A stretch of 64,000 nt of DNA from a virus, in the IMG/VR virus record IMGVR_UViG_3300034111_001103, positions 96,001 to 160,000 of that record. The stretch is one strand, 5' to 3'. The notes beneath the pieces were generated by a model, which did not search any database, was not told where the DNA came from, and saw only the letters and a program-made list of their open reading frames with translations. The position numbers and the translations under genes were made by a program. Of the stretch, positions 1 through 64,000 are shown piece after piece; positions within the stretch are counted from its first letter, which is position 1, and each line of letters opens with the position of its first letter.

Positions 1-1
1 A

Positions 2-250
2 GCTACTTTATATGCTAATATTATATATCAAGAAAAAGGGTTAATAAATTTACAAAAACTATTACATGATAAAAATAAATATATAGTGAATGTTGAAAAA
101 CTTAATATTACTGGTAAAGTAAAATTAGTTGTAATATGGCAAAATATAGTAAGTAAAATAATAATAGACCAAACTGAAAAACAACTAAAATATACTACTA
201 AAGAATTTAATGATTTAATATTAAAAACAATAATTAAAAATGGAATATAA
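2..250 (+). CDS. Hypothetical protein, 5'-truncated by the window edge
   Basis: Frame 2 is open from base 2 (ATLYANIIYQEKG...) to TAA at 248-250, overlapping the next start codon. Confidence 0.6.
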   Translation, partial: ATLYANIIYQEKGLINLQKLLHDKNKYIVNVEKLNITGKVKLVVIWQNIVSKIIIDQTEKQLKYTTKEFNDLILKTIIKNGI

Positions 251-1151
251 AAAACAAGAAAAAGAATTACAAAATATAATATTTACTATTATAAATAATT
301 CTAAATTAGTATTTTTTGGATTATTTTTAACTGAAGTTGGTAAGTTTTTTGATAAAAGAATACAAACAGCATGTTTAGCCAAACATCCAAATGCTAAAAT
401 ACCTGTAATGTTATTTAATCCTGATTTTTGGGATACATTAACTGAAAAACAAAGAATATTCTTAGTTTTACATGAAACAGACCACTTAATTTCTCAGGCT
501 TTCTTATTCTGTAAAGAATTTGGATTAGAACATCCTTTAGATAATATAGCTTTAGATCTTACTATCAATTCTAGATTAGTAAACAATTATCAAAATGAAT
601 TAGAATTTATAGAAGGAGGAATGCTACCTAAGATTTTTCCTGAATTAAAGTTAGAAGAAGAAAAAGATAGTCTTTATTATTATAATAAGCTTAAAGAAGC
701 TAAAGACAATAAGCAAAAATCTAAAGAGAAAGGAGAAGATAGTCAAGCAGGTGAACCTGGCAATGGTAATGGTACTTCTGGAGATAAAAACTTAGATGAT
801 TTGTTAGATAATCAAGAAAAAATAGATAATCACTCCCAATGGTCAGAGCTTACAGAAGGTATGTCAGACCTAGAAAAAGAAGTTCTTAAAAGAGATATTA
901 TGAGTAGATTAGATAAAATATCTGAAGAAGTAACTAAGCAAAATGGTACTATACCAAAACATTTAAAAGGACAACTAAACAAAATAACTAAAATAAAAGA
1001 AGTAGTTAATTGGAAATCTTTATTTAGAAAGTTTATTGGTTCTACTATATCTTCTGAAATACTATCAAATAGAAAAAGACCTAGTAAAAGATTTGAAGAA
1101 AATCCTTCTACTAAACATAAATTTAAAGTAAGAGGTGTATTTTTATCTGAT
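240..1151 (+). CDS. Exon 1 of a metallopeptidase/vWA-domain protein (DUF2201-like, usually a partner of MoxR AAA ATPases)
   Basis: Contains FNPDFW, HExxH (HETDH), NIALDLTIN, a Gly/Asp-rich linker, WKSLFR and RPSKRF. Ends at VFLSD, the first residue of a MIDAS DxSxS motif completed by exon 2. Confidence 0.85.
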
Positions 1152-2522
1152 TAAAAATTGGCATGGTTTTTGTGTTTTATATGTGGAACTATTTCTCATT
1201 AAGACTAACAAAAATTAAAAATGATTAAAAAAAAAATATGGACAAAAGAAGAAGAAGAACTTCTTAAAAAATTGATAATTGATAAAAAAACAACTGTTAA
1301 ACAATTAGAAAGTATTTTTAGCACTTTAAAATCAAACATTTATAGTAAAATAAAAAGATTAAATTTATCTTTTACAGATTATTCTTTATTAAAAAATAAA
1401 AATTATCTTATAAAAGATGATATTATAACTGATTATAAAAATGGTTTAAATTGCTATCAAATAGCTAAAAAATACAAGACAACAAACACTTCTGTTGCAA
1501 AAATATTAAAATTAAATAATATTAAAATCATACCTTATCATTTAAAAAGTGCTAAAAAATATGATTTTAATGAAAACTATTTTGATTTAATAGACACAAA
1601 AGAAAAAGCTTATTGGCTTGGATTAATATATGCTGACGGAAATATATCAAAAAATTCTTTAAGAATATCTTTAAAAATATCAGATATTGATATTTTAAAA
1701 AAATTTAAAGATTGTATAGAATACACAGGAGATATAAAAATAAGTCGGAAAAAAGATAACATTATTTATGGTAAAAATTGCAATTTTGAAGATACTGCAA
1801 CTATAAATATTTACTCAAAGCATATTTTTAATACAATACAAAAGTGGGGAGTTGTTCCTAACAAAACACATTTATTAACTTTTCCAAGTTTTTTAAAAAA
1901 AGAATTAATTAAAAGTTTTATGTTAGGATATTTTGATGGAGATGGTGGAGTGAGTTTAACAAAAAGAACAGGTGAAATTAACATTAGTATTATAGGAACG
2001 GAAATATTTATTTTAGAATATCAAAACATATTAATAAAAGAGTTAGATTTTAAAAAAACTAAACTATATGAAAGATATCCTGAAAGAAATACAAATACTA
2101 GAAATTTTAATTACGGTGGAAATAAACAATTATCAAGATTTATAGAATGGTTATATAAAGATGAACCATTATTTTTGTCCAGAAAATACAATAAATTAAT
2201 CAACAATGTCAAGAGTCCTGTAAAAAAGTAATTTTTTATAAGTATGTAGTGAATTGACTGGAAACCCCTTAGAGCTTTGTACACTCTCACAAACAGTAAT
2301 GTTTTGTGTATAGTAAAAGAGACAAAGATTGGGCAATCAGCAGCCAAGTATCCTAATTAAAGGATAAAGGTTCAACGACTATTCCAGTGATGGAAGTACA
2401 CTCAAGTGAGTGGAAGTGCTACACACCCTTATGAAAGGGTGATGATATAGTCTAATCTTATAGGAAACTATAAGCAGTTTAATAAACGAATATAAATTAA
2501 CGACTTATATTGAATACAAATG
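1152..2522 (+). mobile_element. Group I self-splicing intron with a homing endonuclease ORF
   Basis: The 5' exon ends in U (GAT) and the intron ends in G (2522). Core elements: P2 hairpin with GUAA loop (2219-2240), P (GAATTGACTGGAAAC, 2251-2265), Q (AATCAGCAGCC, 2335-2345), R (GTTCAACGACTA, 2370-2381), S (GATATAGTCT, 2444-2453), P8 (ACCCTT..AAGGGT) and P9 (CTTATAG-GAAA-CTATAAG). Splicing restores D|SSGS. Confidence 0.92.
1221..2231 (+). CDS. Intron-encoded double-motif LAGLIDADG homing endonuclease with N-terminal HTH-like domains
   Basis: Motifs YWLGLIYADG and FMLGYFDGDG. N-terminus WTKEEEELLKKL and GLNCYQIAKKY resemble helix-turn-helix segments. Confidence 0.9.
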   Translation: MIKKKIWTKEEEELLKKLIIDKKTTVKQLESIFSTLKSNIYSKIKRLNLSFTDYSLLKNKNYLIKDDIITDYKNGLNCYQIAKKYKTTNTSVAKILKLNNIKIIPYHLKSAKKYDFNENYFDLIDTKEKAYWLGLIYADGNISKNSLRISLKISDIDILKKFKDCIEYTGDIKISRKKDNIIYGKNCNFEDTATINIYSKHIFNTIQKWGVVPNKTHLLTFPSFLKKELIKSFMLGYFDGDGGVSLTKRTGEINISIIGTEIFILEYQNILIKELDFKKTKLYERYPERNTNTRNFNYGGNKQLSRFIEWLYKDEPLFLSRKYNKLINNVKSPVKK

Positions 2523-2888
2523 TCAAGTGGTTCAGTTAGTAATCAAGATTTAGAAAGATGTAATGCTGAATTATATAATGTTTGGAAAGCTGGAGGAAAT
2601 ATAGATTATGCTAGTTGGGATGCAGAAGTAGAACCTACTAAAAAATATGATGGTAAATTAGAAATTACAAGAACTAAATGTGGTGGCACAGATTTAAATT
2701 GTGCTTTAATAGAGACAAACAACAATTATAGACAAAAAGGTTGGAATTTTGCTATTATAACAACTGATGGATATATACCTGCTATTACTGTAAAAACTAA
2801 AATTCCTACTATGATTATTATAACTGAAGGAGGTTCCACAAGTTTTAATAATCCTTATAATTATAAAATAGTTAAAATTAATAAATAA
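2523..2888 (+). CDS. Exon 2 of the metallopeptidase/vWA protein (vWA domain); spliced product about 425 aa
   Basis: Starts SSGSV, then WDAEV, GGTD and IITTDG vWA motifs. The ORF-track ATG at 2520 consists of the last three intron bases. Confidence 0.85.
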   Translation, partial: SSGSVSNQDLERCNAELYNVWKAGGNIDYASWDAEVEPTKKYDGKLEITRTKCGGTDLNCALIETNNNYRQKGWNFAIITTDGYIPAITVKTKIPTMIIITEGGSTSFNNPYNYKIVKINK

Positions 2889-3205
2889 TGGAAAGAAGTA
2901 ACACATTTTATAGAAAAATAGGAAGGAAATATGTAGAAACGATAGATTGTACTAATCTTGGAGAAGGATTATGGTTAATTACAAATAAACCTTCTAGTAA
3001 AGAAACAAATAACATACTTTATGCTGTAAAGACTCATGATATACAAAATGTAGGTAAATTTGCTGATTTTTATAATGCACATAAAGATAAATTACAAGAT
3101 TTAATAAAAGTAGAATATGATAAATTTTTTAATACTGACAAATCATTTAGTATTTCAGACCTGGTAAATTGTATTATTTCAGCTTTAAGTAAAGTAAAAG
3201 ATTAA
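2888..3205 (+). CDS. Hypothetical protein
   Basis: 105 aa ORF coupled to the upstream stop (TAATG). Confidence 0.7.
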   Translation: MERSNTFYRKIGRKYVETIDCTNLGEGLWLITNKPSSKETNNILYAVKTHDIQNVGKFADFYNAHKDKLQDLIKVEYDKFFNTDKSFSISDLVNCIISALSKVKD

Positions 3206-3209
3206 AAAT

Positions 3210-3389
3210 ATGAAAAAAATAATAATTTTAGATTTCAGTACAACAGAAGTACATGTATTTCCTTATGATGAAAATGTATGGGACAATGCAGAAGATTTTT
3301 TTGATAGTGATTATTGTATAGAAAAAGGAATAAAAGAAACAAATTGTCAATACATGGTTGTAGAGGATTTAAATATACAAATACATTAA
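3210..3389 (+). CDS. Small hypothetical protein, 59 aa (MKKIIILDFSTTEVHVFPYD...), not in the ORF track
   Basis: A-rich leader; fills the gap exactly and stops 2 nt before the next ATG. Confidence 0.7.
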   Translation: MKKIIILDFSTTEVHVFPYDENVWDNAEDFFDSDYCIEKGIKETNCQYMVVEDLNIQIH

Positions 3390-3391
3390 AT

Positions 3392-3907
3392 ATGATAACA
3401 CTTAATTATGATGATTGGTTTGAAAAGTATAAACCAATTAAAAATACAATAACAAAGAATTCCTCTTATGGTGGGACTATGTTTGAAACTTTTGGAGATG
3501 ATTTAGATTTTATTAAATCTCAACTTAATAATCAAATTTGGACATTATTATCTGTAGAAGATGAAGAATTTTGGATTATTCCAGGTTTTCATTGGGTTAA
3601 TAGAATGGGGTGTTTTGTTACAGAAATACCTTGGGAATTAAAAAACATACAAGTAAATGATAATGAAATGTGTACTATTGAAGAAGCTATTGAACATTGT
3701 ATAGTATTTGCAAGTAAAGAATTTGGTATAGAATTAAATTGGAATGATGTAAATAAACATTTTCAAAAAAACTTAGATATTACATTTAACAATGAAATGA
3801 CTATAGGTAGAGCTAAATATACTGCAATAGCTTATTATGAAGATAGTTTAAACAAAGAAATGAAAGAATTTGAAGATAAAATACATGATTATTACTCACA
3901 ATTATGA
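3392..3907 (+). CDS. Hypothetical phage protein (MITLNYDDWFEKYKPIKN...)
   Basis: ATG at 3392 is more likely than the track start at 3314, which overlaps the 59 aa ORF. Confidence 0.7.
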   Translation: MITLNYDDWFEKYKPIKNTITKNSSYGGTMFETFGDDLDFIKSQLNNQIWTLLSVEDEEFWIIPGFHWVNRMGCFVTEIPWELKNIQVNDNEMCTIEEAIEHCIVFASKEFGIELNWNDVNKHFQKNLDITFNNEMTIGRAKYTAIAYYEDSLNKEMKEFEDKIHDYYSQL

Positions 3908-4992
3908 TGACTAAAAAAGATATAGTACAACAAGATATTAAAAAAACTATTATAGCTAATAACTTTAAAGGTATTGTGTTGGCAAGTATGAGGGTAGGAA
4001 AATGTAGAGTAATTTTAGAATCTATTAAAAAATTAGATATTGAAAATCCTAAAGTATTAATATTATATCCTTTTGTAGATATAAAAATCTCTTGGGAAGA
4101 TGAATGTAAAATTTTAAATTATTATCCTAATATTACTTATAGTACATTTATATCTATAGAAAAAGTAAAAGATTTAGATTTTGACATTATAATAGCAGAT
4201 GAGGCTCACAATCTTGTTGTAGAAACTCAATTACCTATTGTAAATCAATTGGTTAATAAAACTAAACACATTCTTTTAATTTCAGGTACTTATAACACAG
4301 AAACCTTAAATACATTAAAATTTAACACAGGATTAGATTTAATAGTTAATTATTCTACAGAACAAGCTATAAAAGATGAATTAATAATTGATTATCAAAT
4401 ATTTATACATCAATATGATTTAGATGCTACTACTATAAAAGAATTTGGTAAAAGTAAGAAATGGAAATCTACTGATTATAGAGAGTTAAAAAGATTAACA
4501 AATAAAATAGCTACTTCTCAATTTGAAAAAGAAAAGTTTTTTCATACTTTAAATAGGATGAGATTTATTAATTCTTGTGATTCTTTAGTAAATTGTGTAA
4601 ATAATTGGATTAAAAACAATCAAGATAAAAGATTTCTTTTGTTTACTGGAGATGAAAATGTAGGAAAAAGATATAATTTACCTATGTTTAATTCTAAATC
4701 TAAGGATAATAGTGTGTTAGAAGATTTTCAAAATGAAACTATAAATCAATTATGTCTTATAAGAAAAGGAAGTATAGGTAAAACATATAGAAACCTTAGA
4801 ATAATTCTTTTAACAGCTATTAATAGTAATGGAGAAAACCTTCAACAGCAAATTGGAAGATCACTTTTAGATGATACTGAAGATGCAGAAATACATATTT
4901 TTGTATCTTCAGAACCTTTTCAGCAAAAGTGGTTAATGTCAAGTTTGCAAAACATTCCTAAAAATAAAATAAAATATATAAATGAACAATAA
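3904..4992 (+). CDS. Superfamily 2 (DEAH) helicase, compact
   Basis: Walker A-like ASMRVGKC, IIADEAH, ISGT (motif III) and QQQIGRSL (motif VI). Confidence 0.8.
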   Translation: MMTKKDIVQQDIKKTIIANNFKGIVLASMRVGKCRVILESIKKLDIENPKVLILYPFVDIKISWEDECKILNYYPNITYSTFISIEKVKDLDFDIIIADEAHNLVVETQLPIVNQLVNKTKHILLISGTYNTETLNTLKFNTGLDLIVNYSTEQAIKDELIIDYQIFIHQYDLDATTIKEFGKSKKWKSTDYRELKRLTNKIATSQFEKEKFFHTLNRMRFINSCDSLVNCVNNWIKNNQDKRFLLFTGDENVGKRYNLPMFNSKSKDNSVLEDFQNETINQLCLIRKGSIGKTYRNLRIILLTAINSNGENLQQQIGRSLLDDTEDAEIHIFVSSEPFQQKWLMSSLQNIPKNKIKYINEQ

Positions 4993-5203
4993 AATAATAT
5001 TAATAGAAAGTCAACCTTCATTAACTATAAACTATTATCCTGGAAGTATAACATTAGAAGGTAAAGATTTTTACTTTGAAGTAAGAGAAGAAAGTGATGG
5101 ATTAGGATTTTTTGAAATTGTAGTTGTTTGGGCAGATCAAAAACCTATAAATTCTACAGAAATAGAAAGTGAAATAATAGAAATATTTACAAAAGGAAGA
5201 TAA
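4982..5203 (+). CDS. Hypothetical protein
   Basis: Short ORF overlapping both neighbours in a tightly packed operon. Confidence 0.6.
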   Translation: MNNKIILIESQPSLTINYYPGSITLEGKDFYFEVREESDGLGFFEIVVVWADQKPINSTEIESEIIEIFTKGR

Positions 5204-5451
5204 TGGGAGAAAATAAAGCATATATCAATCTATTACAATCTATAGATTGGACAGATTATACAAAAGCACAAGCAGGTTATGTAGATTTATGTATTGTGTT
5301 GAGAATAGAACTAGAAAAGATTAAAGATTCTTTTTTAATGGAAGGTAAACCTAAAGAAGAAAAATTTATAAATACTTTAGAACAAGTAATGTCATTATTA
5401 TCTTTGTTAGATGAAGAAAAATTAGATAAAGTATTAGCAAATGATATATAA
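5203..5451 (+). CDS. Hypothetical protein
   Basis: 82 aa ORF with TAATG coupling. Confidence 0.6.
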   Translation: MGENKAYINLLQSIDWTDYTKAQAGYVDLCIVLRIELEKIKDSFLMEGKPKEEKFINTLEQVMSLLSLLDEEKLDKVLANDI

Positions 5452-6115
5452 AAAATATACTATAGAAATACCTAACTATATAACCCATATTGAATTATCT
5501 AAAGCTAGAAGACCTAAATATTATAAAGTTACAGAAGAAGATAAAATACCTAAGAAACATAAAAAATTAGGTATTACTTATGATAAAAAAGGTATGGCTT
5601 TAGATAGTAATGGAGAGAAAATAGTTAAAAATACTAGAGTAGCAGGTACACCTAAATTATGGAAGATTAATTCCCAGGATTTATATTCTGGGAATCTTCA
5701 TCATCATTCTAGAGCTAAAATAATGGTAGAATTACATAAATACTTTGTAGATGTAGTGACTAAAAATTTACTTAAATCTTTGAAAGACAATAAAATAGAA
5801 CTAGAAGAAGGACAAAAATTAGCTTTCTACTATACTTTTGAAGGTTCTTTAAGTAAAAATAAAAGTGATTTAGGAAACAAAGCTTATCTTTATGATAAAG
5901 CTTTTCAAGATACTATTACTCAAAGAGATCTTTCTAATACTAAACAACAAAATGTACATAAAATACCTATAATACAAGATGATTCTTTAGGTTATGTATA
6001 TAACATTAACTTCAACTTTATAGAGAAAGAAGAAGAAAAATTAATTATTAATATCTATATTTGTGATAAAGAATTTAATATTACAGATTTAATAGATAAA
6101 ACATTTAAATTATGA
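5441..6115 (+). CDS. Probable RusA-like Holliday junction resolvase
   Basis: Pattern SDLGN...KAFQD...IIQDDS resembles the RusA DxDN..K..D..DD motif. Confidence 0.5.
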   Translation: MIYKKYTIEIPNYITHIELSKARRPKYYKVTEEDKIPKKHKKLGITYDKKGMALDSNGEKIVKNTRVAGTPKLWKINSQDLYSGNLHHHSRAKIMVELHKYFVDVVTKNLLKSLKDNKIELEEGQKLAFYYTFEGSLSKNKSDLGNKAYLYDKAFQDTITQRDLSNTKQQNVHKIPIIQDDSLGYVYNINFNFIEKEEEKLIINIYICDKEFNITDLIDKTFKL

Positions 6116-6270
6116 ATAAATTAAAAAAATTACTTAAAGAAAACTTTGGAGATTTATGTTATTTAGGAGAAAACGAAACTATAATATACTATAAAGAAGG
6201 TATAGATTTAAAGGAACTTTCTAAAGTAATTAAAGGTTATAATGTAGGTATACAATTAAATTTATTATAA
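6112..6270 (+). CDS. Small hypothetical protein, 52 aa, not in the ORF track
   Basis: ATGA overlap with the upstream stop; open to TAA at 6268-6270 just before polA. Confidence 0.6.
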   Translation: MNKLKKLLKENFGDLCYLGENETIIYYKEGIDLKELSKVIKGYNVGIQLNLL

Positions 6271-6274
6271 GTAA

Positions 6275-8290
6275 ATGGCAAATTATATTATCACAAAAGA
6301 CCAGAATTTTTTTCAGAAAATAGGAGATTATAATTATTGTAATCTTGAAGATATGATACTACCTGATACTATTGCATATGATAGTGAAACTACTTCATTA
6401 AAACCTATATTAGGAAATATATTTGCTACACAAATAGGTACAGGAGAAAATAATTATCTTATACATTGTTATGATAATAATTATGAACCTAAAGATGTAA
6501 TACCTTATTTAGAGGGTAAAACATTAATAGGTCATAATTTATTATTTGATTTAGGATTTTTATATAAATATGGGTTTTATCCTACCAGTACTAAAGATAC
6601 TTTTATAGCTTCTAAGTTATTATATAATGGTATTATGGAATATAGACATGATTTTGGTGCTGTATTTTATAGAGAATTAGGTATTATTTATGATAAAACA
6701 GAGCAAAAAAATATACATTCTGTTAAATTATCAACTCAAACAAGTATTCAATATTGTTTCAATGATGTAGATAGATTAATAGAATTACATAATTTTTTGG
6801 AAAATAAACTTTATCAACAAGGCTATAAAGAAACATATGATTTACATTGTAAACATATTCAAGCTTTAGCTTATATAGAACAATGTGGCGTTCCTTTATC
6901 TGAAAAAGCTTGGTTATCTAAAGTAGAAAAAGATAAAGAAGTTAAAAAAGAAAAAGAATTACAAGTTATTGAATATATTTATAATAACTTACCTCAATTT
7001 AGAGATAATCAAATAGATATGTTTGATACTTCTAAAAGATTAAAAATATCTATATCTTCAGCTAAACAAATGATTGATGTGTTTAAAGAACTAAAAATTA
7101 ATATAATTACTTCTGAAGGAAAAGAAAGTATAGGAGAGGATATTATTAATAAATCATCTCATGAATTTGTTAAAATATGGTTAGAATATCAATCTGCTTC
7201 TCATGATGTATCTACTTTTGGTCAAAATATATTAGATAAAGTAATACAAGGAAGAATTTACAGCACCTATAATCCTATTTTAGATACTGCTAGGATTTCT
7301 ACCAGAAGAGGAGATATTAATACACTTAATCTTCCTGCTAATCAAAGAACTAGAGAATGTATAGAAGCTAAAGAAGGTTTTCAAATGATTGTATCTGATT
7401 ATGCTGGACAAGAAAATATAGTAGGTGCTGACATATCTGGAGATGAAATGATGATAGCTTCTGTAGTACAAGATTTAGATTTACATTGTGCTTTTGCTAG
7501 AGTATTATATCCTGAAGAATTACAAGATTTAAGTGATGAAGAGATTATTAAAGACCATAAATCTAAAAGAAACTCAGCTAAAGCTCCAAGATTTTTATTT
7601 GCTTATGGTGGTAATGCATTTACTTTACATCAAAATGAAGGCATTCCTATAGAAAGAGCACAACAAATAGAAAATTCTTTTAAAGAATTACATTCAGGTT
7701 TATATGAAACAGGTAATAAAAAATTACAAGAAGCTACTAAATTAGGATATATTGAATCTGCTTTAGGATTTAAATTACATTTACCTTATTATAAAGAATA
7801 TAAAGAATTAGAAACTAAAATACAAGCTATTACTAAAGATAATTGGGATTTATATAAAATAGGTAAAAAAGAGTATAAAGCTCAATTTAAAGCTAAAGAG
7901 GATAAAAAAGAATATACTATTTTAAATCAAATAGCTTATAATTATTATTATAATAATAAAAGTAAAATATCTAAATTTTTTAAACTAAAATCTCAATATA
8001 TGAGATTATGTTTAAATAATCCTGTACAAGCTACTTCTGCTCATCAAACCAAACAAGCTACTATAGCTTTATTTAATTTTATTAAAAAAAATAATCATAT
8101 AGGTAAAGCTAAAATAGTATTAGTAGTTCATGATGAAATAGTTATGGAAGTAGAAGATAATTTAACAGAATTATATAAACAAAAATTAGGAGAAATTATG
8201 GTTACAGAGGGTAATAAATTTATTAAAAACCCTATATTAACCATAAAAGCAGATGCAAATGTTGGTAAAAACTGGTATTTAGCTAAATAG
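6275..8290 (+). CDS. polA: Family A DNA polymerase with 3'-5' exonuclease domain
   Basis: Exo I DSETT, Exo II GHNLLFD, Exo III YCFND; polymerase motif A SDYAGQE, motif B RNSAKAPRFLFAYG, motif C VHDE. Confidence 0.95.
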   Translation: MANYIITKDQNFFQKIGDYNYCNLEDMILPDTIAYDSETTSLKPILGNIFATQIGTGENNYLIHCYDNNYEPKDVIPYLEGKTLIGHNLLFDLGFLYKYGFYPTSTKDTFIASKLLYNGIMEYRHDFGAVFYRELGIIYDKTEQKNIHSVKLSTQTSIQYCFNDVDRLIELHNFLENKLYQQGYKETYDLHCKHIQALAYIEQCGVPLSEKAWLSKVEKDKEVKKEKELQVIEYIYNNLPQFRDNQIDMFDTSKRLKISISSAKQMIDVFKELKINIITSEGKESIGEDIINKSSHEFVKIWLEYQSASHDVSTFGQNILDKVIQGRIYSTYNPILDTARISTRRGDINTLNLPANQRTRECIEAKEGFQMIVSDYAGQENIVGADISGDEMMIASVVQDLDLHCAFARVLYPEELQDLSDEEIIKDHKSKRNSAKAPRFLFAYGGNAFTLHQNEGIPIERAQQIENSFKELHSGLYETGNKKLQEATKLGYIESALGFKLHLPYYKEYKELETKIQAITKDNWDLYKIGKKEYKAQFKAKEDKKEYTILNQIAYNYYYNNKSKISKFFKLKSQYMRLCLNNPVQATSAHQTKQATIALFNFIKKNNHIGKAKIVLVVHDEIVMEVEDNLTELYKQKLGEIMVTEGNKFIKNPILTIKADANVGKNWYLAK

Positions 8291-8312
8291 ATAAAAACAA
8301 ACAAATATAATT

Positions 8313-9089
8313 ATGGCAAAAATAGAAATGGATATATCAGAATATGATATAATGAGAGAAAATAAGACATTGTTAGAGAAGTCTTTAGAAAATGAAAGAT
8401 TGTTACAGAAAGATATTGAAAAACTACAAGAAGAAAAAATAAAAGCATTAGAAGATGCTAAAATGAAAGTAGTTAAAATTACAAAAACTGAAAAAAGAGA
8501 AGTTTTATATAATCATTGTGATGAATATAGTGCTTATCAAAAATTATGTACTTTTTTAGGTTTAAATGTGAAAGATAATACACATTTTTTAAGAAGTAGA
8601 GTACATTATCAAGATTTAATAGAGACTTTTTTTGTTAAAAATGAATATTTTACTCCTACTACAGAAGAAATAACTTTACATGGTTTAGATGAAATTAAAG
8701 TTGAAATTAGAGAAAATCTTAGGAAGGAATTGAATAAAGAAATTCAAAACAAATTAGACAAAGCAGAAAAAACTCTATTAGAACATACTAAACTATTAGA
8801 ATCTAATCAAAAATTAATGTCTGATAATGCTGATTTATTTAAATATAATGAAAGTTTGTTAAAAGAAAGACAAAAATTACAATCTCAATTAGAAATTCAA
8901 AAAGAAACTATAACTAAAGAATTGACAGAATCTATTACTAAAGAAGAGTATAAAAAAGTAGAAAAAGAAATAACTGAAGGTCAAATAGCTATTAAAATAG
9001 TTAGTAAGATAAAAGAGATATTAGGGGATGGTTATAGATTATTTAATAAATCTGATTTATTAGATAAAATTATAAATTTAACAAAATAA
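8313..9089 (+). CDS. Coiled-coil hypothetical protein
   Basis: 258 aa with E/K/L-rich heptad-like pattern. Confidence 0.7.
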   Translation: MAKIEMDISEYDIMRENKTLLEKSLENERLLQKDIEKLQEEKIKALEDAKMKVVKITKTEKREVLYNHCDEYSAYQKLCTFLGLNVKDNTHFLRSRVHYQDLIETFFVKNEYFTPTTEEITLHGLDEIKVEIRENLRKELNKEIQNKLDKAEKTLLEHTKLLESNQKLMSDNADLFKYNESLLKERQKLQSQLEIQKETITKELTESITKEEYKKVEKEITEGQIAIKIVSKIKEILGDGYRLFNKSDLLDKIINLTK

Positions 9090-9159
9090 AATTTTTATAT
9101 TCACTATATTATATTATATTTACACATTATTAAACAAAAAAAAATTAAATTAAAAAAGT

Positions 9160-10143
9160 ATGAATTTACCACAAAGAGAACAGACAAACACAGAAAAGAA
9201 ATTATATGTAGGGTATGGAGAATCTACATTAGTAGGAATTAATCCTACAAAAGAAGAACTTATGACATTATTAGGCATAGATAATGAAGAAACTATTGCT
9301 AAATTTAAAGATCCTGAATATACAGGAGAAACTACAGAAGGAGATAAATACTTCAGATTAGCTTTTTATGTTAGAAATACAAGAACAGAACAAATAGATC
9401 AATTGAGTTTTCAAGTAACAGACAAAGAAAGAGTATCTAAAGAAGGTAAACCAGAATGGGTTAATCAATTGGGAGCTAATCAATGGGCTATAACAGAAGA
9501 TGAATTATGGGATAATTTTAAATCTTTTAGTAAAGTATTAAGTTGGAAAAATGTAGATGGTAGTGTTACAGAAAAATATAATGCTGGAGCTAAACCAGAA
9601 AAAGTAGATAATTTAGGAGATAAAGTATTTAGAAAAGCTTTAGAAGGAGAAGTTGCTGTATATAGCTTTATGATTAATATGTTTAATTTAGATATATATA
9701 GTCAAGATTTAAATCTTTTATTAGATATACCTACTATGCTAAAAGGAAACTTTAAATCACTAAGAAAGACTCTAATGGACATCAGATTTGATGTTAGTGG
9801 AAATGAAAAAACTGTAGTATGTTCTTATGGAGTTAAGTTGAAAGATGATGGAACTCCTGTACAAACTGTTTATAACAGAGCATTTTTACCTGGATATATG
9901 TTTAAAAATGTAAAAGCTTATAATCTAGACCCTACTAAATTAGCTTCTTTAGTACAAGTTAAAGAAGCTAAATCTAGAAAAATTACTCCAGTAGAAACAT
10001 TTTTAATAGACACTATGGATGAAATAAATGGATTTAGAAAAAGTAGCTATTTCTTACCACAGGAAATAGATATTTATGACTCTTCAAAAAACTTTTTAGC
10101 TTCTGGAGCAGTTGTAGCTAGTAGTACAAGTGATGATTATTAG
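9160..10143 (+). CDS. Putative single-stranded DNA-binding protein (crAss-like type)
   Basis: N-terminal KLYVG...GINPTKEEL motif recalled from crAss-like SSB candidates; acidic C-terminal tip (SDDY); lies between polA and the helicase and is followed by a terminator. Confidence 0.55.
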   Translation: MNLPQREQTNTEKKLYVGYGESTLVGINPTKEELMTLLGIDNEETIAKFKDPEYTGETTEGDKYFRLAFYVRNTRTEQIDQLSFQVTDKERVSKEGKPEWVNQLGANQWAITEDELWDNFKSFSKVLSWKNVDGSVTEKYNAGAKPEKVDNLGDKVFRKALEGEVAVYSFMINMFNLDIYSQDLNLLLDIPTMLKGNFKSLRKTLMDIRFDVSGNEKTVVCSYGVKLKDDGTPVQTVYNRAFLPGYMFKNVKAYNLDPTKLASLVQVKEAKSRKITPVETFLIDTMDEINGFRKSSYFLPQEIDIYDSSKNFLASGAVVASSTSDDY

Positions 10144-10167
10144 TAAATAAATTATATTAAGTCTTAG

Positions 10168-10207
10168 ACCCTCTTATATAATTTAAAAAGTATAAGAGGG
10201 TTTTTTA
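10168..10207 (+). terminator. Rho-independent terminator
   Basis: ACCCTCTTATAT / GTATAAGAGGGT stem followed by a T-run. Confidence 0.8.
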
Positions 10208-10235
10208 ATAATTATAATTAAAAAAAAACAAAACT

Positions 10236-10829
10236 ATGTACAACTTAGAAACTTTATTAAAAATAAAAGAACTAGGTTTATCTGTAAGGTATTATCTTCT
10301 ATTAAAATTAGTAGAAGATAATGCTCTTTTTAACTTTAGAGAAGAATATTTAGATATTATAGTAGGTATGAAAACTGAAGGTTTTCTAACAAATACTGAA
10401 GAATTAACTACTAAAGGTTATGAAATTTTAAAGGAAATAGAAGGTAAAAATGATACAAAAGGTATTAATTATCCTCTTTTACATAAAAAACTTCAAGATG
10501 AATTGTTTAAACTTACAGGAGAAAGACAATATAGAGTAGATGGTAAATATTCTTTTTTTCCAAATTTAAAAGATTTCACAGATAAACTTAAAAAAGTAGT
10601 TCTAAAATATAAACTAAAAGACTACAATAAAATAGAAACTATACTCTTAAATCACATAAGAAAAGCTGTAAAAGCTAATTTTAAATATATTCCTCTCTTA
10701 GGATACTATATAAGTAAAGATAGTAAGAGTATGTTAGTAGATGATTATGAGAATTATGATGGAAAAGAAAATACAACTATTCAAGCTAATCACAATACAA
10801 GTACACCAATAAACACATTTGATATATAA
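10236..10829 (+). CDS. Hypothetical protein, possibly a replication initiator or helicase loader
   Basis: wHTH-like ELTTKGYEIL segment; translationally coupled to the DnaB gene. Function inferred from position only. Confidence 0.5.
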   Translation: MYNLETLLKIKELGLSVRYYLLLKLVEDNALFNFREEYLDIIVGMKTEGFLTNTEELTTKGYEILKEIEGKNDTKGINYPLLHKKLQDELFKLTGERQYRVDGKYSFFPNLKDFTDKLKKVVLKYKLKDYNKIETILLNHIRKAVKANFKYIPLLGYYISKDSKSMLVDDYENYDGKENTTIQANHNTSTPINTFDI

Positions 10830-11962
10830 TGATAGATTATTTTGATGATTTAGAGAAAGAAATAACAGAAGGATTAAATAAAGAACTTATTTCAATGGGT
10901 TTTGATAGATTAAATTATCATATAGGGTTAAGAAAAGCTACTTATTACCTAATAGGAGGTTTTACAGGTTCAGGAAAAACTACATTTTTAGATGATGCTT
11001 TTGTATTAAATCCTTATGAGTTTGTTTTATCTCCTAAAAATACTAAAGGATTGAAGTTAAAAATCTTCTATTTTTCTATGGAAAGAAGAAAAAACTACAA
11101 AATAGCTAAATGGATAAGTAGAAAAATATTTACTGATACAGGTCAAATTATATCTGTAAATAAGATTTTAGGTTGGGTTTCTAAAGAAAATAAATTAACT
11201 GCTGAAGAACTAGAAATAGTAAAATCTTACAAAGATTATATAAATACTATGTTAAATAATGTAGTTACTATTATAGAAAATCCTCAAAATCCTATGGGTA
11301 TTAAAAAAACTATAGATGCTTATGCTGAAGCTAATGGTAAAAAAGTAAAAATAGATGAACATAATTATAAATATATCCCTAATGACCCTAATGAGCATGT
11401 TATAGTAATTTATGACCATATTGGTTTACAAAAGAAAGAAACCAGAAGTTATCCTAATGGAGATAAAGTTAGATTATCCTCTAAAAAAGAAATTATAGAT
11501 CAATCTTCAGAAGATGCTAGAAAATTTAGAGATGTTTATGGTTATACTATAGTAAAAATATCTCAATTTAACAGAGATATATCTAACCCTATAAGATTAA
11601 AAAATGGAGATGTAGAACCTATGTTAGAGGACTTTAAAGATTCTGCATCAACACAAGAAGATAGTGAGGTATGTATAGCTTTATTTGATCCAATGAGATA
11701 TAAAATACCTGACCCTATTGGTTATAATTTAGAAAAATTAAGAAACTCTTATGGTAATAAAATGTATAGAAGTATTAAAATATTAAAGAATAGTTATGGC
11801 TCAGATGATGTCAGAATTGGACTTGCCTTTAATCCAGTAGTGGGAATCTTCAAAGAAATGCCTAAAGTTCAAGATACTACTGAAGAAACTTATAAATCTA
11901 TTATAGATAATACTTACTTTACACAAAGAAAATTAACACCTTTAAAAGAATTAAAACTATAA
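10829..11962 (+). CDS. dnaB: DnaB-like (SF4) replicative helicase
   Basis: GGFTGSGKT, FSME, IYDHIGL, SQFNR, DFKDSASTQED and ILKN motifs. Confidence 0.9.
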   Translation: MIDYFDDLEKEITEGLNKELISMGFDRLNYHIGLRKATYYLIGGFTGSGKTTFLDDAFVLNPYEFVLSPKNTKGLKLKIFYFSMERRKNYKIAKWISRKIFTDTGQIISVNKILGWVSKENKLTAEELEIVKSYKDYINTMLNNVVTIIENPQNPMGIKKTIDAYAEANGKKVKIDEHNYKYIPNDPNEHVIVIYDHIGLQKKETRSYPNGDKVRLSSKKEIIDQSSEDARKFRDVYGYTIVKISQFNRDISNPIRLKNGDVEPMLEDFKDSASTQEDSEVCIALFDPMRYKIPDPIGYNLEKLRNSYGNKMYRSIKILKNSYGSDDVRIGLAFNPVVGIFKEMPKVQDTTEETYKSIIDNTYFTQRKLTPLKELKL

Positions 11963-12831
11963 TGCAATTAGAACTTAAATATCAAAAGACTAAAACTCTT
12001 AATATTAAAGAGAATGGTAGGTCATCTGACTGGGTAACCCCCAATTTTATTATGGGATGCAATGCTGGATGTTCTAATAGTTATTGTTATACTAGAAGAT
12101 TTGGAAGAAAATATATTTATATTAATACTAATGTAGATGAAATATTAGAATCAATAAGACAACATTCTTTAAAATTAGGTACTAAAATCCCTAATCAAAC
12201 AGATTTAAAGTATTGGACTTTTGATGTGGGATGTGATGTAGATCTTAATTATCATTGGAAAGATTATAATTGGGATAAAGTATTAAAGTTTTTTACAGAA
12301 ACTCCTAATATTAAAGCTACTTTTGCTACTAAATTTGTTAATAATCAATTACTACCTTATGGTAATGAAAAACTAAGAATTAGATATAGTTTAATGCCTC
12401 AACATATGTCTGATATTTTAGAACCTAAAACTTTTAAAATAGAGAAAAGGATTGAAGCTATTAATAAATTTATAGAGCATGGTTGGGATGTACATATTAA
12501 TTTTAGTCCTATTGTATATACTAATACTTGGAAAAAAGATTATGAAGAATTATTTAAACTAATAGATCAGAAAGTATTATATAAAGATAAAGTAGCTTGT
12601 GAAGTTATATTTTTAACTCATAATCAAAACTTACATAATATTAATTTAGAACAAAATGCTATAGAAATAGAAAACCTACTTTGGAAACCAGAAATACAAG
12701 AAACTAAAATATCTCAATATGGAGGAGAAAATATTAGGTATCAATGGGAGTTTAAAAATCAATTAATTAATGAATTTAAAGAATTACATAATAATATCAT
12801 ACCTTGGTGTAATATTAGGTATATTTTTTAA
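11962..12831 (+). CDS. Spore photoproduct lyase-like radical SAM protein
   Basis: ENGRSSDWVTP, GCNAGCSNSYCY cluster motif, FDVGCDVD, FATK, RIRYSLMP, NFSPIV, EVIFLTH and the C-terminal IRYIF. Confidence 0.8.
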   Translation: MQLELKYQKTKTLNIKENGRSSDWVTPNFIMGCNAGCSNSYCYTRRFGRKYIYINTNVDEILESIRQHSLKLGTKIPNQTDLKYWTFDVGCDVDLNYHWKDYNWDKVLKFFTETPNIKATFATKFVNNQLLPYGNEKLRIRYSLMPQHMSDILEPKTFKIEKRIEAINKFIEHGWDVHINFSPIVYTNTWKKDYEELFKLIDQKVLYKDKVACEVIFLTHNQNLHNINLEQNAIEIENLLWKPEIQETKISQYGGENIRYQWEFKNQLINEFKELHNNIIPWCNIRYIF

Positions 12832-12852
12832 AATAAAAACATAAAAACTATT

Positions 12853-13152
12853 ATGATACAAACAACAGATCAATTATTTAACTATTATAAAGAACATGTT
12901 GCTTTAACAGAAGGACATTACGCTTATTTAATAGATAAAGAAGATTTTAAAGAAGCATTAAAAAAATTTGCTACTTTACATGTTGAAAAAGCATTAGAAC
13001 AAGCATTTTTAAATAGTGAAATGAGAGTTTCAGAAAATGATACAAATGAAACACCTGGTTTTACTAATAATTATGATGATGGTTATGTAACTATTACAGT
13101 AAGTAAAGATTCTATTTTAAATGCTTATAATATAGAAGAAAATATAAAATAA
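12853..13152 (+). CDS. Hypothetical phage protein
   Basis: 99 aa with FATLHVEKAL and KDSILNAY motifs. Confidence 0.7.
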   Translation: MIQTTDQLFNYYKEHVALTEGHYAYLIDKEDFKEALKKFATLHVEKALEQAFLNSEMRVSENDTNETPGFTNNYDDGYVTITVSKDSILNAYNIEENIK

Positions 13153-13682
13153 TGAAAGATAAATATACAATAGGTAATTATTATAAAATCCCTTGTATAG
13201 AATATAAAGAAGTTTATAATAGATTAGAGCAAGTAAAGTTATATGAGTTAAATATAGGTTATCCTACATATAAAAAATTTGAATATATTTATTATTTACC
13301 TGTTACTTCAGAAAAACCTCATAGTGATAGAGAAAATGGACAAAATTACTTACATTATCATGTAGATTATAGATTTGAATTTGGAGAAAAAAGTAAACAT
13401 TATTTATTTGAAGATAGTAATATTAGATTAGAACATACTAAAAATACTAAAATAGTCTATATGATGATGAAATGTATAAAAAAATCTAATGAATTTACCA
13501 CTCCTGTAAGTTATATAAAAAACTCTAAACTAAAACATAAATGTATAATAAAAGGTAAATGTCCTCACAGAGGTCAAAACTTAACTTTAGAACCTGATAT
13601 TAATGGAGTAATAACTTGTCCTAATCATGGTTTACAATTTGATGCTATAACTAAACAATTAATAACAAATAATGATAAATAA
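13152..13682 (+). CDS. Protein with a C-terminal Rieske-type [2Fe-2S] motif
   Basis: CPHRG...ITCPNHGLQFD fits CxH-x16-CxxH; an upstream H-x-D...HYHVDYRF His cluster is also present. Confidence 0.7.
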   Translation: MKDKYTIGNYYKIPCIEYKEVYNRLEQVKLYELNIGYPTYKKFEYIYYLPVTSEKPHSDRENGQNYLHYHVDYRFEFGEKSKHYLFEDSNIRLEHTKNTKIVYMMMKCIKKSNEFTTPVSYIKNSKLKHKCIIKGKCPHRGQNLTLEPDINGVITCPNHGLQFDAITKQLITNNDK

Positions 13683-13890
13683 CAAAGATTTACCAGGAAC
13701 AAATAGTGAAACTTTTAAAATTAGATTTACTGAAGATTGGTTTCAAAAAAGTGAAACAGGTATATACAATACTCATAAATTACTAATACTAGAAATACCT
13801 CATAAAAAATGGTATAAACAATTATTACAATTTATTAGTTTTGGACTATATGAAGCTCCTATTCAATACAAAGTAATACAAATTAAATAA
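13672..13890 (+). CDS. Hypothetical protein
   Basis: 72 aa ORF within the operon. Confidence 0.55.
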   Translation: MINNKDLPGTNSETFKIRFTEDWFQKSETGIYNTHKLLILEIPHKKWYKQLLQFISFGLYEAPIQYKVIQIK

Positions 13891-13897
13891 AATAAAA

Positions 13898-14737
13898 ATG
13901 AATTTAGTAACAAAAAGTAATAATGATTATATAGAACCTATTCCACATGACAATAATATTAATAGTATTATAAGTGATTTTAATGTGAAAGAGGAAAAAG
14001 TAGTTGTATTTGATGCTGATAGCTTACCTTTTATTTGTAGTTATCAGCCTAAAAATGATGAATTTGGTAATCCTACAGAATATTATACTAAAAAAAATGG
14101 GGGTTTTGATATAGCTGAAGGTATTTTAAATGAGAAATTATTAGGAATTTTTAACAAAATAGAAGAATATTTTACTATAAAAACCATTTATTTATGTGTA
14201 AAAGGTAATAATAATCCTAGAAAACAATGGTTAAGTTCTTATAAAACTCATAGACCAGAAACTCCAGAAATAGTTAACTATTTGCACAATATTCTTATAG
14301 AAAAACATAATGCTTTTATAGCTCCTATAGGAGAAGCTGATGATGCAATTAAAACATTAGTAGATACTTTAGGAGATAATGCTTTAATTTGTGGAATAGA
14401 CAAAGATTTATTAACTATTTCTGGATACCATTACAACTATTCTAAAGATTTTTATCAATATATTGATGAAAAAACAGCTAATTATAACTTTTGGACCCAA
14501 GTATTGATAGGAGATAGTACAGATTTTGAAAATCTAAGCCCAAAAATAGGTAAAAAATATGCAGAAAAAGTATTAGATATAGATATGACTGAAGAAGAAT
14601 ATAAAGAAGCTGTATATAATGGGTTTTTAAAAGCTTGGAAAGGAAATGTTGATTTAGCTAAAGAAAAGATGGAATTATCTTATAAATTAGTTAAATTATG
14701 GAATTTTAAAGAATTAGAAAATGTTGAAAATAAATAA
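13898..14737 (+). CDS. 5'-3' exonuclease / flap endonuclease (T7 gp6 or RNase H-like)
   Basis: FDADS, YKTHR, EADD, DKDL, GDSTD and KIGKK motifs. Confidence 0.9.
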   Translation: MNLVTKSNNDYIEPIPHDNNINSIISDFNVKEEKVVVFDADSLPFICSYQPKNDEFGNPTEYYTKKNGGFDIAEGILNEKLLGIFNKIEEYFTIKTIYLCVKGNNNPRKQWLSSYKTHRPETPEIVNYLHNILIEKHNAFIAPIGEADDAIKTLVDTLGDNALICGIDKDLLTISGYHYNYSKDFYQYIDEKTANYNFWTQVLIGDSTDFENLSPKIGKKYAEKVLDIDMTEEEYKEAVYNGFLKAWKGNVDLAKEKMELSYKLVKLWNFKELENVENK

Positions 14738-14740
14738 AAT

Positions 14741-15037
14741 ATGGAAAAACAAGAGCAAATAGATGTAATAATTGCACATCACATGGAGCTAATTAATAAA
14801 TTAGAACATGAAAAAGCTTTACTAGATTATAATATTATTAAGTCATTTAAAACAATGAATCAAGATAATATAGCCTTAATTTCTTATGAATTTTATGATT
14901 ATATGGATAAACAAATGAAAATATGTGATAAAATTAATGAAAAATATAAATATATGACAAAAGAAGTATATGAGCTGAATGAAGTTGATTTAAGATTAAT
15001 GAATAAAAATATTGATAATTATAATAAAAGTAAATAA
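14741..15037 (+). CDS. Hypothetical protein
   Basis: 98 aa ORF with AAAAT-ATG leader. Confidence 0.65.
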   Translation: MEKQEQIDVIIAHHMELINKLEHEKALLDYNIIKSFKTMNQDNIALISYEFYDYMDKQMKICDKINEKYKYMTKEVYELNEVDLRLMNKNIDNYNKSK

Positions 15038-15040
15038 AAT

Positions 15041-15487
15041 ATGAAATTAAGTAAAAAACCTACAGATTGGATTATAGCTACAGCAAATAATAATGATGAT
15101 TACTTTGTAAGTGACTTTATTATAATAAATGCAAAACAATGTATAGACTTTAAAGAAAGAATTATACCTATACTAGAAAATAATGGATTAAAAGGAGAAT
15201 ATTCTGAGCATGGAGTAATTATGTTTGAATTCTTTGACTCTAGTAATGAATATTACCCTATCATAAATGATTTTTTAGAAAATAATGAAGAAGGTTGGTC
15301 TTATATAGAATTAACAGATAAAGAATTTGAAGAAATACAAGAAAATTGTGTTATACTAGATAGTTGTGAAAATGAACTTAGAGTAGATTGTACTATTACT
15401 GGTATAGATAGAAGTGGATTTTCTTTTAAATCTTATGGAAAGTATTGTGGTACAGAACTTTATGCAAATTTACCTTTAAATATATAA
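15041..15487 (+). CDS. Hypothetical acidic protein
   Basis: 148 aa ORF with AAAAT-ATG leader. Confidence 0.7.
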   Translation: MKLSKKPTDWIIATANNNDDYFVSDFIIINAKQCIDFKERIIPILENNGLKGEYSEHGVIMFEFFDSSNEYYPIINDFLENNEEGWSYIELTDKEFEEIQENCVILDSCENELRVDCTITGIDRSGFSFKSYGKYCGTELYANLPLNI

Positions 15488-15513
15488 AATAATATTAGAT
15501 AAGAACCTTATAA

Positions 15514-15545
15514 TTTGGAATTATAAGGTTTAAGTCTTATATTTG
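15514..15545 (+). promoter_or_regulatory. Bacteroidota sigma70-type promoter overlapped by a 12 bp perfect inverted repeat
   Basis: TTTG (15514-17), N20, TATATTTG (15538-45). Inverted repeat AACCTTATAATT-tgg-AATTATAAGGTT at 15504-15530. Confidence 0.75.
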
Positions 15546-15566
15546 AAACTTAATTAAAAGAAAAAT

Positions 15567-15920
15567 ATGGAAGAAAAAATTAATTATTATTTAGTTTTAG
15601 AACAACAAACTCATTTTAATGGACATGGAGAACCTGAAGAAGGAAAACTCACTAAATTTATAACTACTAATAAATTATATGAGCAATTAATTGGTAAAGA
15701 AGGTGTTATGTTTTATGAAAATCCTGTAGAATCTTTTATAGAAGATTCTGTTTTTGTAAATATAGATAAACATTTTAGAAGTTTATTTGCTTTTCCTGAA
15801 GATAAACAAGCTCAAGATAGTTACCATTGCATTATGTATAGTTATGAAGTTAGTATTGTTTCTAAAGAAATGGCTGAAAAATTAACAGAAATTATTAAAT
15901 CTTATAAGAATATTAATTAA
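15567..15920 (+). CDS. Hypothetical protein
   Basis: 117 aa ORF directly downstream of the promoter. Confidence 0.7.
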   Translation: MEEKINYYLVLEQQTHFNGHGEPEEGKLTKFITTNKLYEQLIGKEGVMFYENPVESFIEDSVFVNIDKHFRSLFAFPEDKQAQDSYHCIMYSYEVSIVSKEMAEKLTEIIKSYKNIN

Positions 15921-15922
15921 AT

Positions 15923-16099
15923 ATGAATCAAAATCTAGAAGTAGGAAACTTAGAGTTAATAAAGTGGAAAGATAAACATGATATCCTTTTAGAAGAAATA
16001 TCTAATCTTTGGAAAGATATAAAAGATGCTATAGAAAGTAAAAACTTAAGGTTATTAGAAGAAAAGTTGAAGGATAGTGTAGAATTTATAAAAGAATAA
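15923..16099 (+). CDS. Small hypothetical protein, 58 aa, not in the ORF track
   Basis: MNQNLEVGNLELIKW... fills the gap before recA. Confidence 0.6.
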   Translation: MNQNLEVGNLELIKWKDKHDILLEEISNLWKDIKDAIESKNLRLLEEKLKDSVEFIKE

Positions 16100-16114
16100 A
16101 TTAAATAAAAAAAT

Positions 16115-17152
16115 ATGGCAAAAGAAGTAAAAAAAGAACAAAATATTGATGGTTTTCAATCAGAAATTGAAAAATTATTTGGGAAAGGAAGTATTATAAC
16201 AGCAAATGAAGAAATTCCTCCTGGAGATATTATTCCTTTAACCAGTTTAACATTATGTAATGCTTTGGGTAAAGGAGGATTTGCTAAAAATAAAATTATA
16301 GAAATTATTGGTTGGGAAAGTGCAGGAAAAAGTACTCTATCTTGTGATGCTATAGCAAATGATCAAAAAACATATGGAGATAATTGTCTTTTAATAGATA
16401 AAGAAAATAGTTTTGATAAATTTTATGCTGAAAGATTAGGAGTAAATTTAGATAAACTACAATTAGCCTATCCTAATTCTTTAGAAGATTGTTATAGTTT
16501 AATAGAAAAAGCACTAGACTCTAGACTTTTTGGTTTAATTGTAGTAGATTCTTTAACTTCTTTTCAACCTCAAGCAAGTTTAGATAATCCTGGAGGTGCT
16601 ATGGGTAAAGAAGCTAGAATTAATTCTGATAGAATGAGAATGGTTAATGATAAAGTTAGAAACTCTAATTGTTGTGTAGTATTTATTAATCAAATTAGAG
16701 AGAAGATAGGGATATTATTTGGAAGTCCAGAAACTACATCAGGAGGTAACGCATTAAAATTTTATGCTCATGTTAGAATTATGATTAGAAGAAAAGAAAT
16801 AAAAGCTGAAAATCAAACTAATACTATGCACTTTAAAATCATTAAAAATAAATTAGCTCCTCCTATGAAAGAAGCAGAAACTACTATTATTTGGGGTAAA
16901 GGTTTTGATAAAGAAAGTGAAATATTTTATTTAGCTAAAGATTTTGAAATTATTAAAAAACATGGTAAAAAAGTTACTTATAATGGGGAAATATTTGAAT
17001 TAAGTGATAAAGATGCTATGGATGAATATTATGCCTATTTAGATGAAAATCCTGACATTAAAAAAGAAATAGTAGATAAAGTGTTAGATAGATTAAATAA
17101 CCCAATAACAACAGAAGAAAATGGACAAATTAGTGAGGAAAAAGTACTTTAA
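16115..17152 (+). CDS. recA: RecA/UvsX recombinase
   Basis: GWESAGKST, IVVDS, FINQIREKIGILFGSPETTSGGNALKFYA and KNKLAPP motifs. Confidence 0.96.
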   Translation: MAKEVKKEQNIDGFQSEIEKLFGKGSIITANEEIPPGDIIPLTSLTLCNALGKGGFAKNKIIEIIGWESAGKSTLSCDAIANDQKTYGDNCLLIDKENSFDKFYAERLGVNLDKLQLAYPNSLEDCYSLIEKALDSRLFGLIVVDSLTSFQPQASLDNPGGAMGKEARINSDRMRMVNDKVRNSNCCVVFINQIREKIGILFGSPETTSGGNALKFYAHVRIMIRRKEIKAENQTNTMHFKIIKNKLAPPMKEAETTIIWGKGFDKESEIFYLAKDFEIIKKHGKKVTYNGEIFELSDKDAMDEYYAYLDENPDIKKEIVDKVLDRLNNPITTEENGQISEEKVL

Positions 17153-17360
17153 TGACTTAATAAATTTAAATGGTTCTAAAAATATGTTTAATTTTGGTTA
17201 CTTTAAAAATATAAGTTATAATGATAATGAATTTAGAAGATTATGCAACTATGTTAATCAAAAGTTTAGAGATATAGGAACTTTTTTAGATAAAGAAGAT
17301 GTTAATGATATAGAATTATTAAAAGAATCTAGAGAACAGGGATTAGAAAAAGAAGATTAG
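17121..17360 (+). CDS. Hypothetical protein
   Basis: 79 aa ORF overlapping the end of recA. Confidence 0.55.
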   Translation: MDKLVRKKYFNDLINLNGSKNMFNFGYFKNISYNDNEFRRLCNYVNQKFRDIGTFLDKEDVNDIELLKESREQGLEKED

Positions 17361-17367
17361 AAAATAT

Positions 17368-17973
17368 ATGATAGAAGAAAGAAAAAAAGTAAATTTACAT
17401 AGTCTTAGATATAATCTGGCTACTAAATACTTGATAAATACCTTAGATATTAATTCTAAAGGGGTTACTTTTAAGTTATTGAAAGAATTAGGATTTGTTA
17501 ATGCTTATCTTATAGATGTTGGATATGATCATAAAGTATCTGATACTTTAACTTTAATATTTTCTATTCCTAACTCTTTCAAAGATAATTTCTTTAACTT
17601 TATTAAAGAGTTAGAAAAAGATGTACCTAATTATCTTTTACATTATGAAATAGATATTAATACTTATGGGGTTCTTTTTAAAATATCTGAAAAATATAAA
17701 TATATAATACCTTTATTTTTAGAGGGTAAATATTCTAAATTTGGTAAAGGATATGCTGATTTTTTTAAAGAAGTTAGTGGAGGAAAAGTTAACTATTTAT
17801 CACAATATAAGATTATCCTAAAAGACAAGGATTATCAATATGCTTTAGAAAATAAAATAGGAGCAGATATAGGAGAACTAGATGATAGAGAATTAGATAG
17901 TTCTCCTGATGAAAAAGATTATATATTTGATTATGAACAACTTATAAAAGAACAAGAAAATGCAAGTAGATAA
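17368..17973 (+). CDS. Hypothetical phage protein
   Basis: 201 aa with GFVNAYL and FLEGKYSK motifs. Confidence 0.75.
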   Translation: MIEERKKVNLHSLRYNLATKYLINTLDINSKGVTFKLLKELGFVNAYLIDVGYDHKVSDTLTLIFSIPNSFKDNFFNFIKELEKDVPNYLLHYEIDINTYGVLFKISEKYKYIIPLFLEGKYSKFGKGYADFFKEVSGGKVNYLSQYKIILKDKDYQYALENKIGADIGELDDRELDSSPDEKDYIFDYEQLIKEQENASR

Positions 17974-18631
17974 CAAAGAAAACTTAATACTAAACATTAA
18001 TAATAAGACACAACTATATTCTGAACAAGAAGTTAAAAAAGCTTTAGAAGAATATGAAAAAAACAAAATAGCTACTAGTCAGGTTAGTTTTTGTGCTAAT
18101 CATGATAGAGATACTCAAGAAGCTATTAATGAATATTATAAAGCTCCTGAACAAGTAGTTTGGGATGCTAGACCTGGTATTAAAATGAGTAATGCTTACT
18201 TTCCAACAGCAATTCCAACAGCAAATTGGATAACTACACATACAGCAGAAAGAATTAAAACAGACCCTGTTGTAGAAGCTGTAAAACATGACAAAGATAA
18301 AGTTAAAATGGAATTGTTACCTCCTTATAGTTTAGAAAAGATTGCTAAAGTATTTACTTTTGGAGCTAATAAATATGAAGATTGGAATTATCTTAAAGGA
18401 GATGGGTTAAAATTAAGTAGAGTTTATGGTTCTTGTTTAAGACATTTAAATTCCTGGTATAAAGGAGAAGAATTAGATCCTGAAACAGGAGAAAATCATT
18501 TAATTCATGCAGGATGTTGTATTATTATGCTCATAGAACTAATAAATGCTAAAAACAATGATGATAGACCTAAACATTATGTAAAAGATAATAAAATAAG
18601 TAATTTATTAAATGTACATGAAATGGATTAA
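17960..18631 (+). CDS. dATP/dGTP diphosphohydrolase-domain protein (DUF5664-like) with an N-terminal extension
   Basis: KHDKDK..ELLP, FGANKYEDWNY, RHL and DPETGENHLIHA motifs. Confidence 0.8.
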   Translation: MQVDNKENLILNINNKTQLYSEQEVKKALEEYEKNKIATSQVSFCANHDRDTQEAINEYYKAPEQVVWDARPGIKMSNAYFPTAIPTANWITTHTAERIKTDPVVEAVKHDKDKVKMELLPPYSLEKIAKVFTFGANKYEDWNYLKGDGLKLSRVYGSCLRHLNSWYKGEELDPETGENHLIHAGCCIIMLIELINAKNNDDRPKHYVKDNKISNLLNVHEMD

Positions 18632-18634
18632 AAA

Positions 18635-19315
18635 ATGGAAAAAATACAAGTTATAAGTGATACACATGGATTTCACAATCAAGTATTTATACAAGATAAT
18701 GTAGATTGTATTATACATTGTGGAGATAGTACTAATTATTATGATATTTATCATAATCAACCAGAATTTGATGATTTTATTAGTTGGTATTCTACTATAA
18801 ATGTAGAACATAAAATTTTAATACCAGGCAATCATGATTCATGGAGTATGAAAAAATATAATATTGATAAAGTAAAAAGTTTAGGTATTATCTATTTAGA
18901 ACATGAATATTATAAATTAGAAGGTTTAAAGATATTTGGTTCTCCTTATACTCCTACATTTGGAAATTGGCATCATATGAAAGATAGAGCTAAATTATTT
19001 AGATATTGGGAAGAATTAGAAGAAAATATAGATATTCTTATAACTCATGGACCTCCTTATGGTATTTTAGATTTATCAGAAAACAGAGATGGTCAATTAG
19101 AAAATTGTGGAGATAAAGCTCTTTTTAAGAAAATATTAAAAGTACAACCTAAATATCATTGCTTTGGTCATATTCACAACAATAATAATTGTTATAATCA
19201 AGGTACTAGAACTATTCAAGGTTGTAAAACTACTTTTATAAATTGTTCTATGGTAGAAGATGGTAAATTTAGTAAAGGTTTAATAAATAATGGATTAATA
19301 ATTAATTTAAAATAG
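18635..19315 (+). CDS. Calcineurin-like metallophosphoesterase
   Basis: SDTHG, HCGD, GNHD, THGPP and GHIH motifs. Confidence 0.92.
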   Translation: MEKIQVISDTHGFHNQVFIQDNVDCIIHCGDSTNYYDIYHNQPEFDDFISWYSTINVEHKILIPGNHDSWSMKKYNIDKVKSLGIIYLEHEYYKLEGLKIFGSPYTPTFGNWHHMKDRAKLFRYWEELEENIDILITHGPPYGILDLSENRDGQLENCGDKALFKKILKVQPKYHCFGHIHNNNNCYNQGTRTIQGCKTTFINCSMVEDGKFSKGLINNGLIINLK

Positions 19316-19318
19316 AAT

Positions 19319-19777
19319 ATGAAAGTAAAAATAAAGAAACTACACAAAGATGCAGTAATACCTAAATATGCTAAACCTGGAGATGCTGGAATGGATTTAA
19401 CTGCTATAGAAATTAGTTATGATAATAATGGAAATATAGTTTATAGAACAGGATTATCTTTTGAAATACCTGCTGGGTTTTTTATGATGCTTGTACCAAG
19501 AAGCTCTAATTCTAAAACAAATTTAATGCTCACTAATCATTGTGGAATAGTTGATTCTGGATATAGAGGAGAAGTAATGTTTAAATATAAACCTTATAAA
19601 TGGAATGATAATTCCCAAGAATCTTTTTTAGAAATGGTAAAATTTGAAACTTATAAAATAGGGGATAGAGTAGGTCAAGGAATTATACTTCCTTATCCTC
19701 AAATAGAATTTGAAGAAGTAGAAGAATTATCTGTAACTGAAAGAAACACAGGAGGGTATGGTAGCAGTGGTGCTTAG
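19319..19777 (+). CDS. dut: Trimeric dUTPase
   Basis: AGMDL, PRSS, GIVDSGYRGE, GDRVGQ and RNTGGYGSSG motifs. Confidence 0.96.
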   Translation: MKVKIKKLHKDAVIPKYAKPGDAGMDLTAIEISYDNNGNIVYRTGLSFEIPAGFFMMLVPRSSNSKTNLMLTNHCGIVDSGYRGEVMFKYKPYKWNDNSQESFLEMVKFETYKIGDRVGQGIILPYPQIEFEEVEELSVTERNTGGYGSSGA

Positions 19778-19875
19778 TTACATAAAACAATTATTACCTA
19801 AAAAAGTAATAATTACAAATCAAAATTTAAAAAAATTAGAAATATTATATAACAAAGAAATAAATAAATTAAGGT

Positions 19876-21618
19876 ATGGTAAAAAAAGTATTTAGGACAG
19901 ATTTTAGTGAAAGTATATTCAATTTTAAGTATAAGCATGAAAATGCTGAAACTTGGGAAGAATTAAGTAGAACTTTAATAGAAGATGTTTGTAGAGAATA
20001 TTTATCTAAAGAAGAAAAAGAAGAACTTATAGAAATGCATAGCAATATGGAATTTATTGCTGGAGGTAGATACTTATATTATGCAGGAAGAATTAATAAA
20101 TTTTTTAATAATTGTTATCTATTAAAAAGTTTAGAAGATTCTAGAGAAGATTGGGCTGATTTATCTTGGAGAGCTGAAAGCTGTTTAATGACTGGAGGAG
20201 GTATAGGTAATGATTATTCTATTTATAGAAGTAAAAATACACCTATTAAAAGAACAGGAGGTAAAGCTTCAGGTCCTATTTCTAAAATGAAAATGATTAA
20301 TGAAATAGGAAGAGAAGTAATGCAAGGGGGTAGTAGAAGAAGTGCTATATATGCTTCTTTAAACTGGAAACATAGTGATGCTGGGGAATTTTTACATTGT
20401 AAAGATTGGAAATCTATTCCTGTAGCAGGAGCTTTTGATGAAAATGGAAATCAATTATCTGTAGGAGACTTAAAAGAAAAAGATTTTAATTATCCTGCTC
20501 CTTTAGATATGACTAACATATCTTTAAATTATGATAATAAATTCTTAGAAGAAATATATGATAAAACTTTTGAAGAATTATTACAAATTTATAAAGAAGG
20601 AGGTAAAAATGCTATTTTTAATTTACCTATTATTAAAATTCCTATTACTTTTTTAGAAAATTGTAGACAAGCTTTAAAAACAGGGGAACCTGGAATGAGT
20701 TTTAATTTTTTTGAAAAAGTATTAGAGACCCTCAGAAATGCATGTTGTGAAGTAACAAGTGAAGATGATAGTGATGTTTGTAATTTAGCTAGTATTAATA
20801 TGTCTAGAATAACTACTAAAGAAAGATTTGAAAGAGTTTGTTATTTAGTAGGTAAATTTTTACTTTGTGGTACTATGGTAGCAGAATTACCTTATCAAAA
20901 AGTAATAGATGTTAGAGAAAAAAATAGAAGATTAGGTATGGGATTAATGGGTGTACATGAATGGTTACTACAAAGAAATAGTGGATATGAAGTAACTCCA
21001 GAATTACATAGTTGGTTAACTGTTTATAAAGAACAATCAGAAGTTGGAGCTAATGAATTAGCTATTAAATTAAATATAAATAAACCTGTTGCTTATAGAG
21101 CTATTGCTCCTACTGGGACTATAGGTATTATGGCAGGAACTACTACAGGTATTGAACCTTTATTTGCTGTAGCTTATAAAAGAAGATATTTAAAAGGACA
21201 AAAAGAATGGCATTATCAATATGTAATAGATGGTACAGCTAAACTTTTAATTAAAGAATATGGAATAGATCCTTATAAAATAGAAACAGCTTTAAGTCTA
21301 GCTAATGATTATGAAAGAAGAATTAAATTTCAAGCTGATATTCAAGATTATGTAGATATGGCAATTTCATCTACAATTAATCTCCCTAAATGGGGTACTT
21401 CATTAAATAATGATACTAAAGTAGATGATTTTGCTCATGTACTAGCTAAATATGCAATTAGATTAAGAGGTTTTACTTGTTATCCTGATGGAAGTAGAGG
21501 TGGTCAACCTTTAACTATTGTAGATTATAAAGAAGCTATTTCTCAAGAAGGGCAAGAATTTAAAGAAGAATTCTTTGATGTCTGTGACCTGACTAAAGGG
21601 GGAACTTGTGGTATTTAA
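19876..21618 (+). CDS. nrdJ: Class II (adenosylcobalamin-dependent) ribonucleotide reductase
   Basis: NNCY, GGSRRSA, GEPG, NACCE, CNL, APTGT, ISSTIN and a C-terminal Cys pair. No ATP cone and no nrdB nearby. Confidence 0.85.
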   Translation: MVKKVFRTDFSESIFNFKYKHENAETWEELSRTLIEDVCREYLSKEEKEELIEMHSNMEFIAGGRYLYYAGRINKFFNNCYLLKSLEDSREDWADLSWRAESCLMTGGGIGNDYSIYRSKNTPIKRTGGKASGPISKMKMINEIGREVMQGGSRRSAIYASLNWKHSDAGEFLHCKDWKSIPVAGAFDENGNQLSVGDLKEKDFNYPAPLDMTNISLNYDNKFLEEIYDKTFEELLQIYKEGGKNAIFNLPIIKIPITFLENCRQALKTGEPGMSFNFFEKVLETLRNACCEVTSEDDSDVCNLASINMSRITTKERFERVCYLVGKFLLCGTMVAELPYQKVIDVREKNRRLGMGLMGVHEWLLQRNSGYEVTPELHSWLTVYKEQSEVGANELAIKLNINKPVAYRAIAPTGTIGIMAGTTTGIEPLFAVAYKRRYLKGQKEWHYQYVIDGTAKLLIKEYGIDPYKIETALSLANDYERRIKFQADIQDYVDMAISSTINLPKWGTSLNNDTKVDDFAHVLAKYAIRLRGFTCYPDGSRGGQPLTIVDYKEAISQEGQEFKEEFFDVCDLTKGGTCGI

Positions 21619-21636
21619 ATTAAATAAATAAATATA

Positions 21637-21942
21637 GTGATATTAACAGAAAAAGAAATAAGAGATCTTTTATCTAAAGATTTTAAACAAGTAAAGAAAA
21701 CTTCTTCAGGAGAAATATTTAATCAATATACTTATGATGAAAAAGAATGTTTAAATCTTATAGAGAGTTATATTTATGAAAGAAAAGGTCAGAAGATAGG
21801 GGATATTCAATCCCCTTCTTTTGCTCTTAAACAACATGGACAATTAGGAGGATTAGTTGCTCAACAAAGATATAACAAAATGGAAATAGCTTTTGATAAA
21901 GCTTTACAATTTTATAATGAAAAATATAATAAATATGGCTAA
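21637..21942 (+). CDS. Hypothetical protein (GTG start)
   Basis: 101 aa ORF after the RNR gene. Confidence 0.65.
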   Translation: MILTEKEIRDLLSKDFKQVKKTSSGEIFNQYTYDEKECLNLIESYIYERKGQKIGDIQSPSFALKQHGQLGGLVAQQRYNKMEIAFDKALQFYNEKYNKYG

Positions 21943-22132
21943 AAAAAATCAATTAGAAGTAAAAGTATATACTATTTTAGAGGAATGTGTAGAAAGTGGT
22001 ATTAATTGGGGTTTCTTGAAAGCTTTTAAACATGATGATGATCCTTCTGAAGATAAAATAAAAGAAGAAATATTAAGGGCTATTATGTTATCTATTAGTG
22101 AAAAGTTTAATTTTCCTGAATTTAATGATTAG
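21935..22132 (+). CDS. Hypothetical protein (MAKKNQLEV...)
   Basis: ATG at 21935 has a better leader than the track start at 21893. Confidence 0.6.
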   Translation: MAKKNQLEVKVYTILEECVESGINWGFLKAFKHDDDPSEDKIKEEILRAIMLSISEKFNFPEFND

Positions 22133-22583
22133 GAAAAAAAAGACCTGTTTATCTTGTAATACTGAACAATTTATTTTTTCTAAAAATAGGTGCAAATCAT
22201 GTGCTTCTAAAGAAGATAGTAAACCTATTAAAAAAGTATCTACTAAACAAACAGAAAAGAATAAAGATAAAGCTTTAAAAACTAAAGAGTTACATTCTTG
22301 GTTTTTAACTTTATTTGATAAACTGAAAGAAAAAGATGATAAAGGTTATTTTGTAAGATGTTTTGAAACAAGTTTTAAAATGTATGAAGATAATTATAAA
22401 TTTAACAGTTGTATATATTCACATTATTTACCTAAAAGTACATACCCACAATATGCTTTAGAAGAATGGAATATAGAATTAGTTACTCCAGATACACACA
22501 GTCAATGGGAGCAAGATCATACAAAATGCCCTAAAATGTATAAGAAATACTTGGAATTAAAAGAAAAAGTATTATATTTGTAA
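22125..22583 (+). CDS. Zn-finger/HNH-like (NinG-like) nuclease
   Basis: CLSC..CKSC, SHYLPKS..YP and WNIELV...H motifs; probable ATG at 22125. Confidence 0.55.
   Translation: MIRKKKTCLSCNTEQFIFSKNRCKSCASKEDSKPIKKVSTKQTEKNKDKALKTKELHSWFLTLFDKLKEKDDKGYFVRCFETSFKMYEDNYKFNSCIYSHYLPKSTYPQYALEEWNIELVTPDTHSQWEQDHTKCPKMYKKYLELKEKVLYL
22550..22580 (+). promoter_or_regulatory. Bacteroidota-type promoter upstream of the glycosyl/methyltransferase region
   Basis: (C)TTG at 22550-53, N19, TATATTTG at 22573-80. Confidence 0.6.
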
Positions 22584-22594
22584 ATAAATAATAT

Positions 22595-22801
22595 ATGGTA
22601 ACAAGTCAAATTAAATATAAAAACTTTGTAAAAGGTAGTAAAAATACTTTAGCAGGTAAAGAAATGGAAGCTAAAATAGTAGATAAAATAGAAATAGAAG
22701 GTACTACTCATTATTTAGTACAAAATAATAAAGGAGAATTAATTATTATTCTACCTAATCAATTAACTAAAATAGTAAATACAAAAAATGTTAACACCTA
22801 A
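22595..22801 (+). CDS. Small hypothetical protein
   Basis: 68 aa, predicted beta-rich. Confidence 0.6.
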   Translation: MVTSQIKYKNFVKGSKNTLAGKEMEAKIVDKIEIEGTTHYLVQNNKGELIIILPNQLTKIVNTKNVNT

Positions 22802-22958
22802 GAAACAAGCAGAAGAATTAGTAAGAGATTTTGGTAATATAGGTTTAGCTTTATTGTGTGTTAGATATATATTAAGATCTACTGGAATAACTCATGTTTA
22901 TGATTATTGGATAGAAATAAGAGAAGAATTATTAAAATTAAAAAAAGATAATGAATAA
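22788..22958 (+). CDS. Small hypothetical phage protein, 56 aa (MLTPKKQAEELV...YWIEIREEL), not in the ORF track
   Basis: Open frame overlapping both neighbours. Confidence 0.65.
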   Translation: MLTPKKQAEELVRDFGNIGLALLCVRYILRSTGITHVYDYWIEIREELLKLKKDNE

Positions 22959-24663
22959 AATAAAAATATTAGCTATAATGGGAGATAATAATCTAAGTGC
23001 TTCTAAGTATCATAGATTATATCTTCCTTTAACAGCCTTAGAAGGTAAAGTAATCAAAGTAGAAGAAGAAGATAAAGAGATAAATGTAGATTTTATAGAT
23101 ACTTTTAATCCTCCTTTAGAAATATTAGAAAAGTATAATATTATTTGGAATAATTTTTCTTGTAATATTCCTAATACTATTATAGGACTTTTACAAAGTA
23201 AAGGTATTATCTTTATAGAAGATGTAGATGATTATTGGGAATTACCTAAAAAGAGCATAATGGTTCCTATAGTAGGTAGAAGTTATGATAATGTACCTAT
23301 TCTTTCTAGTTTAAGTGATGTTACTATTTGTGCTACTGGTACTTTAGGAGTTAGTGTTATTCCTTATAGTAACAATATTTCTATATCCAACAATGATTTA
23401 CCTATAGGAGAAGGACAATTTACTGTAAGAGATAATATTAAAGAAGGAGAAAAGATAGTCATAGGAGTAATAGGTTCTGTATCACATCTTCCTGATTATC
23501 AAAGTATTGCTAATGTTATTAAAAGGATTACTTTAAATAAAGAGATAAAAGAAAAATGTAAATTTGTTATAGCTGGATATGTAGAAAAAGATAAAAATTG
23601 GGATAAAATTGTAGCTATCTTTAGTCAAAATGGATTTGAAGTAGAATTAAGAAATTCTTTACCTTTAGAGAATTATATGGAAGCTTATAAAGGAATTAAT
23701 ATTGTGTTAGCTCCTTTAAGTGATGTAGAATTTAATAGGAAAAAATCGGCTTTAAAGGCTCTTGAGTGCTCTTTATGGAACATTCCTATGATAAGTAACC
23801 TAATGTATGCTGATAAAGAATTTAATGGTGTTATAGTAGCTAAAACTGATAAATCTTGGATAGAAACTATTAGATACCTAATACAAGATGATAACTATGT
23901 AGAAATAGGTAAAAGATTAGGAGAAGTTAACAGAAACTTATCTAATTTTGAAGGTAGAATAGAAAACTTAAGATTATTGGTAGAAGCTAGTATGAATAAA
24001 AAACTAGTATCTGATTTAGAAACTTTAGATATGTATTCTATTAAATATAGGGAAGATCAAAATACTGAATATCAAAGTTATTTAAATCAAAATAAAGAGA
24101 CTTCTTGGAGGTTTGAGTATAATCCCTTGATGAATATAGTACCTAAAGTAGAAAAAGAATATGTAGGAGTATTAAGTTGGAGATTTCTTCAGAAAACAGG
24201 TTTAGCTAAGAATTTACTTTATAATATGATTAAACCTTCTTTAAAAGAAGGCAATGTAGATATGATTAATTTATCTCCTAGAAAATGGTTAAGTGGTAAA
24301 GAATATATGGAGTTTAGTGAAAAACAACATCCTGGACTTGAAAACTTATTAAAATTAATATGTTTAAAATTAGGAGTTATTTATAACCCTAATCCTAAAA
24401 ATATAGTTTACTCTAATTTTTTCATTCTAAAAACTTCTATTTACAAAGAATATGTAGAAGAATGGATTAAACCTGCTTTAGCTTGTTTAGAAGGGGAATA
24501 TTGGACTTTAGCCAACAAAGATGCTAATTATATAGGAGGATTATCTAAAGAAGATTTAAAACTACATACAGGCTTAGATTATTACAATATGATTACTTTT
24601 GTATTAGAAAGATTAATTCTTCAATTTATAGAAACTAAAAAATTAAAAGTAAAAAATGTCTAA
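22951..24663 (+). CDS. GT-B (GT4-like) glycosyltransferase fused to a second, DUF4422-like domain
   Basis: YHRLYLP, EDVDDYW, GSVSHLPD and APL..FNRKKSALKALE in the N-terminal part; YVGVLSWRF, YSNFFI and FVLERL in the C-terminal part. Confidence 0.8.
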   Translation: MNKIKILAIMGDNNLSASKYHRLYLPLTALEGKVIKVEEEDKEINVDFIDTFNPPLEILEKYNIIWNNFSCNIPNTIIGLLQSKGIIFIEDVDDYWELPKKSIMVPIVGRSYDNVPILSSLSDVTICATGTLGVSVIPYSNNISISNNDLPIGEGQFTVRDNIKEGEKIVIGVIGSVSHLPDYQSIANVIKRITLNKEIKEKCKFVIAGYVEKDKNWDKIVAIFSQNGFEVELRNSLPLENYMEAYKGINIVLAPLSDVEFNRKKSALKALECSLWNIPMISNLMYADKEFNGVIVAKTDKSWIETIRYLIQDDNYVEIGKRLGEVNRNLSNFEGRIENLRLLVEASMNKKLVSDLETLDMYSIKYREDQNTEYQSYLNQNKETSWRFEYNPLMNIVPKVEKEYVGVLSWRFLQKTGLAKNLLYNMIKPSLKEGNVDMINLSPRKWLSGKEYMEFSEKQHPGLENLLKLICLKLGVIYNPNPKNIVYSNFFILKTSIYKEYVEEWIKPALACLEGEYWTLANKDANYIGGLSKEDLKLHTGLDYYNMITFVLERLILQFIETKKLKVKNV

Positions 24664-25096
24664 ACCATTAAGTAGGGAATTTTTGTTGGAAAGAGGTAAA
24701 TGTTGCAAAAATTCTTGTAAAAATTGCCCCTGGGGTTTTGGTAAAAGATTAATAGATCGAATAACAAATTTACAATTAGAGCAAAATTTACTTATGTCAA
24801 AAGTAGATGATTTAATAAATAAAACTAAAAATATGAATAAAAAAAAATATAATTACTCTAGTTATTGTTTAGGGAGTTCAATATCAATAAACAATAAGAA
24901 GTTAAATCATTTAGATTCTTCTCAAGATAACTCATTATTACTACAAGAAACTGAAAAATTATTTAATAAATTACTATTAAAACATGGTTCATTTGAACTT
25001 TATAAAACATTATTACAAGCATATGGAGAATATGAATCTACAGAAGTCTGTGAACAATGTGGTAATTATGATGAAATTATTAATTTAGAAATATAA
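24656..25096 (+). CDS. DUF5522-like Cys-rich N-terminus fused to a domain ending in CxxC
   Basis: ERGKCCKNSCKNCPWG near the start, an internal Met at 24833, and CEQCG near the end. Confidence 0.6.
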   Translation: MSKPLSREFLLERGKCCKNSCKNCPWGFGKRLIDRITNLQLEQNLLMSKVDDLINKTKNMNKKKYNYSSYCLGSSISINNKKLNHLDSSQDNSLLLQETEKLFNKLLLKHGSFELYKTLLQAYGEYESTEVCEQCGNYDEIINLEI

Positions 25097-25102
25097 TAAA
25101 AT

Positions 25103-25558
25103 ATGAATACAGAAGAAAAATACTATGTACCTGATAGAGAAGATTTTAAAGAAGGTTTTGAATATGAAAAACTTTATAATACATACAGTCCTCCAGATTT
25201 TAAATTAACATCTAGTAATTGGCTTAAAGAGACTTTTGATGATTTTACTTCAGAAGAAAATTATCTTTTCAATAGACAACTTATGGATAATAATATAAGA
25301 GTACCTTTTCTAACAAAAGAAGATATTGAAAAAGAAGGTTGGGTATATAATGGTAAATCTATAGATTTATGGTTTTATAAAGAAGGAGAATTTGAAAGAA
25401 CTTCTTATACTGTTTATAAAGTGACATTACATTATAATTTAGAAGATAAATGGTTACTTATTTATTTAAAAGATAATGGAGAAGATGTATTAATATTTCA
25501 AGGTAAGTGTAGATGTATAAATGATTTTAAAACTGTTTGTAAACTATTAAATATATAA
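25103..25558 (+). CDS. Hypothetical phage protein
   Basis: 151 aa; KYYVP.EDF.GFEYE and IRVPFLTKEDIE motifs. Confidence 0.7.
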   Translation: MNTEEKYYVPDREDFKEGFEYEKLYNTYSPPDFKLTSSNWLKETFDDFTSEENYLFNRQLMDNNIRVPFLTKEDIEKEGWVYNGKSIDLWFYKEGEFERTSYTVYKVTLHYNLEDKWLLIYLKDNGEDVLIFQGKCRCINDFKTVCKLLNI

Positions 25559-25561
25559 AAT

Positions 25562-26254
25562 ATGAATAATATACAAATTTTTGTTATCACATATAACGAG
25601 GAATATATGTTACCTTTCTTTATAAAATGGTATAGAGATAGATTTCCTGATTGTAAAATAGTTGTCTATGATAATATGTCAACAGATAACACAGTACAAA
25701 TAGCTAAAGATAATAATTGTGAAGTGATACTTTATGATACTAATAATCAACTTTCAGACAGTAAATACTTAGAAATAAAGAATAATTGTTGGAAAAATGC
25801 TACAACAGATTGGGTATTAGTGTGTGATGTAGATGAACTATTAGACATTAAACCAGAAGATTTAAATACAGATCAAACATTATTTAAATCTAAAGGTTAT
25901 AATATGTGTAATGTAAATAATGTTGAAGATATATTAACTATTAAACATGGAATAGAAGCTGTACAATATGATAAAATATTATGTTTTAATAAATTATACA
26001 TTAAGGAGATAAACTATACTCCAGGTTGTCATTCTTGTAATCCTATAGGGGATGTTATATATACTTCTAAAAGACCTAAACTATTACATATGAAGTTTAT
26101 GAATGAAGATTTGTTGGTAGAAAAATATAAATCTTATGCTAGTAGACTTTCAGAAGAAAATTTAAAGCAAAATTGGGGTTATCATTACAAATCTGAAGAA
26201 GAAAATATCAAAAGAGATTATCAAAATCACCTTAAACAAGCAAAATTAATATGA
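25562..26254 (+). CDS. GT-A (family 2-like) glycosyltransferase
   Basis: YNEEYMLPFF, YDNMSTD, DxD motif in CDVDE, GCH and LLH motifs. Confidence 0.85.
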   Translation: MNNIQIFVITYNEEYMLPFFIKWYRDRFPDCKIVVYDNMSTDNTVQIAKDNNCEVILYDTNNQLSDSKYLEIKNNCWKNATTDWVLVCDVDELLDIKPEDLNTDQTLFKSKGYNMCNVNNVEDILTIKHGIEAVQYDKILCFNKLYIKEINYTPGCHSCNPIGDVIYTSKRPKLLHMKFMNEDLLVEKYKSYASRLSEENLKQNWGYHYKSEEENIKRDYQNHLKQAKLI

Positions 26255-26823
26255 TAAAACATAACTATAAAGAAATAGAAGGTTGGTTTAATATGGAAGA
26301 CCAATACTTAGAATTATTAGAAAATACTCCAGAAGGAGGAATATTTGTAGAATTAGGAGCTTATAAAGGAAAAAGTACTTCTTTTATAGTAACTGAAATG
26401 GTTAATAGAGGTAAAGACATAAAATTTTTTACAATAGATACTTTTTTAGGAGATAGTGGTTCTACAGATCAAAAAGAAATAGAAGCTTATAAACAAGTAA
26501 ACATTTCTAAAATGTATGAAGAATTTAAAGAAAATACTGAACATTTAGAAGATAAATTTACAGTAATTAAAGACTATTCTTGGGAAGCTGCTAGATTATT
26601 TGAAGATAATAGTATAGATGTTTGTTTTTTAGATGCCAGTCATGCAGAAAATTCAGTTTTTTTAGATCTTCAAGTATGGTATCCAAAAATTAAAAATAAT
26701 GGTATTTTAGCTGGACATGATTATTATGCTTGGACAGGCGTTCAAAATGCTTTTAAAAAATATTTTAAAAAAAATCCAGACAAAATTGAAAACGATTGCT
26801 GGTTTATTAAAATAATTAAATAA
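26251..26823 (+). CDS. Class I SAM-dependent methyltransferase (Methyltransf_24-like)
   Basis: VELGAYKGKS, IDTF, FLDASH and GILAGHDY motifs. Confidence 0.88.
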   Translation: MIKHNYKEIEGWFNMEDQYLELLENTPEGGIFVELGAYKGKSTSFIVTEMVNRGKDIKFFTIDTFLGDSGSTDQKEIEAYKQVNISKMYEEFKENTEHLEDKFTVIKDYSWEAARLFEDNSIDVCFLDASHAENSVFLDLQVWYPKIKNNGILAGHDYYAWTGVQNAFKKYFKKNPDKIENDCWFIKIIK

Positions 26824-26834
26824 TAAGTTAATTC

Positions 26835-28082
26835 ATGGATAAAATTTGTGGAATTTATAAAATAACTAGTCCTTCTAATAGAGTATATATTGGACAATCT
26901 AGAAATTACAATAAAAGAATAAATGGATATAAAAAATATAATTGTAAGGGACAACCAAAATTATATAATTCTTTAAAAAAATATGGTTTTAAAAATCATA
27001 TAGTTGAATTAGTTCATGAATTAACTTTAGATATTGATCAAAAAGATTTAAATTATTGGGAACTTTTTTATTATAATAAATATAAAAATGAAGGTTTTCA
27101 TTTATTAAATTTAAGAGAATGTGGTGCTAATGGTAAATTTTCAGAAGAATCTCGATTAAAAATGAGCATTTCTGGTAAAAATAAAATAATAACAGAAGAA
27201 CATAAAAGAAATATGGGGTTAGCTCAAAAAGGCAGAAAACATACTGAAGAAACTAAAAAGAAAATGAGTGCCTGGCAAAAAGGAACTATTTTAGGTACAG
27301 GTAAACCTATTTTAAAACTTGATTTAAATATGAATTTAATAAAAGAATATGCTTCTGTAACTCATGCTCAAAGAGAAGAAAATATACCAAAACAAAATAT
27401 AACAGAATGTTGTAAGAAAAATTTACAAAAATTAAAAACAAAAATTAGAAATAAAACAAATAAATTTACATGTAGAGGGTTTATTTGGGAATATAAAAAC
27501 AAAGATAATATGAAAGAAATAAGTGAAACAGGTTATTGGAATGGAGAAACAGCTCATATTCATCATGTACATTGTAAAGAACTAAGTAAATGGATATGTG
27601 AGTTTTTAGAAGAAAATGTAGGTCTAGATTGTCCTATAAGAGATCTGGCATGTGGATTGGGGAATTATCTTAGAGATTTAGATAATGAAGGTTTTATAAA
27701 TTTAGCAGGATTTGAAGCTGATCTTCCAAAACATAAAGTATTTGATAATATTTTACAACAAGATTTAACTATACCTTTTACTATATCTCCTAAAGGAGTA
27801 GTTATAAGTCTTGAATGTGGAGAACATATTAATCAAATATATATGGATAAATATATAGACAATATATGTAATAATTGTAATAATTATCTTATTATGTCTT
27901 GGGCTATAAGAGGGCAAGAAGGATTTGGTCATGTTAATTGTCTTGACAATCATGAAGTTATACCATTAATAGAAGAAAAGGGTTTTAAATTAATGGAAAA
28001 AGAAACAGAGGAAGTTAGAAATATAGATCTTTCAGAAGCTCCTTGGTTTAAGAATACATTATTAATATTTAAAAAAGTATAG
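26835..28082 (+). CDS. GIY-YIG homing endonuclease (NUMOD3/NUMOD1 repeats) fused in frame to a SAM-dependent methyltransferase
   Basis: GIYKIT...YIGQS, SEESRLKMS / HTEETKKKMS and KPI...GFIWEY in aa 1-225. From ATG 27510: DLACGLGNY, SLECGEHI and GQEGFGHVNC. Confidence 0.85.
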   Translation: MDKICGIYKITSPSNRVYIGQSRNYNKRINGYKKYNCKGQPKLYNSLKKYGFKNHIVELVHELTLDIDQKDLNYWELFYYNKYKNEGFHLLNLRECGANGKFSEESRLKMSISGKNKIITEEHKRNMGLAQKGRKHTEETKKKMSAWQKGTILGTGKPILKLDLNMNLIKEYASVTHAQREENIPKQNITECCKKNLQKLKTKIRNKTNKFTCRGFIWEYKNKDNMKEISETGYWNGETAHIHHVHCKELSKWICEFLEENVGLDCPIRDLACGLGNYLRDLDNEGFINLAGFEADLPKHKVFDNILQQDLTIPFTISPKGVVISLECGEHINQIYMDKYIDNICNNCNNYLIMSWAIRGQEGFGHVNCLDNHEVIPLIEEKGFKLMEKETEEVRNIDLSEAPWFKNTLLIFKKV

Positions 28083-28084
28083 AT

Positions 28085-28297
28085 ATGAAAGAAAATATAG
28101 TTTTAAAAATAACATTTAAAGAAGATTTATTAAAACAAAATGATTATGAAATAATGTACACTAAGGGTAATATTGATAAACTTAAATTACCTAAACTTGA
28201 TAAAACAATGGTATATTATTTAAAAGATATGTCAGAATTTCCTGAAGTTATAGGTTATTTTAACTTAGATGAAATAGAAAGTATTCAATTTAAATAA
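28085..28297 (+). CDS. Hypothetical protein
   Basis: 70 aa; last + strand gene before the terminator. Confidence 0.6.
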   Translation: MKENIVLKITFKEDLLKQNDYEIMYTKGNIDKLKLPKLDKTMVYYLKDMSEFPEVIGYFNLDEIESIQFK

Positions 28298-28300
28298 TAC

Positions 28301-28344
28301 AAAAAAACAAAAGACCTACTAAATTAATAGTAGGTCTTTTTTTT
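28301..28344. terminator. Bidirectional rho-independent terminator at the strand switch
   Basis: AAAAGACCTACTA-aattaa-TAGTAGGTCTTTT flanked by A- and T-runs, between convergent gene blocks. Confidence 0.9.
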
Positions 28345-28397
28345 CATTAACATTAAAATTACAGCAAAACATGAAAAGTATTAAAACAAAAAAGTTA

Positions 28398-28694
28398 TTA
28401 TTTCTGAATATTATTTCTAGTGAAGAATTCTTCTTTTAGGGTTTTATCTTCGTTAAGATCTGAAGCAGTATAGAGTAATAGATTTTTCTCTTCTATATTT
28501 CTATCTTTTATAGCATTTATGATAGCTACTGGTTCTTCAAATATTTGAAGAAAGTGTTGTAAAGCCATAAATTCTCTAGGTTGTAATGTGATTAGTTTAT
28601 CTGTAGTTACATATCCTATTGGAGCTTCATTTAAGATTTGTGGTATATCTTGTATGTCATTTGTTAAAATATCAGGATTATCTGTTGGTGTCAT
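28398..28694 (-). CDS. Hypothetical protein
   Basis: 98 aa with an A-rich leader and its own putative promoter. Confidence 0.7.
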   Translation of the reverse strand: MTPTDNPDILTNDIQDIPQILNEAPIGYVTTDKLITLQPREFMALQHFLQIFEEPVAIINAIKDRNIEEKNLLLYTASDLNEDKTLKEEFFTRNNIQK

Positions 28695-28725
28695 ATATTT
28701 TTTGTTTTAATTGTTTAATAATTTG

Positions 28726-28757
28726 TAAAAGTAATAATAAAAATTGATATAACCAAA
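28726..28757 (-). promoter_or_regulatory. Bacteroidota-type promoter (variant -7 element)
   Basis: Minus strand reads TTTG-N20-TACTTTTA. Confidence 0.5.
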
Positions 28758-28763
28758 TTTATT

Positions 28764-31700
28764 TTATTGTATTTTTGGTCTACGAGCATCTAATAGTTTT
28801 CTATAACTAGGAGATATTTGTTTTACTATTTTATTTATACCTTTTGCTGGAGTAGCATTTAATTGTTTATCTATAACTCTATTTGTTTTTAAAGCTTCAT
28901 CATCTCCTGTTAAAGTAAAATATGTTTCTTTTAGAGGAGCATATATATAAGAATCTATTAAATTCCAGGCAGTTCCTATGGTTGGAATAGGTCCTTGTAA
29001 AAGCATTATTTTTAATTGTTCAGGGTTAAACACAAAAGATTGCTCTCTAAGGGATCTTGTAAGAACTACTATTACTATATCTAAAGTAGTACGATAGGTA
29101 TCTTTTTCTTTGTTATCATCATCATCTCCTCCTACTATAAAAGGTAATATAAATTTAGCTAGTAAAAATAGAGTTAAAAGAGACTTTGCTTCTTTTAAAG
29201 AATTTTCATATTGTCTAACATAAAATCTAATAAATTCAGCTTCAGTTACTTTAAGATTTTTAGATGTTTTTTTGAAAAACTCTACTTGCATTACTTTATA
29301 TCTTTCTTTAGCTATATCTTCTAAGGTTATAGTATTGTTTTTATTGACACTTTTTCTAACTATTTCTGGTAATACGGAACTCATATTATGAAATACTAGG
29401 AAAGGTATATGTTTTCCATAACTAGCAAATAATAAATCAAGGGATAATCTCATTCTACCCCATTCTAATAAATTAGTGTTTTTGTTAACATTAAAAGGTT
29501 CTAACCTTGTAGCTATAGTCTCTCCTAACCATTTTTTATGTTGAGTTACAAACTTAGCCCACCATTTAGTCATAAAAGTATTAATATCTTGTTCACTGTA
29601 GTTACCTAGAGTTTTAGCTATAGTATCTTCTATGATGGAAGTTAGGAGGATATTATTTTTAGCATCTAAATTTAAAGAGTTAGTACTCACTAAATTATAA
29701 AGACTATTTGTTTTTTTATACTCTTTTATTTCTTTATCTATCTTTTTAGCTAATTTAATTCTTTCTTCTTTAGGTAAATTATACCTATCTGGGTATTTAT
29801 TGTTTATAAAATCTTCTACAGAGATAATATTATTATTTTCATCTACAGTAGTACCATAGTATATACTAGCTATAATTTTACTTTGTATAATATGATCTCC
29901 AGCAGAATAAAGGAATAAAGAAGCTTTTGTTACATTTATATATCTTTTTTCAGTAGTTTTATACTTATTAGTGGTATATACTTGATCAGACATTTCTACA
30001 AAAGGATTAAACATTTTATTCAGTTTTGTAAAGTTTTTTACATTTACAGCTGTGTTTTTATCTTTTATAGCAGGTAATATGCTATTTTGAAAATCACTAC
30101 TATTATAATAAGTATTATTTGTTAAGGTAGAGTTAGTTAAACCTGCCACTAAATTGGTTAGAGGAGCTGTGTAAGTAAAACCTAAGTTAACTTGAGTAGT
30201 TAAACTATACAACCAATTAACAATATTTATTAATGCCCCTTTAGGAGCTAATTTATCATTATATAAATAATAATCAATATGTCTATTTAAGTCTCTAAGA
30301 GTACCTTTATCTCCTTCAGTTATACCTAATTTTTTATTATCATCATAATAAGGCATACCACTATCATCTAAAGGTAAAGTAATATTTCCTTTAGAATTAT
30401 CTGTGTTTATCTCTTTTGTTTTGTTGTTTTCTACTATAGAAAGTAATTGAAATCTAGATTCATATTCTTTTAGTATTTTATACTCAATTACATGATGACC
30501 AAATACTGAGAATATATAAAATAAATCTTTGGAAAGACTCATATCATATAATACTTTTTCTTTGTTATATCTTTCTTGATATGCTTCTGGAGATTCTAAA
30601 GGTTTTCTCTTAAGGAAAAAAGTATTGTTATATTTACTTCTAATTTTCTTTTTATCTTTGTTAGTAAAAGGATCTGATATATTTTGAGAAGAATAAGTAT
30701 TAGTTAAAAATCTATCATAAAAAGCATAGAATTTACTTAAAATATAGTTTTTAAATAAACCAGCTTTTAGGTAAGTAAATATTTTAAAAGAATCATTTTT
30801 AACTTCTGGAAGATTGTTTAAAGATTCTATCATACCTGAATCTTTAGCATCTGTTAAAATATCTTGTAATTGATTGTAAAAATCAAAAACTTCTTTATTT
30901 TCAGGTTTTAATAATTCTCTATATTCATCACTTATCCATTTATCTTCATTAATTGTTTGAAATAATAATTCATTTTTATTAAAACCAGATGTTTGTAATG
31001 CTTTTGGATTAGTAAAAATATTATGTCTATATTCCCATTCTTCTAGTTTTTTTGCTTGTATATCTGCATTTTCAAAAGGATCTGCATCAAAAATATAATT
31101 ATCTACTACTTCTTTATAAGCTTTGTAAGCTTCTTCATAAAGTTGAACATATTTTTTAATATCATAATTTTCTTTGATAAAGGGAGTTATATAAGCTCTA
31201 TATTCTTTTGAAATTTGAGTTATTCTTTCTTTAGAACTTAATTGAATAGATACACCTTTAATAATATCTCTATGTTTTTTAATAGCTTCTTCTTTCTTAT
31301 CAAAAAGAGTTTGAAAATATTCTTTTTTATATTTATAGATTAGTCTTCTATTTACTTTATCATATACTTTAGAATAAACACCTTCTAAGTTAGTTTTATT
31401 GGTTTTTACCCAAGATTGTAAACCAACCATTAATTTTTCCATTTTACTATCAAAAGATTGTACTTCTTGCTCTTTTAAATAGTTAATCATTTTTTGTAAT
31501 CTAGTAAACATTTGTAAAGATAATTCTGGTCTAGAATATAAACTATAAGAATTAATCATTGTAGAAGATTTTACATCTATATCAGAAACATTATCATCCA
31601 TTCCTAATATTGTACCTACTTGATTCATAGTTTTAGTAACAGCTACTGTTAATTTTTCTTCACTTATAGTAATTTTAGCTTTTACACTATTTATACTTTT

Positions 31701-34700
31701 AACCAATTCAGGAGACATATCTTTATGAATAGTTTCTAATTCTCCTAATGTAGGAAAAACTTTTAAGAAAGAACTTAAGAAATTATGATTTTCATACATT
31801 TTATCAAAATATAACCTAAGTTCTTGTTGTTGTTCTGGAATTAAATCTGATAAATTTTTATTATCTTTTAAGAAAGAAAAAGTTTTTTTAGATAATTCAT
31901 TTATATTAAATAATTCATCTTCAAATACAGTTATTAGTAGATTAGTAGTTTTTTTACTTCTTAATTCTTGTATTGTTTTATCAGTTCTTTGAATTTGATC
32001 TAGAAGTCTATCTCTATCTAAAGTAGTTGATTGTGCTCTTTGTTCTAAAGAGTGAGCTTTATAAGCCTCTAGTTTCTCTATTAAAGTATTTAGAAAAGAA
32101 ATAGGTTTACCTGTAATGTCATCAAAAACTTCTTCATTTGAAGTAGATATTGGTAGTAAATAAGATTTAGCTTCTTTGTTAGGGTCAACATTTCCTATTT
32201 CTAGAGAAGTTAACCTAATGACTAAGTTTTTAGGGTCTTCAAAAGATTTACTTTTATTTATTTTTTTAGTAGTATTTTCTACTATAATAGGTATAGTTCG
32301 AGTTTGTCTAAAGTTTTTAACACCTACACTTAATAATGCTTGTTTATATAAAGCTAATTGTTGTCTATGTACTTGTTTAGTTAAAGCATGAACATCTTCT
32401 CTTTTCATAGATTTACCTCCTATATTATAAGATAAATCCATTGATTTCCAATCTAATATATCTACTTGACCTGTAGGTAATATTGCTAAGAAATCTATAG
32501 TTCCTGCATATCCATATACTTCATTAACTATTTTAGTTTCTACCATAAATCTAGTATCTTTTGGATAAGATATTAGTCTTTCTTTTAGATGTTTTTCTAA
32601 TATATTATAGTATTTTTCAGGAATAGCAATATTTTGGGGTCTATCTTCAGGAGTTACTTTTAAAAATCCTGTTTCTTTATCAATATGTCTTCCTATAATT
32701 TCTTCTATAGTAGAGTGAATTTCAGTACCTTTTTTCATTTTTTCTTCTTTAATGAAGGCAGTTATCTCTGTTTCATCTATAGTTTTATAGTTACCTATAT
32801 TAGTTTTTATTTCATTTAGCACAGTACTAACTCTTTTTTTCATACCTGTACCAGTAACATAATAAGTAACTTCCTCTTCTTTACCTGTTTCAGGATTAAT
32901 TTCTCTAGCTACTACAAGAGAAGTTTCTTCATTTATTTTCTTTAGAAGATCAAAAATCTCTTTAGAGTCTTTTAGAGAAGGTATAATAAGATGATAATCT
33001 TCTACAGAGGCTACTCCAAATGCTTTCTTAGTTTTAGCCATAGTACTAGAAAATATATTTGCTTTACTCATTTTTTTAGAGTAAAAAACACCATCACCTA
33101 ATTTATCTACATCTTCTTTATTAATAAGATTATCTTTAGTAACTATATCATTAGCAAATTCTTCAAAAAGATCTCTTTGATATGCAGGTATTTTAGAAAA
33201 TAAGTTTGTAATAAAATCACTTACTTTATCCCATAAAGCTCCAAATATATTTTTAGTATCATTTATATTAGTGTTATCTACTAGTTTTGCTACTAAAAGT
33301 TTTACCACAGCTTCTTTTTTAAGCTTAGCTATATCAGGTTTACCTTCTTTAGTTTGATACTCAGGATCATCTTTATAGTTATCTAAAACTTCTTTGTAAA
33401 TACCAAATTTCCATATCTCTGAAATCATTTTATCATATAGAGTAGGATCTTTTTGTTCTATAATATTAATAATTAAGTGGATAACTTCTTCTGTAAAATT
33501 GTCCTCTGTTAATTCTCCTTTAGAGAAAGATATTAACTTTTGTAACATATCTACTTTAGCTAGAGTATCTTTAGGTAGATCAGCATCTCTTTCAATAGTA
33601 ATACCTAAGATTTTTAGTATTTCTTGTAGTTTCTTTTTTACTTCAGATTCTTTAATTTCTACTAAGTCATCTGTAGTATTATCTTTTGAAGAAGTAACTT
33701 CTTGTTCTATTACTATAGGAGTATTTAATATTTTTCTTACTTCAGTATCAGTACTAGTATCAGTATTATTTTCATTATTTTGATTACTACCTTTATTAAC
33801 AAAATCTTTAAATCTTTCTATGTCTTGTTTAGAACCTAATATATGTATTTGTTCTGGTTCAAATACTATATAGTCTTTATATAAATCATAATCTGCAATA
33901 ACAGAATCAATATTTCTATCAGTATATCCTTTAGCTTTTTCATAGGTCATATCAGAAAGAACTCTTGCTCTATCGTTGCTTATGTTTTTAAACCCTAAAA
34001 ATTCTTTAACATTTAAAATAGCGTTTATTTTATTTTTACCATAATCTTTTATACGACTTAGATCGTTACTGAAAAAATAAGCATTAGCTGTGTTAGATAT
34101 TTCCCTGTTAGGTATTTTTTCAATATTTTTAGAAAATGATTCAAATATTTTATCAGTACCATGATAAACAATATTTTTTACAACTGAATTTGGGAATATT
34201 TGATCTAAGTATTGAGAGTATTGTTGTAAAGCTTGTTGTTTTTGTTGTGGTGTTATTTGGGCAATGCTATTAACTTCATATAAATTAGTATTGTTAAATA
34301 CAATAAAATCGCTTTTACCCCCTGTTACAAATGATGGAGGTAATATTTCTATAGCATCGTACTGATTATAAACTTCTTTTAATTTTAATTGATTTTTAGA
34401 ATACTCATCATAAGAAATAGTTTTTACATTTTTAACATTTGCAAAAACAGTTAAAATTTTAGAAGAAGTTGCCACATGTGTTGTACTTTTATCTTGAGAT
34501 AAATATATACCTTGATATTGAGGTTCTTGGTAAGGATGCTTATTATTAACCAATGATTTTCTTTTATCTCCTACATAAAGTGGTTGCTGTATTGCAGAAT
34601 TAATAAAAGGATTTATTAAATTATTAGTATTAGCATCTTTTACTTCTAATAATTTTTTATCTGCTTTTATTTTTTCTCCTAAAATTTCAAAATTATCAGT

Positions 34701-37700
34701 TTTTAAATTTGATAATAATACATTTAAACTAATTTTTTGTTTAGGAGAACCATATTCTATATCAAAATACGCATTACCTAATTCTTCTGGAGTTTTATAA
34801 AATTCTCCTGCATCATCTTCACTTTTAAAATATTCTCCATCAAAAATAAAAGTATAGTCTCCTATTTTTATAATGTCATTTTTTTTAGCCTGATATATTT
34901 TATTTAAAGCTACTTTATCAATTTCTAAAATAAGTTTTTTTAATTCATTTTCTTGCTCATTAATTTTTTTATTACTTTGAAACCCTAAAGCTTCATATAC
35001 TTCATTAGCAAGATTACTATCACTTTCAAATAATTCTTCTACTCCTAGTTTGATATTAGCTTCTTCTTGACTAAATAAACTATCTTGTTGATTAGTATTG
35101 TTTGTTGTATTGTTATTATTTGATTTTGTACCATATTTAACAAATCCACCTATAAGTTCATTTACTTCTTTTTCATTTAATATTTTACCTGTAAATTTAG
35201 TAATCCAAGTTTGAATTGAAGTTAAGAATTCTTTCCACCAAGAAGGTTTTGGTTTATCTATTAATGTTTCAGCCCATCTAGCTGCTAATTCCATTAATAA
35301 TTTTATTTTACCTTCTTCACTTTGATTGGTAAAACCATAATCCAACATTAAATTTTCTAAAGAAGTATGTCCTGTTCTTTTTAAAAGTTCAGGTAATTTT
35401 TCCATTAATTGTTTTTCAGCAGAAAATAAAACTTTTCCTAATTCTTGTACTCCTCCTAATTCTTTAGCCATTCTAATCATACCTCTATGAGCTACTTCAT
35501 GTATACCTACTTTTGATGCTTCTTCTATAGGTGTATTAGAAGCTACTACTACTACTTTGTCTGCTTTTGCATCATAATATCCTTGTATTTGATTAGTATT
35601 AGTTTTAGAAAATGGTAATTCATCTAGATCAAAACCATCATAATCCATTTTATTTAAAATTTGTGCTAAAGTAAATGTAGGATTTTCTACTTTATATTTT
35701 TCTAGTATTGTTTGATTATATTTTACACTTCTTTCAAGTGCAGTAGCTTCTTGCTCTGCTTGTTTTTTTAATAATTTTTCTTCAGTTTCTTTATCTCTTT
35801 TTATAATATTATCTTCATATATTTTTTTTAAATCTATTCTCTCTTCTTTTATATTATGAGGTAAATATGAAAACACATCAGGTGTTTTTGTTACAGCCAT
35901 TGTAACAAGCTCATTATAAAATGGTAAATTTTCATCTATATGAGTTATATTATAAGGGGAAGATTCCACACCTATTCTTGCAATTTCTTCGTTATTTCTT
36001 AATTCAGGTTTTAATAGTTCAAAAAATTCTAAATAATCAGGATTTTGTAAAACTTCTTCTACAGTATTTAAATTTTCAACTGCTGTGCTTCTTCTTTCTA
36101 AATCTTCTTCAAACAATCTTTCATTTTCTTCTCTTTCTCTTCTATATTCTCCTTCTATATCATCTCTATCATCATCTGGATAAAAATCAGCTGGATCCCA
36201 ATCATAACCATATATATCAAAAACTTTTTCATCAGCATCAACCTTACCTGCTTCTTTAGCTTTTTTAGCCCTATTTAAAGAATCATTATTAGTATCTAAA
36301 TTATGCTTTTCAAAGAAAGCTAATATATCATCATAATGATCTATTGAAGAAGTTCCATTATTAGCTCTTGATGTGACTTCTTTTACTTTTCTTAATTCAG
36401 ATTCTTCTAATAGGTTTTGTATTTTAATTTTTAAATACTTTAATTCTGTTTGTAAATCTTCATTTATTCTTTTAATAGTGTTTTCTTCTTTGTTAAGAAT
36501 TTCTTCTCTACTGTTTGCTGAAAGTTGATACTTAACCCCCATAAATGGTTTTATAGTAGTAGTGAAAGTAGATGGTTGCCCTTTAATTCTATTTCTATCT
36601 ACTATTGTATAAGACTCATTATTTTCTAAATCTTTAATTTTATTTTCAAGGTCTTGTATTTTTTCAGAATTATCTACTCCTGGATAAGCTTCAATTCCAG
36701 CAACAGTAACACCATCAACAATTAATAAATAGTTATCATAATTCTCTACATAATGAGAAGCCATACCTGATGCTGTGCACCAAGTTGAAGGAGATAGTTT
36801 TCTAAGTAGTTCTACATTTACTTTAAATTGAGAATTATTTTTCCAATTTTCTGGTTCTACATCCTCAAGTTCTTTTTTAAATTTTTCTATCTTGTAGTCT
36901 TCATTATGAGGATTTTTATCAACAGATACATTTTTTTTGTCCATAGAAAAAACTATAGCCTCATTTTCTGTTTTAAATCTTTGAATAATAGGTCCCATTA
37001 CAACACTAACTGTCCAAGGATTATTTTTTATTTCTTCCCATTCAGCAATTTGTTTCTCTCTATTTTCTTTAAAATCTTCATAACTACTAAATCCTAAATA
37101 ATTTGAGGAACTAGTTCTAGGAATATGCACCCAATATCCTTTACCACTTGCAGAAGGTTCATGACCAACTGCATCAGATACTGTTTTTAATACTTCAGAA
37201 TCATATAATTTACCTATTCTATTAAGTTCATGTGGTTTATTTACAGCTATACCATAAGTTTGTTGTAGTGCTACTGCTGATAATTGTAAAACAAACTTAG
37301 ATCTTCTTTCAGGATTTCTTAAATGTTTAATAGCATGTTTTAACATTAAATCTTTAAAAACAACAGGATAATTTTCTAATGCTTTTACCCATTTATCAAA
37401 ACTTTTTTTAATGTCTTTATTTTTTAAAATAGGGTCTTCTAACTTTAATAGTTTGTTATAACTATCATTAGCCATTTTCTCTATTTGAGCTTCAGAAGTA
37501 ATGCTTTTAATAATTTGACCTCTTGATGTATTAGCAGATAAGTTTATACCAAACCAATTAATTAGAAACGGATTTGTTATTCCTTTTTCTTCTAGTACAT
37601 CTTTCATAGAAAGAAATAAGTCTTGTCTACCTAATATATCTAAAGGCACATCTTGTACTACTGTAACAGCATTAGCTATTTCTTTAGGTAATTGATTTTT

Positions 37701-38195
37701 AATAACATTAGTTATTTCTTCTGTTGTAGAAATTTTAATATTAGTAGAAGTTCTTGTAAAAGGTTCATCATTCTCAAAATACTCTCTATTTTCTTGTATT
37801 TCTTGACTAAGAGTTTCTTTTGGTTTTGCTTCTTCTTTTTGTTTTGCTTCCTCTTTTACTTGTTTTTGAAGTTCGTATATTTCTTTAGAATCATCTGTTG
37901 CATTTATAAGATTTAATTGATTATTAGTAGGTTCTATTTTAACCATACCTCTACCAGTAGCATCAAATCCAAGATAAGCTACTTTTCCTATATCTTTATA
38001 ACCATCATTAATAACAGTATTAATTGCATCAGCTACTGTTTTAGCCACTCCTGTTGAGGTTTTTAAGTTTATTTTTTTAGAGGGACTATCTAAAATACTA
38101 ATAAGACCAAAATTACCATCTTTTTTATAAAAAAACCAAGGCTTATTATCTAATATTCCTTCAACTACTTTGTGTAATCCAATTGAACAACTCAT
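28764..38195 (-). CDS. Giant polyvalent, probably virion-ejected protein (3143 aa) with zincin metallopeptidase, ART-like and PD-(D/E)xK nuclease domains
   Basis: STWCTASG module; HEVAH...E zincin (35487-35501); VYHGT...YFFS...YIVFEPEQI ART-like module (about 33.8-34.2 kb); GTEIH...GTIDF...DWKS...QLALY nuclease (about 32.3-32.8 kb). Lies directly downstream of the vRNAP gene. Confidence 0.8.
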   Translation of the reverse strand: MSCSIGLHKVVEGILDNKPWFFYKKDGNFGLISILDSPSKKINLKTSTGVAKTVADAINTVINDGYKDIGKVAYLGFDATGRGMVKIEPTNNQLNLINATDDSKEIYELQKQVKEEAKQKEEAKPKETLSQEIQENREYFENDEPFTRTSTNIKISTTEEITNVIKNQLPKEIANAVTVVQDVPLDILGRQDLFLSMKDVLEEKGITNPFLINWFGINLSANTSRGQIIKSITSEAQIEKMANDSYNKLLKLEDPILKNKDIKKSFDKWVKALENYPVVFKDLMLKHAIKHLRNPERRSKFVLQLSAVALQQTYGIAVNKPHELNRIGKLYDSEVLKTVSDAVGHEPSASGKGYWVHIPRTSSSNYLGFSSYEDFKENREKQIAEWEEIKNNPWTVSVVMGPIIQRFKTENEAIVFSMDKKNVSVDKNPHNEDYKIEKFKKELEDVEPENWKNNSQFKVNVELLRKLSPSTWCTASGMASHYVENYDNYLLIVDGVTVAGIEAYPGVDNSEKIQDLENKIKDLENNESYTIVDRNRIKGQPSTFTTTIKPFMGVKYQLSANSREEILNKEENTIKRINEDLQTELKYLKIKIQNLLEESELRKVKEVTSRANNGTSSIDHYDDILAFFEKHNLDTNNDSLNRAKKAKEAGKVDADEKVFDIYGYDWDPADFYPDDDRDDIEGEYRREREENERLFEEDLERRSTAVENLNTVEEVLQNPDYLEFFELLKPELRNNEEIARIGVESSPYNITHIDENLPFYNELVTMAVTKTPDVFSYLPHNIKEERIDLKKIYEDNIIKRDKETEEKLLKKQAEQEATALERSVKYNQTILEKYKVENPTFTLAQILNKMDYDGFDLDELPFSKTNTNQIQGYYDAKADKVVVVASNTPIEEASKVGIHEVAHRGMIRMAKELGGVQELGKVLFSAEKQLMEKLPELLKRTGHTSLENLMLDYGFTNQSEEGKIKLLMELAARWAETLIDKPKPSWWKEFLTSIQTWITKFTGKILNEKEVNELIGGFVKYGTKSNNNNTTNNTNQQDSLFSQEEANIKLGVEELFESDSNLANEVYEALGFQSNKKINEQENELKKLILEIDKVALNKIYQAKKNDIIKIGDYTFIFDGEYFKSEDDAGEFYKTPEELGNAYFDIEYGSPKQKISLNVLLSNLKTDNFEILGEKIKADKKLLEVKDANTNNLINPFINSAIQQPLYVGDKRKSLVNNKHPYQEPQYQGIYLSQDKSTTHVATSSKILTVFANVKNVKTISYDEYSKNQLKLKEVYNQYDAIEILPPSFVTGGKSDFIVFNNTNLYEVNSIAQITPQQKQQALQQYSQYLDQIFPNSVVKNIVYHGTDKIFESFSKNIEKIPNREISNTANAYFFSNDLSRIKDYGKNKINAILNVKEFLGFKNISNDRARVLSDMTYEKAKGYTDRNIDSVIADYDLYKDYIVFEPEQIHILGSKQDIERFKDFVNKGSNQNNENNTDTSTDTEVRKILNTPIVIEQEVTSSKDNTTDDLVEIKESEVKKKLQEILKILGITIERDADLPKDTLAKVDMLQKLISFSKGELTEDNFTEEVIHLIINIIEQKDPTLYDKMISEIWKFGIYKEVLDNYKDDPEYQTKEGKPDIAKLKKEAVVKLLVAKLVDNTNINDTKNIFGALWDKVSDFITNLFSKIPAYQRDLFEEFANDIVTKDNLINKEDVDKLGDGVFYSKKMSKANIFSSTMAKTKKAFGVASVEDYHLIIPSLKDSKEIFDLLKKINEETSLVVAREINPETGKEEEVTYYVTGTGMKKRVSTVLNEIKTNIGNYKTIDETEITAFIKEEKMKKGTEIHSTIEEIIGRHIDKETGFLKVTPEDRPQNIAIPEKYYNILEKHLKERLISYPKDTRFMVETKIVNEVYGYAGTIDFLAILPTGQVDILDWKSMDLSYNIGGKSMKREDVHALTKQVHRQQLALYKQALLSVGVKNFRQTRTIPIIVENTTKKINKSKSFEDPKNLVIRLTSLEIGNVDPNKEAKSYLLPISTSNEEVFDDITGKPISFLNTLIEKLEAYKAHSLEQRAQSTTLDRDRLLDQIQRTDKTIQELRSKKTTNLLITVFEDELFNINELSKKTFSFLKDNKNLSDLIPEQQQELRLYFDKMYENHNFLSSFLKVFPTLGELETIHKDMSPELVKSINSVKAKITISEEKLTVAVTKTMNQVGTILGMDDNVSDIDVKSSTMINSYSLYSRPELSLQMFTRLQKMINYLKEQEVQSFDSKMEKLMVGLQSWVKTNKTNLEGVYSKVYDKVNRRLIYKYKKEYFQTLFDKKEEAIKKHRDIIKGVSIQLSSKERITQISKEYRAYITPFIKENYDIKKYVQLYEEAYKAYKEVVDNYIFDADPFENADIQAKKLEEWEYRHNIFTNPKALQTSGFNKNELLFQTINEDKWISDEYRELLKPENKEVFDFYNQLQDILTDAKDSGMIESLNNLPEVKNDSFKIFTYLKAGLFKNYILSKFYAFYDRFLTNTYSSQNISDPFTNKDKKKIRSKYNNTFFLKRKPLESPEAYQERYNKEKVLYDMSLSKDLFYIFSVFGHHVIEYKILKEYESRFQLLSIVENNKTKEINTDNSKGNITLPLDDSGMPYYDDNKKLGITEGDKGTLRDLNRHIDYYLYNDKLAPKGALINIVNWLYSLTTQVNLGFTYTAPLTNLVAGLTNSTLTNNTYYNSSDFQNSILPAIKDKNTAVNVKNFTKLNKMFNPFVEMSDQVYTTNKYKTTEKRYINVTKASLFLYSAGDHIIQSKIIASIYYGTTVDENNNIISVEDFINNKYPDRYNLPKEERIKLAKKIDKEIKEYKKTNSLYNLVSTNSLNLDAKNNILLTSIIEDTIAKTLGNYSEQDINTFMTKWWAKFVTQHKKWLGETIATRLEPFNVNKNTNLLEWGRMRLSLDLLFASYGKHIPFLVFHNMSSVLPEIVRKSVNKNNTITLEDIAKERYKVMQVEFFKKTSKNLKVTEAEFIRFYVRQYENSLKEAKSLLTLFLLAKFILPFIVGGDDDDNKEKDTYRTTLDIVIVVLTRSLREQSFVFNPEQLKIMLLQGPIPTIGTAWNLIDSYIYAPLKETYFTLTGDDEALKTNRVIDKQLNATPAKGINKIVKQISPSYRKLLDARRPKIQ

Positions 38196-38212
38196 TTATA
38201 TTATATTATTTT

Positions 38213-41200
38213 TTATTGTAAACATTTAGCATCTTTTTGAGATAAATTTGTATTTAAGCCTAACTCTTCAGAAGTTATATTACTTTCTTGTGATTGAGTA
38301 GGTTGGTTTTGAGTAAAAGGTAATTTTTGTTGATTATTTAGTTTATCTAACATATTTTGTAAAGATACTAAAAAATCTTGAGATTTAAAAGAATATCTTG
38401 ATTTTAATTCAGAATCCCAATATATTGGCATAGTATCCTTCATATTTCTTAGAAGGTTTTCATTCATATTAGGTCTTAATGTTTGAACACTTTCATTGTT
38501 TATGTAAGAAGGTTTGTAATCTGTATTTGAGTTGTAATATTCAGATGTTTCTCTGTTTCCATATTTTCTTACAGGAAAATAAGTAACTAGGAAACCTTTG
38601 TTATCTTTAGTTGCTACTAAAGGAACATCTTTTTCTTGAGTTATTGGATTAGGAACTTCTAATCTTTTATATAATACAATTTCATTAAAAGAAAAATCTT
38701 TTCTTTTAACCATAGCATCTTTTTCAACTTTAGTGTAATACTTACCAGTTTTAGGATTTATAGCTTGTTTCTTTACTTTAATGTAAGGTTTTTGTGTTAT
38801 TTCTTTAGATGAAGCTATTTGTATGATATTTACTGTTGCTTCTAAATCACCTTTTGTAACTTTTTGTTGTCTATAGATATTTTTAGTTCTATTTTCATAA
38901 ACAGGAGCTTGATATATAGGAACTAATTTGTTATCATACCATTTACTTTGATAATAATTATTAACAAAGTCTTCTATATATTGTTGTTGTAGTTCTGGAG
39001 ATAGTTTTTCTCTAAATTGAGTTAACACCTGAGCCATTATATTTTCTATAGCATCTGCTGGAATTAATGTATTGTAAGAATTAGGAGTATTTGTTACACC
39101 ATTTTGTGCTATAACCCCTATTATTATACTTTTAGCTAAGTTTTCTGTAGTTGCTTTTTTAGAAAGATTGTAAAGATCAGCAGTCATTTGATTAGACTCA
39201 TTACTATCTTCAGGTTTTCTTAAAAGTCTTGATTGGAAATGTTTGTCATCTTTGTTTAGATAAACAGGATTTACACCAATAATATTAGAAAGAAACATAG
39301 AACTACCTTTATAGGTTTCTTGAGCTTGTCTTATAGTATTAGCTATGTTTGTGTCTTTATTTAAGAAAAGAGTAGGATAATAACTTGATATTGTTTGATC
39401 TACAAGGGGACCATAAGTTATTGGTAATGTATGTAATAGATAAGTAACAAGATCTTTTCTTATATTTTTTAGTTCTTTTTCTATATCATCAATACTTTTT
39501 TTAGACTGTAATACACTATTCATTAATTTGTTTAGAAAAGGTCTTATTACAGGATTTTCAGATAAATACAATTCAGAAAAAGATTTAAGAATAGTATTTT
39601 TAATTTCATATAAATTACCTATATGGGTAGTTTTATATAATTCAAACATTGTTTTACCTAAAGAAGATTCTAATGCATCTTTTAGTTTACTAAGTTTTAC
39701 TCTAGTGGAATCAAAAGATCTATCTAAAGTAGTATCTACATTTACACCTTGTGAGAGAGTTAAAATATCTTGAGCTACTTGTTCTAATTGTCTAAATTGT
39801 ACTAGTAGTGTAGCTTGATTTATTGCAAAATCAGGATTTTTATCACTAAGAATAAATTCTTCTAATTCTTGATCTGTGTAGTTTTCTCTATCTAATGTTA
39901 TCATTCTACCTTCTTTATCTGTAGGTAGTTTATATTTGACTATTAATTGCTCTTGTATTTCTTTTTTACTTTTAGGGTTTCTTTTGTTAAGTCTAACAAG
40001 TGCTCCTTGATTTTGTATTAAAAGGTTAACATAATCTATTATAATAGGTTGATTAAAGAATCTTACTAAAGTAGAAAGAGGAATACCTAGTCTTACTCCA
40101 GCTATATAAGTACCAGCAGTAGTTAAGTTACCATTAGCATCAAAGATATAAGGTTTGTTAGCTATATCTACAAAAGCATCTAGAAACATAGATATTAAGT
40201 CACTTATTCTTTCACCTTTAGAATTTAATTCTTGTGATAAAGAATAAATAGTGTTAGCATCATTTACAGGAACATTAGTATTGAAAAGAAAAGGAAATTC
40301 TACAGGTATATTAGAAACAATAGTTTGAGATATAGCATTTAATGTTTGATTAGAAGCAGCAATACCAACACCCTCTTTCCCTACTAAGAAAGAATATCTT
40401 TTTACTATATTATGTAATCTAGATAATATACTTGTATGATAAGCTTTTTTCTTTTGGTTTCTTTCTTTCAGTTCTTTGATTTTATTAGCTTCATTCTCAA
40501 GAGGATCTGCACTGTTGGGTTTAACTAATTGTTTAAAGTTTTCTTCTAATTGTACTATTTCTCTTAGATTATCTATATAATAATTATCTAAAGCTTTTTT
40601 AGAGTTTTGTTCATAAATAGATAATTTTTTAAATTCTTCAAAAGTTGGTATAGATTTTTTTTCTTCTTCAGAATTTTGTTTAGCAATTTCTAGATTTTCA
40701 TCATAAGATTTTGTTAAATCTATTCTTGAATCTGAAAGATCTTCTCCAAATATATCAGAAATAAGTTTAGTCGAATCTGTATCTAAGGAAGCTTTAAAAT
40801 AATTATAACCTTCTTTACTATTTAAAAACTCATAAAAGGTTTGAGCTTTTTGTAATTTTTTATATCTTTCTTCTACAGTACTATTAGTATTGTTTAAGAA
40901 ATTGATTTTTTCTAACTTTCCTGTTTGTTTGTTGAATTTATGATTATAAAGATAAAGATTAAGTTTATCAATATCAAAATCCGAACCTGCTTTACCTACT
41001 ATTTCTGAAGGAACCATTATAGCATCTCCATAAGAAGGGTCTAAAAACCCTACTATTTCAAAATGTTCTACAGAATTGAGAGCTTGAGTAGGAATCCTAA
41101 AACCTATACCTTTTAAAAGTTCTTTATCTATTTTAGAAAAGTCAAAATTTTCTAATCCTAATAATTCTTTATATCTCCAAGGTAGTTTTACTTGACAAAT

Positions 41201-44200
41201 TCTTTTACCATCTTCATTTTTGTAGAATTTAAGTTCTCCAGAATATAATTTTTTAGTTTTAGAGTCTTTCTTTCTAGGGTTTCTTTCAAAAAGAGTAGAA
41301 GCTATTTGAGGAAATTGTCCTCCAAATATCTTAGGAGTAAGAATAGCTTTATTTATAATAGAGTTTATGATATTTTCTACTGTATCTGTTCCAGATATAA
41401 TAGTATCAAAGGGTAATATAAATTGTCCTTGATCATTAGTTCTTATAAGAGATTTAACATTTAAAGGTTTATCTCTGTTGACTAATTCTTGTTGAATTTT
41501 TTCTTCAAACTTTTTATAATTGTTAAAAGTTAATACTTTTCTATTTGTATTAGGATCTATAGTTACTTCTCCCCCAAAGTCTTTGTAGAATTGATTTATA
41601 GCTTTAGTTTCCATAGCAGCAAGAATCTCAAAATTCTTTCTAACTAGATTATAATGATTAGAAGCAGTTCTTTTTTCTTCTTCTGAAAGAGAATCCCATT
41701 CAGTTTTTAAATCTTCTTCTGATAGATGTGAGTTTGTTTTCCTAAAATCTTTAGGAACTCCATTAGACATTAAGTTTAATATACCTAATTTTGTTAACTG
41801 AGTACCTAGAGTAGTAGACATTTTTTGTGTTATAGTTTCTACTTGAATACCAAACCATTCCCAACTTAATACTTTATGTTTAATATTTAAATTAGGTGTA
41901 CCATTAGGTTTATATAACTCTTCAGTATCTTTAGTTTGACCTACTTTGTTAGCAGATTCAAAAGTTATATAAGTTGTTTGATTTGTATAATGTTTTATGT
42001 AGAAATCTTTAGCATTAGAGAATTTTACTTCTCCTGTTGCTTCATCTATATATCTTATATGACTCCATATTAAAGGAGCTACTGAATATTTATGTTGTTC
42101 AAAAGTACCATCAGATTTTAAACCATTATAAGCAGGTTTTAATATATTCATATTTGGAAGAGGTAAAGGGTTTAATCCTTGTTCTTCTCTTACTTTATTT
42201 ATAGCTTGTATTGTAAAGAAAGGATTACCTTTAGCTATTATTTTTTTATCTAAAGCTCTCAGGGCATCAGCTCTTTTTTTGTCTTTTTTAGCTTTAGGGT
42301 ATAAATCCATATCACTTCTACATAAAGCATCATCATATTGTTTGAAGGCTTCATCTACTTCAGTCCAAGAGTTAGCTCTTCTTTTTATTTGAGAATATCC
42401 CCCTAAAAAAGCTAGTGCTTGGGCATCAGGTTCTTTAAGTTCTGAGTAAGGTTTAGCTTCTTCTTCTCCTAAAATTTCTTTTAATGCTTCATATTCTTCA
42501 GACACTACTACAGGATCTATATATACTTGTACATTAAATTCCTCTTGATGATTAACATATCCTAAATCTCCAGGAAATAATTCTACAGATTCTGTAGATT
42601 CTTGTCCTATGGTATCTTCTTCTATAAAAGCTACATTACTATTTTTATTATGATAATCATTAAAATATTGTGCAGAATATACTACTTTTTGAGAACCTGA
42701 AGTAGTTTGTTTTATTCTCTTAAAAGGATCTTTCCATTCATTCGGGTTTAAAAAGAATAAGTTAAATTGTTCAAATATATTTATCATATATTTAACTTCT
42801 TCTTCATAAACAATACTAGCTATTTGCTCTTTAGAAATATTTTTAAATTTATTAAAAGTACCTTCTACAGTTTTTTCTTCTTTTCCTTCTGGAGTAAGTA
42901 ATATTCTGTATTCATCTTTTTTACCTTCTATAGGAACTATAAGATTATTTATCCATAGTCTATTTTCTGTTTCTTTAGCTCTTTCTTTGAAGAAAGTTAA
43001 AAGGTCTTTTTCTATATCTTCTTTATTTTTTAAAAGAATAGTTTCTATACCTTCTGAAAGATCTATATTAGATAAAGTCTTTTCTGAAAGTATTTCTTTA
43101 AAGAGACCTAATTGGTTTGTGTTTTGTTTTAAATTAGACTCTCTTTGAGCTTTTGCTACTTCAGCTTTAAAGTAATTAATAAATATAGGTAAGTAATAAA
43201 TTTTATCACTAGCAGAACTTAAAACACTTTTAGGATAAGTAATTACCCATTCATTCTTAGTATCTGCTGGTACTATAATAGAATATATATTATTTATACC
43301 ATTAGCAAAATCTAGAGCTAATCTTCCTGATAAAGATAATTTATTTGAAGCATCAGTATTATCAGATTGTCTCTCTTCTATACCTTCAGTTACACCTACA
43401 GTTATATTACCTTTTTTTGTACCTGAAGGACTAAATAATTCAGAATGCAACATAGTTTGAGCATAATGAGGTAGTCTATCTATTAATTCTCCTTTAGTAG
43501 ATATTGAATTAAATATCTTATTAATACTTGTAATATATGAAGGTAAAGTTATATTTTGAACCATTTCCCCCTCTATATTTTTATGTTGAGTAGTTTCATA
43601 TATAGGGTTGTATTTATTATAAAGCTGAGCTAATTTATCAAACTTACCTTTAAATTCTCTAGAATCTGTTATTATATTATCAATATTGCCTTCTTTTTCA
43701 CTTAAAGTATAATTTACTATACTACTTAGTAATTTTAAAATTTCATCTTCTTCTGTAGAAGTGTATTTTGTATACTTTAATCTTATATCTATACCTAATT
43801 CATCTTTTGCAAATTGTGCATATTGATCTAATGTTTTAAGTGTAGGTATTGGTTTTCCTAAATTAAATACATAATGTCCTTGACTAACAGATACTTTTTT
43901 ATTAGATTTTAGTTTTTCATACCACTCATTTTTAAGTTTGTTAATACCATCTTTTTCATTTATAACAAAATTAACAGAAGAACCATCTTCATTAACTATT
44001 AGTTTGTAGTAAGTATTTTTAAAATTACTAAAGGCTATAAAGAAATCATTTCTTAATTCTACAGTAGCTTTATCTACTACTTCTTCATCTAGTTTTAATT
44101 TATTTATTAATGGTAAAAATTTAGCATCAACTTTAGTAAGATCATACAACATATCCATCATTTCAGTATAATTTGTAGCAGGAGCTAAAGCATACATAAG

Positions 44201-47200
44201 TTGAACAAATGTTTTATTATAATCTACTAAAGTAGGTAGGAAAAGAGAATTAGGTCTAGTTATAACTCTTCTAGTAACAGGGGAATAATATTGATCTTTT
44301 AGTGTAGCTACTAAAAGTTTTATTTTTAGATTTGCATTAAGTTTTCTATTAATAGTTAATGTATTTACAAATTGATCATTCTTATCTTTGTTTTCTTTAT
44401 TTGGGTTATTTTCTTCTAATTCCTCATCTTCAAATTCTATTTTATATTTACCTAAGTATTTCTTATTAGCTTTAACAAAATAATCCCAATTATCTAGAAT
44501 ATAAAGCATAGAAGTTTGAACATCATGAAATTTTTCATTAGTTTCTTCTAAGGTTGCATTATGTACAGCAGTATAATATTTACCAGGTTCTTTAAAGAAA
44601 TTTCTTCTTTCTTCAGGACTAGACATAATATGTTCAAAAAAAGCACGAACTTCATCATAATAATTGTCTATATTAATGTCAGACTTTAACAAATTTCCTA
44701 AAGAATCTCCTTTATCTGTTATAAATTGAAACAATAAAGCAGTAATAGATTTCATTGAATCATTATAAAACAAAGGGTTTGTTAGTTCTATATCAGCAAG
44801 TTTATTTTCTTTTGTAAGAGAATTAAGATTATATTTTAATCTTAGCTTTCTATATTTCCCAGAAGATAGGTTTTTAAAAGTACTTTCTATATTACCTAAA
44901 AATAAATCAAGTATTATGTTATATAATTGTTTAAACCAAGAATTTTTATAATATTCTCCATCCCACTTTAACTTACCTTTAGATAAATGGTATCTCATAT
45001 ATTCATCAGCAAGTTCTTCTTTAATTTGAAAATCAGTAGCTTCTGAATATTTAACAGATTTTTTAGTTTGATAATCTATAAAAGAACCTTTTCTATTTCT
45101 AAATTCTTCTCTTAATCTTTCAATTCTTTTAGGAGATAAAAAGTGTTTTTGTAAAGCTTCATAAGCTTCATGTTGAATAGTACCTCTTTTAGCTAAAGTA
45201 GAAAGTAAAATAGCTTTATCTTTTAATTGTCCCCAAGCAACATTATCTATTAAACCTTCTACAGATTGTAAAGGTATTTGAGGTAAAACATTATCTAAAT
45301 ATTCTTCAGCTTTCTCTATATCTTCTACTTCATAATCAGTTTCTTCAGAATCAACTAATTTAAAATCTTTTATATTTTCTGAAGTTGTAGATATATCACT
45401 TTCATTAAAACCTATATTATTAGAGTTTGTTTCTTCTACTTTTTCTTCAGAAACTACAGGTTCTTTTTCTACTATAGGTTCTATTTTCTTAAAACTATAA
45501 CTTTCTTTTGCAAAAACACCTAATTCAATAATATTTGATTTTATTAACTCTTTAATTACTTCATTAGATAATTTAGAATTAAATGTTTTATCAATAGTTA
45601 CAGTTTTTTCTTCCCCAACAGTTTTAATAGTATAATTTACTATTAAGTCTTTATTTGTAAGTTGATAAGAACCATCTTCACTTGAAAAAGGTATATCTTC
45701 ATTAGCAGATTCAAAAGATTCTGTATCAACATAAGCATATTTAGTATCATCTTTAAATACCATCATTCTTCCAAACTTATTAGGGGTAGTTTCAGAAGAA
45801 GGATTTAGTTTTATTTTTAAAGGTATTTCATCATTACTTCTTTTATTACCATTAGGAAGGATATCAGAAATAAGATAATCTTGATAAGTAGCCCATTTTC
45901 TTTCTAATAACTTTCCTTTTTCTAGATAATATTCTATAAACTCATTCATCATACCATTAGAGTCTATATTATGAAATATCATTCTATTATTTAACTCATT
46001 TTTTATTTTTGGTAAACCTTTAGTGTTAAGGGGTAATAAAGATGTTTTTGGTATCTGAATACTAAATGATGGTGAAGTTTTAAAAAATATTTGATTGTTA
46101 CCTAAAGGAGTTTCTTGTTTTACAGTTTCACCATTTTTATCAGTATATTCAGGATTTCTGATATATAGAATTTTAGATAAAAAGTCAAATAATTTTTTAT
46201 TTTCTTTTGAAGTTTCTATCTTTTCTTCTTTATCTTGAGATAATGATAGTTTTTTGTTTTCTCCTATTTTTGTAAGAACAGCCATCACAACATCTATGTC
46301 TTCTGGAGATATTCTTCTATTTTCTAGAAATTCTAAATGTGTACCTACTTTTACAAAAGGTCTTCCTTTAGGGAAACTTTTTTCTTGTTTGTTATGTACT
46401 ATTACAAAATTACCTTCTTTATTTTTTTCAGGAAATATAACTATTTGAGTATTAGGTTCTTTAATATCTAAACTTTGAGTAATAGGAAAAGATTTTTTAG
46501 CATCTTCTACAGGTCTTCCTCTAGTAACATAAAGAATAGGAAAAGTGATATTTTTTTTCTTACCTTTTTTTATAGTTTCAATAATATTATTTCTTCTTGC
46601 AATATGTTCATTTTGAAAATTTTCTGGAGTTTTTTCTGTACTATTAGAATTTTCATGATAGTTTTCCTCACCATTATTCCAAGTAAGTTTAGGTAATCTC
46701 ATAGAAGTATAAATAACTGTATCAGGGTTTATATCTTTAAGATATTTACCATCTACACCTATAAATTTTATTTGACCATTTCCTAATTTTTTTACTACTA
46801 CTAGTTTAATATCTTTACTTTCTTTTGAAGGAAATATTATACCACTTAAACCATAATTTGAAGCATTATCTTCAGTTAGTGCTAAAAGTTCATATTGTCT
46901 AATATCTTCTACATTATTTAAAAATGTTTGTAGTCTAGTAACTTGAGGGTTATCTTTTAAACTTTCTTTTCCAGTTTGTCCAATAGTATGTCCACTTGTT
47001 GTAGTAATAAATAATTGTTCTATACCTAATTTATCATCCTCAGATTCAATTCTTTTAATATCTTTTGTAGGATCATCTGTTTCTTCAGAAGATTCTGTAA
47101 TTTCTATTATAGGGGTTTCTTGAGTAGTAGATGTAGGTTGTTCTTTAGATAGTAGGGATTGTATTTGATTTTTAAAATTACTTATTTGATTATTATATCT

Positions 47201-50200
47201 GTTTTCTACTTCTGATATTTTTTTGTTTACTTCTGCTAATTGTTGTTTTAGTTGGTCAAGTTTTGTGTTTTCTGATTTAGAATAGTAAACACCTTCAGAA
47301 ACAAATCCTTCTGCCACATAGTCAATAGGATTTTCAATCATGTTTTTTAAAATACCTAAAGCCTCATCATAAGCATTTGTAGATATTCCTAAAATATCTA
47401 AAATATAATCAAAAAACCTTTCTACAAAATTTAATTCTTTGTTTTTTAAAGCATCTGTAAAACCATCATGTGTAAGTTCAGCAAGTATTTCATGTTCATT
47501 TTTTGAACCATAAAAATCTTTTGTGTTAGAATCACTCTGTAACTCTCTCAATAAATTAGAAAGTTTTTTAGCAGCATTAATTTGTTTTGGGGTAAGTTTA
47601 TTTAAAACTTCTGTTTTGTTGTATTTAACAGCATCTATTATGTAACTTGTAACACCGTGCACTAACTCATGTACAATAGTCCTTGCTGCTACATCAGGAC
47701 TTGTTAATAAACTTGCACGATTAGCTACTTGCCCATTAGAATATTCACCTTGATGTTCTTTTGCAATATTGTTACCTTTACCCTCAAGAAGAAATTTTGT
47801 AGGTATTTTTAATTTTTCTGCGACATTTTTTATTAAATTCCATATAAACTTAGTTTGTTTACTACCATGTTTTTGCACAAAAGCATCTAACTCATTTGCA
47901 TAATAAACTTTATCTAAGTCTATCCCTAGTTCTTCAGCAGATAATTTACTACGTTCATTTATACTTTCATCTACTGCTTCCTGATTTTCATTTAGTTTAT
48001 CTACTCTTGTACTGTTATCTTCAAAATATTCTAATTCAGAAGGTCTTTTGTAAGTAGTGCTATTTCTTTTTTCTAATTCTTGTATTATTTCTTCAAATGT
48101 AAAATCAGTAGTTTCTACAAAACGGTTTAATACCCTTATATCTTTATCTGATAAATTGTTTAATTGTGAAAAACTATCAACTAATGCTACAATTTGGTTT
48201 TTAAAACTTTTTTGTAAAAATCTTATCTTTTTATTAAGTTTATTAAACAAGGATATTTTATTGTCAGGAATAGAACCATCTTCATTTCTAAGATTTACAA
48301 TTTCTTTTTTTGCATCTTCAATTTCTTGCGTACTAGTTTCCGAACCTTTAGTATCTTTCTCAATTTCAGCAATCTCATTTTCTAATCTTTCTTTTTCTTC
48401 AATTAAAGGTTGTAGCTCTTTTGCTTTAGCTTTTTCTGCTTTTTCTATTTGTTTTTCTAATTCTTGTCTTCTTCTTTCTATATCAGCTTCTTTAGTTTCT
48501 ATAGTATTATCTACCTGATCAGTAGTAGTTTCTTCTTGTTCTATTCCTAAATCTAATAATATATCTTCATCAGAAGTTAAGACTTTTTCAGATACTAAAG
48601 AAGAGTTTATTTTAGTTTGTTTAGGAGTATTATCTTTTACTAGATCTTTGAGTTTTTTTAACCTAGAGTTTTTATTATTGTTTTGGTAACTTTCTAAATC
48701 GGATAAAAGAACTTGTTGATCTTTAAGTTTTCCGTCTTCTTTATATCTAAACATTACAAATCCTTTACCATCTTTAGGTCTGTACACTAATCTACCTTTA
48801 ACAACTGTTTCCTTTCCCTTAATATCTACAGGAAAAGTAAAAATAGTATTTTTGTGATCATAAACAAATCCTTTAGGATGGTTTAATTCTCTGTATTTTT
48901 TTAGAGAAGATTTTGGTGTAAATCTTTTATTATCAAAGTAATTAGCTGGTACTTCTTTTTCTATATTATCTTCTAGTATTTTTAATTTACCATTAGGTAA
49001 TTGTTCTAAGATAGTAACATCTTTAGTTTCAAATACTTTAGCTTTTTCTTTAGATTTAACAAAATTATAGACATGTAAAACTTCTCCTTTGTTATAAAGT
49101 TTGTTTTTTATTTGAATTTTATCTTCAGGAACAGGTTCTATATTATCTATAGCTTGAGCTTCAGTATTTATATTAGTTATTCTTTCTTGAAGTTTAGATT
49201 TTAATTCATCTATTCTTTTTATATCATCAGTATAAAGTTTTCTATCAGGATTCTTTTCAGAAGAAAACATTTCATTTGTAAACTCAAATTGTTTTTTGTA
49301 TTCATCTAATTTTTTAATAACACCTTCCAACACAGGAATATTTATTGATTCTGTATCTAGTAATGCAAAAAATTCTGGTAAATGTTTAGAAAGAGCTTTA
49401 GTGGGATCTGCTTGAAATTCATCTCTAAATGTAAGAGCTTTCTTTTTAAGAACATCTCTTTCTTCATTTAACTGATTTATTCTATCAAAAGTTTCTTCTG
49501 AAGGAGTACTTACTTGAGATAGTTTAAATAATTGATGAGTTAAGTTATAAAATTCATCTTCTTCTTTAGGATTTAATAAATATGGAGTATAAGGAAGAGA
49601 ATCTTTTCTAGTCATTTTAACATCTGAATAATAATCTTCTACTTTATCTACTACTTCTTTTCTATTTTTAGCTTCAGGAAATAGTTTTAATAAAGTTTTA
49701 TCATCTACAGTATTTAAATATTGTCTAGCTAATAGTAGATATTGTTCAGGATTTTGATAAATTTCTGAAGTAAAGTTTGCTAAACCACTTTTAGCAGTAT
49801 GAGATAAACCTCTATAACCACCCATACCCATTGTAGGTAACATAGCTAAAGTAGTATTCATTATGGTACTTAGAGTTTCTTCATAAGTTAGTCTATCATC
49901 TGCTTTGAATTTTAAATTATTTCTCTCTACACTTTTATCAAAAGGGGTATTGGCAACATTTCCTACTAATTCTTCTATACTTTCTTCCATAGGAACTTTT
50001 ACTAAAGAACTAAATAAAGTTTCTACAGTAGATTTCATTACAGGAGAAATCATAGATTTACCTAATGATTGTCTTAGAAATTGTTTTAATACAAAATCTT
50101 TTATAGGTTGTTTTGAAAGAGATTTAAATAAATCATATTCAGGAGTCCACCACATTTCTGTACCTGTTTCTATAAGTTTCTCTCTTTCTGTTTTAGTTAA

Positions 50201-52366
50201 TGCAGCATTAAGACTATCTAAATCACCACTAAGGTAACTTTCAAAGTTTTGTTTAAATATTTCATCGTGCATTAATAATTGTCCAGCAGGTAACCTACCT
50301 ACTTTATCTGCAAAGTATCTTACTAAACCCAATTGACTTTTAGACAGCAAAGCTTCTATTCCTGTAGCTGCACCTATTTCTGCTCCTGCTGCTGCTAACA
50401 TAGCACTTTCTATAAAACTAGAAATACCTTCTCTAAATGCAGCTCTAGGGTTTATAGATTTAGACCATTTTATAGAACCATCTTTTCCTCTTACTATAGT
50501 AAAAGCTTGTACATCCTTAATTGCTTTAGGAACATACATATTTATATTGTTTGCATCATTTTTAAATTGTGCATATGTTTTTAATACTTGTTCATCTTTA
50601 GAAAGAACACCTGTTGCATTTCCCCCAATAAGAGCATAATTATGAACAGCATTAACTACACCTACCATTCCACCTACAGTAGGTTTGGTGAAAGGTTGTA
50701 CTATATCAAATTGTACAGAAAATTCTTTAGCTTTTCTTTCATATTGTTCTGTGGTTTCTTTAAAGTTTTTAAAGTCTTTAAAGTTTTCTAGTTCTATTTG
50801 ATCTATTTTTTCTTTGACTTTATCCTGTTGATTAGCTAAAGTGTTATATTTTTGTATTTGATTGTCAATCTCTTGTAAACTTTTAGGATCTATTTGTTGT
50901 CCTTTTGCTTTAAATTCAGCAATAGATTCTTGTTTATATTTAGATAATTCTCCAGCATACTTAGTATACATTTTTTTATTACCTTCAGTAAGAGCCTTTA
51001 AAGTTTCTAATCCTGAAAGAGTTTTTTCTTGAAAGTCCACTACATTTATATCATAAAGATTTCTTAACCCACTTTTAGCTATAGCAGATTTAGCTCTTGA
51101 GTCTCCTAAAATAGAGTTCTCTTTCAAATATTCTTCTAAAGTTTGCCCATTATTACCTCCAATAAATGTTCCTTTTTTAGTAAACATAGAGTTTAAGGCA
51201 GATTTTAGTTCTGGATTGGTTAAAGCACTTGATTCATATCCTAATTTACTTGCTTTAAAAAGAATATCGTTATTGTTTTGAGCTAAAAATTTTTCTGGAG
51301 CTTCTCTTATTACTTTAGCTTCAGTATTATTTATTATATAAGGTATAGAAGCTTTTTGATCTAAAGAAATTATTCTATTATTAAGATCTTCTTTTTTTCT
51401 TTCTAAAAAATGGATAGTTTTATCATACTTAAATATTCTATCTAGAGTATCTTCATACTCTTGTATTTTAACACTATTATCTTTACAACCTTCACCAACA
51501 CAATCTTTGTATCTTCCTAAAGTTTGCTTTAATAAGTTTTGATTAATTTTACTTTTTTCTAGGTAGTCTTCAAGTTTATTTTTTTCTTCTAAAAAACCTT
51601 CTTTTATAGGAGCAGTAAGTTTAGTTATTCCTTCACTTATTTCTTCTGTAGTTTTATTAGGGTCAAATAAAGTATCATAAAGTTCTTTTTTAACTTGATC
51701 TCCTTGTTTAAGAGCCATCATATACATCTCTTTATTAGAAGGATTATTTAAATCTATATTAACTAAATTTTGTTTATCATCTACATAACCAGATTTTATA
51801 TCATAAGTACCAAACATTTGTTTAAAAGCTTGACCATAAAATAACTCTTCTACAGACATAGGTTCCTTTCCTTCAACAGAAGGGGGTAAATCACCTTTTA
51901 ATCTTTTTTCTTCTCCTTGTCCAAATAATACACTTGTTTTAGTAGGTTCTATTGGAGCTTTAACATTTAAAGGATTAGGAATAATTTCATCATACATACT
52001 AGCATATTTCTCTACAGATCTATTTAGATTTCCTTGAGCTATAGTTTTTTGAACATTAGTACTTAAGGGTTTAATTATAGGAGAAATAGGTTTAGTAGTA
52101 TCATTTAGATTTACATTACTAGCTTTAGTTTGTAAAGTCTTAATGTTACTATCTAGTTCTGTTTTTGGGTCTGTAGTAGATTCATAATACCTAGATTTAA
52201 AAGTATTTATATCTGGTAATTTTATGTCACCTTTTTGTAATTTACCATATAAACTATCTAAACCTTCTGGTGTAGAATATTTTGTTTTAAATGTATTATA
52301 GTCAGGAACTTTTATATTTCCTGCGTCTAATTTGTCATAAAGTATTTTTAATTTATCTTCTGGCAT
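38213..52366 (-). CDS. Giant virion-associated RNA polymerase (crAss-like two-barrel vRNAP) with accessory zincin domains, 4717 aa
   Basis: Catalytic GSDFDIDKL (DFDID at 40967-40981) preceded by FRIPTQ; DAQ, KYSV and AFVDIANKP motifs; HELVH zincin at 47657-47671. Confidence 0.9.
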   Translation of the reverse strand: MPEDKLKILYDKLDAGNIKVPDYNTFKTKYSTPEGLDSLYGKLQKGDIKLPDINTFKSRYYESTTDPKTELDSNIKTLQTKASNVNLNDTTKPISPIIKPLSTNVQKTIAQGNLNRSVEKYASMYDEIIPNPLNVKAPIEPTKTSVLFGQGEEKRLKGDLPPSVEGKEPMSVEELFYGQAFKQMFGTYDIKSGYVDDKQNLVNIDLNNPSNKEMYMMALKQGDQVKKELYDTLFDPNKTTEEISEGITKLTAPIKEGFLEEKNKLEDYLEKSKINQNLLKQTLGRYKDCVGEGCKDNSVKIQEYEDTLDRIFKYDKTIHFLERKKEDLNNRIISLDQKASIPYIINNTEAKVIREAPEKFLAQNNNDILFKASKLGYESSALTNPELKSALNSMFTKKGTFIGGNNGQTLEEYLKENSILGDSRAKSAIAKSGLRNLYDINVVDFQEKTLSGLETLKALTEGNKKMYTKYAGELSKYKQESIAEFKAKGQQIDPKSLQEIDNQIQKYNTLANQQDKVKEKIDQIELENFKDFKNFKETTEQYERKAKEFSVQFDIVQPFTKPTVGGMVGVVNAVHNYALIGGNATGVLSKDEQVLKTYAQFKNDANNINMYVPKAIKDVQAFTIVRGKDGSIKWSKSINPRAAFREGISSFIESAMLAAAGAEIGAATGIEALLSKSQLGLVRYFADKVGRLPAGQLLMHDEIFKQNFESYLSGDLDSLNAALTKTEREKLIETGTEMWWTPEYDLFKSLSKQPIKDFVLKQFLRQSLGKSMISPVMKSTVETLFSSLVKVPMEESIEELVGNVANTPFDKSVERNNLKFKADDRLTYEETLSTIMNTTLAMLPTMGMGGYRGLSHTAKSGLANFTSEIYQNPEQYLLLARQYLNTVDDKTLLKLFPEAKNRKEVVDKVEDYYSDVKMTRKDSLPYTPYLLNPKEEDEFYNLTHQLFKLSQVSTPSEETFDRINQLNEERDVLKKKALTFRDEFQADPTKALSKHLPEFFALLDTESINIPVLEGVIKKLDEYKKQFEFTNEMFSSEKNPDRKLYTDDIKRIDELKSKLQERITNINTEAQAIDNIEPVPEDKIQIKNKLYNKGEVLHVYNFVKSKEKAKVFETKDVTILEQLPNGKLKILEDNIEKEVPANYFDNKRFTPKSSLKKYRELNHPKGFVYDHKNTIFTFPVDIKGKETVVKGRLVYRPKDGKGFVMFRYKEDGKLKDQQVLLSDLESYQNNNKNSRLKKLKDLVKDNTPKQTKINSSLVSEKVLTSDEDILLDLGIEQEETTTDQVDNTIETKEADIERRRQELEKQIEKAEKAKAKELQPLIEEKERLENEIAEIEKDTKGSETSTQEIEDAKKEIVNLRNEDGSIPDNKISLFNKLNKKIRFLQKSFKNQIVALVDSFSQLNNLSDKDIRVLNRFVETTDFTFEEIIQELEKRNSTTYKRPSELEYFEDNSTRVDKLNENQEAVDESINERSKLSAEELGIDLDKVYYANELDAFVQKHGSKQTKFIWNLIKNVAEKLKIPTKFLLEGKGNNIAKEHQGEYSNGQVANRASLLTSPDVAARTIVHELVHGVTSYIIDAVKYNKTEVLNKLTPKQINAAKKLSNLLRELQSDSNTKDFYGSKNEHEILAELTHDGFTDALKNKELNFVERFFDYILDILGISTNAYDEALGILKNMIENPIDYVAEGFVSEGVYYSKSENTKLDQLKQQLAEVNKKISEVENRYNNQISNFKNQIQSLLSKEQPTSTTQETPIIEITESSEETDDPTKDIKRIESEDDKLGIEQLFITTTSGHTIGQTGKESLKDNPQVTRLQTFLNNVEDIRQYELLALTEDNASNYGLSGIIFPSKESKDIKLVVVKKLGNGQIKFIGVDGKYLKDINPDTVIYTSMRLPKLTWNNGEENYHENSNSTEKTPENFQNEHIARRNNIIETIKKGKKKNITFPILYVTRGRPVEDAKKSFPITQSLDIKEPNTQIVIFPEKNKEGNFVIVHNKQEKSFPKGRPFVKVGTHLEFLENRRISPEDIDVVMAVLTKIGENKKLSLSQDKEEKIETSKENKKLFDFLSKILYIRNPEYTDKNGETVKQETPLGNNQIFFKTSPSFSIQIPKTSLLPLNTKGLPKIKNELNNRMIFHNIDSNGMMNEFIEYYLEKGKLLERKWATYQDYLISDILPNGNKRSNDEIPLKIKLNPSSETTPNKFGRMMVFKDDTKYAYVDTESFESANEDIPFSSEDGSYQLTNKDLIVNYTIKTVGEEKTVTIDKTFNSKLSNEVIKELIKSNIIELGVFAKESYSFKKIEPIVEKEPVVSEEKVEETNSNNIGFNESDISTTSENIKDFKLVDSEETDYEVEDIEKAEEYLDNVLPQIPLQSVEGLIDNVAWGQLKDKAILLSTLAKRGTIQHEAYEALQKHFLSPKRIERLREEFRNRKGSFIDYQTKKSVKYSEATDFQIKEELADEYMRYHLSKGKLKWDGEYYKNSWFKQLYNIILDLFLGNIESTFKNLSSGKYRKLRLKYNLNSLTKENKLADIELTNPLFYNDSMKSITALLFQFITDKGDSLGNLLKSDINIDNYYDEVRAFFEHIMSSPEERRNFFKEPGKYYTAVHNATLEETNEKFHDVQTSMLYILDNWDYFVKANKKYLGKYKIEFEDEELEENNPNKENKDKNDQFVNTLTINRKLNANLKIKLLVATLKDQYYSPVTRRVITRPNSLFLPTLVDYNKTFVQLMYALAPATNYTEMMDMLYDLTKVDAKFLPLINKLKLDEEVVDKATVELRNDFFIAFSNFKNTYYKLIVNEDGSSVNFVINEKDGINKLKNEWYEKLKSNKKVSVSQGHYVFNLGKPIPTLKTLDQYAQFAKDELGIDIRLKYTKYTSTEEDEILKLLSSIVNYTLSEKEGNIDNIITDSREFKGKFDKLAQLYNKYNPIYETTQHKNIEGEMVQNITLPSYITSINKIFNSISTKGELIDRLPHYAQTMLHSELFSPSGTKKGNITVGVTEGIEERQSDNTDASNKLSLSGRLALDFANGINNIYSIIVPADTKNEWVITYPKSVLSSASDKIYYLPIFINYFKAEVAKAQRESNLKQNTNQLGLFKEILSEKTLSNIDLSEGIETILLKNKEDIEKDLLTFFKERAKETENRLWINNLIVPIEGKKDEYRILLTPEGKEEKTVEGTFNKFKNISKEQIASIVYEEEVKYMINIFEQFNLFFLNPNEWKDPFKRIKQTTSGSQKVVYSAQYFNDYHNKNSNVAFIEEDTIGQESTESVELFPGDLGYVNHQEEFNVQVYIDPVVVSEEYEALKEILGEEEAKPYSELKEPDAQALAFLGGYSQIKRRANSWTEVDEAFKQYDDALCRSDMDLYPKAKKDKKRADALRALDKKIIAKGNPFFTIQAINKVREEQGLNPLPLPNMNILKPAYNGLKSDGTFEQHKYSVAPLIWSHIRYIDEATGEVKFSNAKDFYIKHYTNQTTYITFESANKVGQTKDTEELYKPNGTPNLNIKHKVLSWEWFGIQVETITQKMSTTLGTQLTKLGILNLMSNGVPKDFRKTNSHLSEEDLKTEWDSLSEEEKRTASNHYNLVRKNFEILAAMETKAINQFYKDFGGEVTIDPNTNRKVLTFNNYKKFEEKIQQELVNRDKPLNVKSLIRTNDQGQFILPFDTIISGTDTVENIINSIINKAILTPKIFGGQFPQIASTLFERNPRKKDSKTKKLYSGELKFYKNEDGKRICQVKLPWRYKELLGLENFDFSKIDKELLKGIGFRIPTQALNSVEHFEIVGFLDPSYGDAIMVPSEIVGKAGSDFDIDKLNLYLYNHKFNKQTGKLEKINFLNNTNSTVEERYKKLQKAQTFYEFLNSKEGYNYFKASLDTDSTKLISDIFGEDLSDSRIDLTKSYDENLEIAKQNSEEEKKSIPTFEEFKKLSIYEQNSKKALDNYYIDNLREIVQLEENFKQLVKPNSADPLENEANKIKELKERNQKKKAYHTSILSRLHNIVKRYSFLVGKEGVGIAASNQTLNAISQTIVSNIPVEFPFLFNTNVPVNDANTIYSLSQELNSKGERISDLISMFLDAFVDIANKPYIFDANGNLTTAGTYIAGVRLGIPLSTLVRFFNQPIIIDYVNLLIQNQGALVRLNKRNPKSKKEIQEQLIVKYKLPTDKEGRMITLDRENYTDQELEEFILSDKNPDFAINQATLLVQFRQLEQVAQDILTLSQGVNVDTTLDRSFDSTRVKLSKLKDALESSLGKTMFELYKTTHIGNLYEIKNTILKSFSELYLSENPVIRPFLNKLMNSVLQSKKSIDDIEKELKNIRKDLVTYLLHTLPITYGPLVDQTISSYYPTLFLNKDTNIANTIRQAQETYKGSSMFLSNIIGVNPVYLNKDDKHFQSRLLRKPEDSNESNQMTADLYNLSKKATTENLAKSIIIGVIAQNGVTNTPNSYNTLIPADAIENIMAQVLTQFREKLSPELQQQYIEDFVNNYYQSKWYDNKLVPIYQAPVYENRTKNIYRQQKVTKGDLEATVNIIQIASSKEITQKPYIKVKKQAINPKTGKYYTKVEKDAMVKRKDFSFNEIVLYKRLEVPNPITQEKDVPLVATKDNKGFLVTYFPVRKYGNRETSEYYNSNTDYKPSYINNESVQTLRPNMNENLLRNMKDTMPIYWDSELKSRYSFKSQDFLVSLQNMLDKLNNQQKLPFTQNQPTQSQESNITSEELGLNTNLSQKDAKCLQ

Positions 52367-52377
52367 TTTATTGTTTT

Positions 52378-53949
52378 TTAAACCCCTAAATCTTTTTTTT
52401 CAGAAGTTGAATTCCCATGAGATGTTGGAAAAGCTTTTTCTACTCCTTTTACAATATCATCTACAGGATATTCAACTGTTTTATTAAACCTATTAGGTAT
52501 TTCTATTTCTACTGTATAACTTCTTTTTAAAGGATTGTATTTAGCTTTAACTACATCATGTTCATTACCCATTATATCATGATAAGAATTCAATAAGTCA
52601 ATAACAGAAGATTCATCCCCTCCAGTTATTGCATCTTTAACAGAATACAAATCTGTTTTAATTTTTACTTTTTCATCTCCTTTCTGTGTTTCTAAATTCA
52701 CAACTGTTTTCTTTTCAGACTCATCTTTTTGACTTGTACCTATTTTACCTTTTAAATCATTTTCTACATCAACAAGATTTCTTCTTGTACCATAAGCATC
52801 TAAAATAGGTATACCGAGTTTACTAGCTCTTTCATAAATACTTCTTGCTATTGGATCTTTAATAGTAGATACAAATTCTGAATCTACTTTAGCTTTATAA
52901 GCATATACTTCTTTTTCTTTAGCACCTTGAGCAGCAATAATGGCTTTTTGGTTTTGTAGTTGTCTATACATTTCTTCTTGTTTAGACATATCAAATCCTC
53001 CAAAAGAATGAGAATTTTGAATATTCATTAAATCTTCTTTAAAATCATTCATAAATTCTTCTTTACGTAAAGACTTTAGTATTTCCCCATTTACTCCAGG
53101 ATTATTTATAGCAGAACTATATTTAGATATATAACCTTCAACTTCATACAAAGCTTGTTTAGCCATTACATTATTTGGGTCTTTATTAAGTATTTGTAAT
53201 GCTTCATTTTTATAAGCAGATAAAGCATTTAATTTTTCTGTAGCATCTTGTAAACCTTCTGTTCCCCAATCTCTATCTGCAAATTGTTCTTCAAATTCAT
53301 AATCTTTTAAAGCTCTTACATTAGGATCAGACATCATATTATTAGTAATTAAACTTATTTCATTTGGGTCATAGAATTCATCTACTCTTCCTGTTTTAGG
53401 ATCAAAACTTTTAATTTTTTTTAATTTACCTATTTCTTCTGTAAGTCTTTTTCCTATCTTAGGATCTAAAAAACCTTGACCAGTAAATTTAGTATCTCTT
53501 ATGTAAAGTCCTTGGTTTATATATCTTTCTGCTTGTTTGAGGATACGAGAATAATATGTTTCTCCTTTAGCTAAAGCATCAGCTTGTTTTTTAGCTTCTA
53601 TTTCTGTTACAGTACCTCTTTCAGCAATACCCATAAAATCAGGATTACTTGTTACTTGTGAAATATATCCTTTTAATTGATTTAGAGTAGAAGGATTTCT
53701 AAAGTCATTATGAGAAATTTTAGATACTTGTTGTAATACTCCATCTATTATTTCTTGTTTCTTTTTAGTATCTTCTCCAGGAAGAGAAGGGATACTATAC
53801 AGTTTGTCTAAAAGGAGATCATCTGCTTTTTGAATATTATCTTGGATATTTTTATCTGTAAATAAAGCTCCTTTCAAAAGTAAATCTTCTGAAACTGGCG
53901 GCTTCCATTCTACTGGTTCGACTGGGGTGCTATAAGGGGTGAATGCCAT
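52378..53949 (-). CDS. Putative virion cargo/ejection protein
   Basis: 523 aa, helical; located immediately upstream of the vRNAP gene as in crAss-like gene order. Confidence 0.6.
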   Translation of the reverse strand: MAFTPYSTPVEPVEWKPPVSEDLLLKGALFTDKNIQDNIQKADDLLLDKLYSIPSLPGEDTKKKQEIIDGVLQQVSKISHNDFRNPSTLNQLKGYISQVTSNPDFMGIAERGTVTEIEAKKQADALAKGETYYSRILKQAERYINQGLYIRDTKFTGQGFLDPKIGKRLTEEIGKLKKIKSFDPKTGRVDEFYDPNEISLITNNMMSDPNVRALKDYEFEEQFADRDWGTEGLQDATEKLNALSAYKNEALQILNKDPNNVMAKQALYEVEGYISKYSSAINNPGVNGEILKSLRKEEFMNDFKEDLMNIQNSHSFGGFDMSKQEEMYRQLQNQKAIIAAQGAKEKEVYAYKAKVDSEFVSTIKDPIARSIYERASKLGIPILDAYGTRRNLVDVENDLKGKIGTSQKDESEKKTVVNLETQKGDEKVKIKTDLYSVKDAITGGDESSVIDLLNSYHDIMGNEHDVVKAKYNPLKRSYTVEIEIPNRFNKTVEYPVDDIVKGVEKAFPTSHGNSTSEKKDLGV

Positions 53950-53980
53950 TTTTGTTTAATGTTTATTTATTAATATAAAT

Positions 53981-54037
53981 AAAAAAGGTTTTTAATATTA
54001 TCCTACAAATATAAGTAAAATAAGATTAAAAACCAAT
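53981..54037 (-). promoter_or_regulatory. Bacteroidota-type promoter nested inside a terminator-like hairpin
   Basis: Minus strand reads (A)TTG-N20-TATATTTG (54037-54006). A 14/15 inverted repeat (53987-54001 / 54020-54034) is followed by T6 on the minus strand. Confidence 0.65.
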
Positions 54038-54054
54038 TTTAGTTTTAAGATAAC

Positions 54055-56481
54055 TTATTTTAGTTTTTTCTTTAAATTTAATTTAATTTTACCTCCATGT
54101 TTTCCTTGAGGTTTATCTTTTTCTTTATCTTTTTCTTTCTCTTTTTCTTTTTGGGGTTGACTCCCACTATAAGAAGGATTCCAAGGTTCATCAGTAGCAT
54201 TAGGCATAAAAGTAGAGTTAATGTAATGTTTAGCTAGAGCATAGTCTCTTCTTAGCATATCATTTTTTAAAGCTTGATTACTATCCTTTCTCATTTGAAT
54301 ATCTAAAGCTCCATCTCTTCTATATATTTTGTCAGTAAAATTATTTAATTCAGCTTGATTTAATTGGTCTATTCTCATATTAGCTTGAGCATTAAATTGT
54401 TGTGCTTGACTATCTTGTCCTCTATCATAGTTATATTTTTGACCATATATTTGTTCATTCTGATTGTAGGCATTTGTTTGAGCTTGTAAAAGATTAGCTA
54501 CATCTGCTGAAGTTCTAGAACCTAGATTAGATTTGAAAGCATTATAACCTCTTTGTACTTGATTTAATTGAGGTTGTATATTTAAATACCTAGGGTCTAT
54601 ATATTCTGGAGTTAAAGAAGAAGTAGATATAGGTGCTTTAGCATAGTTTCCTGGGATATTAAAACCTCCCATTAAGTCCATATAATTAGGATTTTGTCCT
54701 TGTGTAGCTTTTCTGTAGTCAAATTCTGTTTCTGGACCTAATTGATCTCCTTGTCTTTGTGCAGGAGGAGAAGTTCTGGGTTGAGTAGAGTTTTGAGTAG
54801 TTGATGCAGGTGTTTGTCTAGGAAAAAACATTCTTTTACCTCTATAATTATCTATAAAATTACCTCTTAAATCTTTTAATTGTTGATCTGATAAATTATT
54901 AACATCATAATCTTTATATCTAGCTTCATTTTTATTAGTAACTCCCCATTGTTTATACATATCCCTAATTAAAGAAGGATCATTGTCTAAAGCCCAATCA
55001 TAAGCAAATTCTTGCAAATCTTCAGTTTTTTCAAATCTATCTTTAGCTCCTAATGCTCCAGCTTCTCTAGCTTTTTGTTCCCACATTTGTCTAGCACCCT
55101 CCCAATTGAACACAGGATTATCATTTAAATTACCTCCTTTTGGAGTTTCTTGTCCTTGTTTAGTTACAAACTTTTGTTGAGTCCAATTATCTTCTTGACC
55201 TCCTCCAGACATTTTAGGTAATTGCCCCCCATTCTTCATATAACCTTGAGCCATCATAGCTTCTTGTTGTACTTTAGAACCATGAAGACCTGTTAATTTT
55301 TGTATTTCTTGTTTTTGAAAAAGCTCATCTAGATTTTCATTCTTTAGTTTAATATTTAAATCTGCTGTAGCTTTACCTATTTTATCTGTGAATTTAGATT
55401 TAAGATTTTTTACATCTTTTTCTGTAGAATAAAGTTTTGCCATTTGAGCATAAGATTTTTTAGTTTTAGAGTCTTTTAGTTTTTCAGAAAACACTTTAGT
55501 ACCTTGAGGAAGTTGCATATCTATTCCTCCTTGAGAATGTGGTGGTCCATACACAGGTCCTGCAAGTCCATTAGGAATTTGTAACATTTCTTGTCCTTCT
55601 ACTTCTACATTAGCTCCATTTTCTGCTTTATAGTTATGCATTCCTATTTCTCCCCCATGAGCACGATAAGCTTGGCTTCTGTTATATTCAAAATCTTGAT
55701 TAGTAGGGTTTTCTAAAGATTGTCTTTTAGCAAAAGTTAATGCTTGAGCTTCTTGCCATTGAGTTCTATTATTTCTTATAGAATTACCTGCATTATCTAG
55801 GATACCTTTTACTCCATTTATAGAAGCCATAGCAGCATTACCAAAAGCTGCTGCTCTGTTAAAGTATTTATTGTTAGAAGGTCCAAATATACTATCTAGA
55901 TTCCATCTACCTTGTTGTCCTTGAGTAGATTGTCCTTGTTTACTTTCATAGGGTTGATAGAGATCTGTTTTGCCTGAAAGAATATCATTAGAGTTATATC
56001 TATCATCTAGTGGAGTATTTCTAAATTGACTTTTATTTTCATATAAACCTCTTGTATTATAAGGATTTTCTGGAATATTATATTGAGGTGGTCCCATAGT
56101 TCCTGGTGCTTGTGGTCTATTAGCAACTATATTAGAAAACTTATTAGGGGGAGTATTCCAATTAAATCCTACTCCCATATTACCTCCAGTATTAGGATTA
56201 AACCCTTGAGTATTGTCTAGCATTCCTGGATTGTAAGGTTGATAGTTTTGTTGAGTATTCCAAGCATTGTTTTGGTTTAAATTTAAAGGTTGTCCTAAAG
56301 AGTTTTGTAATGTATCATCAGTTATAAGTCCATTATCAGCTTTAGGTAGTTTACCTCCATTTTTCATTAATGGTTTTATTAAAGAATCTATATCTTCTCC
56401 ATTTTGTATAGCTCTTTTTACTTTATTTTGTAAGTTTTTAGGTATTACTATTTCTATACCTTGTTCATTTCTTATTTTCAT
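54055..56481 (-). CDS. Q/N/G-rich putative virion cargo protein with repeated xxGG motifs
   Basis: 808 aa; KNGGKL, AHGGEI, KNGGQL and KHGGKI repeats; EVEGQE...GPPHSQGGI...VFS module. Confidence 0.65.
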   Translation of the reverse strand: MKIRNEQGIEIVIPKNLQNKVKRAIQNGEDIDSLIKPLMKNGGKLPKADNGLITDDTLQNSLGQPLNLNQNNAWNTQQNYQPYNPGMLDNTQGFNPNTGGNMGVGFNWNTPPNKFSNIVANRPQAPGTMGPPQYNIPENPYNTRGLYENKSQFRNTPLDDRYNSNDILSGKTDLYQPYESKQGQSTQGQQGRWNLDSIFGPSNNKYFNRAAAFGNAAMASINGVKGILDNAGNSIRNNRTQWQEAQALTFAKRQSLENPTNQDFEYNRSQAYRAHGGEIGMHNYKAENGANVEVEGQEMLQIPNGLAGPVYGPPHSQGGIDMQLPQGTKVFSEKLKDSKTKKSYAQMAKLYSTEKDVKNLKSKFTDKIGKATADLNIKLKNENLDELFQKQEIQKLTGLHGSKVQQEAMMAQGYMKNGGQLPKMSGGGQEDNWTQQKFVTKQGQETPKGGNLNDNPVFNWEGARQMWEQKAREAGALGAKDRFEKTEDLQEFAYDWALDNDPSLIRDMYKQWGVTNKNEARYKDYDVNNLSDQQLKDLRGNFIDNYRGKRMFFPRQTPASTTQNSTQPRTSPPAQRQGDQLGPETEFDYRKATQGQNPNYMDLMGGFNIPGNYAKAPISTSSLTPEYIDPRYLNIQPQLNQVQRGYNAFKSNLGSRTSADVANLLQAQTNAYNQNEQIYGQKYNYDRGQDSQAQQFNAQANMRIDQLNQAELNNFTDKIYRRDGALDIQMRKDSNQALKNDMLRRDYALAKHYINSTFMPNATDEPWNPSYSGSQPQKEKEKEKDKEKDKPQGKHGGKIKLNLKKKLK

Positions 56482-56494
56482 ATTGTTTGATTTT

Positions 56495-57622
56495 TTAATC
56501 TATTATTGTCCAATTTGATATTTTACCTCCATTTCTATATAATCCTGTACTAGCTAATCCAATATTAGCTCTTTCTCTACTATCTGCTGATTTGTCTGCA
56601 TCTTCTTGATTTGTAAAGTATCCTGTATGATAACCATTTTTATAAAATTCATCTATTGCATTATTATTAGGAAACCTAATACCATTAATAACTGTAGGGA
56701 TATTATAGTAACCTGTTTCATCATCAATACCTATTACACTTTCTGTGCTAACATTTCCATTATTATTATCATATAATTTTTTTCTAGGACTTCCATCTGG
56801 ATTTTGATTTAAAGGTAAAAAAGTTCCTGTATAGTTTTTACTATATTCTGGTTGAATACTTTCAGGAATAGTTCTACCTCCATTTTTATAAGTTTGTTTA
56901 GATGCATTATTAAACAAATCATATTTTTGTTTTAAAGTAATAATATCTCCAGCATAATTAAAAGGAGCAAAACCTGTTTTTTTACTTTTTATAAAAGATA
57001 AAGCATCTGAAGCTACACTTGCTTGATTCAAAGTATCTGTTGGGTTTTTATAAAGTTCTACAACATCTTGAGCATTTAAAGCATAATCCAATCCTTGTCT
57101 TAATTGAGGGGGAGCAAAATATTTTCCTAATGTTATCATTGTAGTGCCTACAGCATCTGCTTTGTTTATAAGGGGGGTATGAGGTAATTGATCTTGATAT
57201 TTACTTTCTAAATTACCAATTTCTTGTCCTTTATCTCTTTGTTTTAACATATCAAAAAAATTAGAAGAACCTAAACCTCCATTTAAAGAACCTATAGAGT
57301 CTTGTATTTGTTTTAAATCATTTAATTTTTTTTGTACATTTACAATATTAACTTTAGGGGTTGTATTTAATTTTATCCCTTGAAAATTTAATTTATCTGT
57401 TAATGATGGTTCTATTTTAGTAGCGTCTTGAACTGGTATAAAATTAGGTTTTGGTATAATAGTAGGTATATTTTTAGTAGAAGTAACAGTTATTTCTGGT
57501 AACATAATTGGATTATATATGGATCCAGATTGTTGTCTTTGGGAGACTATATCTCTAGTAGCTCCTCCATTAGGAAACTTGAATACATCTTCAACAATAC
57601 TCCATTTTGATTTTTTCTTCAT
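56495..57622 (-). CDS. Putative virion protein with NGG repeats
   Basis: Likely start MKKKSKW at 57622, coupled to the upstream stop. Contains FPNGG, YKNGG and YRNGG. Confidence 0.6.
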   Translation of the reverse strand: MKKKSKWSIVEDVFKFPNGGATRDIVSQRQQSGSIYNPIMLPEITVTSTKNIPTIIPKPNFIPVQDATKIEPSLTDKLNFQGIKLNTTPKVNIVNVQKKLNDLKQIQDSIGSLNGGLGSSNFFDMLKQRDKGQEIGNLESKYQDQLPHTPLINKADAVGTTMITLGKYFAPPQLRQGLDYALNAQDVVELYKNPTDTLNQASVASDALSFIKSKKTGFAPFNYAGDIITLKQKYDLFNNASKQTYKNGGRTIPESIQPEYSKNYTGTFLPLNQNPDGSPRKKLYDNNNGNVSTESVIGIDDETGYYNIPTVINGIRFPNNNAIDEFYKNGYHTGYFTNQEDADKSADSRERANIGLASTGLYRNGGKISNWTIID

Positions 57623-57840
57623 TATATTGTATCTATTAATTTTAGAATTTCTTTCCATTTAAACATTTCATCATATTCTACTTTAATGGTTTGAGTAGAT
57701 AATGTAAACTCAATACAAAAGAATTTATCTTGTTCATTATAACTTTGTATTGCTAGTATCTTTTCTTTAAAGGAAAGGTGTAATAAATTATCAATGTAAA
57801 TTTTTATTTCATCTCCTTTGATGTCTATTTTAGCTTCCAT
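57622..57840 (-). CDS. Hypothetical protein
   Basis: 72 aa, coupled to genes on both sides. Confidence 0.6.
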   Translation of the reverse strand: MEAKIDIKGDEIKIYIDNLLHLSFKEKILAIQSYNEQDKFFCIEFTLSTQTIKVEYDEMFKWKEILKLIDTI

Positions 57841-58259
57841 TAAGAAAGAAACATTAGTTTATAAATCAATTTGTTTAGGTCAGATTTTGTGTTATCTAGT
57901 ACATTTACTATTTCAGAAAAAGGTATTATTTTTTGTAAGTCTGTAATCATTGTTTTTAATTCTTTAGCATATTGTATTGCTTCTTCTTTAGTATTTAATA
58001 CTCTAGGGGCAGAATCTTTGTAGGTTAAAAGTTTTTCAAAAGCTCCTTGACTTTCCTCTGCTATTGTATCTGAATGGTCTGGAAGAGAATCATAAATTTC
58101 ATTTAGTGCCAAATGAATTGCAAGTGAACCTGGACCTGTTATTTTTAAATGTAACTTATGGAAGGAAGTTGCAGCATTCATTAATTCTGATACACAGTCA
58201 GATATTTTAGTTAACTCTATTGTAGGATTATTAATTTTTTTAAATTCTATTGATGCCAT
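57840..58259 (-). CDS. Dps/ferritin-like protein
   Basis: HKLHLKITGPGSLAIHLALNEIYD...DTIAEESQG matches the Dps-like H..H..G..H...D..AE pattern. Confidence 0.75.
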   Translation of the reverse strand: MASIEFKKINNPTIELTKISDCVSELMNAATSFHKLHLKITGPGSLAIHLALNEIYDSLPDHSDTIAEESQGAFEKLLTYKDSAPRVLNTKEEAIQYAKELKTMITDLQKIIPFSEIVNVLDNTKSDLNKLIYKLMFLS

Positions 58260-58263
58260 TTGT

Positions 58264-61200
58264 TTATATTATTGATTGATTTGTTTTATTTAATTGAAAT
58301 TTTAAAAGAAATTGATAGTTAGAAAGTTTATCATTCTCTAATCTTATGTTGAAAAAATCAGACCTTAATGGTACAGTTAAGTATTTAGGTGCATAAGAAA
58401 TTGAAAGAATATTAGACTCTTTATACATTGGATTAGTTATATATTTAACTAAAGGTTGATTGTTGTTTTGTGATAAGTCTTCAAAAGTATTGAATCTAAA
58501 GTTGTTTTCTACATTTTCTGTTAAGATGTCCTTAGAGTTTAAAGCTATTCTAGGATACTTAGAAGATTGGTAAAAATTATTCTTTTCCTTCACTATAAGA
58601 TTTAGAATACCAGAAGATTGATTTTGATTATAAATAAGAGCTTTGTTAAAAGTTTTATCTTCTATTTTGTAGAAATCGTATTCTGTGGTATATCTTCTTA
58701 GATCTGTATTGAAAGAAACAGATTGTAATATTTGATTTACATATTTATCCTCAGATTGATATTCAAACATAAAGGTATGTAAATGTCCATAAAATACTTG
58801 ATAAGATTTAGGTGTTAGGAGGTGAGACCATAATCCTTCTTCATGTAAATTGTTAGGTTTATAGTTTACTCCAGAAGAAAAATAATTAAATGCTGGTGAG
58901 TAATAATTAGGGAGATAAGTGTAGAAGGAAATAATAGTATCGGTTTGAGGATAATATCCTATAGTCCAGCATTGATTTGTAAAGTATATTGTATTGGAAG
59001 GTAATATTTCTGTGGAGTCTAAGAAGAACTTATTATCTTGTAGGATTATTTTTCCTTTATATTCTTGTTTTAATTGATGATCTCTTTTGGTAATAAGAAC
59101 TCTTTTAAATCTTTCATCCCAAGTCATTGAGATACCAAACCATTTAAAGTTATTGTTGATATTAATAGTAGGAAAATCTTTTAGTATCTTAAAAGGTAAG
59201 TTTTCTTTTAACCAATTAGAAGCTAATTTATCTCCTACAGGTTGTATTTGTCCTTGACCTTGATGATGTATTATAGCTCCTCTTTTAGCATCTACCCAAT
59301 ATTGTCCAAATTCTGTAGATACAAAAGCAGTATGTTGAGAACCTCCAAAACCTAAATCTGTTTTTTTGTATTGTTGAGGTTGTTGAGCAAATAATTTATT
59401 AGTACCTACAAAAGAAGTTCCTAAATCTGTTTGTAGTTGTACAAAAGAATTGTAGAAAGTAGCTTGATCTTCTTGTAAAACAATAATAGTATTATTATTT
59501 GTTCCTCTTATTTGAGTTATTTTACCTCCTGATTTAGGTATGTCTATGTAGTTGTTAGCTAGATAAATAAGATTTCCATCATAGTTATCATTGTTATCAT
59601 TATCTTGTAAAGAGTAAATAATTCTGTTATCATTTATTACTTTACAATCTTCTTTTTCTTTAGAGTAGCTTGGAGAAAGTATGTAACCTAGATTTTCTTT
59701 ATTTTGTTTAGAGTAGGTAGTATTGTAAGAATAGTAGTTATCTTCAAATATAGGTACATTAGTTTCTTGAGTCCAAGTATTTGGATCTCCTACATAAGGA
59801 TAGAAAGACTTTTCTTTAAAGTTTTCTCCATGTCTTAAATCTAAGTTATAATCACTTTCTACTAAGAAAGAAGGAATACCATAAGAATAAAGAAACATTT
59901 TACCTTTTATGAATACAGGGGCTTTTCCAGGTTCTTGACCTGCAAAGTTTAATCCTGTTAAGATACCAAAAGTAATAGGTATAGAAATAATACCAGCACC
60001 TGCTGCCCCTCCAGAAGCTACTGCTCCTAAAGTATTTCCTGCTACTGCTAAAGAATTTCCTGTAGAATCTTCACAAGTTAAGTTATAATCTAATCTTTTG
60101 TTAGATTTAATACCTACATTAGCAAAAAGAGAAGAACCTGAATTATCTGAAGAGTCTGCTCCAGTAGGATAATTAAAGAAAAACTTAGGGTAGGCTACAT
60201 TATATAATTCTGAATAAAATACATCAGCATTATCTAAGTATGAAGTAGAAGGGTTTATAGAAACTCTTTCTTCTATAAAGAAAGGGTGTTTTATCTTAAG
60301 AGAGAATCTATTTATAAAAGTATCTCCTCCAAATATAGGATCACATGATGTATCTTGTTCTAGGTTAGTCCAATCTATTTCTCCATTATATCCTGTATCT
60401 AAATATTCTATATGATTTATAGAGCCATATTGAGAAGGGTTATAATTCTTAAGGGAAGCATAGTAGGAAGATATAGGTCTGTAAAGATTATTTGCATTAC
60501 AATCTAATGTAGTATTGGTATAATAATCATAACAACCTGGAGCCCATCTAGAGTAATCTTTGTTTAGTGTAGAAGTGAAGAACTTATCTATATTTAAATA
60601 AGCAGAAGATTCTCTTCTAGCATTGTTAAATTTAATAAATTTATCTCCATCTTGCACATTAAATATTCCAGAACCTAAGTAAGAAGTATTTAAAAGTCTT
60701 CTTCTAGTGTTACCATCATTAAAATCTTGAGGTATAGCACTATTAACATATCTTCCTACAGAGGAATAAGTTTGAGCATAATTTCTAAAAGGTGCAAACT
60801 TTTGTAATAATTCTAACCATTCATAGTAGTGATTTACTATTTCTGAAGGAGCTGATATATTTAAAGCTATTGCAGAAAGAATATAACCTAAAGGTACAGA
60901 TGTTCCAGAACCTAATACTGTTGTATTTATAGAAACATTGGTTTGTAATAAGTTATTAATAGAACTTATAGAAGTTTCTGTGGTTGCAAAACCTAATGCA
61001 GCAGCAGATAAACCTGAACCAACTAATTGATATTCAGCATGTTTATTTACTTTATTATAAGAACCATAAGAAAAACCAAATTGCTCACATTCTAGTTTTA
61101 ATTCTGTACCTAAAGAAGGTCTGTTAAAATGAGTGTTAGGAGAATGGAAAGTATATTTGTTATTTTTATAATCTTGACTTCTGTAAGGGTGTAATTGTGA

Positions 61201-64000
61201 AAAAGTAGTAATATAAGGTTTGTTAGCTAATTCTGCTTGATCTGCATTTTTTAAAGGAAGTCTAGATAAAAATATATCTTGGTTAAAATCATTATAAGGA
61301 TAGTTAGGATAAAGAACCTGTAATCCTGCTTGAGTAGTATTGTCTACATAATTCCAAACATCATAAAGTAAACCTTTACCTATAATAGATTGATTACCTG
61401 CTCTGTTACCTCTTAGGATTCTAAACCCACATATAGATAATTTTTCTTGTTCAGAAATTAACCCTAGAGTGACTGCATTATCTAAAGCTTCTTTCACAGT
61501 AGTAATGTCTATAGTCACTCCTATAGGGTATATTTTATTTTTTACTTGATAACTTTCTTGAGAGTTAGGGTCTATTGGAGTATTGTTTCTGTAGAAAGGA
61601 GAAATGTTAAAATCAGGAAACTTATAATGTCTTATGGGAGTATCTGCTAAAGGTCCCCAAACTTCTTCATTGCAAGGGTATCTTTCTGAAGATTCCCAAT
61701 ATCCAAAGTTTCCTTTTTTGTAAACTACTCCATTACAATTATTATCTATTGTTTGAGTAGAATTATATCTTATTTCATAAGTACATTCCAACACATATAC
61801 AGCTGGAACTGTAATTTCTTCACAAGGAGTTCCATCTGGTATAGGAGTATTGATACAAATATCAAAGTAAGAACCAATACCTGCTAAAGCAGGATCTATT
61901 GCAAATGTAGGGTCTAAGTTATATACTTTTACTTTATAATTGTTTCCAATAATAAAAGGAAAACTATTGTTTACAAAATAAAAATTATTAGTATTATTAG
62001 CACAACCTAGTAAAGTTGTACAATCATTATCATATACCTCTAAGATTAAATCTGTTCCATAAGCTGTAGTATCATATCCTATAGATATAGCATGATTCAT
62101 TGCTGTAGCAGTAAAATTATACCATACAGCATTATCTGAAAAACCTGCTCCTGCACAAGCAGAAGTAGGAGCTATAGAAGGAGAAGCAATATATCTTAAG
62201 TAACCATAGAAAGGTAATCCTACTGTTCTATTACAAGTATCATTTCCTTGAGGAAAAATAAACATACCTCCTCCACAAGTTATATTTGTGGGTAATATCC
62301 AAGCATTAGGTGTAGTAATTGTAGGAGGAACTGCTGTATCTTGTATTCTTGTATAAGGAGGAATAGGGGCTACTGGAGTTGCAATATCTTCTTCATAATG
62401 ACATTGTTCATAAGTAAAGGAAGGAGTTACTACTCTAGGAGTAGAAGATATTAAAGCTGGAGTACCTAAAAGTGGAGGGTATTGTGATAATAAATCATCA
62501 TAACAATGTTCTTCTTGTAAGTAAGAAGTCCAACAATCTGTAGGTACAGGTATAGGGTCTCCTGTAGGAGTAGTTAGTAATCCTCCATATTGATAAGAAG
62601 TACATATGAGGGTATCTGTTACTTCTATTTCTGAAGTTATAGGTACTTCATAACCACAAGGAAATCCTTGGTCTTCTGAAGCCAAATTATATACTTGCCA
62701 TCTTAGGTCTAAAGGAACATCACAATTATCTACTTGTATAACATCATTATTGGAAATAATATCATCTGTAGTTAATGGAGATATTTGAGCATTAACTTCA
62801 GATTTAGTTGGTCCAGGTATATGAAATCTAGCTGTAGATTGACCATTAGTTTTAGTAAATTCTACAGCATAAGAATACACTTCATCTCTTAGATTAGATC
62901 TATATTTAGAAGCCAAGATAGGATTTTTATAATCTCCTTCATTTAATTCTACAGTAATCCACTTTAGTCTTAAATTATTAACTACAGGTTGTAAATTAAA
63001 TATTCTATCTTGTTTTACATTACCCCAAAGCACATATCCATTAGATTCTGTTATTAGTTCTGCTTGAGAATAATAAGGATACCTAGCAAATATTTGGTCT
63101 ATAGATAAATCTTGTATTAAGTTTCTATCTACTCCTGTATAATTATAAGTTATAACTTGATCTGTTACAGATAAGGTTTGTACTAAGTGAACAGAAGAAG
63201 TATTGTTAATAGTCTTGATGACTACTATATTAAAGTTTTGGAACTCTTGTGATAGGTCATATATAGTTAATTGTATAGTTTGATTTACTATATAATCTGT
63301 TTCTACAGTTATTTCTCTATCTGAAAGAGGTATTGGATTAGTTACATAAAAATAATGTCCTATAGGGTTTCCTAAAGAATCTGAATAAGCTATAGCAAAT
63401 TGATAAGTACCAGCTTTATTTTCTCCTCCAGCTCTTACTATTTCTTGTTGTATTTTAGGGTAGCAAGTATCTTTAAATACTTTTATTTTATCACAATCTA
63501 ATTCATCAGTTTCTACTAAAGGACAATTAGATATTGTTTTCTTTTGGTAATCATAATCTATATATCTTAAACCTGTAGGAGTGTTATCTGTAAAATAAAC
63601 TCTAATATTACAATCATCTACTTTAACCCAAGACTGTATAGGACTATCTATAGAAAACCCTAAACAATCAGCATTAACTATTGTTGTATAGTTGCAGTTT
63701 TCTTTTTGAGGTAAAGTTTCTAAAGGAGGATCTTCTGTTGTAGGATTATTACAAGCATCACAAGAATATTGTCTATCTTCTGTAACAGAATAATTGATAT
63801 AAGATATTTCCCCTATCTCTGAAGATTGAGTAGTAGGATTTACTAAAAAATATATAGCTTTAGAAAGAGACGGAATATTAGTAACATTTATTACTTTAAA
63901 TCCATCTTTAAAACCAGTACATAAAATATTACTCATTTCATTGGTAATATTAAATATATCTCCTCCTTTATCTTGTATATTTCCATTTATAAGATACCTG
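58264..64000 (-). CDS. Tail stabilisation/muzzle protein (crAss-like, P22 gp10-related); start lies beyond the window
   Basis: The frame stays open upstream of the track Met (RYLINGNIQDKGGDIFNITNEMSN). Motifs GTYQFAIAY, RDEVYS, PIRHYKFPD, FHSP, FGGDTFI, GGSQH and YWVDAKRG. Confidence 0.75.
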   Translation of the reverse strand, partial: RYLINGNIQDKGGDIFNITNEMSNILCTGFKDGFKVINVTNIPSLSKAIYFLVNPTTQSSEIGEISYINYSVTEDRQYSCDACNNPTTEDPPLETLPQKENCNYTTIVNADCLGFSIDSPIQSWVKVDDCNIRVYFTDNTPTGLRYIDYDYQKKTISNCPLVETDELDCDKIKVFKDTCYPKIQQEIVRAGGENKAGTYQFAIAYSDSLGNPIGHYFYVTNPIPLSDREITVETDYIVNQTIQLTIYDLSQEFQNFNIVVIKTINNTSSVHLVQTLSVTDQVITYNYTGVDRNLIQDLSIDQIFARYPYYSQAELITESNGYVLWGNVKQDRIFNLQPVVNNLRLKWITVELNEGDYKNPILASKYRSNLRDEVYSYAVEFTKTNGQSTARFHIPGPTKSEVNAQISPLTTDDIISNNDVIQVDNCDVPLDLRWQVYNLASEDQGFPCGYEVPITSEIEVTDTLICTSYQYGGLLTTPTGDPIPVPTDCWTSYLQEEHCYDDLLSQYPPLLGTPALISSTPRVVTPSFTYEQCHYEEDIATPVAPIPPYTRIQDTAVPPTITTPNAWILPTNITCGGGMFIFPQGNDTCNRTVGLPFYGYLRYIASPSIAPTSACAGAGFSDNAVWYNFTATAMNHAISIGYDTTAYGTDLILEVYDNDCTTLLGCANNTNNFYFVNNSFPFIIGNNYKVKVYNLDPTFAIDPALAGIGSYFDICINTPIPDGTPCEEITVPAVYVLECTYEIRYNSTQTIDNNCNGVVYKKGNFGYWESSERYPCNEEVWGPLADTPIRHYKFPDFNISPFYRNNTPIDPNSQESYQVKNKIYPIGVTIDITTVKEALDNAVTLGLISEQEKLSICGFRILRGNRAGNQSIIGKGLLYDVWNYVDNTTQAGLQVLYPNYPYNDFNQDIFLSRLPLKNADQAELANKPYITTFSQLHPYRSQDYKNNKYTFHSPNTHFNRPSLGTELKLECEQFGFSYGSYNKVNKHAEYQLVGSGLSAAALGFATTETSISSINNLLQTNVSINTTVLGSGTSVPLGYILSAIALNISAPSEIVNHYYEWLELLQKFAPFRNYAQTYSSVGRYVNSAIPQDFNDGNTRRRLLNTSYLGSGIFNVQDGDKFIKFNNARRESSAYLNIDKFFTSTLNKDYSRWAPGCYDYYTNTTLDCNANNLYRPISSYYASLKNYNPSQYGSINHIEYLDTGYNGEIDWTNLEQDTSCDPIFGGDTFINRFSLKIKHPFFIEERVSINPSTSYLDNADVFYSELYNVAYPKFFFNYPTGADSSDNSGSSLFANVGIKSNKRLDYNLTCEDSTGNSLAVAGNTLGAVASGGAAGAGIISIPITFGILTGLNFAGQEPGKAPVFIKGKMFLYSYGIPSFLVESDYNLDLRHGENFKEKSFYPYVGDPNTWTQETNVPIFEDNYYSYNTTYSKQNKENLGYILSPSYSKEKEDCKVINDNRIIYSLQDNDNNDNYDGNLIYLANNYIDIPKSGGKITQIRGTNNNTIIVLQEDQATFYNSFVQLQTDLGTSFVGTNKLFAQQPQQYKKTDLGFGGSQHTAFVSTEFGQYWVDAKRGAIIHHQGQGQIQPVGDKLASNWLKENLPFKILKDFPTININNNFKWFGISMTWDERFKRVLITKRDHQLKQEYKGKIILQDNKFFLDSTEILPSNTIYFTNQCWTIGYYPQTDTIISFYTYLPNYYSPAFNYFSSGVNYKPNNLHEEGLWSHLLTPKSYQVFYGHLHTFMFEYQSEDKYVNQILQSVSFNTDLRRYTTEYDFYKIEDKTFNKALIYNQNQSSGILNLIVKEKNNFYQSSKYPRIALNSKDILTENVENNFRFNTFEDLSQNNNQPLVKYITNPMYKESNILSISYAPKYLTVPLRSDFFNIRLENDKLSNYQFLLKFQLNKTNQSII

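Follow-up and report, generated by a model that had tools for sequence, protein, structure and literature searches.

Results

A zincin module inserted into a giant virion protein

Residues 1291–1750 of a 4717-aa virion cargo protein, encoded in the 64,000-nt stretch of viral DNA analysed here (the window), form a self-contained module whose lateral transfer has kept the reading frame. The first-pass annotation had described a recently inserted zincin cassette, enclosed by coiled-coil arms, within the virion RNA polymerase. The zincin module is real, and all the motifs quoted for it share the single frame of the 4717-aa ORF (Table 1). The host protein is a fusion of a crAss001 gp47-like part, which carries a conserved zincin-like domain, and a crAss-type two-barrel virion RNA polymerase (vRNAP). 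By tblastn, residues 3300–4300 match the 'putative RNA polymerase' of crAss001, cr128_1 and cr108_1 at 23–28% identity (E to 2e-20). Using the polymerase core, 196 giant relatives were retrieved; comparisons cover the best 120 of these, all of which contain the DFDxD motif (120/120).

Table 1. Features of the giant cargo protein, from N- to C-terminus.
Feature	Residues	Window positions	Strand	Basis
Giant virion cargo protein, 4717 aa		38213..52366	minus	one open frame
N flank conserved with near relatives	1181-1252	48611..48826	minus	flank HMM; alignment A2
T/E-rich linker preceding N arm, EQEETTTDQVDNTIET	1276-1291	48494..48541	minus	translation
N arm, single long helix, KEADIERRRQELEKQIEK...LENEIAEIEK	1283-1338	48353..48520	minus	AlphaFold2, arm homology
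Inserted zincin cassette, ~460 residues	1291-1750	47117..48496	minus	profile match, homology break, CpG
KEADIERRRQEL	1292-1303	48458-48493	minus	N-arm motif in translation
LENEIAEI	1328-1335		minus	N-arm motif in translation
Helical N-terminal subdomain	~1347-1435	48062..48328	minus	AlphaFold2 helices, segment residues 68-156
Zincin catalytic domain	~1457-1677	47336..47998	minus	model, conservation, Foldseek
GEYSNG	1540		minus	motif in translation
TIVHELVHGVT	1563-1573	47648-47680	minus	motif in translation
HELVH, predicted zinc-binding/catalytic motif	1566-1570	47657..47671	minus	motif, conservation
Y-x6-E	Y1619 to E1626	47489..47512	minus	conserved Tyr; Glu likely third zinc ligand
HEILAE	1625-1630		minus	motif in translation
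C arm, single long helix, LDQLKQQLAEVNKKISEVENRY...	1702-1740	47147..47263	minus	AlphaFold2, arm homology
LDQLKQQLAEVNKKISEVENRY	1703-1724	47195-47260	minus	C-arm motif in translation
T/S/E-rich linker following C arm, SKEQPTSTTQETPIIEITESSEETDD	1740-1769	47060..47149	minus	translation
C flank conserved with near relatives, contains LF.TTTSG	1758-1800	46967..47095	minus	flank HMM, A2, BLASTP restart
Conserved zincin-like domain, crAss gp47 type	2371-2479	44930..45256	minus	giants' conservation, tblastn
HEAYE	2399-2403	45158-45172	minus	conserved-zincin motif
EELAD	2450-2454		minus	conserved-zincin motif
DFDID, crAss-type vRNAP catalytic motif	3796-3800	40967..40981	minus	motif read in translation

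An HMM of the module (alignment A1) matched residues 1291–1743 of the window protein. Among the 120 listed closest giant relatives (best 120 of 196) it detected the cassette in a single 98.7%-identical strain (P0085) and in none of the other 119. BLASTP homology to near relatives breaks at residues ~1222–1360 and restarts at 1757/1758, and the N-flank HMM matched P0086–P0099 with E-values of 1e-14 to 1e-28. Between the two flanks, 14 near relatives have 293–338 aa (mostly 315–317), compared to 505 aa in the window protein. This intervening segment is conserved among the 14, and AlphaFold2 models it as entirely helical (pLDDT 64). We concluded that the cassette displaced an older helical segment at its site in this lineage. 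Since the 14 near relatives all hold the same segment, the site is not a hot spot.

The module, helices included, also occurs inside a called gene of 643 aa and at other positions in crAss-like giants; among related vRNAPs it is neither fixed nor collinear. It follows a block homologous to residues 1764–2176 of the window protein (P0001) in P0007 and the conserved zincin in P0008, while in L003 nothing but the cassette resembles the window protein. An ART-PolyVal domain adjoins the module in P0012 and P0013. Identity between P0001 and P0002 is 38.9% in the module (E 1e-62) but only 27% in the polymerase core (E 3e-6). Based on its absence from 119 of the 120 listed relatives, its other positions in giants and its foreign composition (see below), we regard the cassette as a lateral, lineage-specific insert. 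The copies are only 46–57% identical to each other, so that 'recent' holds relative to the host framework and does not denote a very young transfer.

Organization of the cassette and its catalytic site

The cassette consists, in this order, of an N arm, a helical subdomain, a linker, the zincin domain and a C arm. Conservation of the helical subdomain with P0002–P0010 begins at the motif EI.NLR..DG.IP. In the AlphaFold2 model the zincin part has three beta strands, after which come the HExxH helix and then a helix at segment residues 345–353 on which E1626 is placed. HELVH is the sole HExxH in the entire 4717-aa protein. Six residues (H1566, E1567, H1570, Y1619, E1626 and L1631) show conservation of at least 90% among the 35 homologues of alignment A1, with Y1619 and E1626 nearly invariant. 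In sequence, the catalytic site of HExxH, Tyr and Glu is intact. The T/E-rich linkers noted outside both arms are indeed present, the C-side one being T/S/E-rich; its KEQ.TSTTQ motif also borders the cassette in P0003 and P0042. The linkers form an imperfect 22-nt direct repeat (family D14: 47123–47144 and 48521–48542; 73%), a weak match that could be due to chance.

Composition

The composition of the cassette is foreign. The window is very CpG-poor (59 CpG, observed/expected 0.06), and 9 of the 16 CpG in the giant gene fall at residues 1211–1570. This is the densest CpG cluster of the window (9 within 1380 nt), and with 59 CpG placed uniformly across the window any such cluster has a chance of 0.0014. 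Within the homology limits of the cassette (residues 1291–1750) there are 7 CpG in 1380 nt (o/e 0.28), as opposed to 9 in the remaining 12774 nt of the gene (o/e 0.04; binomial P = 4.3e-4), and the polymerase part (38213–43700) has 3, or 0.55 per kb. The CpG excess over the polymerase core claimed by the first-pass annotation therefore stands for the cassette, although two CpG of the cluster (at residues 1211 and 1222) lie just outside it, in the flank common to relatives. Three of the four CGT Arg codons of the giant gene are located within residues 1150–1700. GC and GC3 of the cassette are near those of the host gene (GC3 0.113 versus 0.094), so that in the window the insert stands out by CpG and Arg codon use alone. 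In the relative L004, GC3 falls from 0.35–0.40 to 0.03–0.10 at residues ~1700–2200, exactly across the module and with both arms within the drop; L003, L006 and L001 show smaller dips.

Homology and predicted pairing of the arms

The N arm is 50–67% identical to the N arms of P0003, P0007 and P0024, and the C arm 51–81% identical to those of P0042, P0003, P0004, P0007 and P0011. Arms beside the same zincin in unrelated contexts show 46–67% identity, and those in P0003, P0007, P0024 and P0055 give closest E-values of 1e-9 to 1e-14. Comparison of the arms with the relatives' helical segment yielded generic matches only (E 0.01 or weaker). The arms travel with the zincin. This finding, together with their position inside the foreign GC3 patch of L004, contradicts the earlier view of the arms as a fixed socket belonging to the host protein. 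No domain other than the zincin was found enclosed by such arms and, hence, a socket for swappable domains is not evidenced.

In the AlphaFold2 model of the segment (mean pLDDT 82.9, pTM 0.53), the N-arm helix covers segment residues 4–59 (mean pLDDT ~83–96 per block) and the C-arm helix residues 423–461. The structures it matches best are antiparallel two-helix hairpins, with ~100 residues aligned and spanning model residues 5–466 (5wkq_B: Z 10.2, rmsd 2.1 Å, 102 aligned). Folding the arms as two chains gave a score of 0.55, graded as 'weak support', and at most 0.01 for three controls, which were not coiled coils; the runs had at least 98% contact agreement and a partner pLDDT of at least 83. 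Of 78 solved complexes, 51 attain the two-chain mark, as do 2 of 108 mismatched pairs; scores at or below 0.60 account for only 5 of the 78 solved complexes and for all 4 passing mismatches of 180. The antiparallel pairing anticipated for the arms is accordingly a prediction supported in silico only, read indirectly from the structural matches.

The conserved zincin

A second zincin-like domain lies ~800 aa downstream of the cassette. Of 126 giants, 124 carry it, always the same distance upstream of the polymerase motif. Its motif reads HExxE in 98 of 124 relatives, kept together with E-x-L-A-E, and HExxH in 26. The domain matches crAss001 gp47 (tblastn, E 2e-5), which reads HEAFH...ENMAE. The domain had been considered degenerate; it is rather a conserved HExxE variant than a randomly decayed one. 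The cassette was found in none of the listed close relatives with an HExxE zincin. On both counts, nothing indicates that an active protease replaced a lost one. A zincin-type motif in virion-packaged, RNAP-associated cargo is also a feature of Crassvirales cargo proteins, namely crAss001 gp47 and the phi14:2 gp65 orthologues described by Drobysheva et al.; this conserved domain is represented in the window protein by residues 2371–2479. This gp47-type zincin is unrelated in sequence to the cassette and has a fixed position in all relatives, whereas the cassette is a second, accessory zincin confined to this lineage.

Relationship to known metallopeptidases

No Pfam or PHROG model matched the window's own copy at significance. 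Among the 35 module homologues, PHROG matches were to phrog_2206 'virion RNA polymerase' (8/35, best 3e-10) and phrog_87 'metallo-protease' (5), and eight SprT-like matches were obtained (best 3e-5). The module profile also matched the podophage ejection protein PhiM1 gp48 (8vb2_A; E 3e-4), gp10 of 23sg and the internal virion protein 9sfn, and an HExxH-type motif is present in these proteins as well. This similarity to T7/phiKMV-like ejection proteins lies in the HExxH-to-Glu region (E 3e-4, 8e-4) and spans only ~100–170 residues. PhiM1-type proteins are, like the host protein of the cassette, packaged in the capsid and ejected before the DNA, but ejection proteins of this kind are no polymerase fusions.

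The top Foldseek rows for the zincin catalytic domain were weak (E 0.1, probability 0.77–0.89, TM ~0.22, 15–18% identity) and correspond to the lethal-factor-type gluzincin core (MEROPS M34) over ~265 columns. The Tyr of the cassette lies seven residues ahead of the Glu ligand, an arrangement that we take to be that of the lethal-factor-type active site. The cassette has none of the toxin-type accessory domains, and the likeness is one of catalytic-core fold and motif only, not of membership. Iyer et al. (2017) linked the metallopeptidase of the N4 vRNAP to the same structure by HHpred and described such metallopeptidases, invariably fused to N4-like virion polymerases, as the hub domain of polyvalent proteins (PMC5512222). 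We infer that the module belongs to these zincin-like metallopeptidases of phage polyvalent virion proteins. Like the cassette, the polyvalent MPTase of phages and plasmids (PF18818, MPTase-PolyVal) has a three-stranded sheet, an HExxH helix and a subsequent Glu-bearing helix, and it occupies a middle position in giant virion-delivered multidomain proteins tied to a virion RNA polymerase. Homologues of the module add the ART-PolyVal association and the matches to N4-type virion polymerase PHROGs. The cassette differs in that the window copy is below every Pfam/PHROG threshold, its host polymerase is of the crAss two-barrel and not the T7-like N4 type, it has its own pair of long terminal helices, and there is direct compositional evidence of lateral in-frame transfer. 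Dynein stalk, SMC/Rad50 and IpaB-type hairpins share the predicted geometry of two long antiparallel helices with a globular end (best VIA-align matches Z 9.6–10.2); helical hairpins match by shape at such Z, and the likeness is an architectural analogy with no homology implied.

Discussion

We consider it likely that the cassette is a laterally inserted, polyvalent-like module of gluzincin type which brought its own helices and is accessory in the cargo/vRNAP protein. Alternatively, its main job might be cleavage of the giant fusion protein, either inside the capsid or once it is ejected, to free the polymerase from the N-terminal part. Autoproteolysis has been proposed for polyvalent-protein metallopeptidases including those of N4-type vRNAPs (Iyer et al. 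2017, PMC5512222), and for fused crAss polyproteins cleavage has been suggested, with the zincin possibly activating the polymerase (Drobysheva et al., bioRxiv 10.1101/2020.03.07.982082). The window protein is such a gp47-like/RNAP fusion, and its conserved zincin lacks the second His. However, of the 120 listed closest relatives, 119 have fusions of equal size without the cassette, mostly with HExxE, so that processing, if needed, is independent of the module, which moreover occurs in the 643-aa gene and next to ART domains. We therefore regard this role as rather unlikely. That the module is a non-catalytic structural part of a conduit through the envelope, comparable to its homologous region in large T7-type ejection proteins, appears improbable. 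Its best sequence matches among solved structures are the ejection and internal virion proteins named above, and in the PhiM1 paper gp48 is linked with neither zinc nor a protease; yet H, E, H, Y and E are at least 90% conserved in a diverse set of 35 homologues, and the matched ejection proteins share the motif, which argues for retained chemistry.

The original proposal, in which a fixed coiled-coil socket takes up exchangeable domains and a new active protease took the place of a decayed one, draws on the in silico pairing of the arms, the lack of collinearity, the missing canonical His of the second zincin and the long helices at the same site in near relatives. It is hard to reconcile with arms that resemble those of the same zincin elsewhere and not the relatives' helical segment, with a near-constant site content in 14 relatives, with the lack of any other cargo found between such arms, and with a conserved HExxE zincin whose listed close bearers have no cassette; we judge it quite improbable. 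Even less probable, to the point of being very remote, is an ancestral module deleted in almost all relatives, the composition signal reflecting selection instead of transfer. Distant vRNAP giants (P0002, P0008, P0010, P0026) do carry the module, but its place relative to the conserved zincin varies, and what near relatives have in common at the site is a homologous helical segment, not a deletion scar. Selection on protein sequence does not explain why GC3 changes so abruptly at the borders of the module in L004, nor does common ancestry fit a P0001/P0002 similarity far higher in the module than in the polymerase core.

According to the lateral-insertion reading, the module would have been spliced in frame into the cargo/RNA polymerase protein in place of the helical segment. 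Its two terminal helices are predicted to pack as an antiparallel two-helix stalk, which would join the ends of the module and permit splicing without breaking the host protein. The module would then be packaged and ejected with the cargo protein, refold in the host cell and act there as a zinc endopeptidase. It is probably accessory, since it is missing from nearly all close relatives. A structural or envelope-related role takes the small remainder of our expectation and cleavage of the giant cargo protein itself a more substantial minority share; with a chance somewhat short of even, the module may serve as an effector that cleaves host or defence proteins.

The giant cargo protein and its polymerase

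The source genome is a complete virus record of 168,934 bp with terminal repeats. A motif check found every motif that the first-pass annotation had quoted, at the positions quoted with it, in a single open frame of the window (P0001). Its C-terminal part carries DFDID at aa 3796, and tblastn of aa 3300–4300 against the 'putative RNA polymerase' genes of crAss001, cr128_1, and cr108_1 yielded 23–28% identity with E-values down to 2e-20. The protein thus has both a DFDxD motif and similarity to crAss-like RNAPs of the phi14:2 gp66/crAss001 type. The region around HEAYE (aa 2399) matched crAss001 gp47, which is annotated as 'putative RNA-polymerase subunit' (tblastn, E 2e-5). Taken together, the two matches identify the 4717-aa product, as judged from its sequence, as a gp47-like cargo protein fused to a crAss-type virion RNA polymerase. 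In crAss001 the counterparts travel in the capsid as cargo, and their ejection is thought to take place in a partly unfolded state (PMC10172136). Scans of the whole protein returned only a sub-threshold Baculo_Ac102 row from Pfam and nothing from PHROGs.

Coordinates of the giant gene and of features within its product
Feature	Window (nt)	Protein (aa)	Remarks
Giant ORF	38213-52366, minus		4717 codons, single open frame
Conserved N flank		1181-1252	recognised in 14 near relatives
N arm		1283-1338	56-residue single helix (AlphaFold2)
Zincin cassette	47117-48496	1291-1750	
C arm		1702-1740	39-residue single helix (AlphaFold2)
Conserved C flank		1758-1800	motif LF.TTTSG; recognised in 14 near relatives
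gp47-type zincin-like domain	44930-45256	2371-2479	HEAYE in the window

A sibling protein from another strain of the same phage, P0085, differs from the window protein at both ends. It starts with about 40 unrelated residues in place of 67 (window 52166–52366), and it continues C-terminally for about 470 aa, in which DUF7831 (E 1e-7) and, below threshold, a 2OG-Fe(II) oxygenase were matched. This extension is lacking in the window protein, which terminates after ...DAKCLQ (window 38213–38260). Module exchange thus also occurs at the termini of the giant gene. The 61 differences between the two proteins are clustered, with none in aa 1183–3000, and are uninformative about the cassette in particular.

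A zincin cassette replaces a helical segment

The cassette is a discrete module that entered a virion cargo protein by lateral, in-frame acquisition and has intact active-site residues. The polymerase core, used as a query, retrieved 196 giant relatives of 3000–5800 aa, the best 120 of which were examined. Among these 120, the profile HMM of the zincin module (A1) detected the module only in P0085, which is 98.7% identical to the window protein. In pairwise comparisons with the nearest relatives, homology ended at about aa 1222–1360 and, with few exceptions, resumed at aa 1757 or 1758. The conserved flanks are 505 residues apart in the window protein versus 293–338 residues (mostly 315–317) in 14 near relatives. 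The segments that these relatives carry between the flanks are mutually alignable and all-helical, with four long helices predicted by AlphaFold2 at a low-to-moderate pLDDT of 64; therefore, the zincin module occupies the place of this segment in the window lineage. The insertion postulated in the first-pass annotation is borne out by these data. An in-frame mobile element of the intein or homing type was rejected, as Pfam revealed no Hint/intein or homing-endonuclease domain in P0001 at E-values up to 1 and none in the segment. DNA repeats flanking the cassette were short and imperfect only (e.g. 22 nt at 73% between the T-rich linkers); in this AT-rich DNA they are indistinguishable from chance, and they were therefore not used as evidence.

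Base composition marks the same unit. The window as a whole is extremely depleted of CpG, with 59 in 64 kb (observed/expected, o/e, 0.06). Of the 16 CpG in the giant gene, nine lie at aa 1211–1570, and three of the four CGT arginine codons of the gene lie in the region of this cluster. With the cassette limits set by homology and not by composition, the cassette had 7 CpG in 1380 nt (o/e 0.28) versus 9 in the remaining 12,774 nt of the gene (o/e 0.04; binomial P = 4.3e-4), in agreement with the raised local density reported earlier. This is also the densest CpG cluster of the window; a cluster of 9 within 1380 nt has a probability of 0.0014 for 59 randomly placed CpG.

Throughout the window, GpC is normal at 0.93 and AG/CT is raised to about 1.33. 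The window-wide CpG depletion possibly reflects avoidance of a CpG-directed host system or a mutational bias; a literature search on CpG depletion in Crassvirales returned nothing relevant. A second CpG cluster (window 33974–34770, 7 CpG in about 800 nt) corresponds to aa about 1142–1407 of the neighbouring 3143-aa giant (ORF 28764–38195, minus) and overlaps a sub-threshold ART-PolyVal match (aa 1342–1450, E 8.9e-5); it may represent another laterally acquired cassette. A third cluster, 8 CpG in 1.3 kb (window 1637–2940), lies among plus-strand ORFs near 1221–2231.

The module occurs at different positions in other phages

Among 1.84 billion representative proteins searched, 82 carried the module. 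Many of these are 2000–6000 residues long, and the position of the module differs widely. In P0007, encoded on a crAss-like contig (L004) adjoining a muzzle-protein gene, the module lies after, not before, the block homologous to window aa 1764–2176, and in P0008 the conserved zincin comes first, followed by the module. In another phage locus, L003, the cassette is located inside a called gene of 643 aa and represents the sole similarity to the window protein within 19 kb. The first-pass annotation had named arms that do not pair and a module fixed and collinear in all related vRNAPs as the case against its proposal; the positions of the module vary, and it is absent from all but one of the 120 listed relatives.

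Composition agrees with this mobility. Along the giant gene of L004, GC3 falls from 0.35–0.40 to 0.03–0.10 at about aa 1700, remains low until about aa 2200, and then returns to 0.27–0.40; smaller dips occur in the loci L003, L006, and L001. Regardless of the genome, the three closest module copies have a GC content of about 0.26–0.27 and a CpG o/e of about 0.28. Identity to P0002, a relative from IMG/VR, is 38.9% in the module (E 1e-62) and just 27% in the polymerase core (E 3e-6). The cassette copies are only 46–57% identical to each other; therefore, the transfers are recent relative to the host frameworks and not young in absolute terms, and it is only in the former sense that the cassette is 'recently inserted', as had been proposed. 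The phages probably each acquired the module from a different member of a pool of low-GC donors. The source genome has one module copy, and tblastn with the module against deposited phage genomes gave three weak matches only, to two Helicobacter-associated records and bajarodcaudo virus 1.

In L003 (7654–14805), the 643-aa cassette gene is out of frame with the flanking ORFs of 787 and 962 aa, which share one common frame and each overlap it by 16–17 nt. The cassette gene may stand alone, with starts and stops that overlap, or belong to a larger gene that has been broken. In L004 (17857–19252), the giant gene stops at 2619 aa, and the small ORFs after it include a GIY-YIG endonuclease gene. 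This arrangement points to a cargo/polymerase gene that has been split and lies beside a homing-endonuclease-like gene.

The arms belong to the cassette and are predicted to pair

In the first-pass annotation, the helical arms on both sides of the zincin were regarded as a coiled-coil stalk acting as a socket for swappable domains. Arms of 46–67% identity flank the same zincin in P0003, P0007, P0024, and P0055, those of L004 lie within the foreign GC3 patch, and no significant similarity was obtained between the arms and the helical segment of the near relatives. These data assign the arms to the cassette rather than the host protein, and a fixed socket in the latter is not supported.

Arm pairing was examined in an AlphaFold2 model of aa 1280–1745 built on 35 homologues (mean pLDDT 82.9, pTM 0.53) and was deduced from solved hairpins that align to both arms at once. 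When 48,161 solved chains were searched with the model, the best matches were antiparallel two-helix hairpins with about 100 aligned residues, such as IpaB (5wkq_B; Z 10.2, rmsd 2.1 A, 102 aligned), LapD2, HP0958, ESCRT-III hairpins, and the dynein stalk. The alignments range from model residue 5 to 466, which requires adjacent, antiparallel arms in the model. Folding the arms as two separate chains gave 'weak support', with a score of 0.55 compared to 0.01 for the best of three controls; the runs agreed in at least 98% of contacts, and partner pLDDT was at least 83. Among solved complexes, 51 of 78 reached the mark for this test, compared with 2 of 108 mismatched pairs; at scores of 0.60 or below, just 5 of the 78 complexes reached it, as did all four mismatches that passed, out of 180. 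The antiparallel pairing of the arms as a stalk, an expectation of the first-pass annotation, is thus supported in silico only.

P0042 was considered as a case of the C arm on a different cargo. Its N-terminus is truncated and contains FFDFLSDLF, resembling FFDYILDIL of the zincin, which suggests the same domain; the A1 HMM did not detect the zincin in P0042, and this ambiguous case was not counted. An antisense ORF of 153 aa (window 48057–48518, plus) lies opposite the N arm and the helical subdomain; most likely it is a side effect of the E/K-rich codons of the cassette.

The module resembles zincins of polyvalent proteins

HELVH at aa 1566–1570 is the sole HExxH motif of the 4717-aa protein and lies on a predicted helix (segment residues 278–302). 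Six residues, H1566, E1567, H1570, Y1619, E1626, and L1631, are at least 90% conserved in the 35 homologues. The nearly invariant E1626 is located on a helix at segment residues 345–353, as expected of a glutamate third metal ligand, and three strands (segment residues 244–247, 261–264, and 267–271; local pLDDT about 72–97) directly precede the HExxH helix in the model. This arrangement corresponds to the zincin core of polyvalent-protein metallopeptidases described by Iyer et al. (PMC5512222), a three-stranded sheet, an HExxH helix, and a following Glu helix. The context is also that of polyvalent metallopeptidases, with the cassette in a cargo/RNAP fusion and its homologues in proteins of 2000–6000 aa, two of them beside ART-PolyVal.

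Profile searches placed the module less directly. P0001 did not match PF18818 (MPTase-PolyVal), and P0002 reached 13.4 bits (E 0.081) versus a cut-off of 27.5. The superfamily comprises 12 divergent clades (Iyer et al. 2017, PMC5512222), so this miss excludes the Pfam family, not the superfamily. The window copy remained below every Pfam and PHROG threshold, and segment scans returned sub-threshold zincin families only. Module homologues matched phrog_2206 'virion RNA polymerase', phrog_87 'metallo-protease', and SprT-like (PF10263); the last was matched below the curated threshold by 8 of the 35 (best E 2.9e-5) and was not matched by the window copy. Foldseek against the PDB yielded nothing at E 0.001 or better; its top rows were one lethal-factor-type zincin catalytic domain (E 0.1–0.3, probability 0.6–0.89, TM about 0.22) with the whole 466-residue model as query, the long arms of which weaken single-domain matches.

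The A1 profile also matched internal ejection proteins of T7-type podophages. The HExxH-to-Glu region is homologous to the module at the profile level (E 3e-4 and 8e-4) in PhiM1 gp48 (8vb2_A, residues 382–554; E 3e-4), 23sg_S (gp10), and 9sfn_G. All three chains are large proteins that T7/phiKMV-like podophages eject. Neither zinc nor a protease is mentioned for gp48 in the PhiM1 paper, and a search found no paper for PDB 9sfn or 23sg.

The second zincin-like domain is a conserved variant

The domain around HEAYE had been interpreted as a degenerate zincin that a new protease may have replaced. Of the 126 giants examined, 124 have such a domain; it lies upstream of the polymerase motif, always at the same distance, and is followed by a conserved E-x-L-A-E. 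The motif reads HExxE in 98 of the 124 and HExxH in 26. While crAss001 gp47 has HEAFH, the window domain departs from the canonical HExxH of the Crassvirales gp47/gp65 zincin and retains homology to gp47. As HExxE occurs in 98 of 124 relatives, HEAYE is a conserved clade-wide variant and not a random wreck; the conserved His-to-Glu change suggests an altered metal site rather than a loss of function. Among the close relatives listed (best 120 of 196), those with HExxE all lack the cassette, and replacement of a decayed protease is hence not supported. Activation of the polymerase or digestion of peptidoglycan has been suggested as the role of the conserved zincin of crAss phages (Drobysheva et al., bioRxiv 10.1101/2020.03.07.982082).

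Discussion

It was already known that polyvalent virion proteins, virion polymerases among them, can contain zincins and that crAss cargo proteins have one. New are the presence of another, separate zincin family in a vRNAP fusion of the crAss type, clear borders in homology and composition by which the module is seen to have moved laterally and in frame to different positions, a module predicted to carry its own paired helices, and the HExxE form of the conserved crAss zincin-like domain.

If the end helices pair as an antiparallel stalk, the ends of the module would lie together, which would make its insertion structurally tolerable. The module would be ejected with the cargo, refold in the host cell, and act there as a zinc endopeptidase. 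Iyer et al. (PMC5512222) gave both cleavage of host or defence proteins and self-processing among the options for such domains. Because close relatives do without the module, we favour the former, an accessory role in host conflict, and grant it a nearly even chance; self-processing of the giant protein is a serious contender at a lower probability, and a structural or envelope-related role takes the remainder.

The terminal helices could also be understood more generally, as an adaptor by which an effector mounted on its own antiparallel coiled-coil hairpin recombines in frame into loops or linkers, allowing exchange of payloads. With both ends side by side, such an effector might recombine without disruption into nearly any linker or surface loop that a giant ejected protein offers, and the T/S/Q-rich '..STTQ..KADIE..' linkers would serve as recombination joints. 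We regard this generalisation as rather unlikely. If true, cassettes with foreign GC3 or CpG would be a main means of moving payloads between the cargo proteins and the free-standing genes of crAss-like phages.

Giant virion-packaged proteins are among the least understood parts of crAss-like phages, the most abundant phages of the gut and the environment. The cassette is a domain caught in the act of moving, with borders defined by homology and codon composition and a predicted helical stalk of its own. As a unit of about 460 residues with an intact active site, it can be used to test how domain exchange builds polyvalent cargo proteins and whether an embedded zincin serves in self-processing or in attack on host proteins. 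The predominance of HExxE in the clade, in turn, bears on the polymerase-activating role proposed for the gp47-type zincin.
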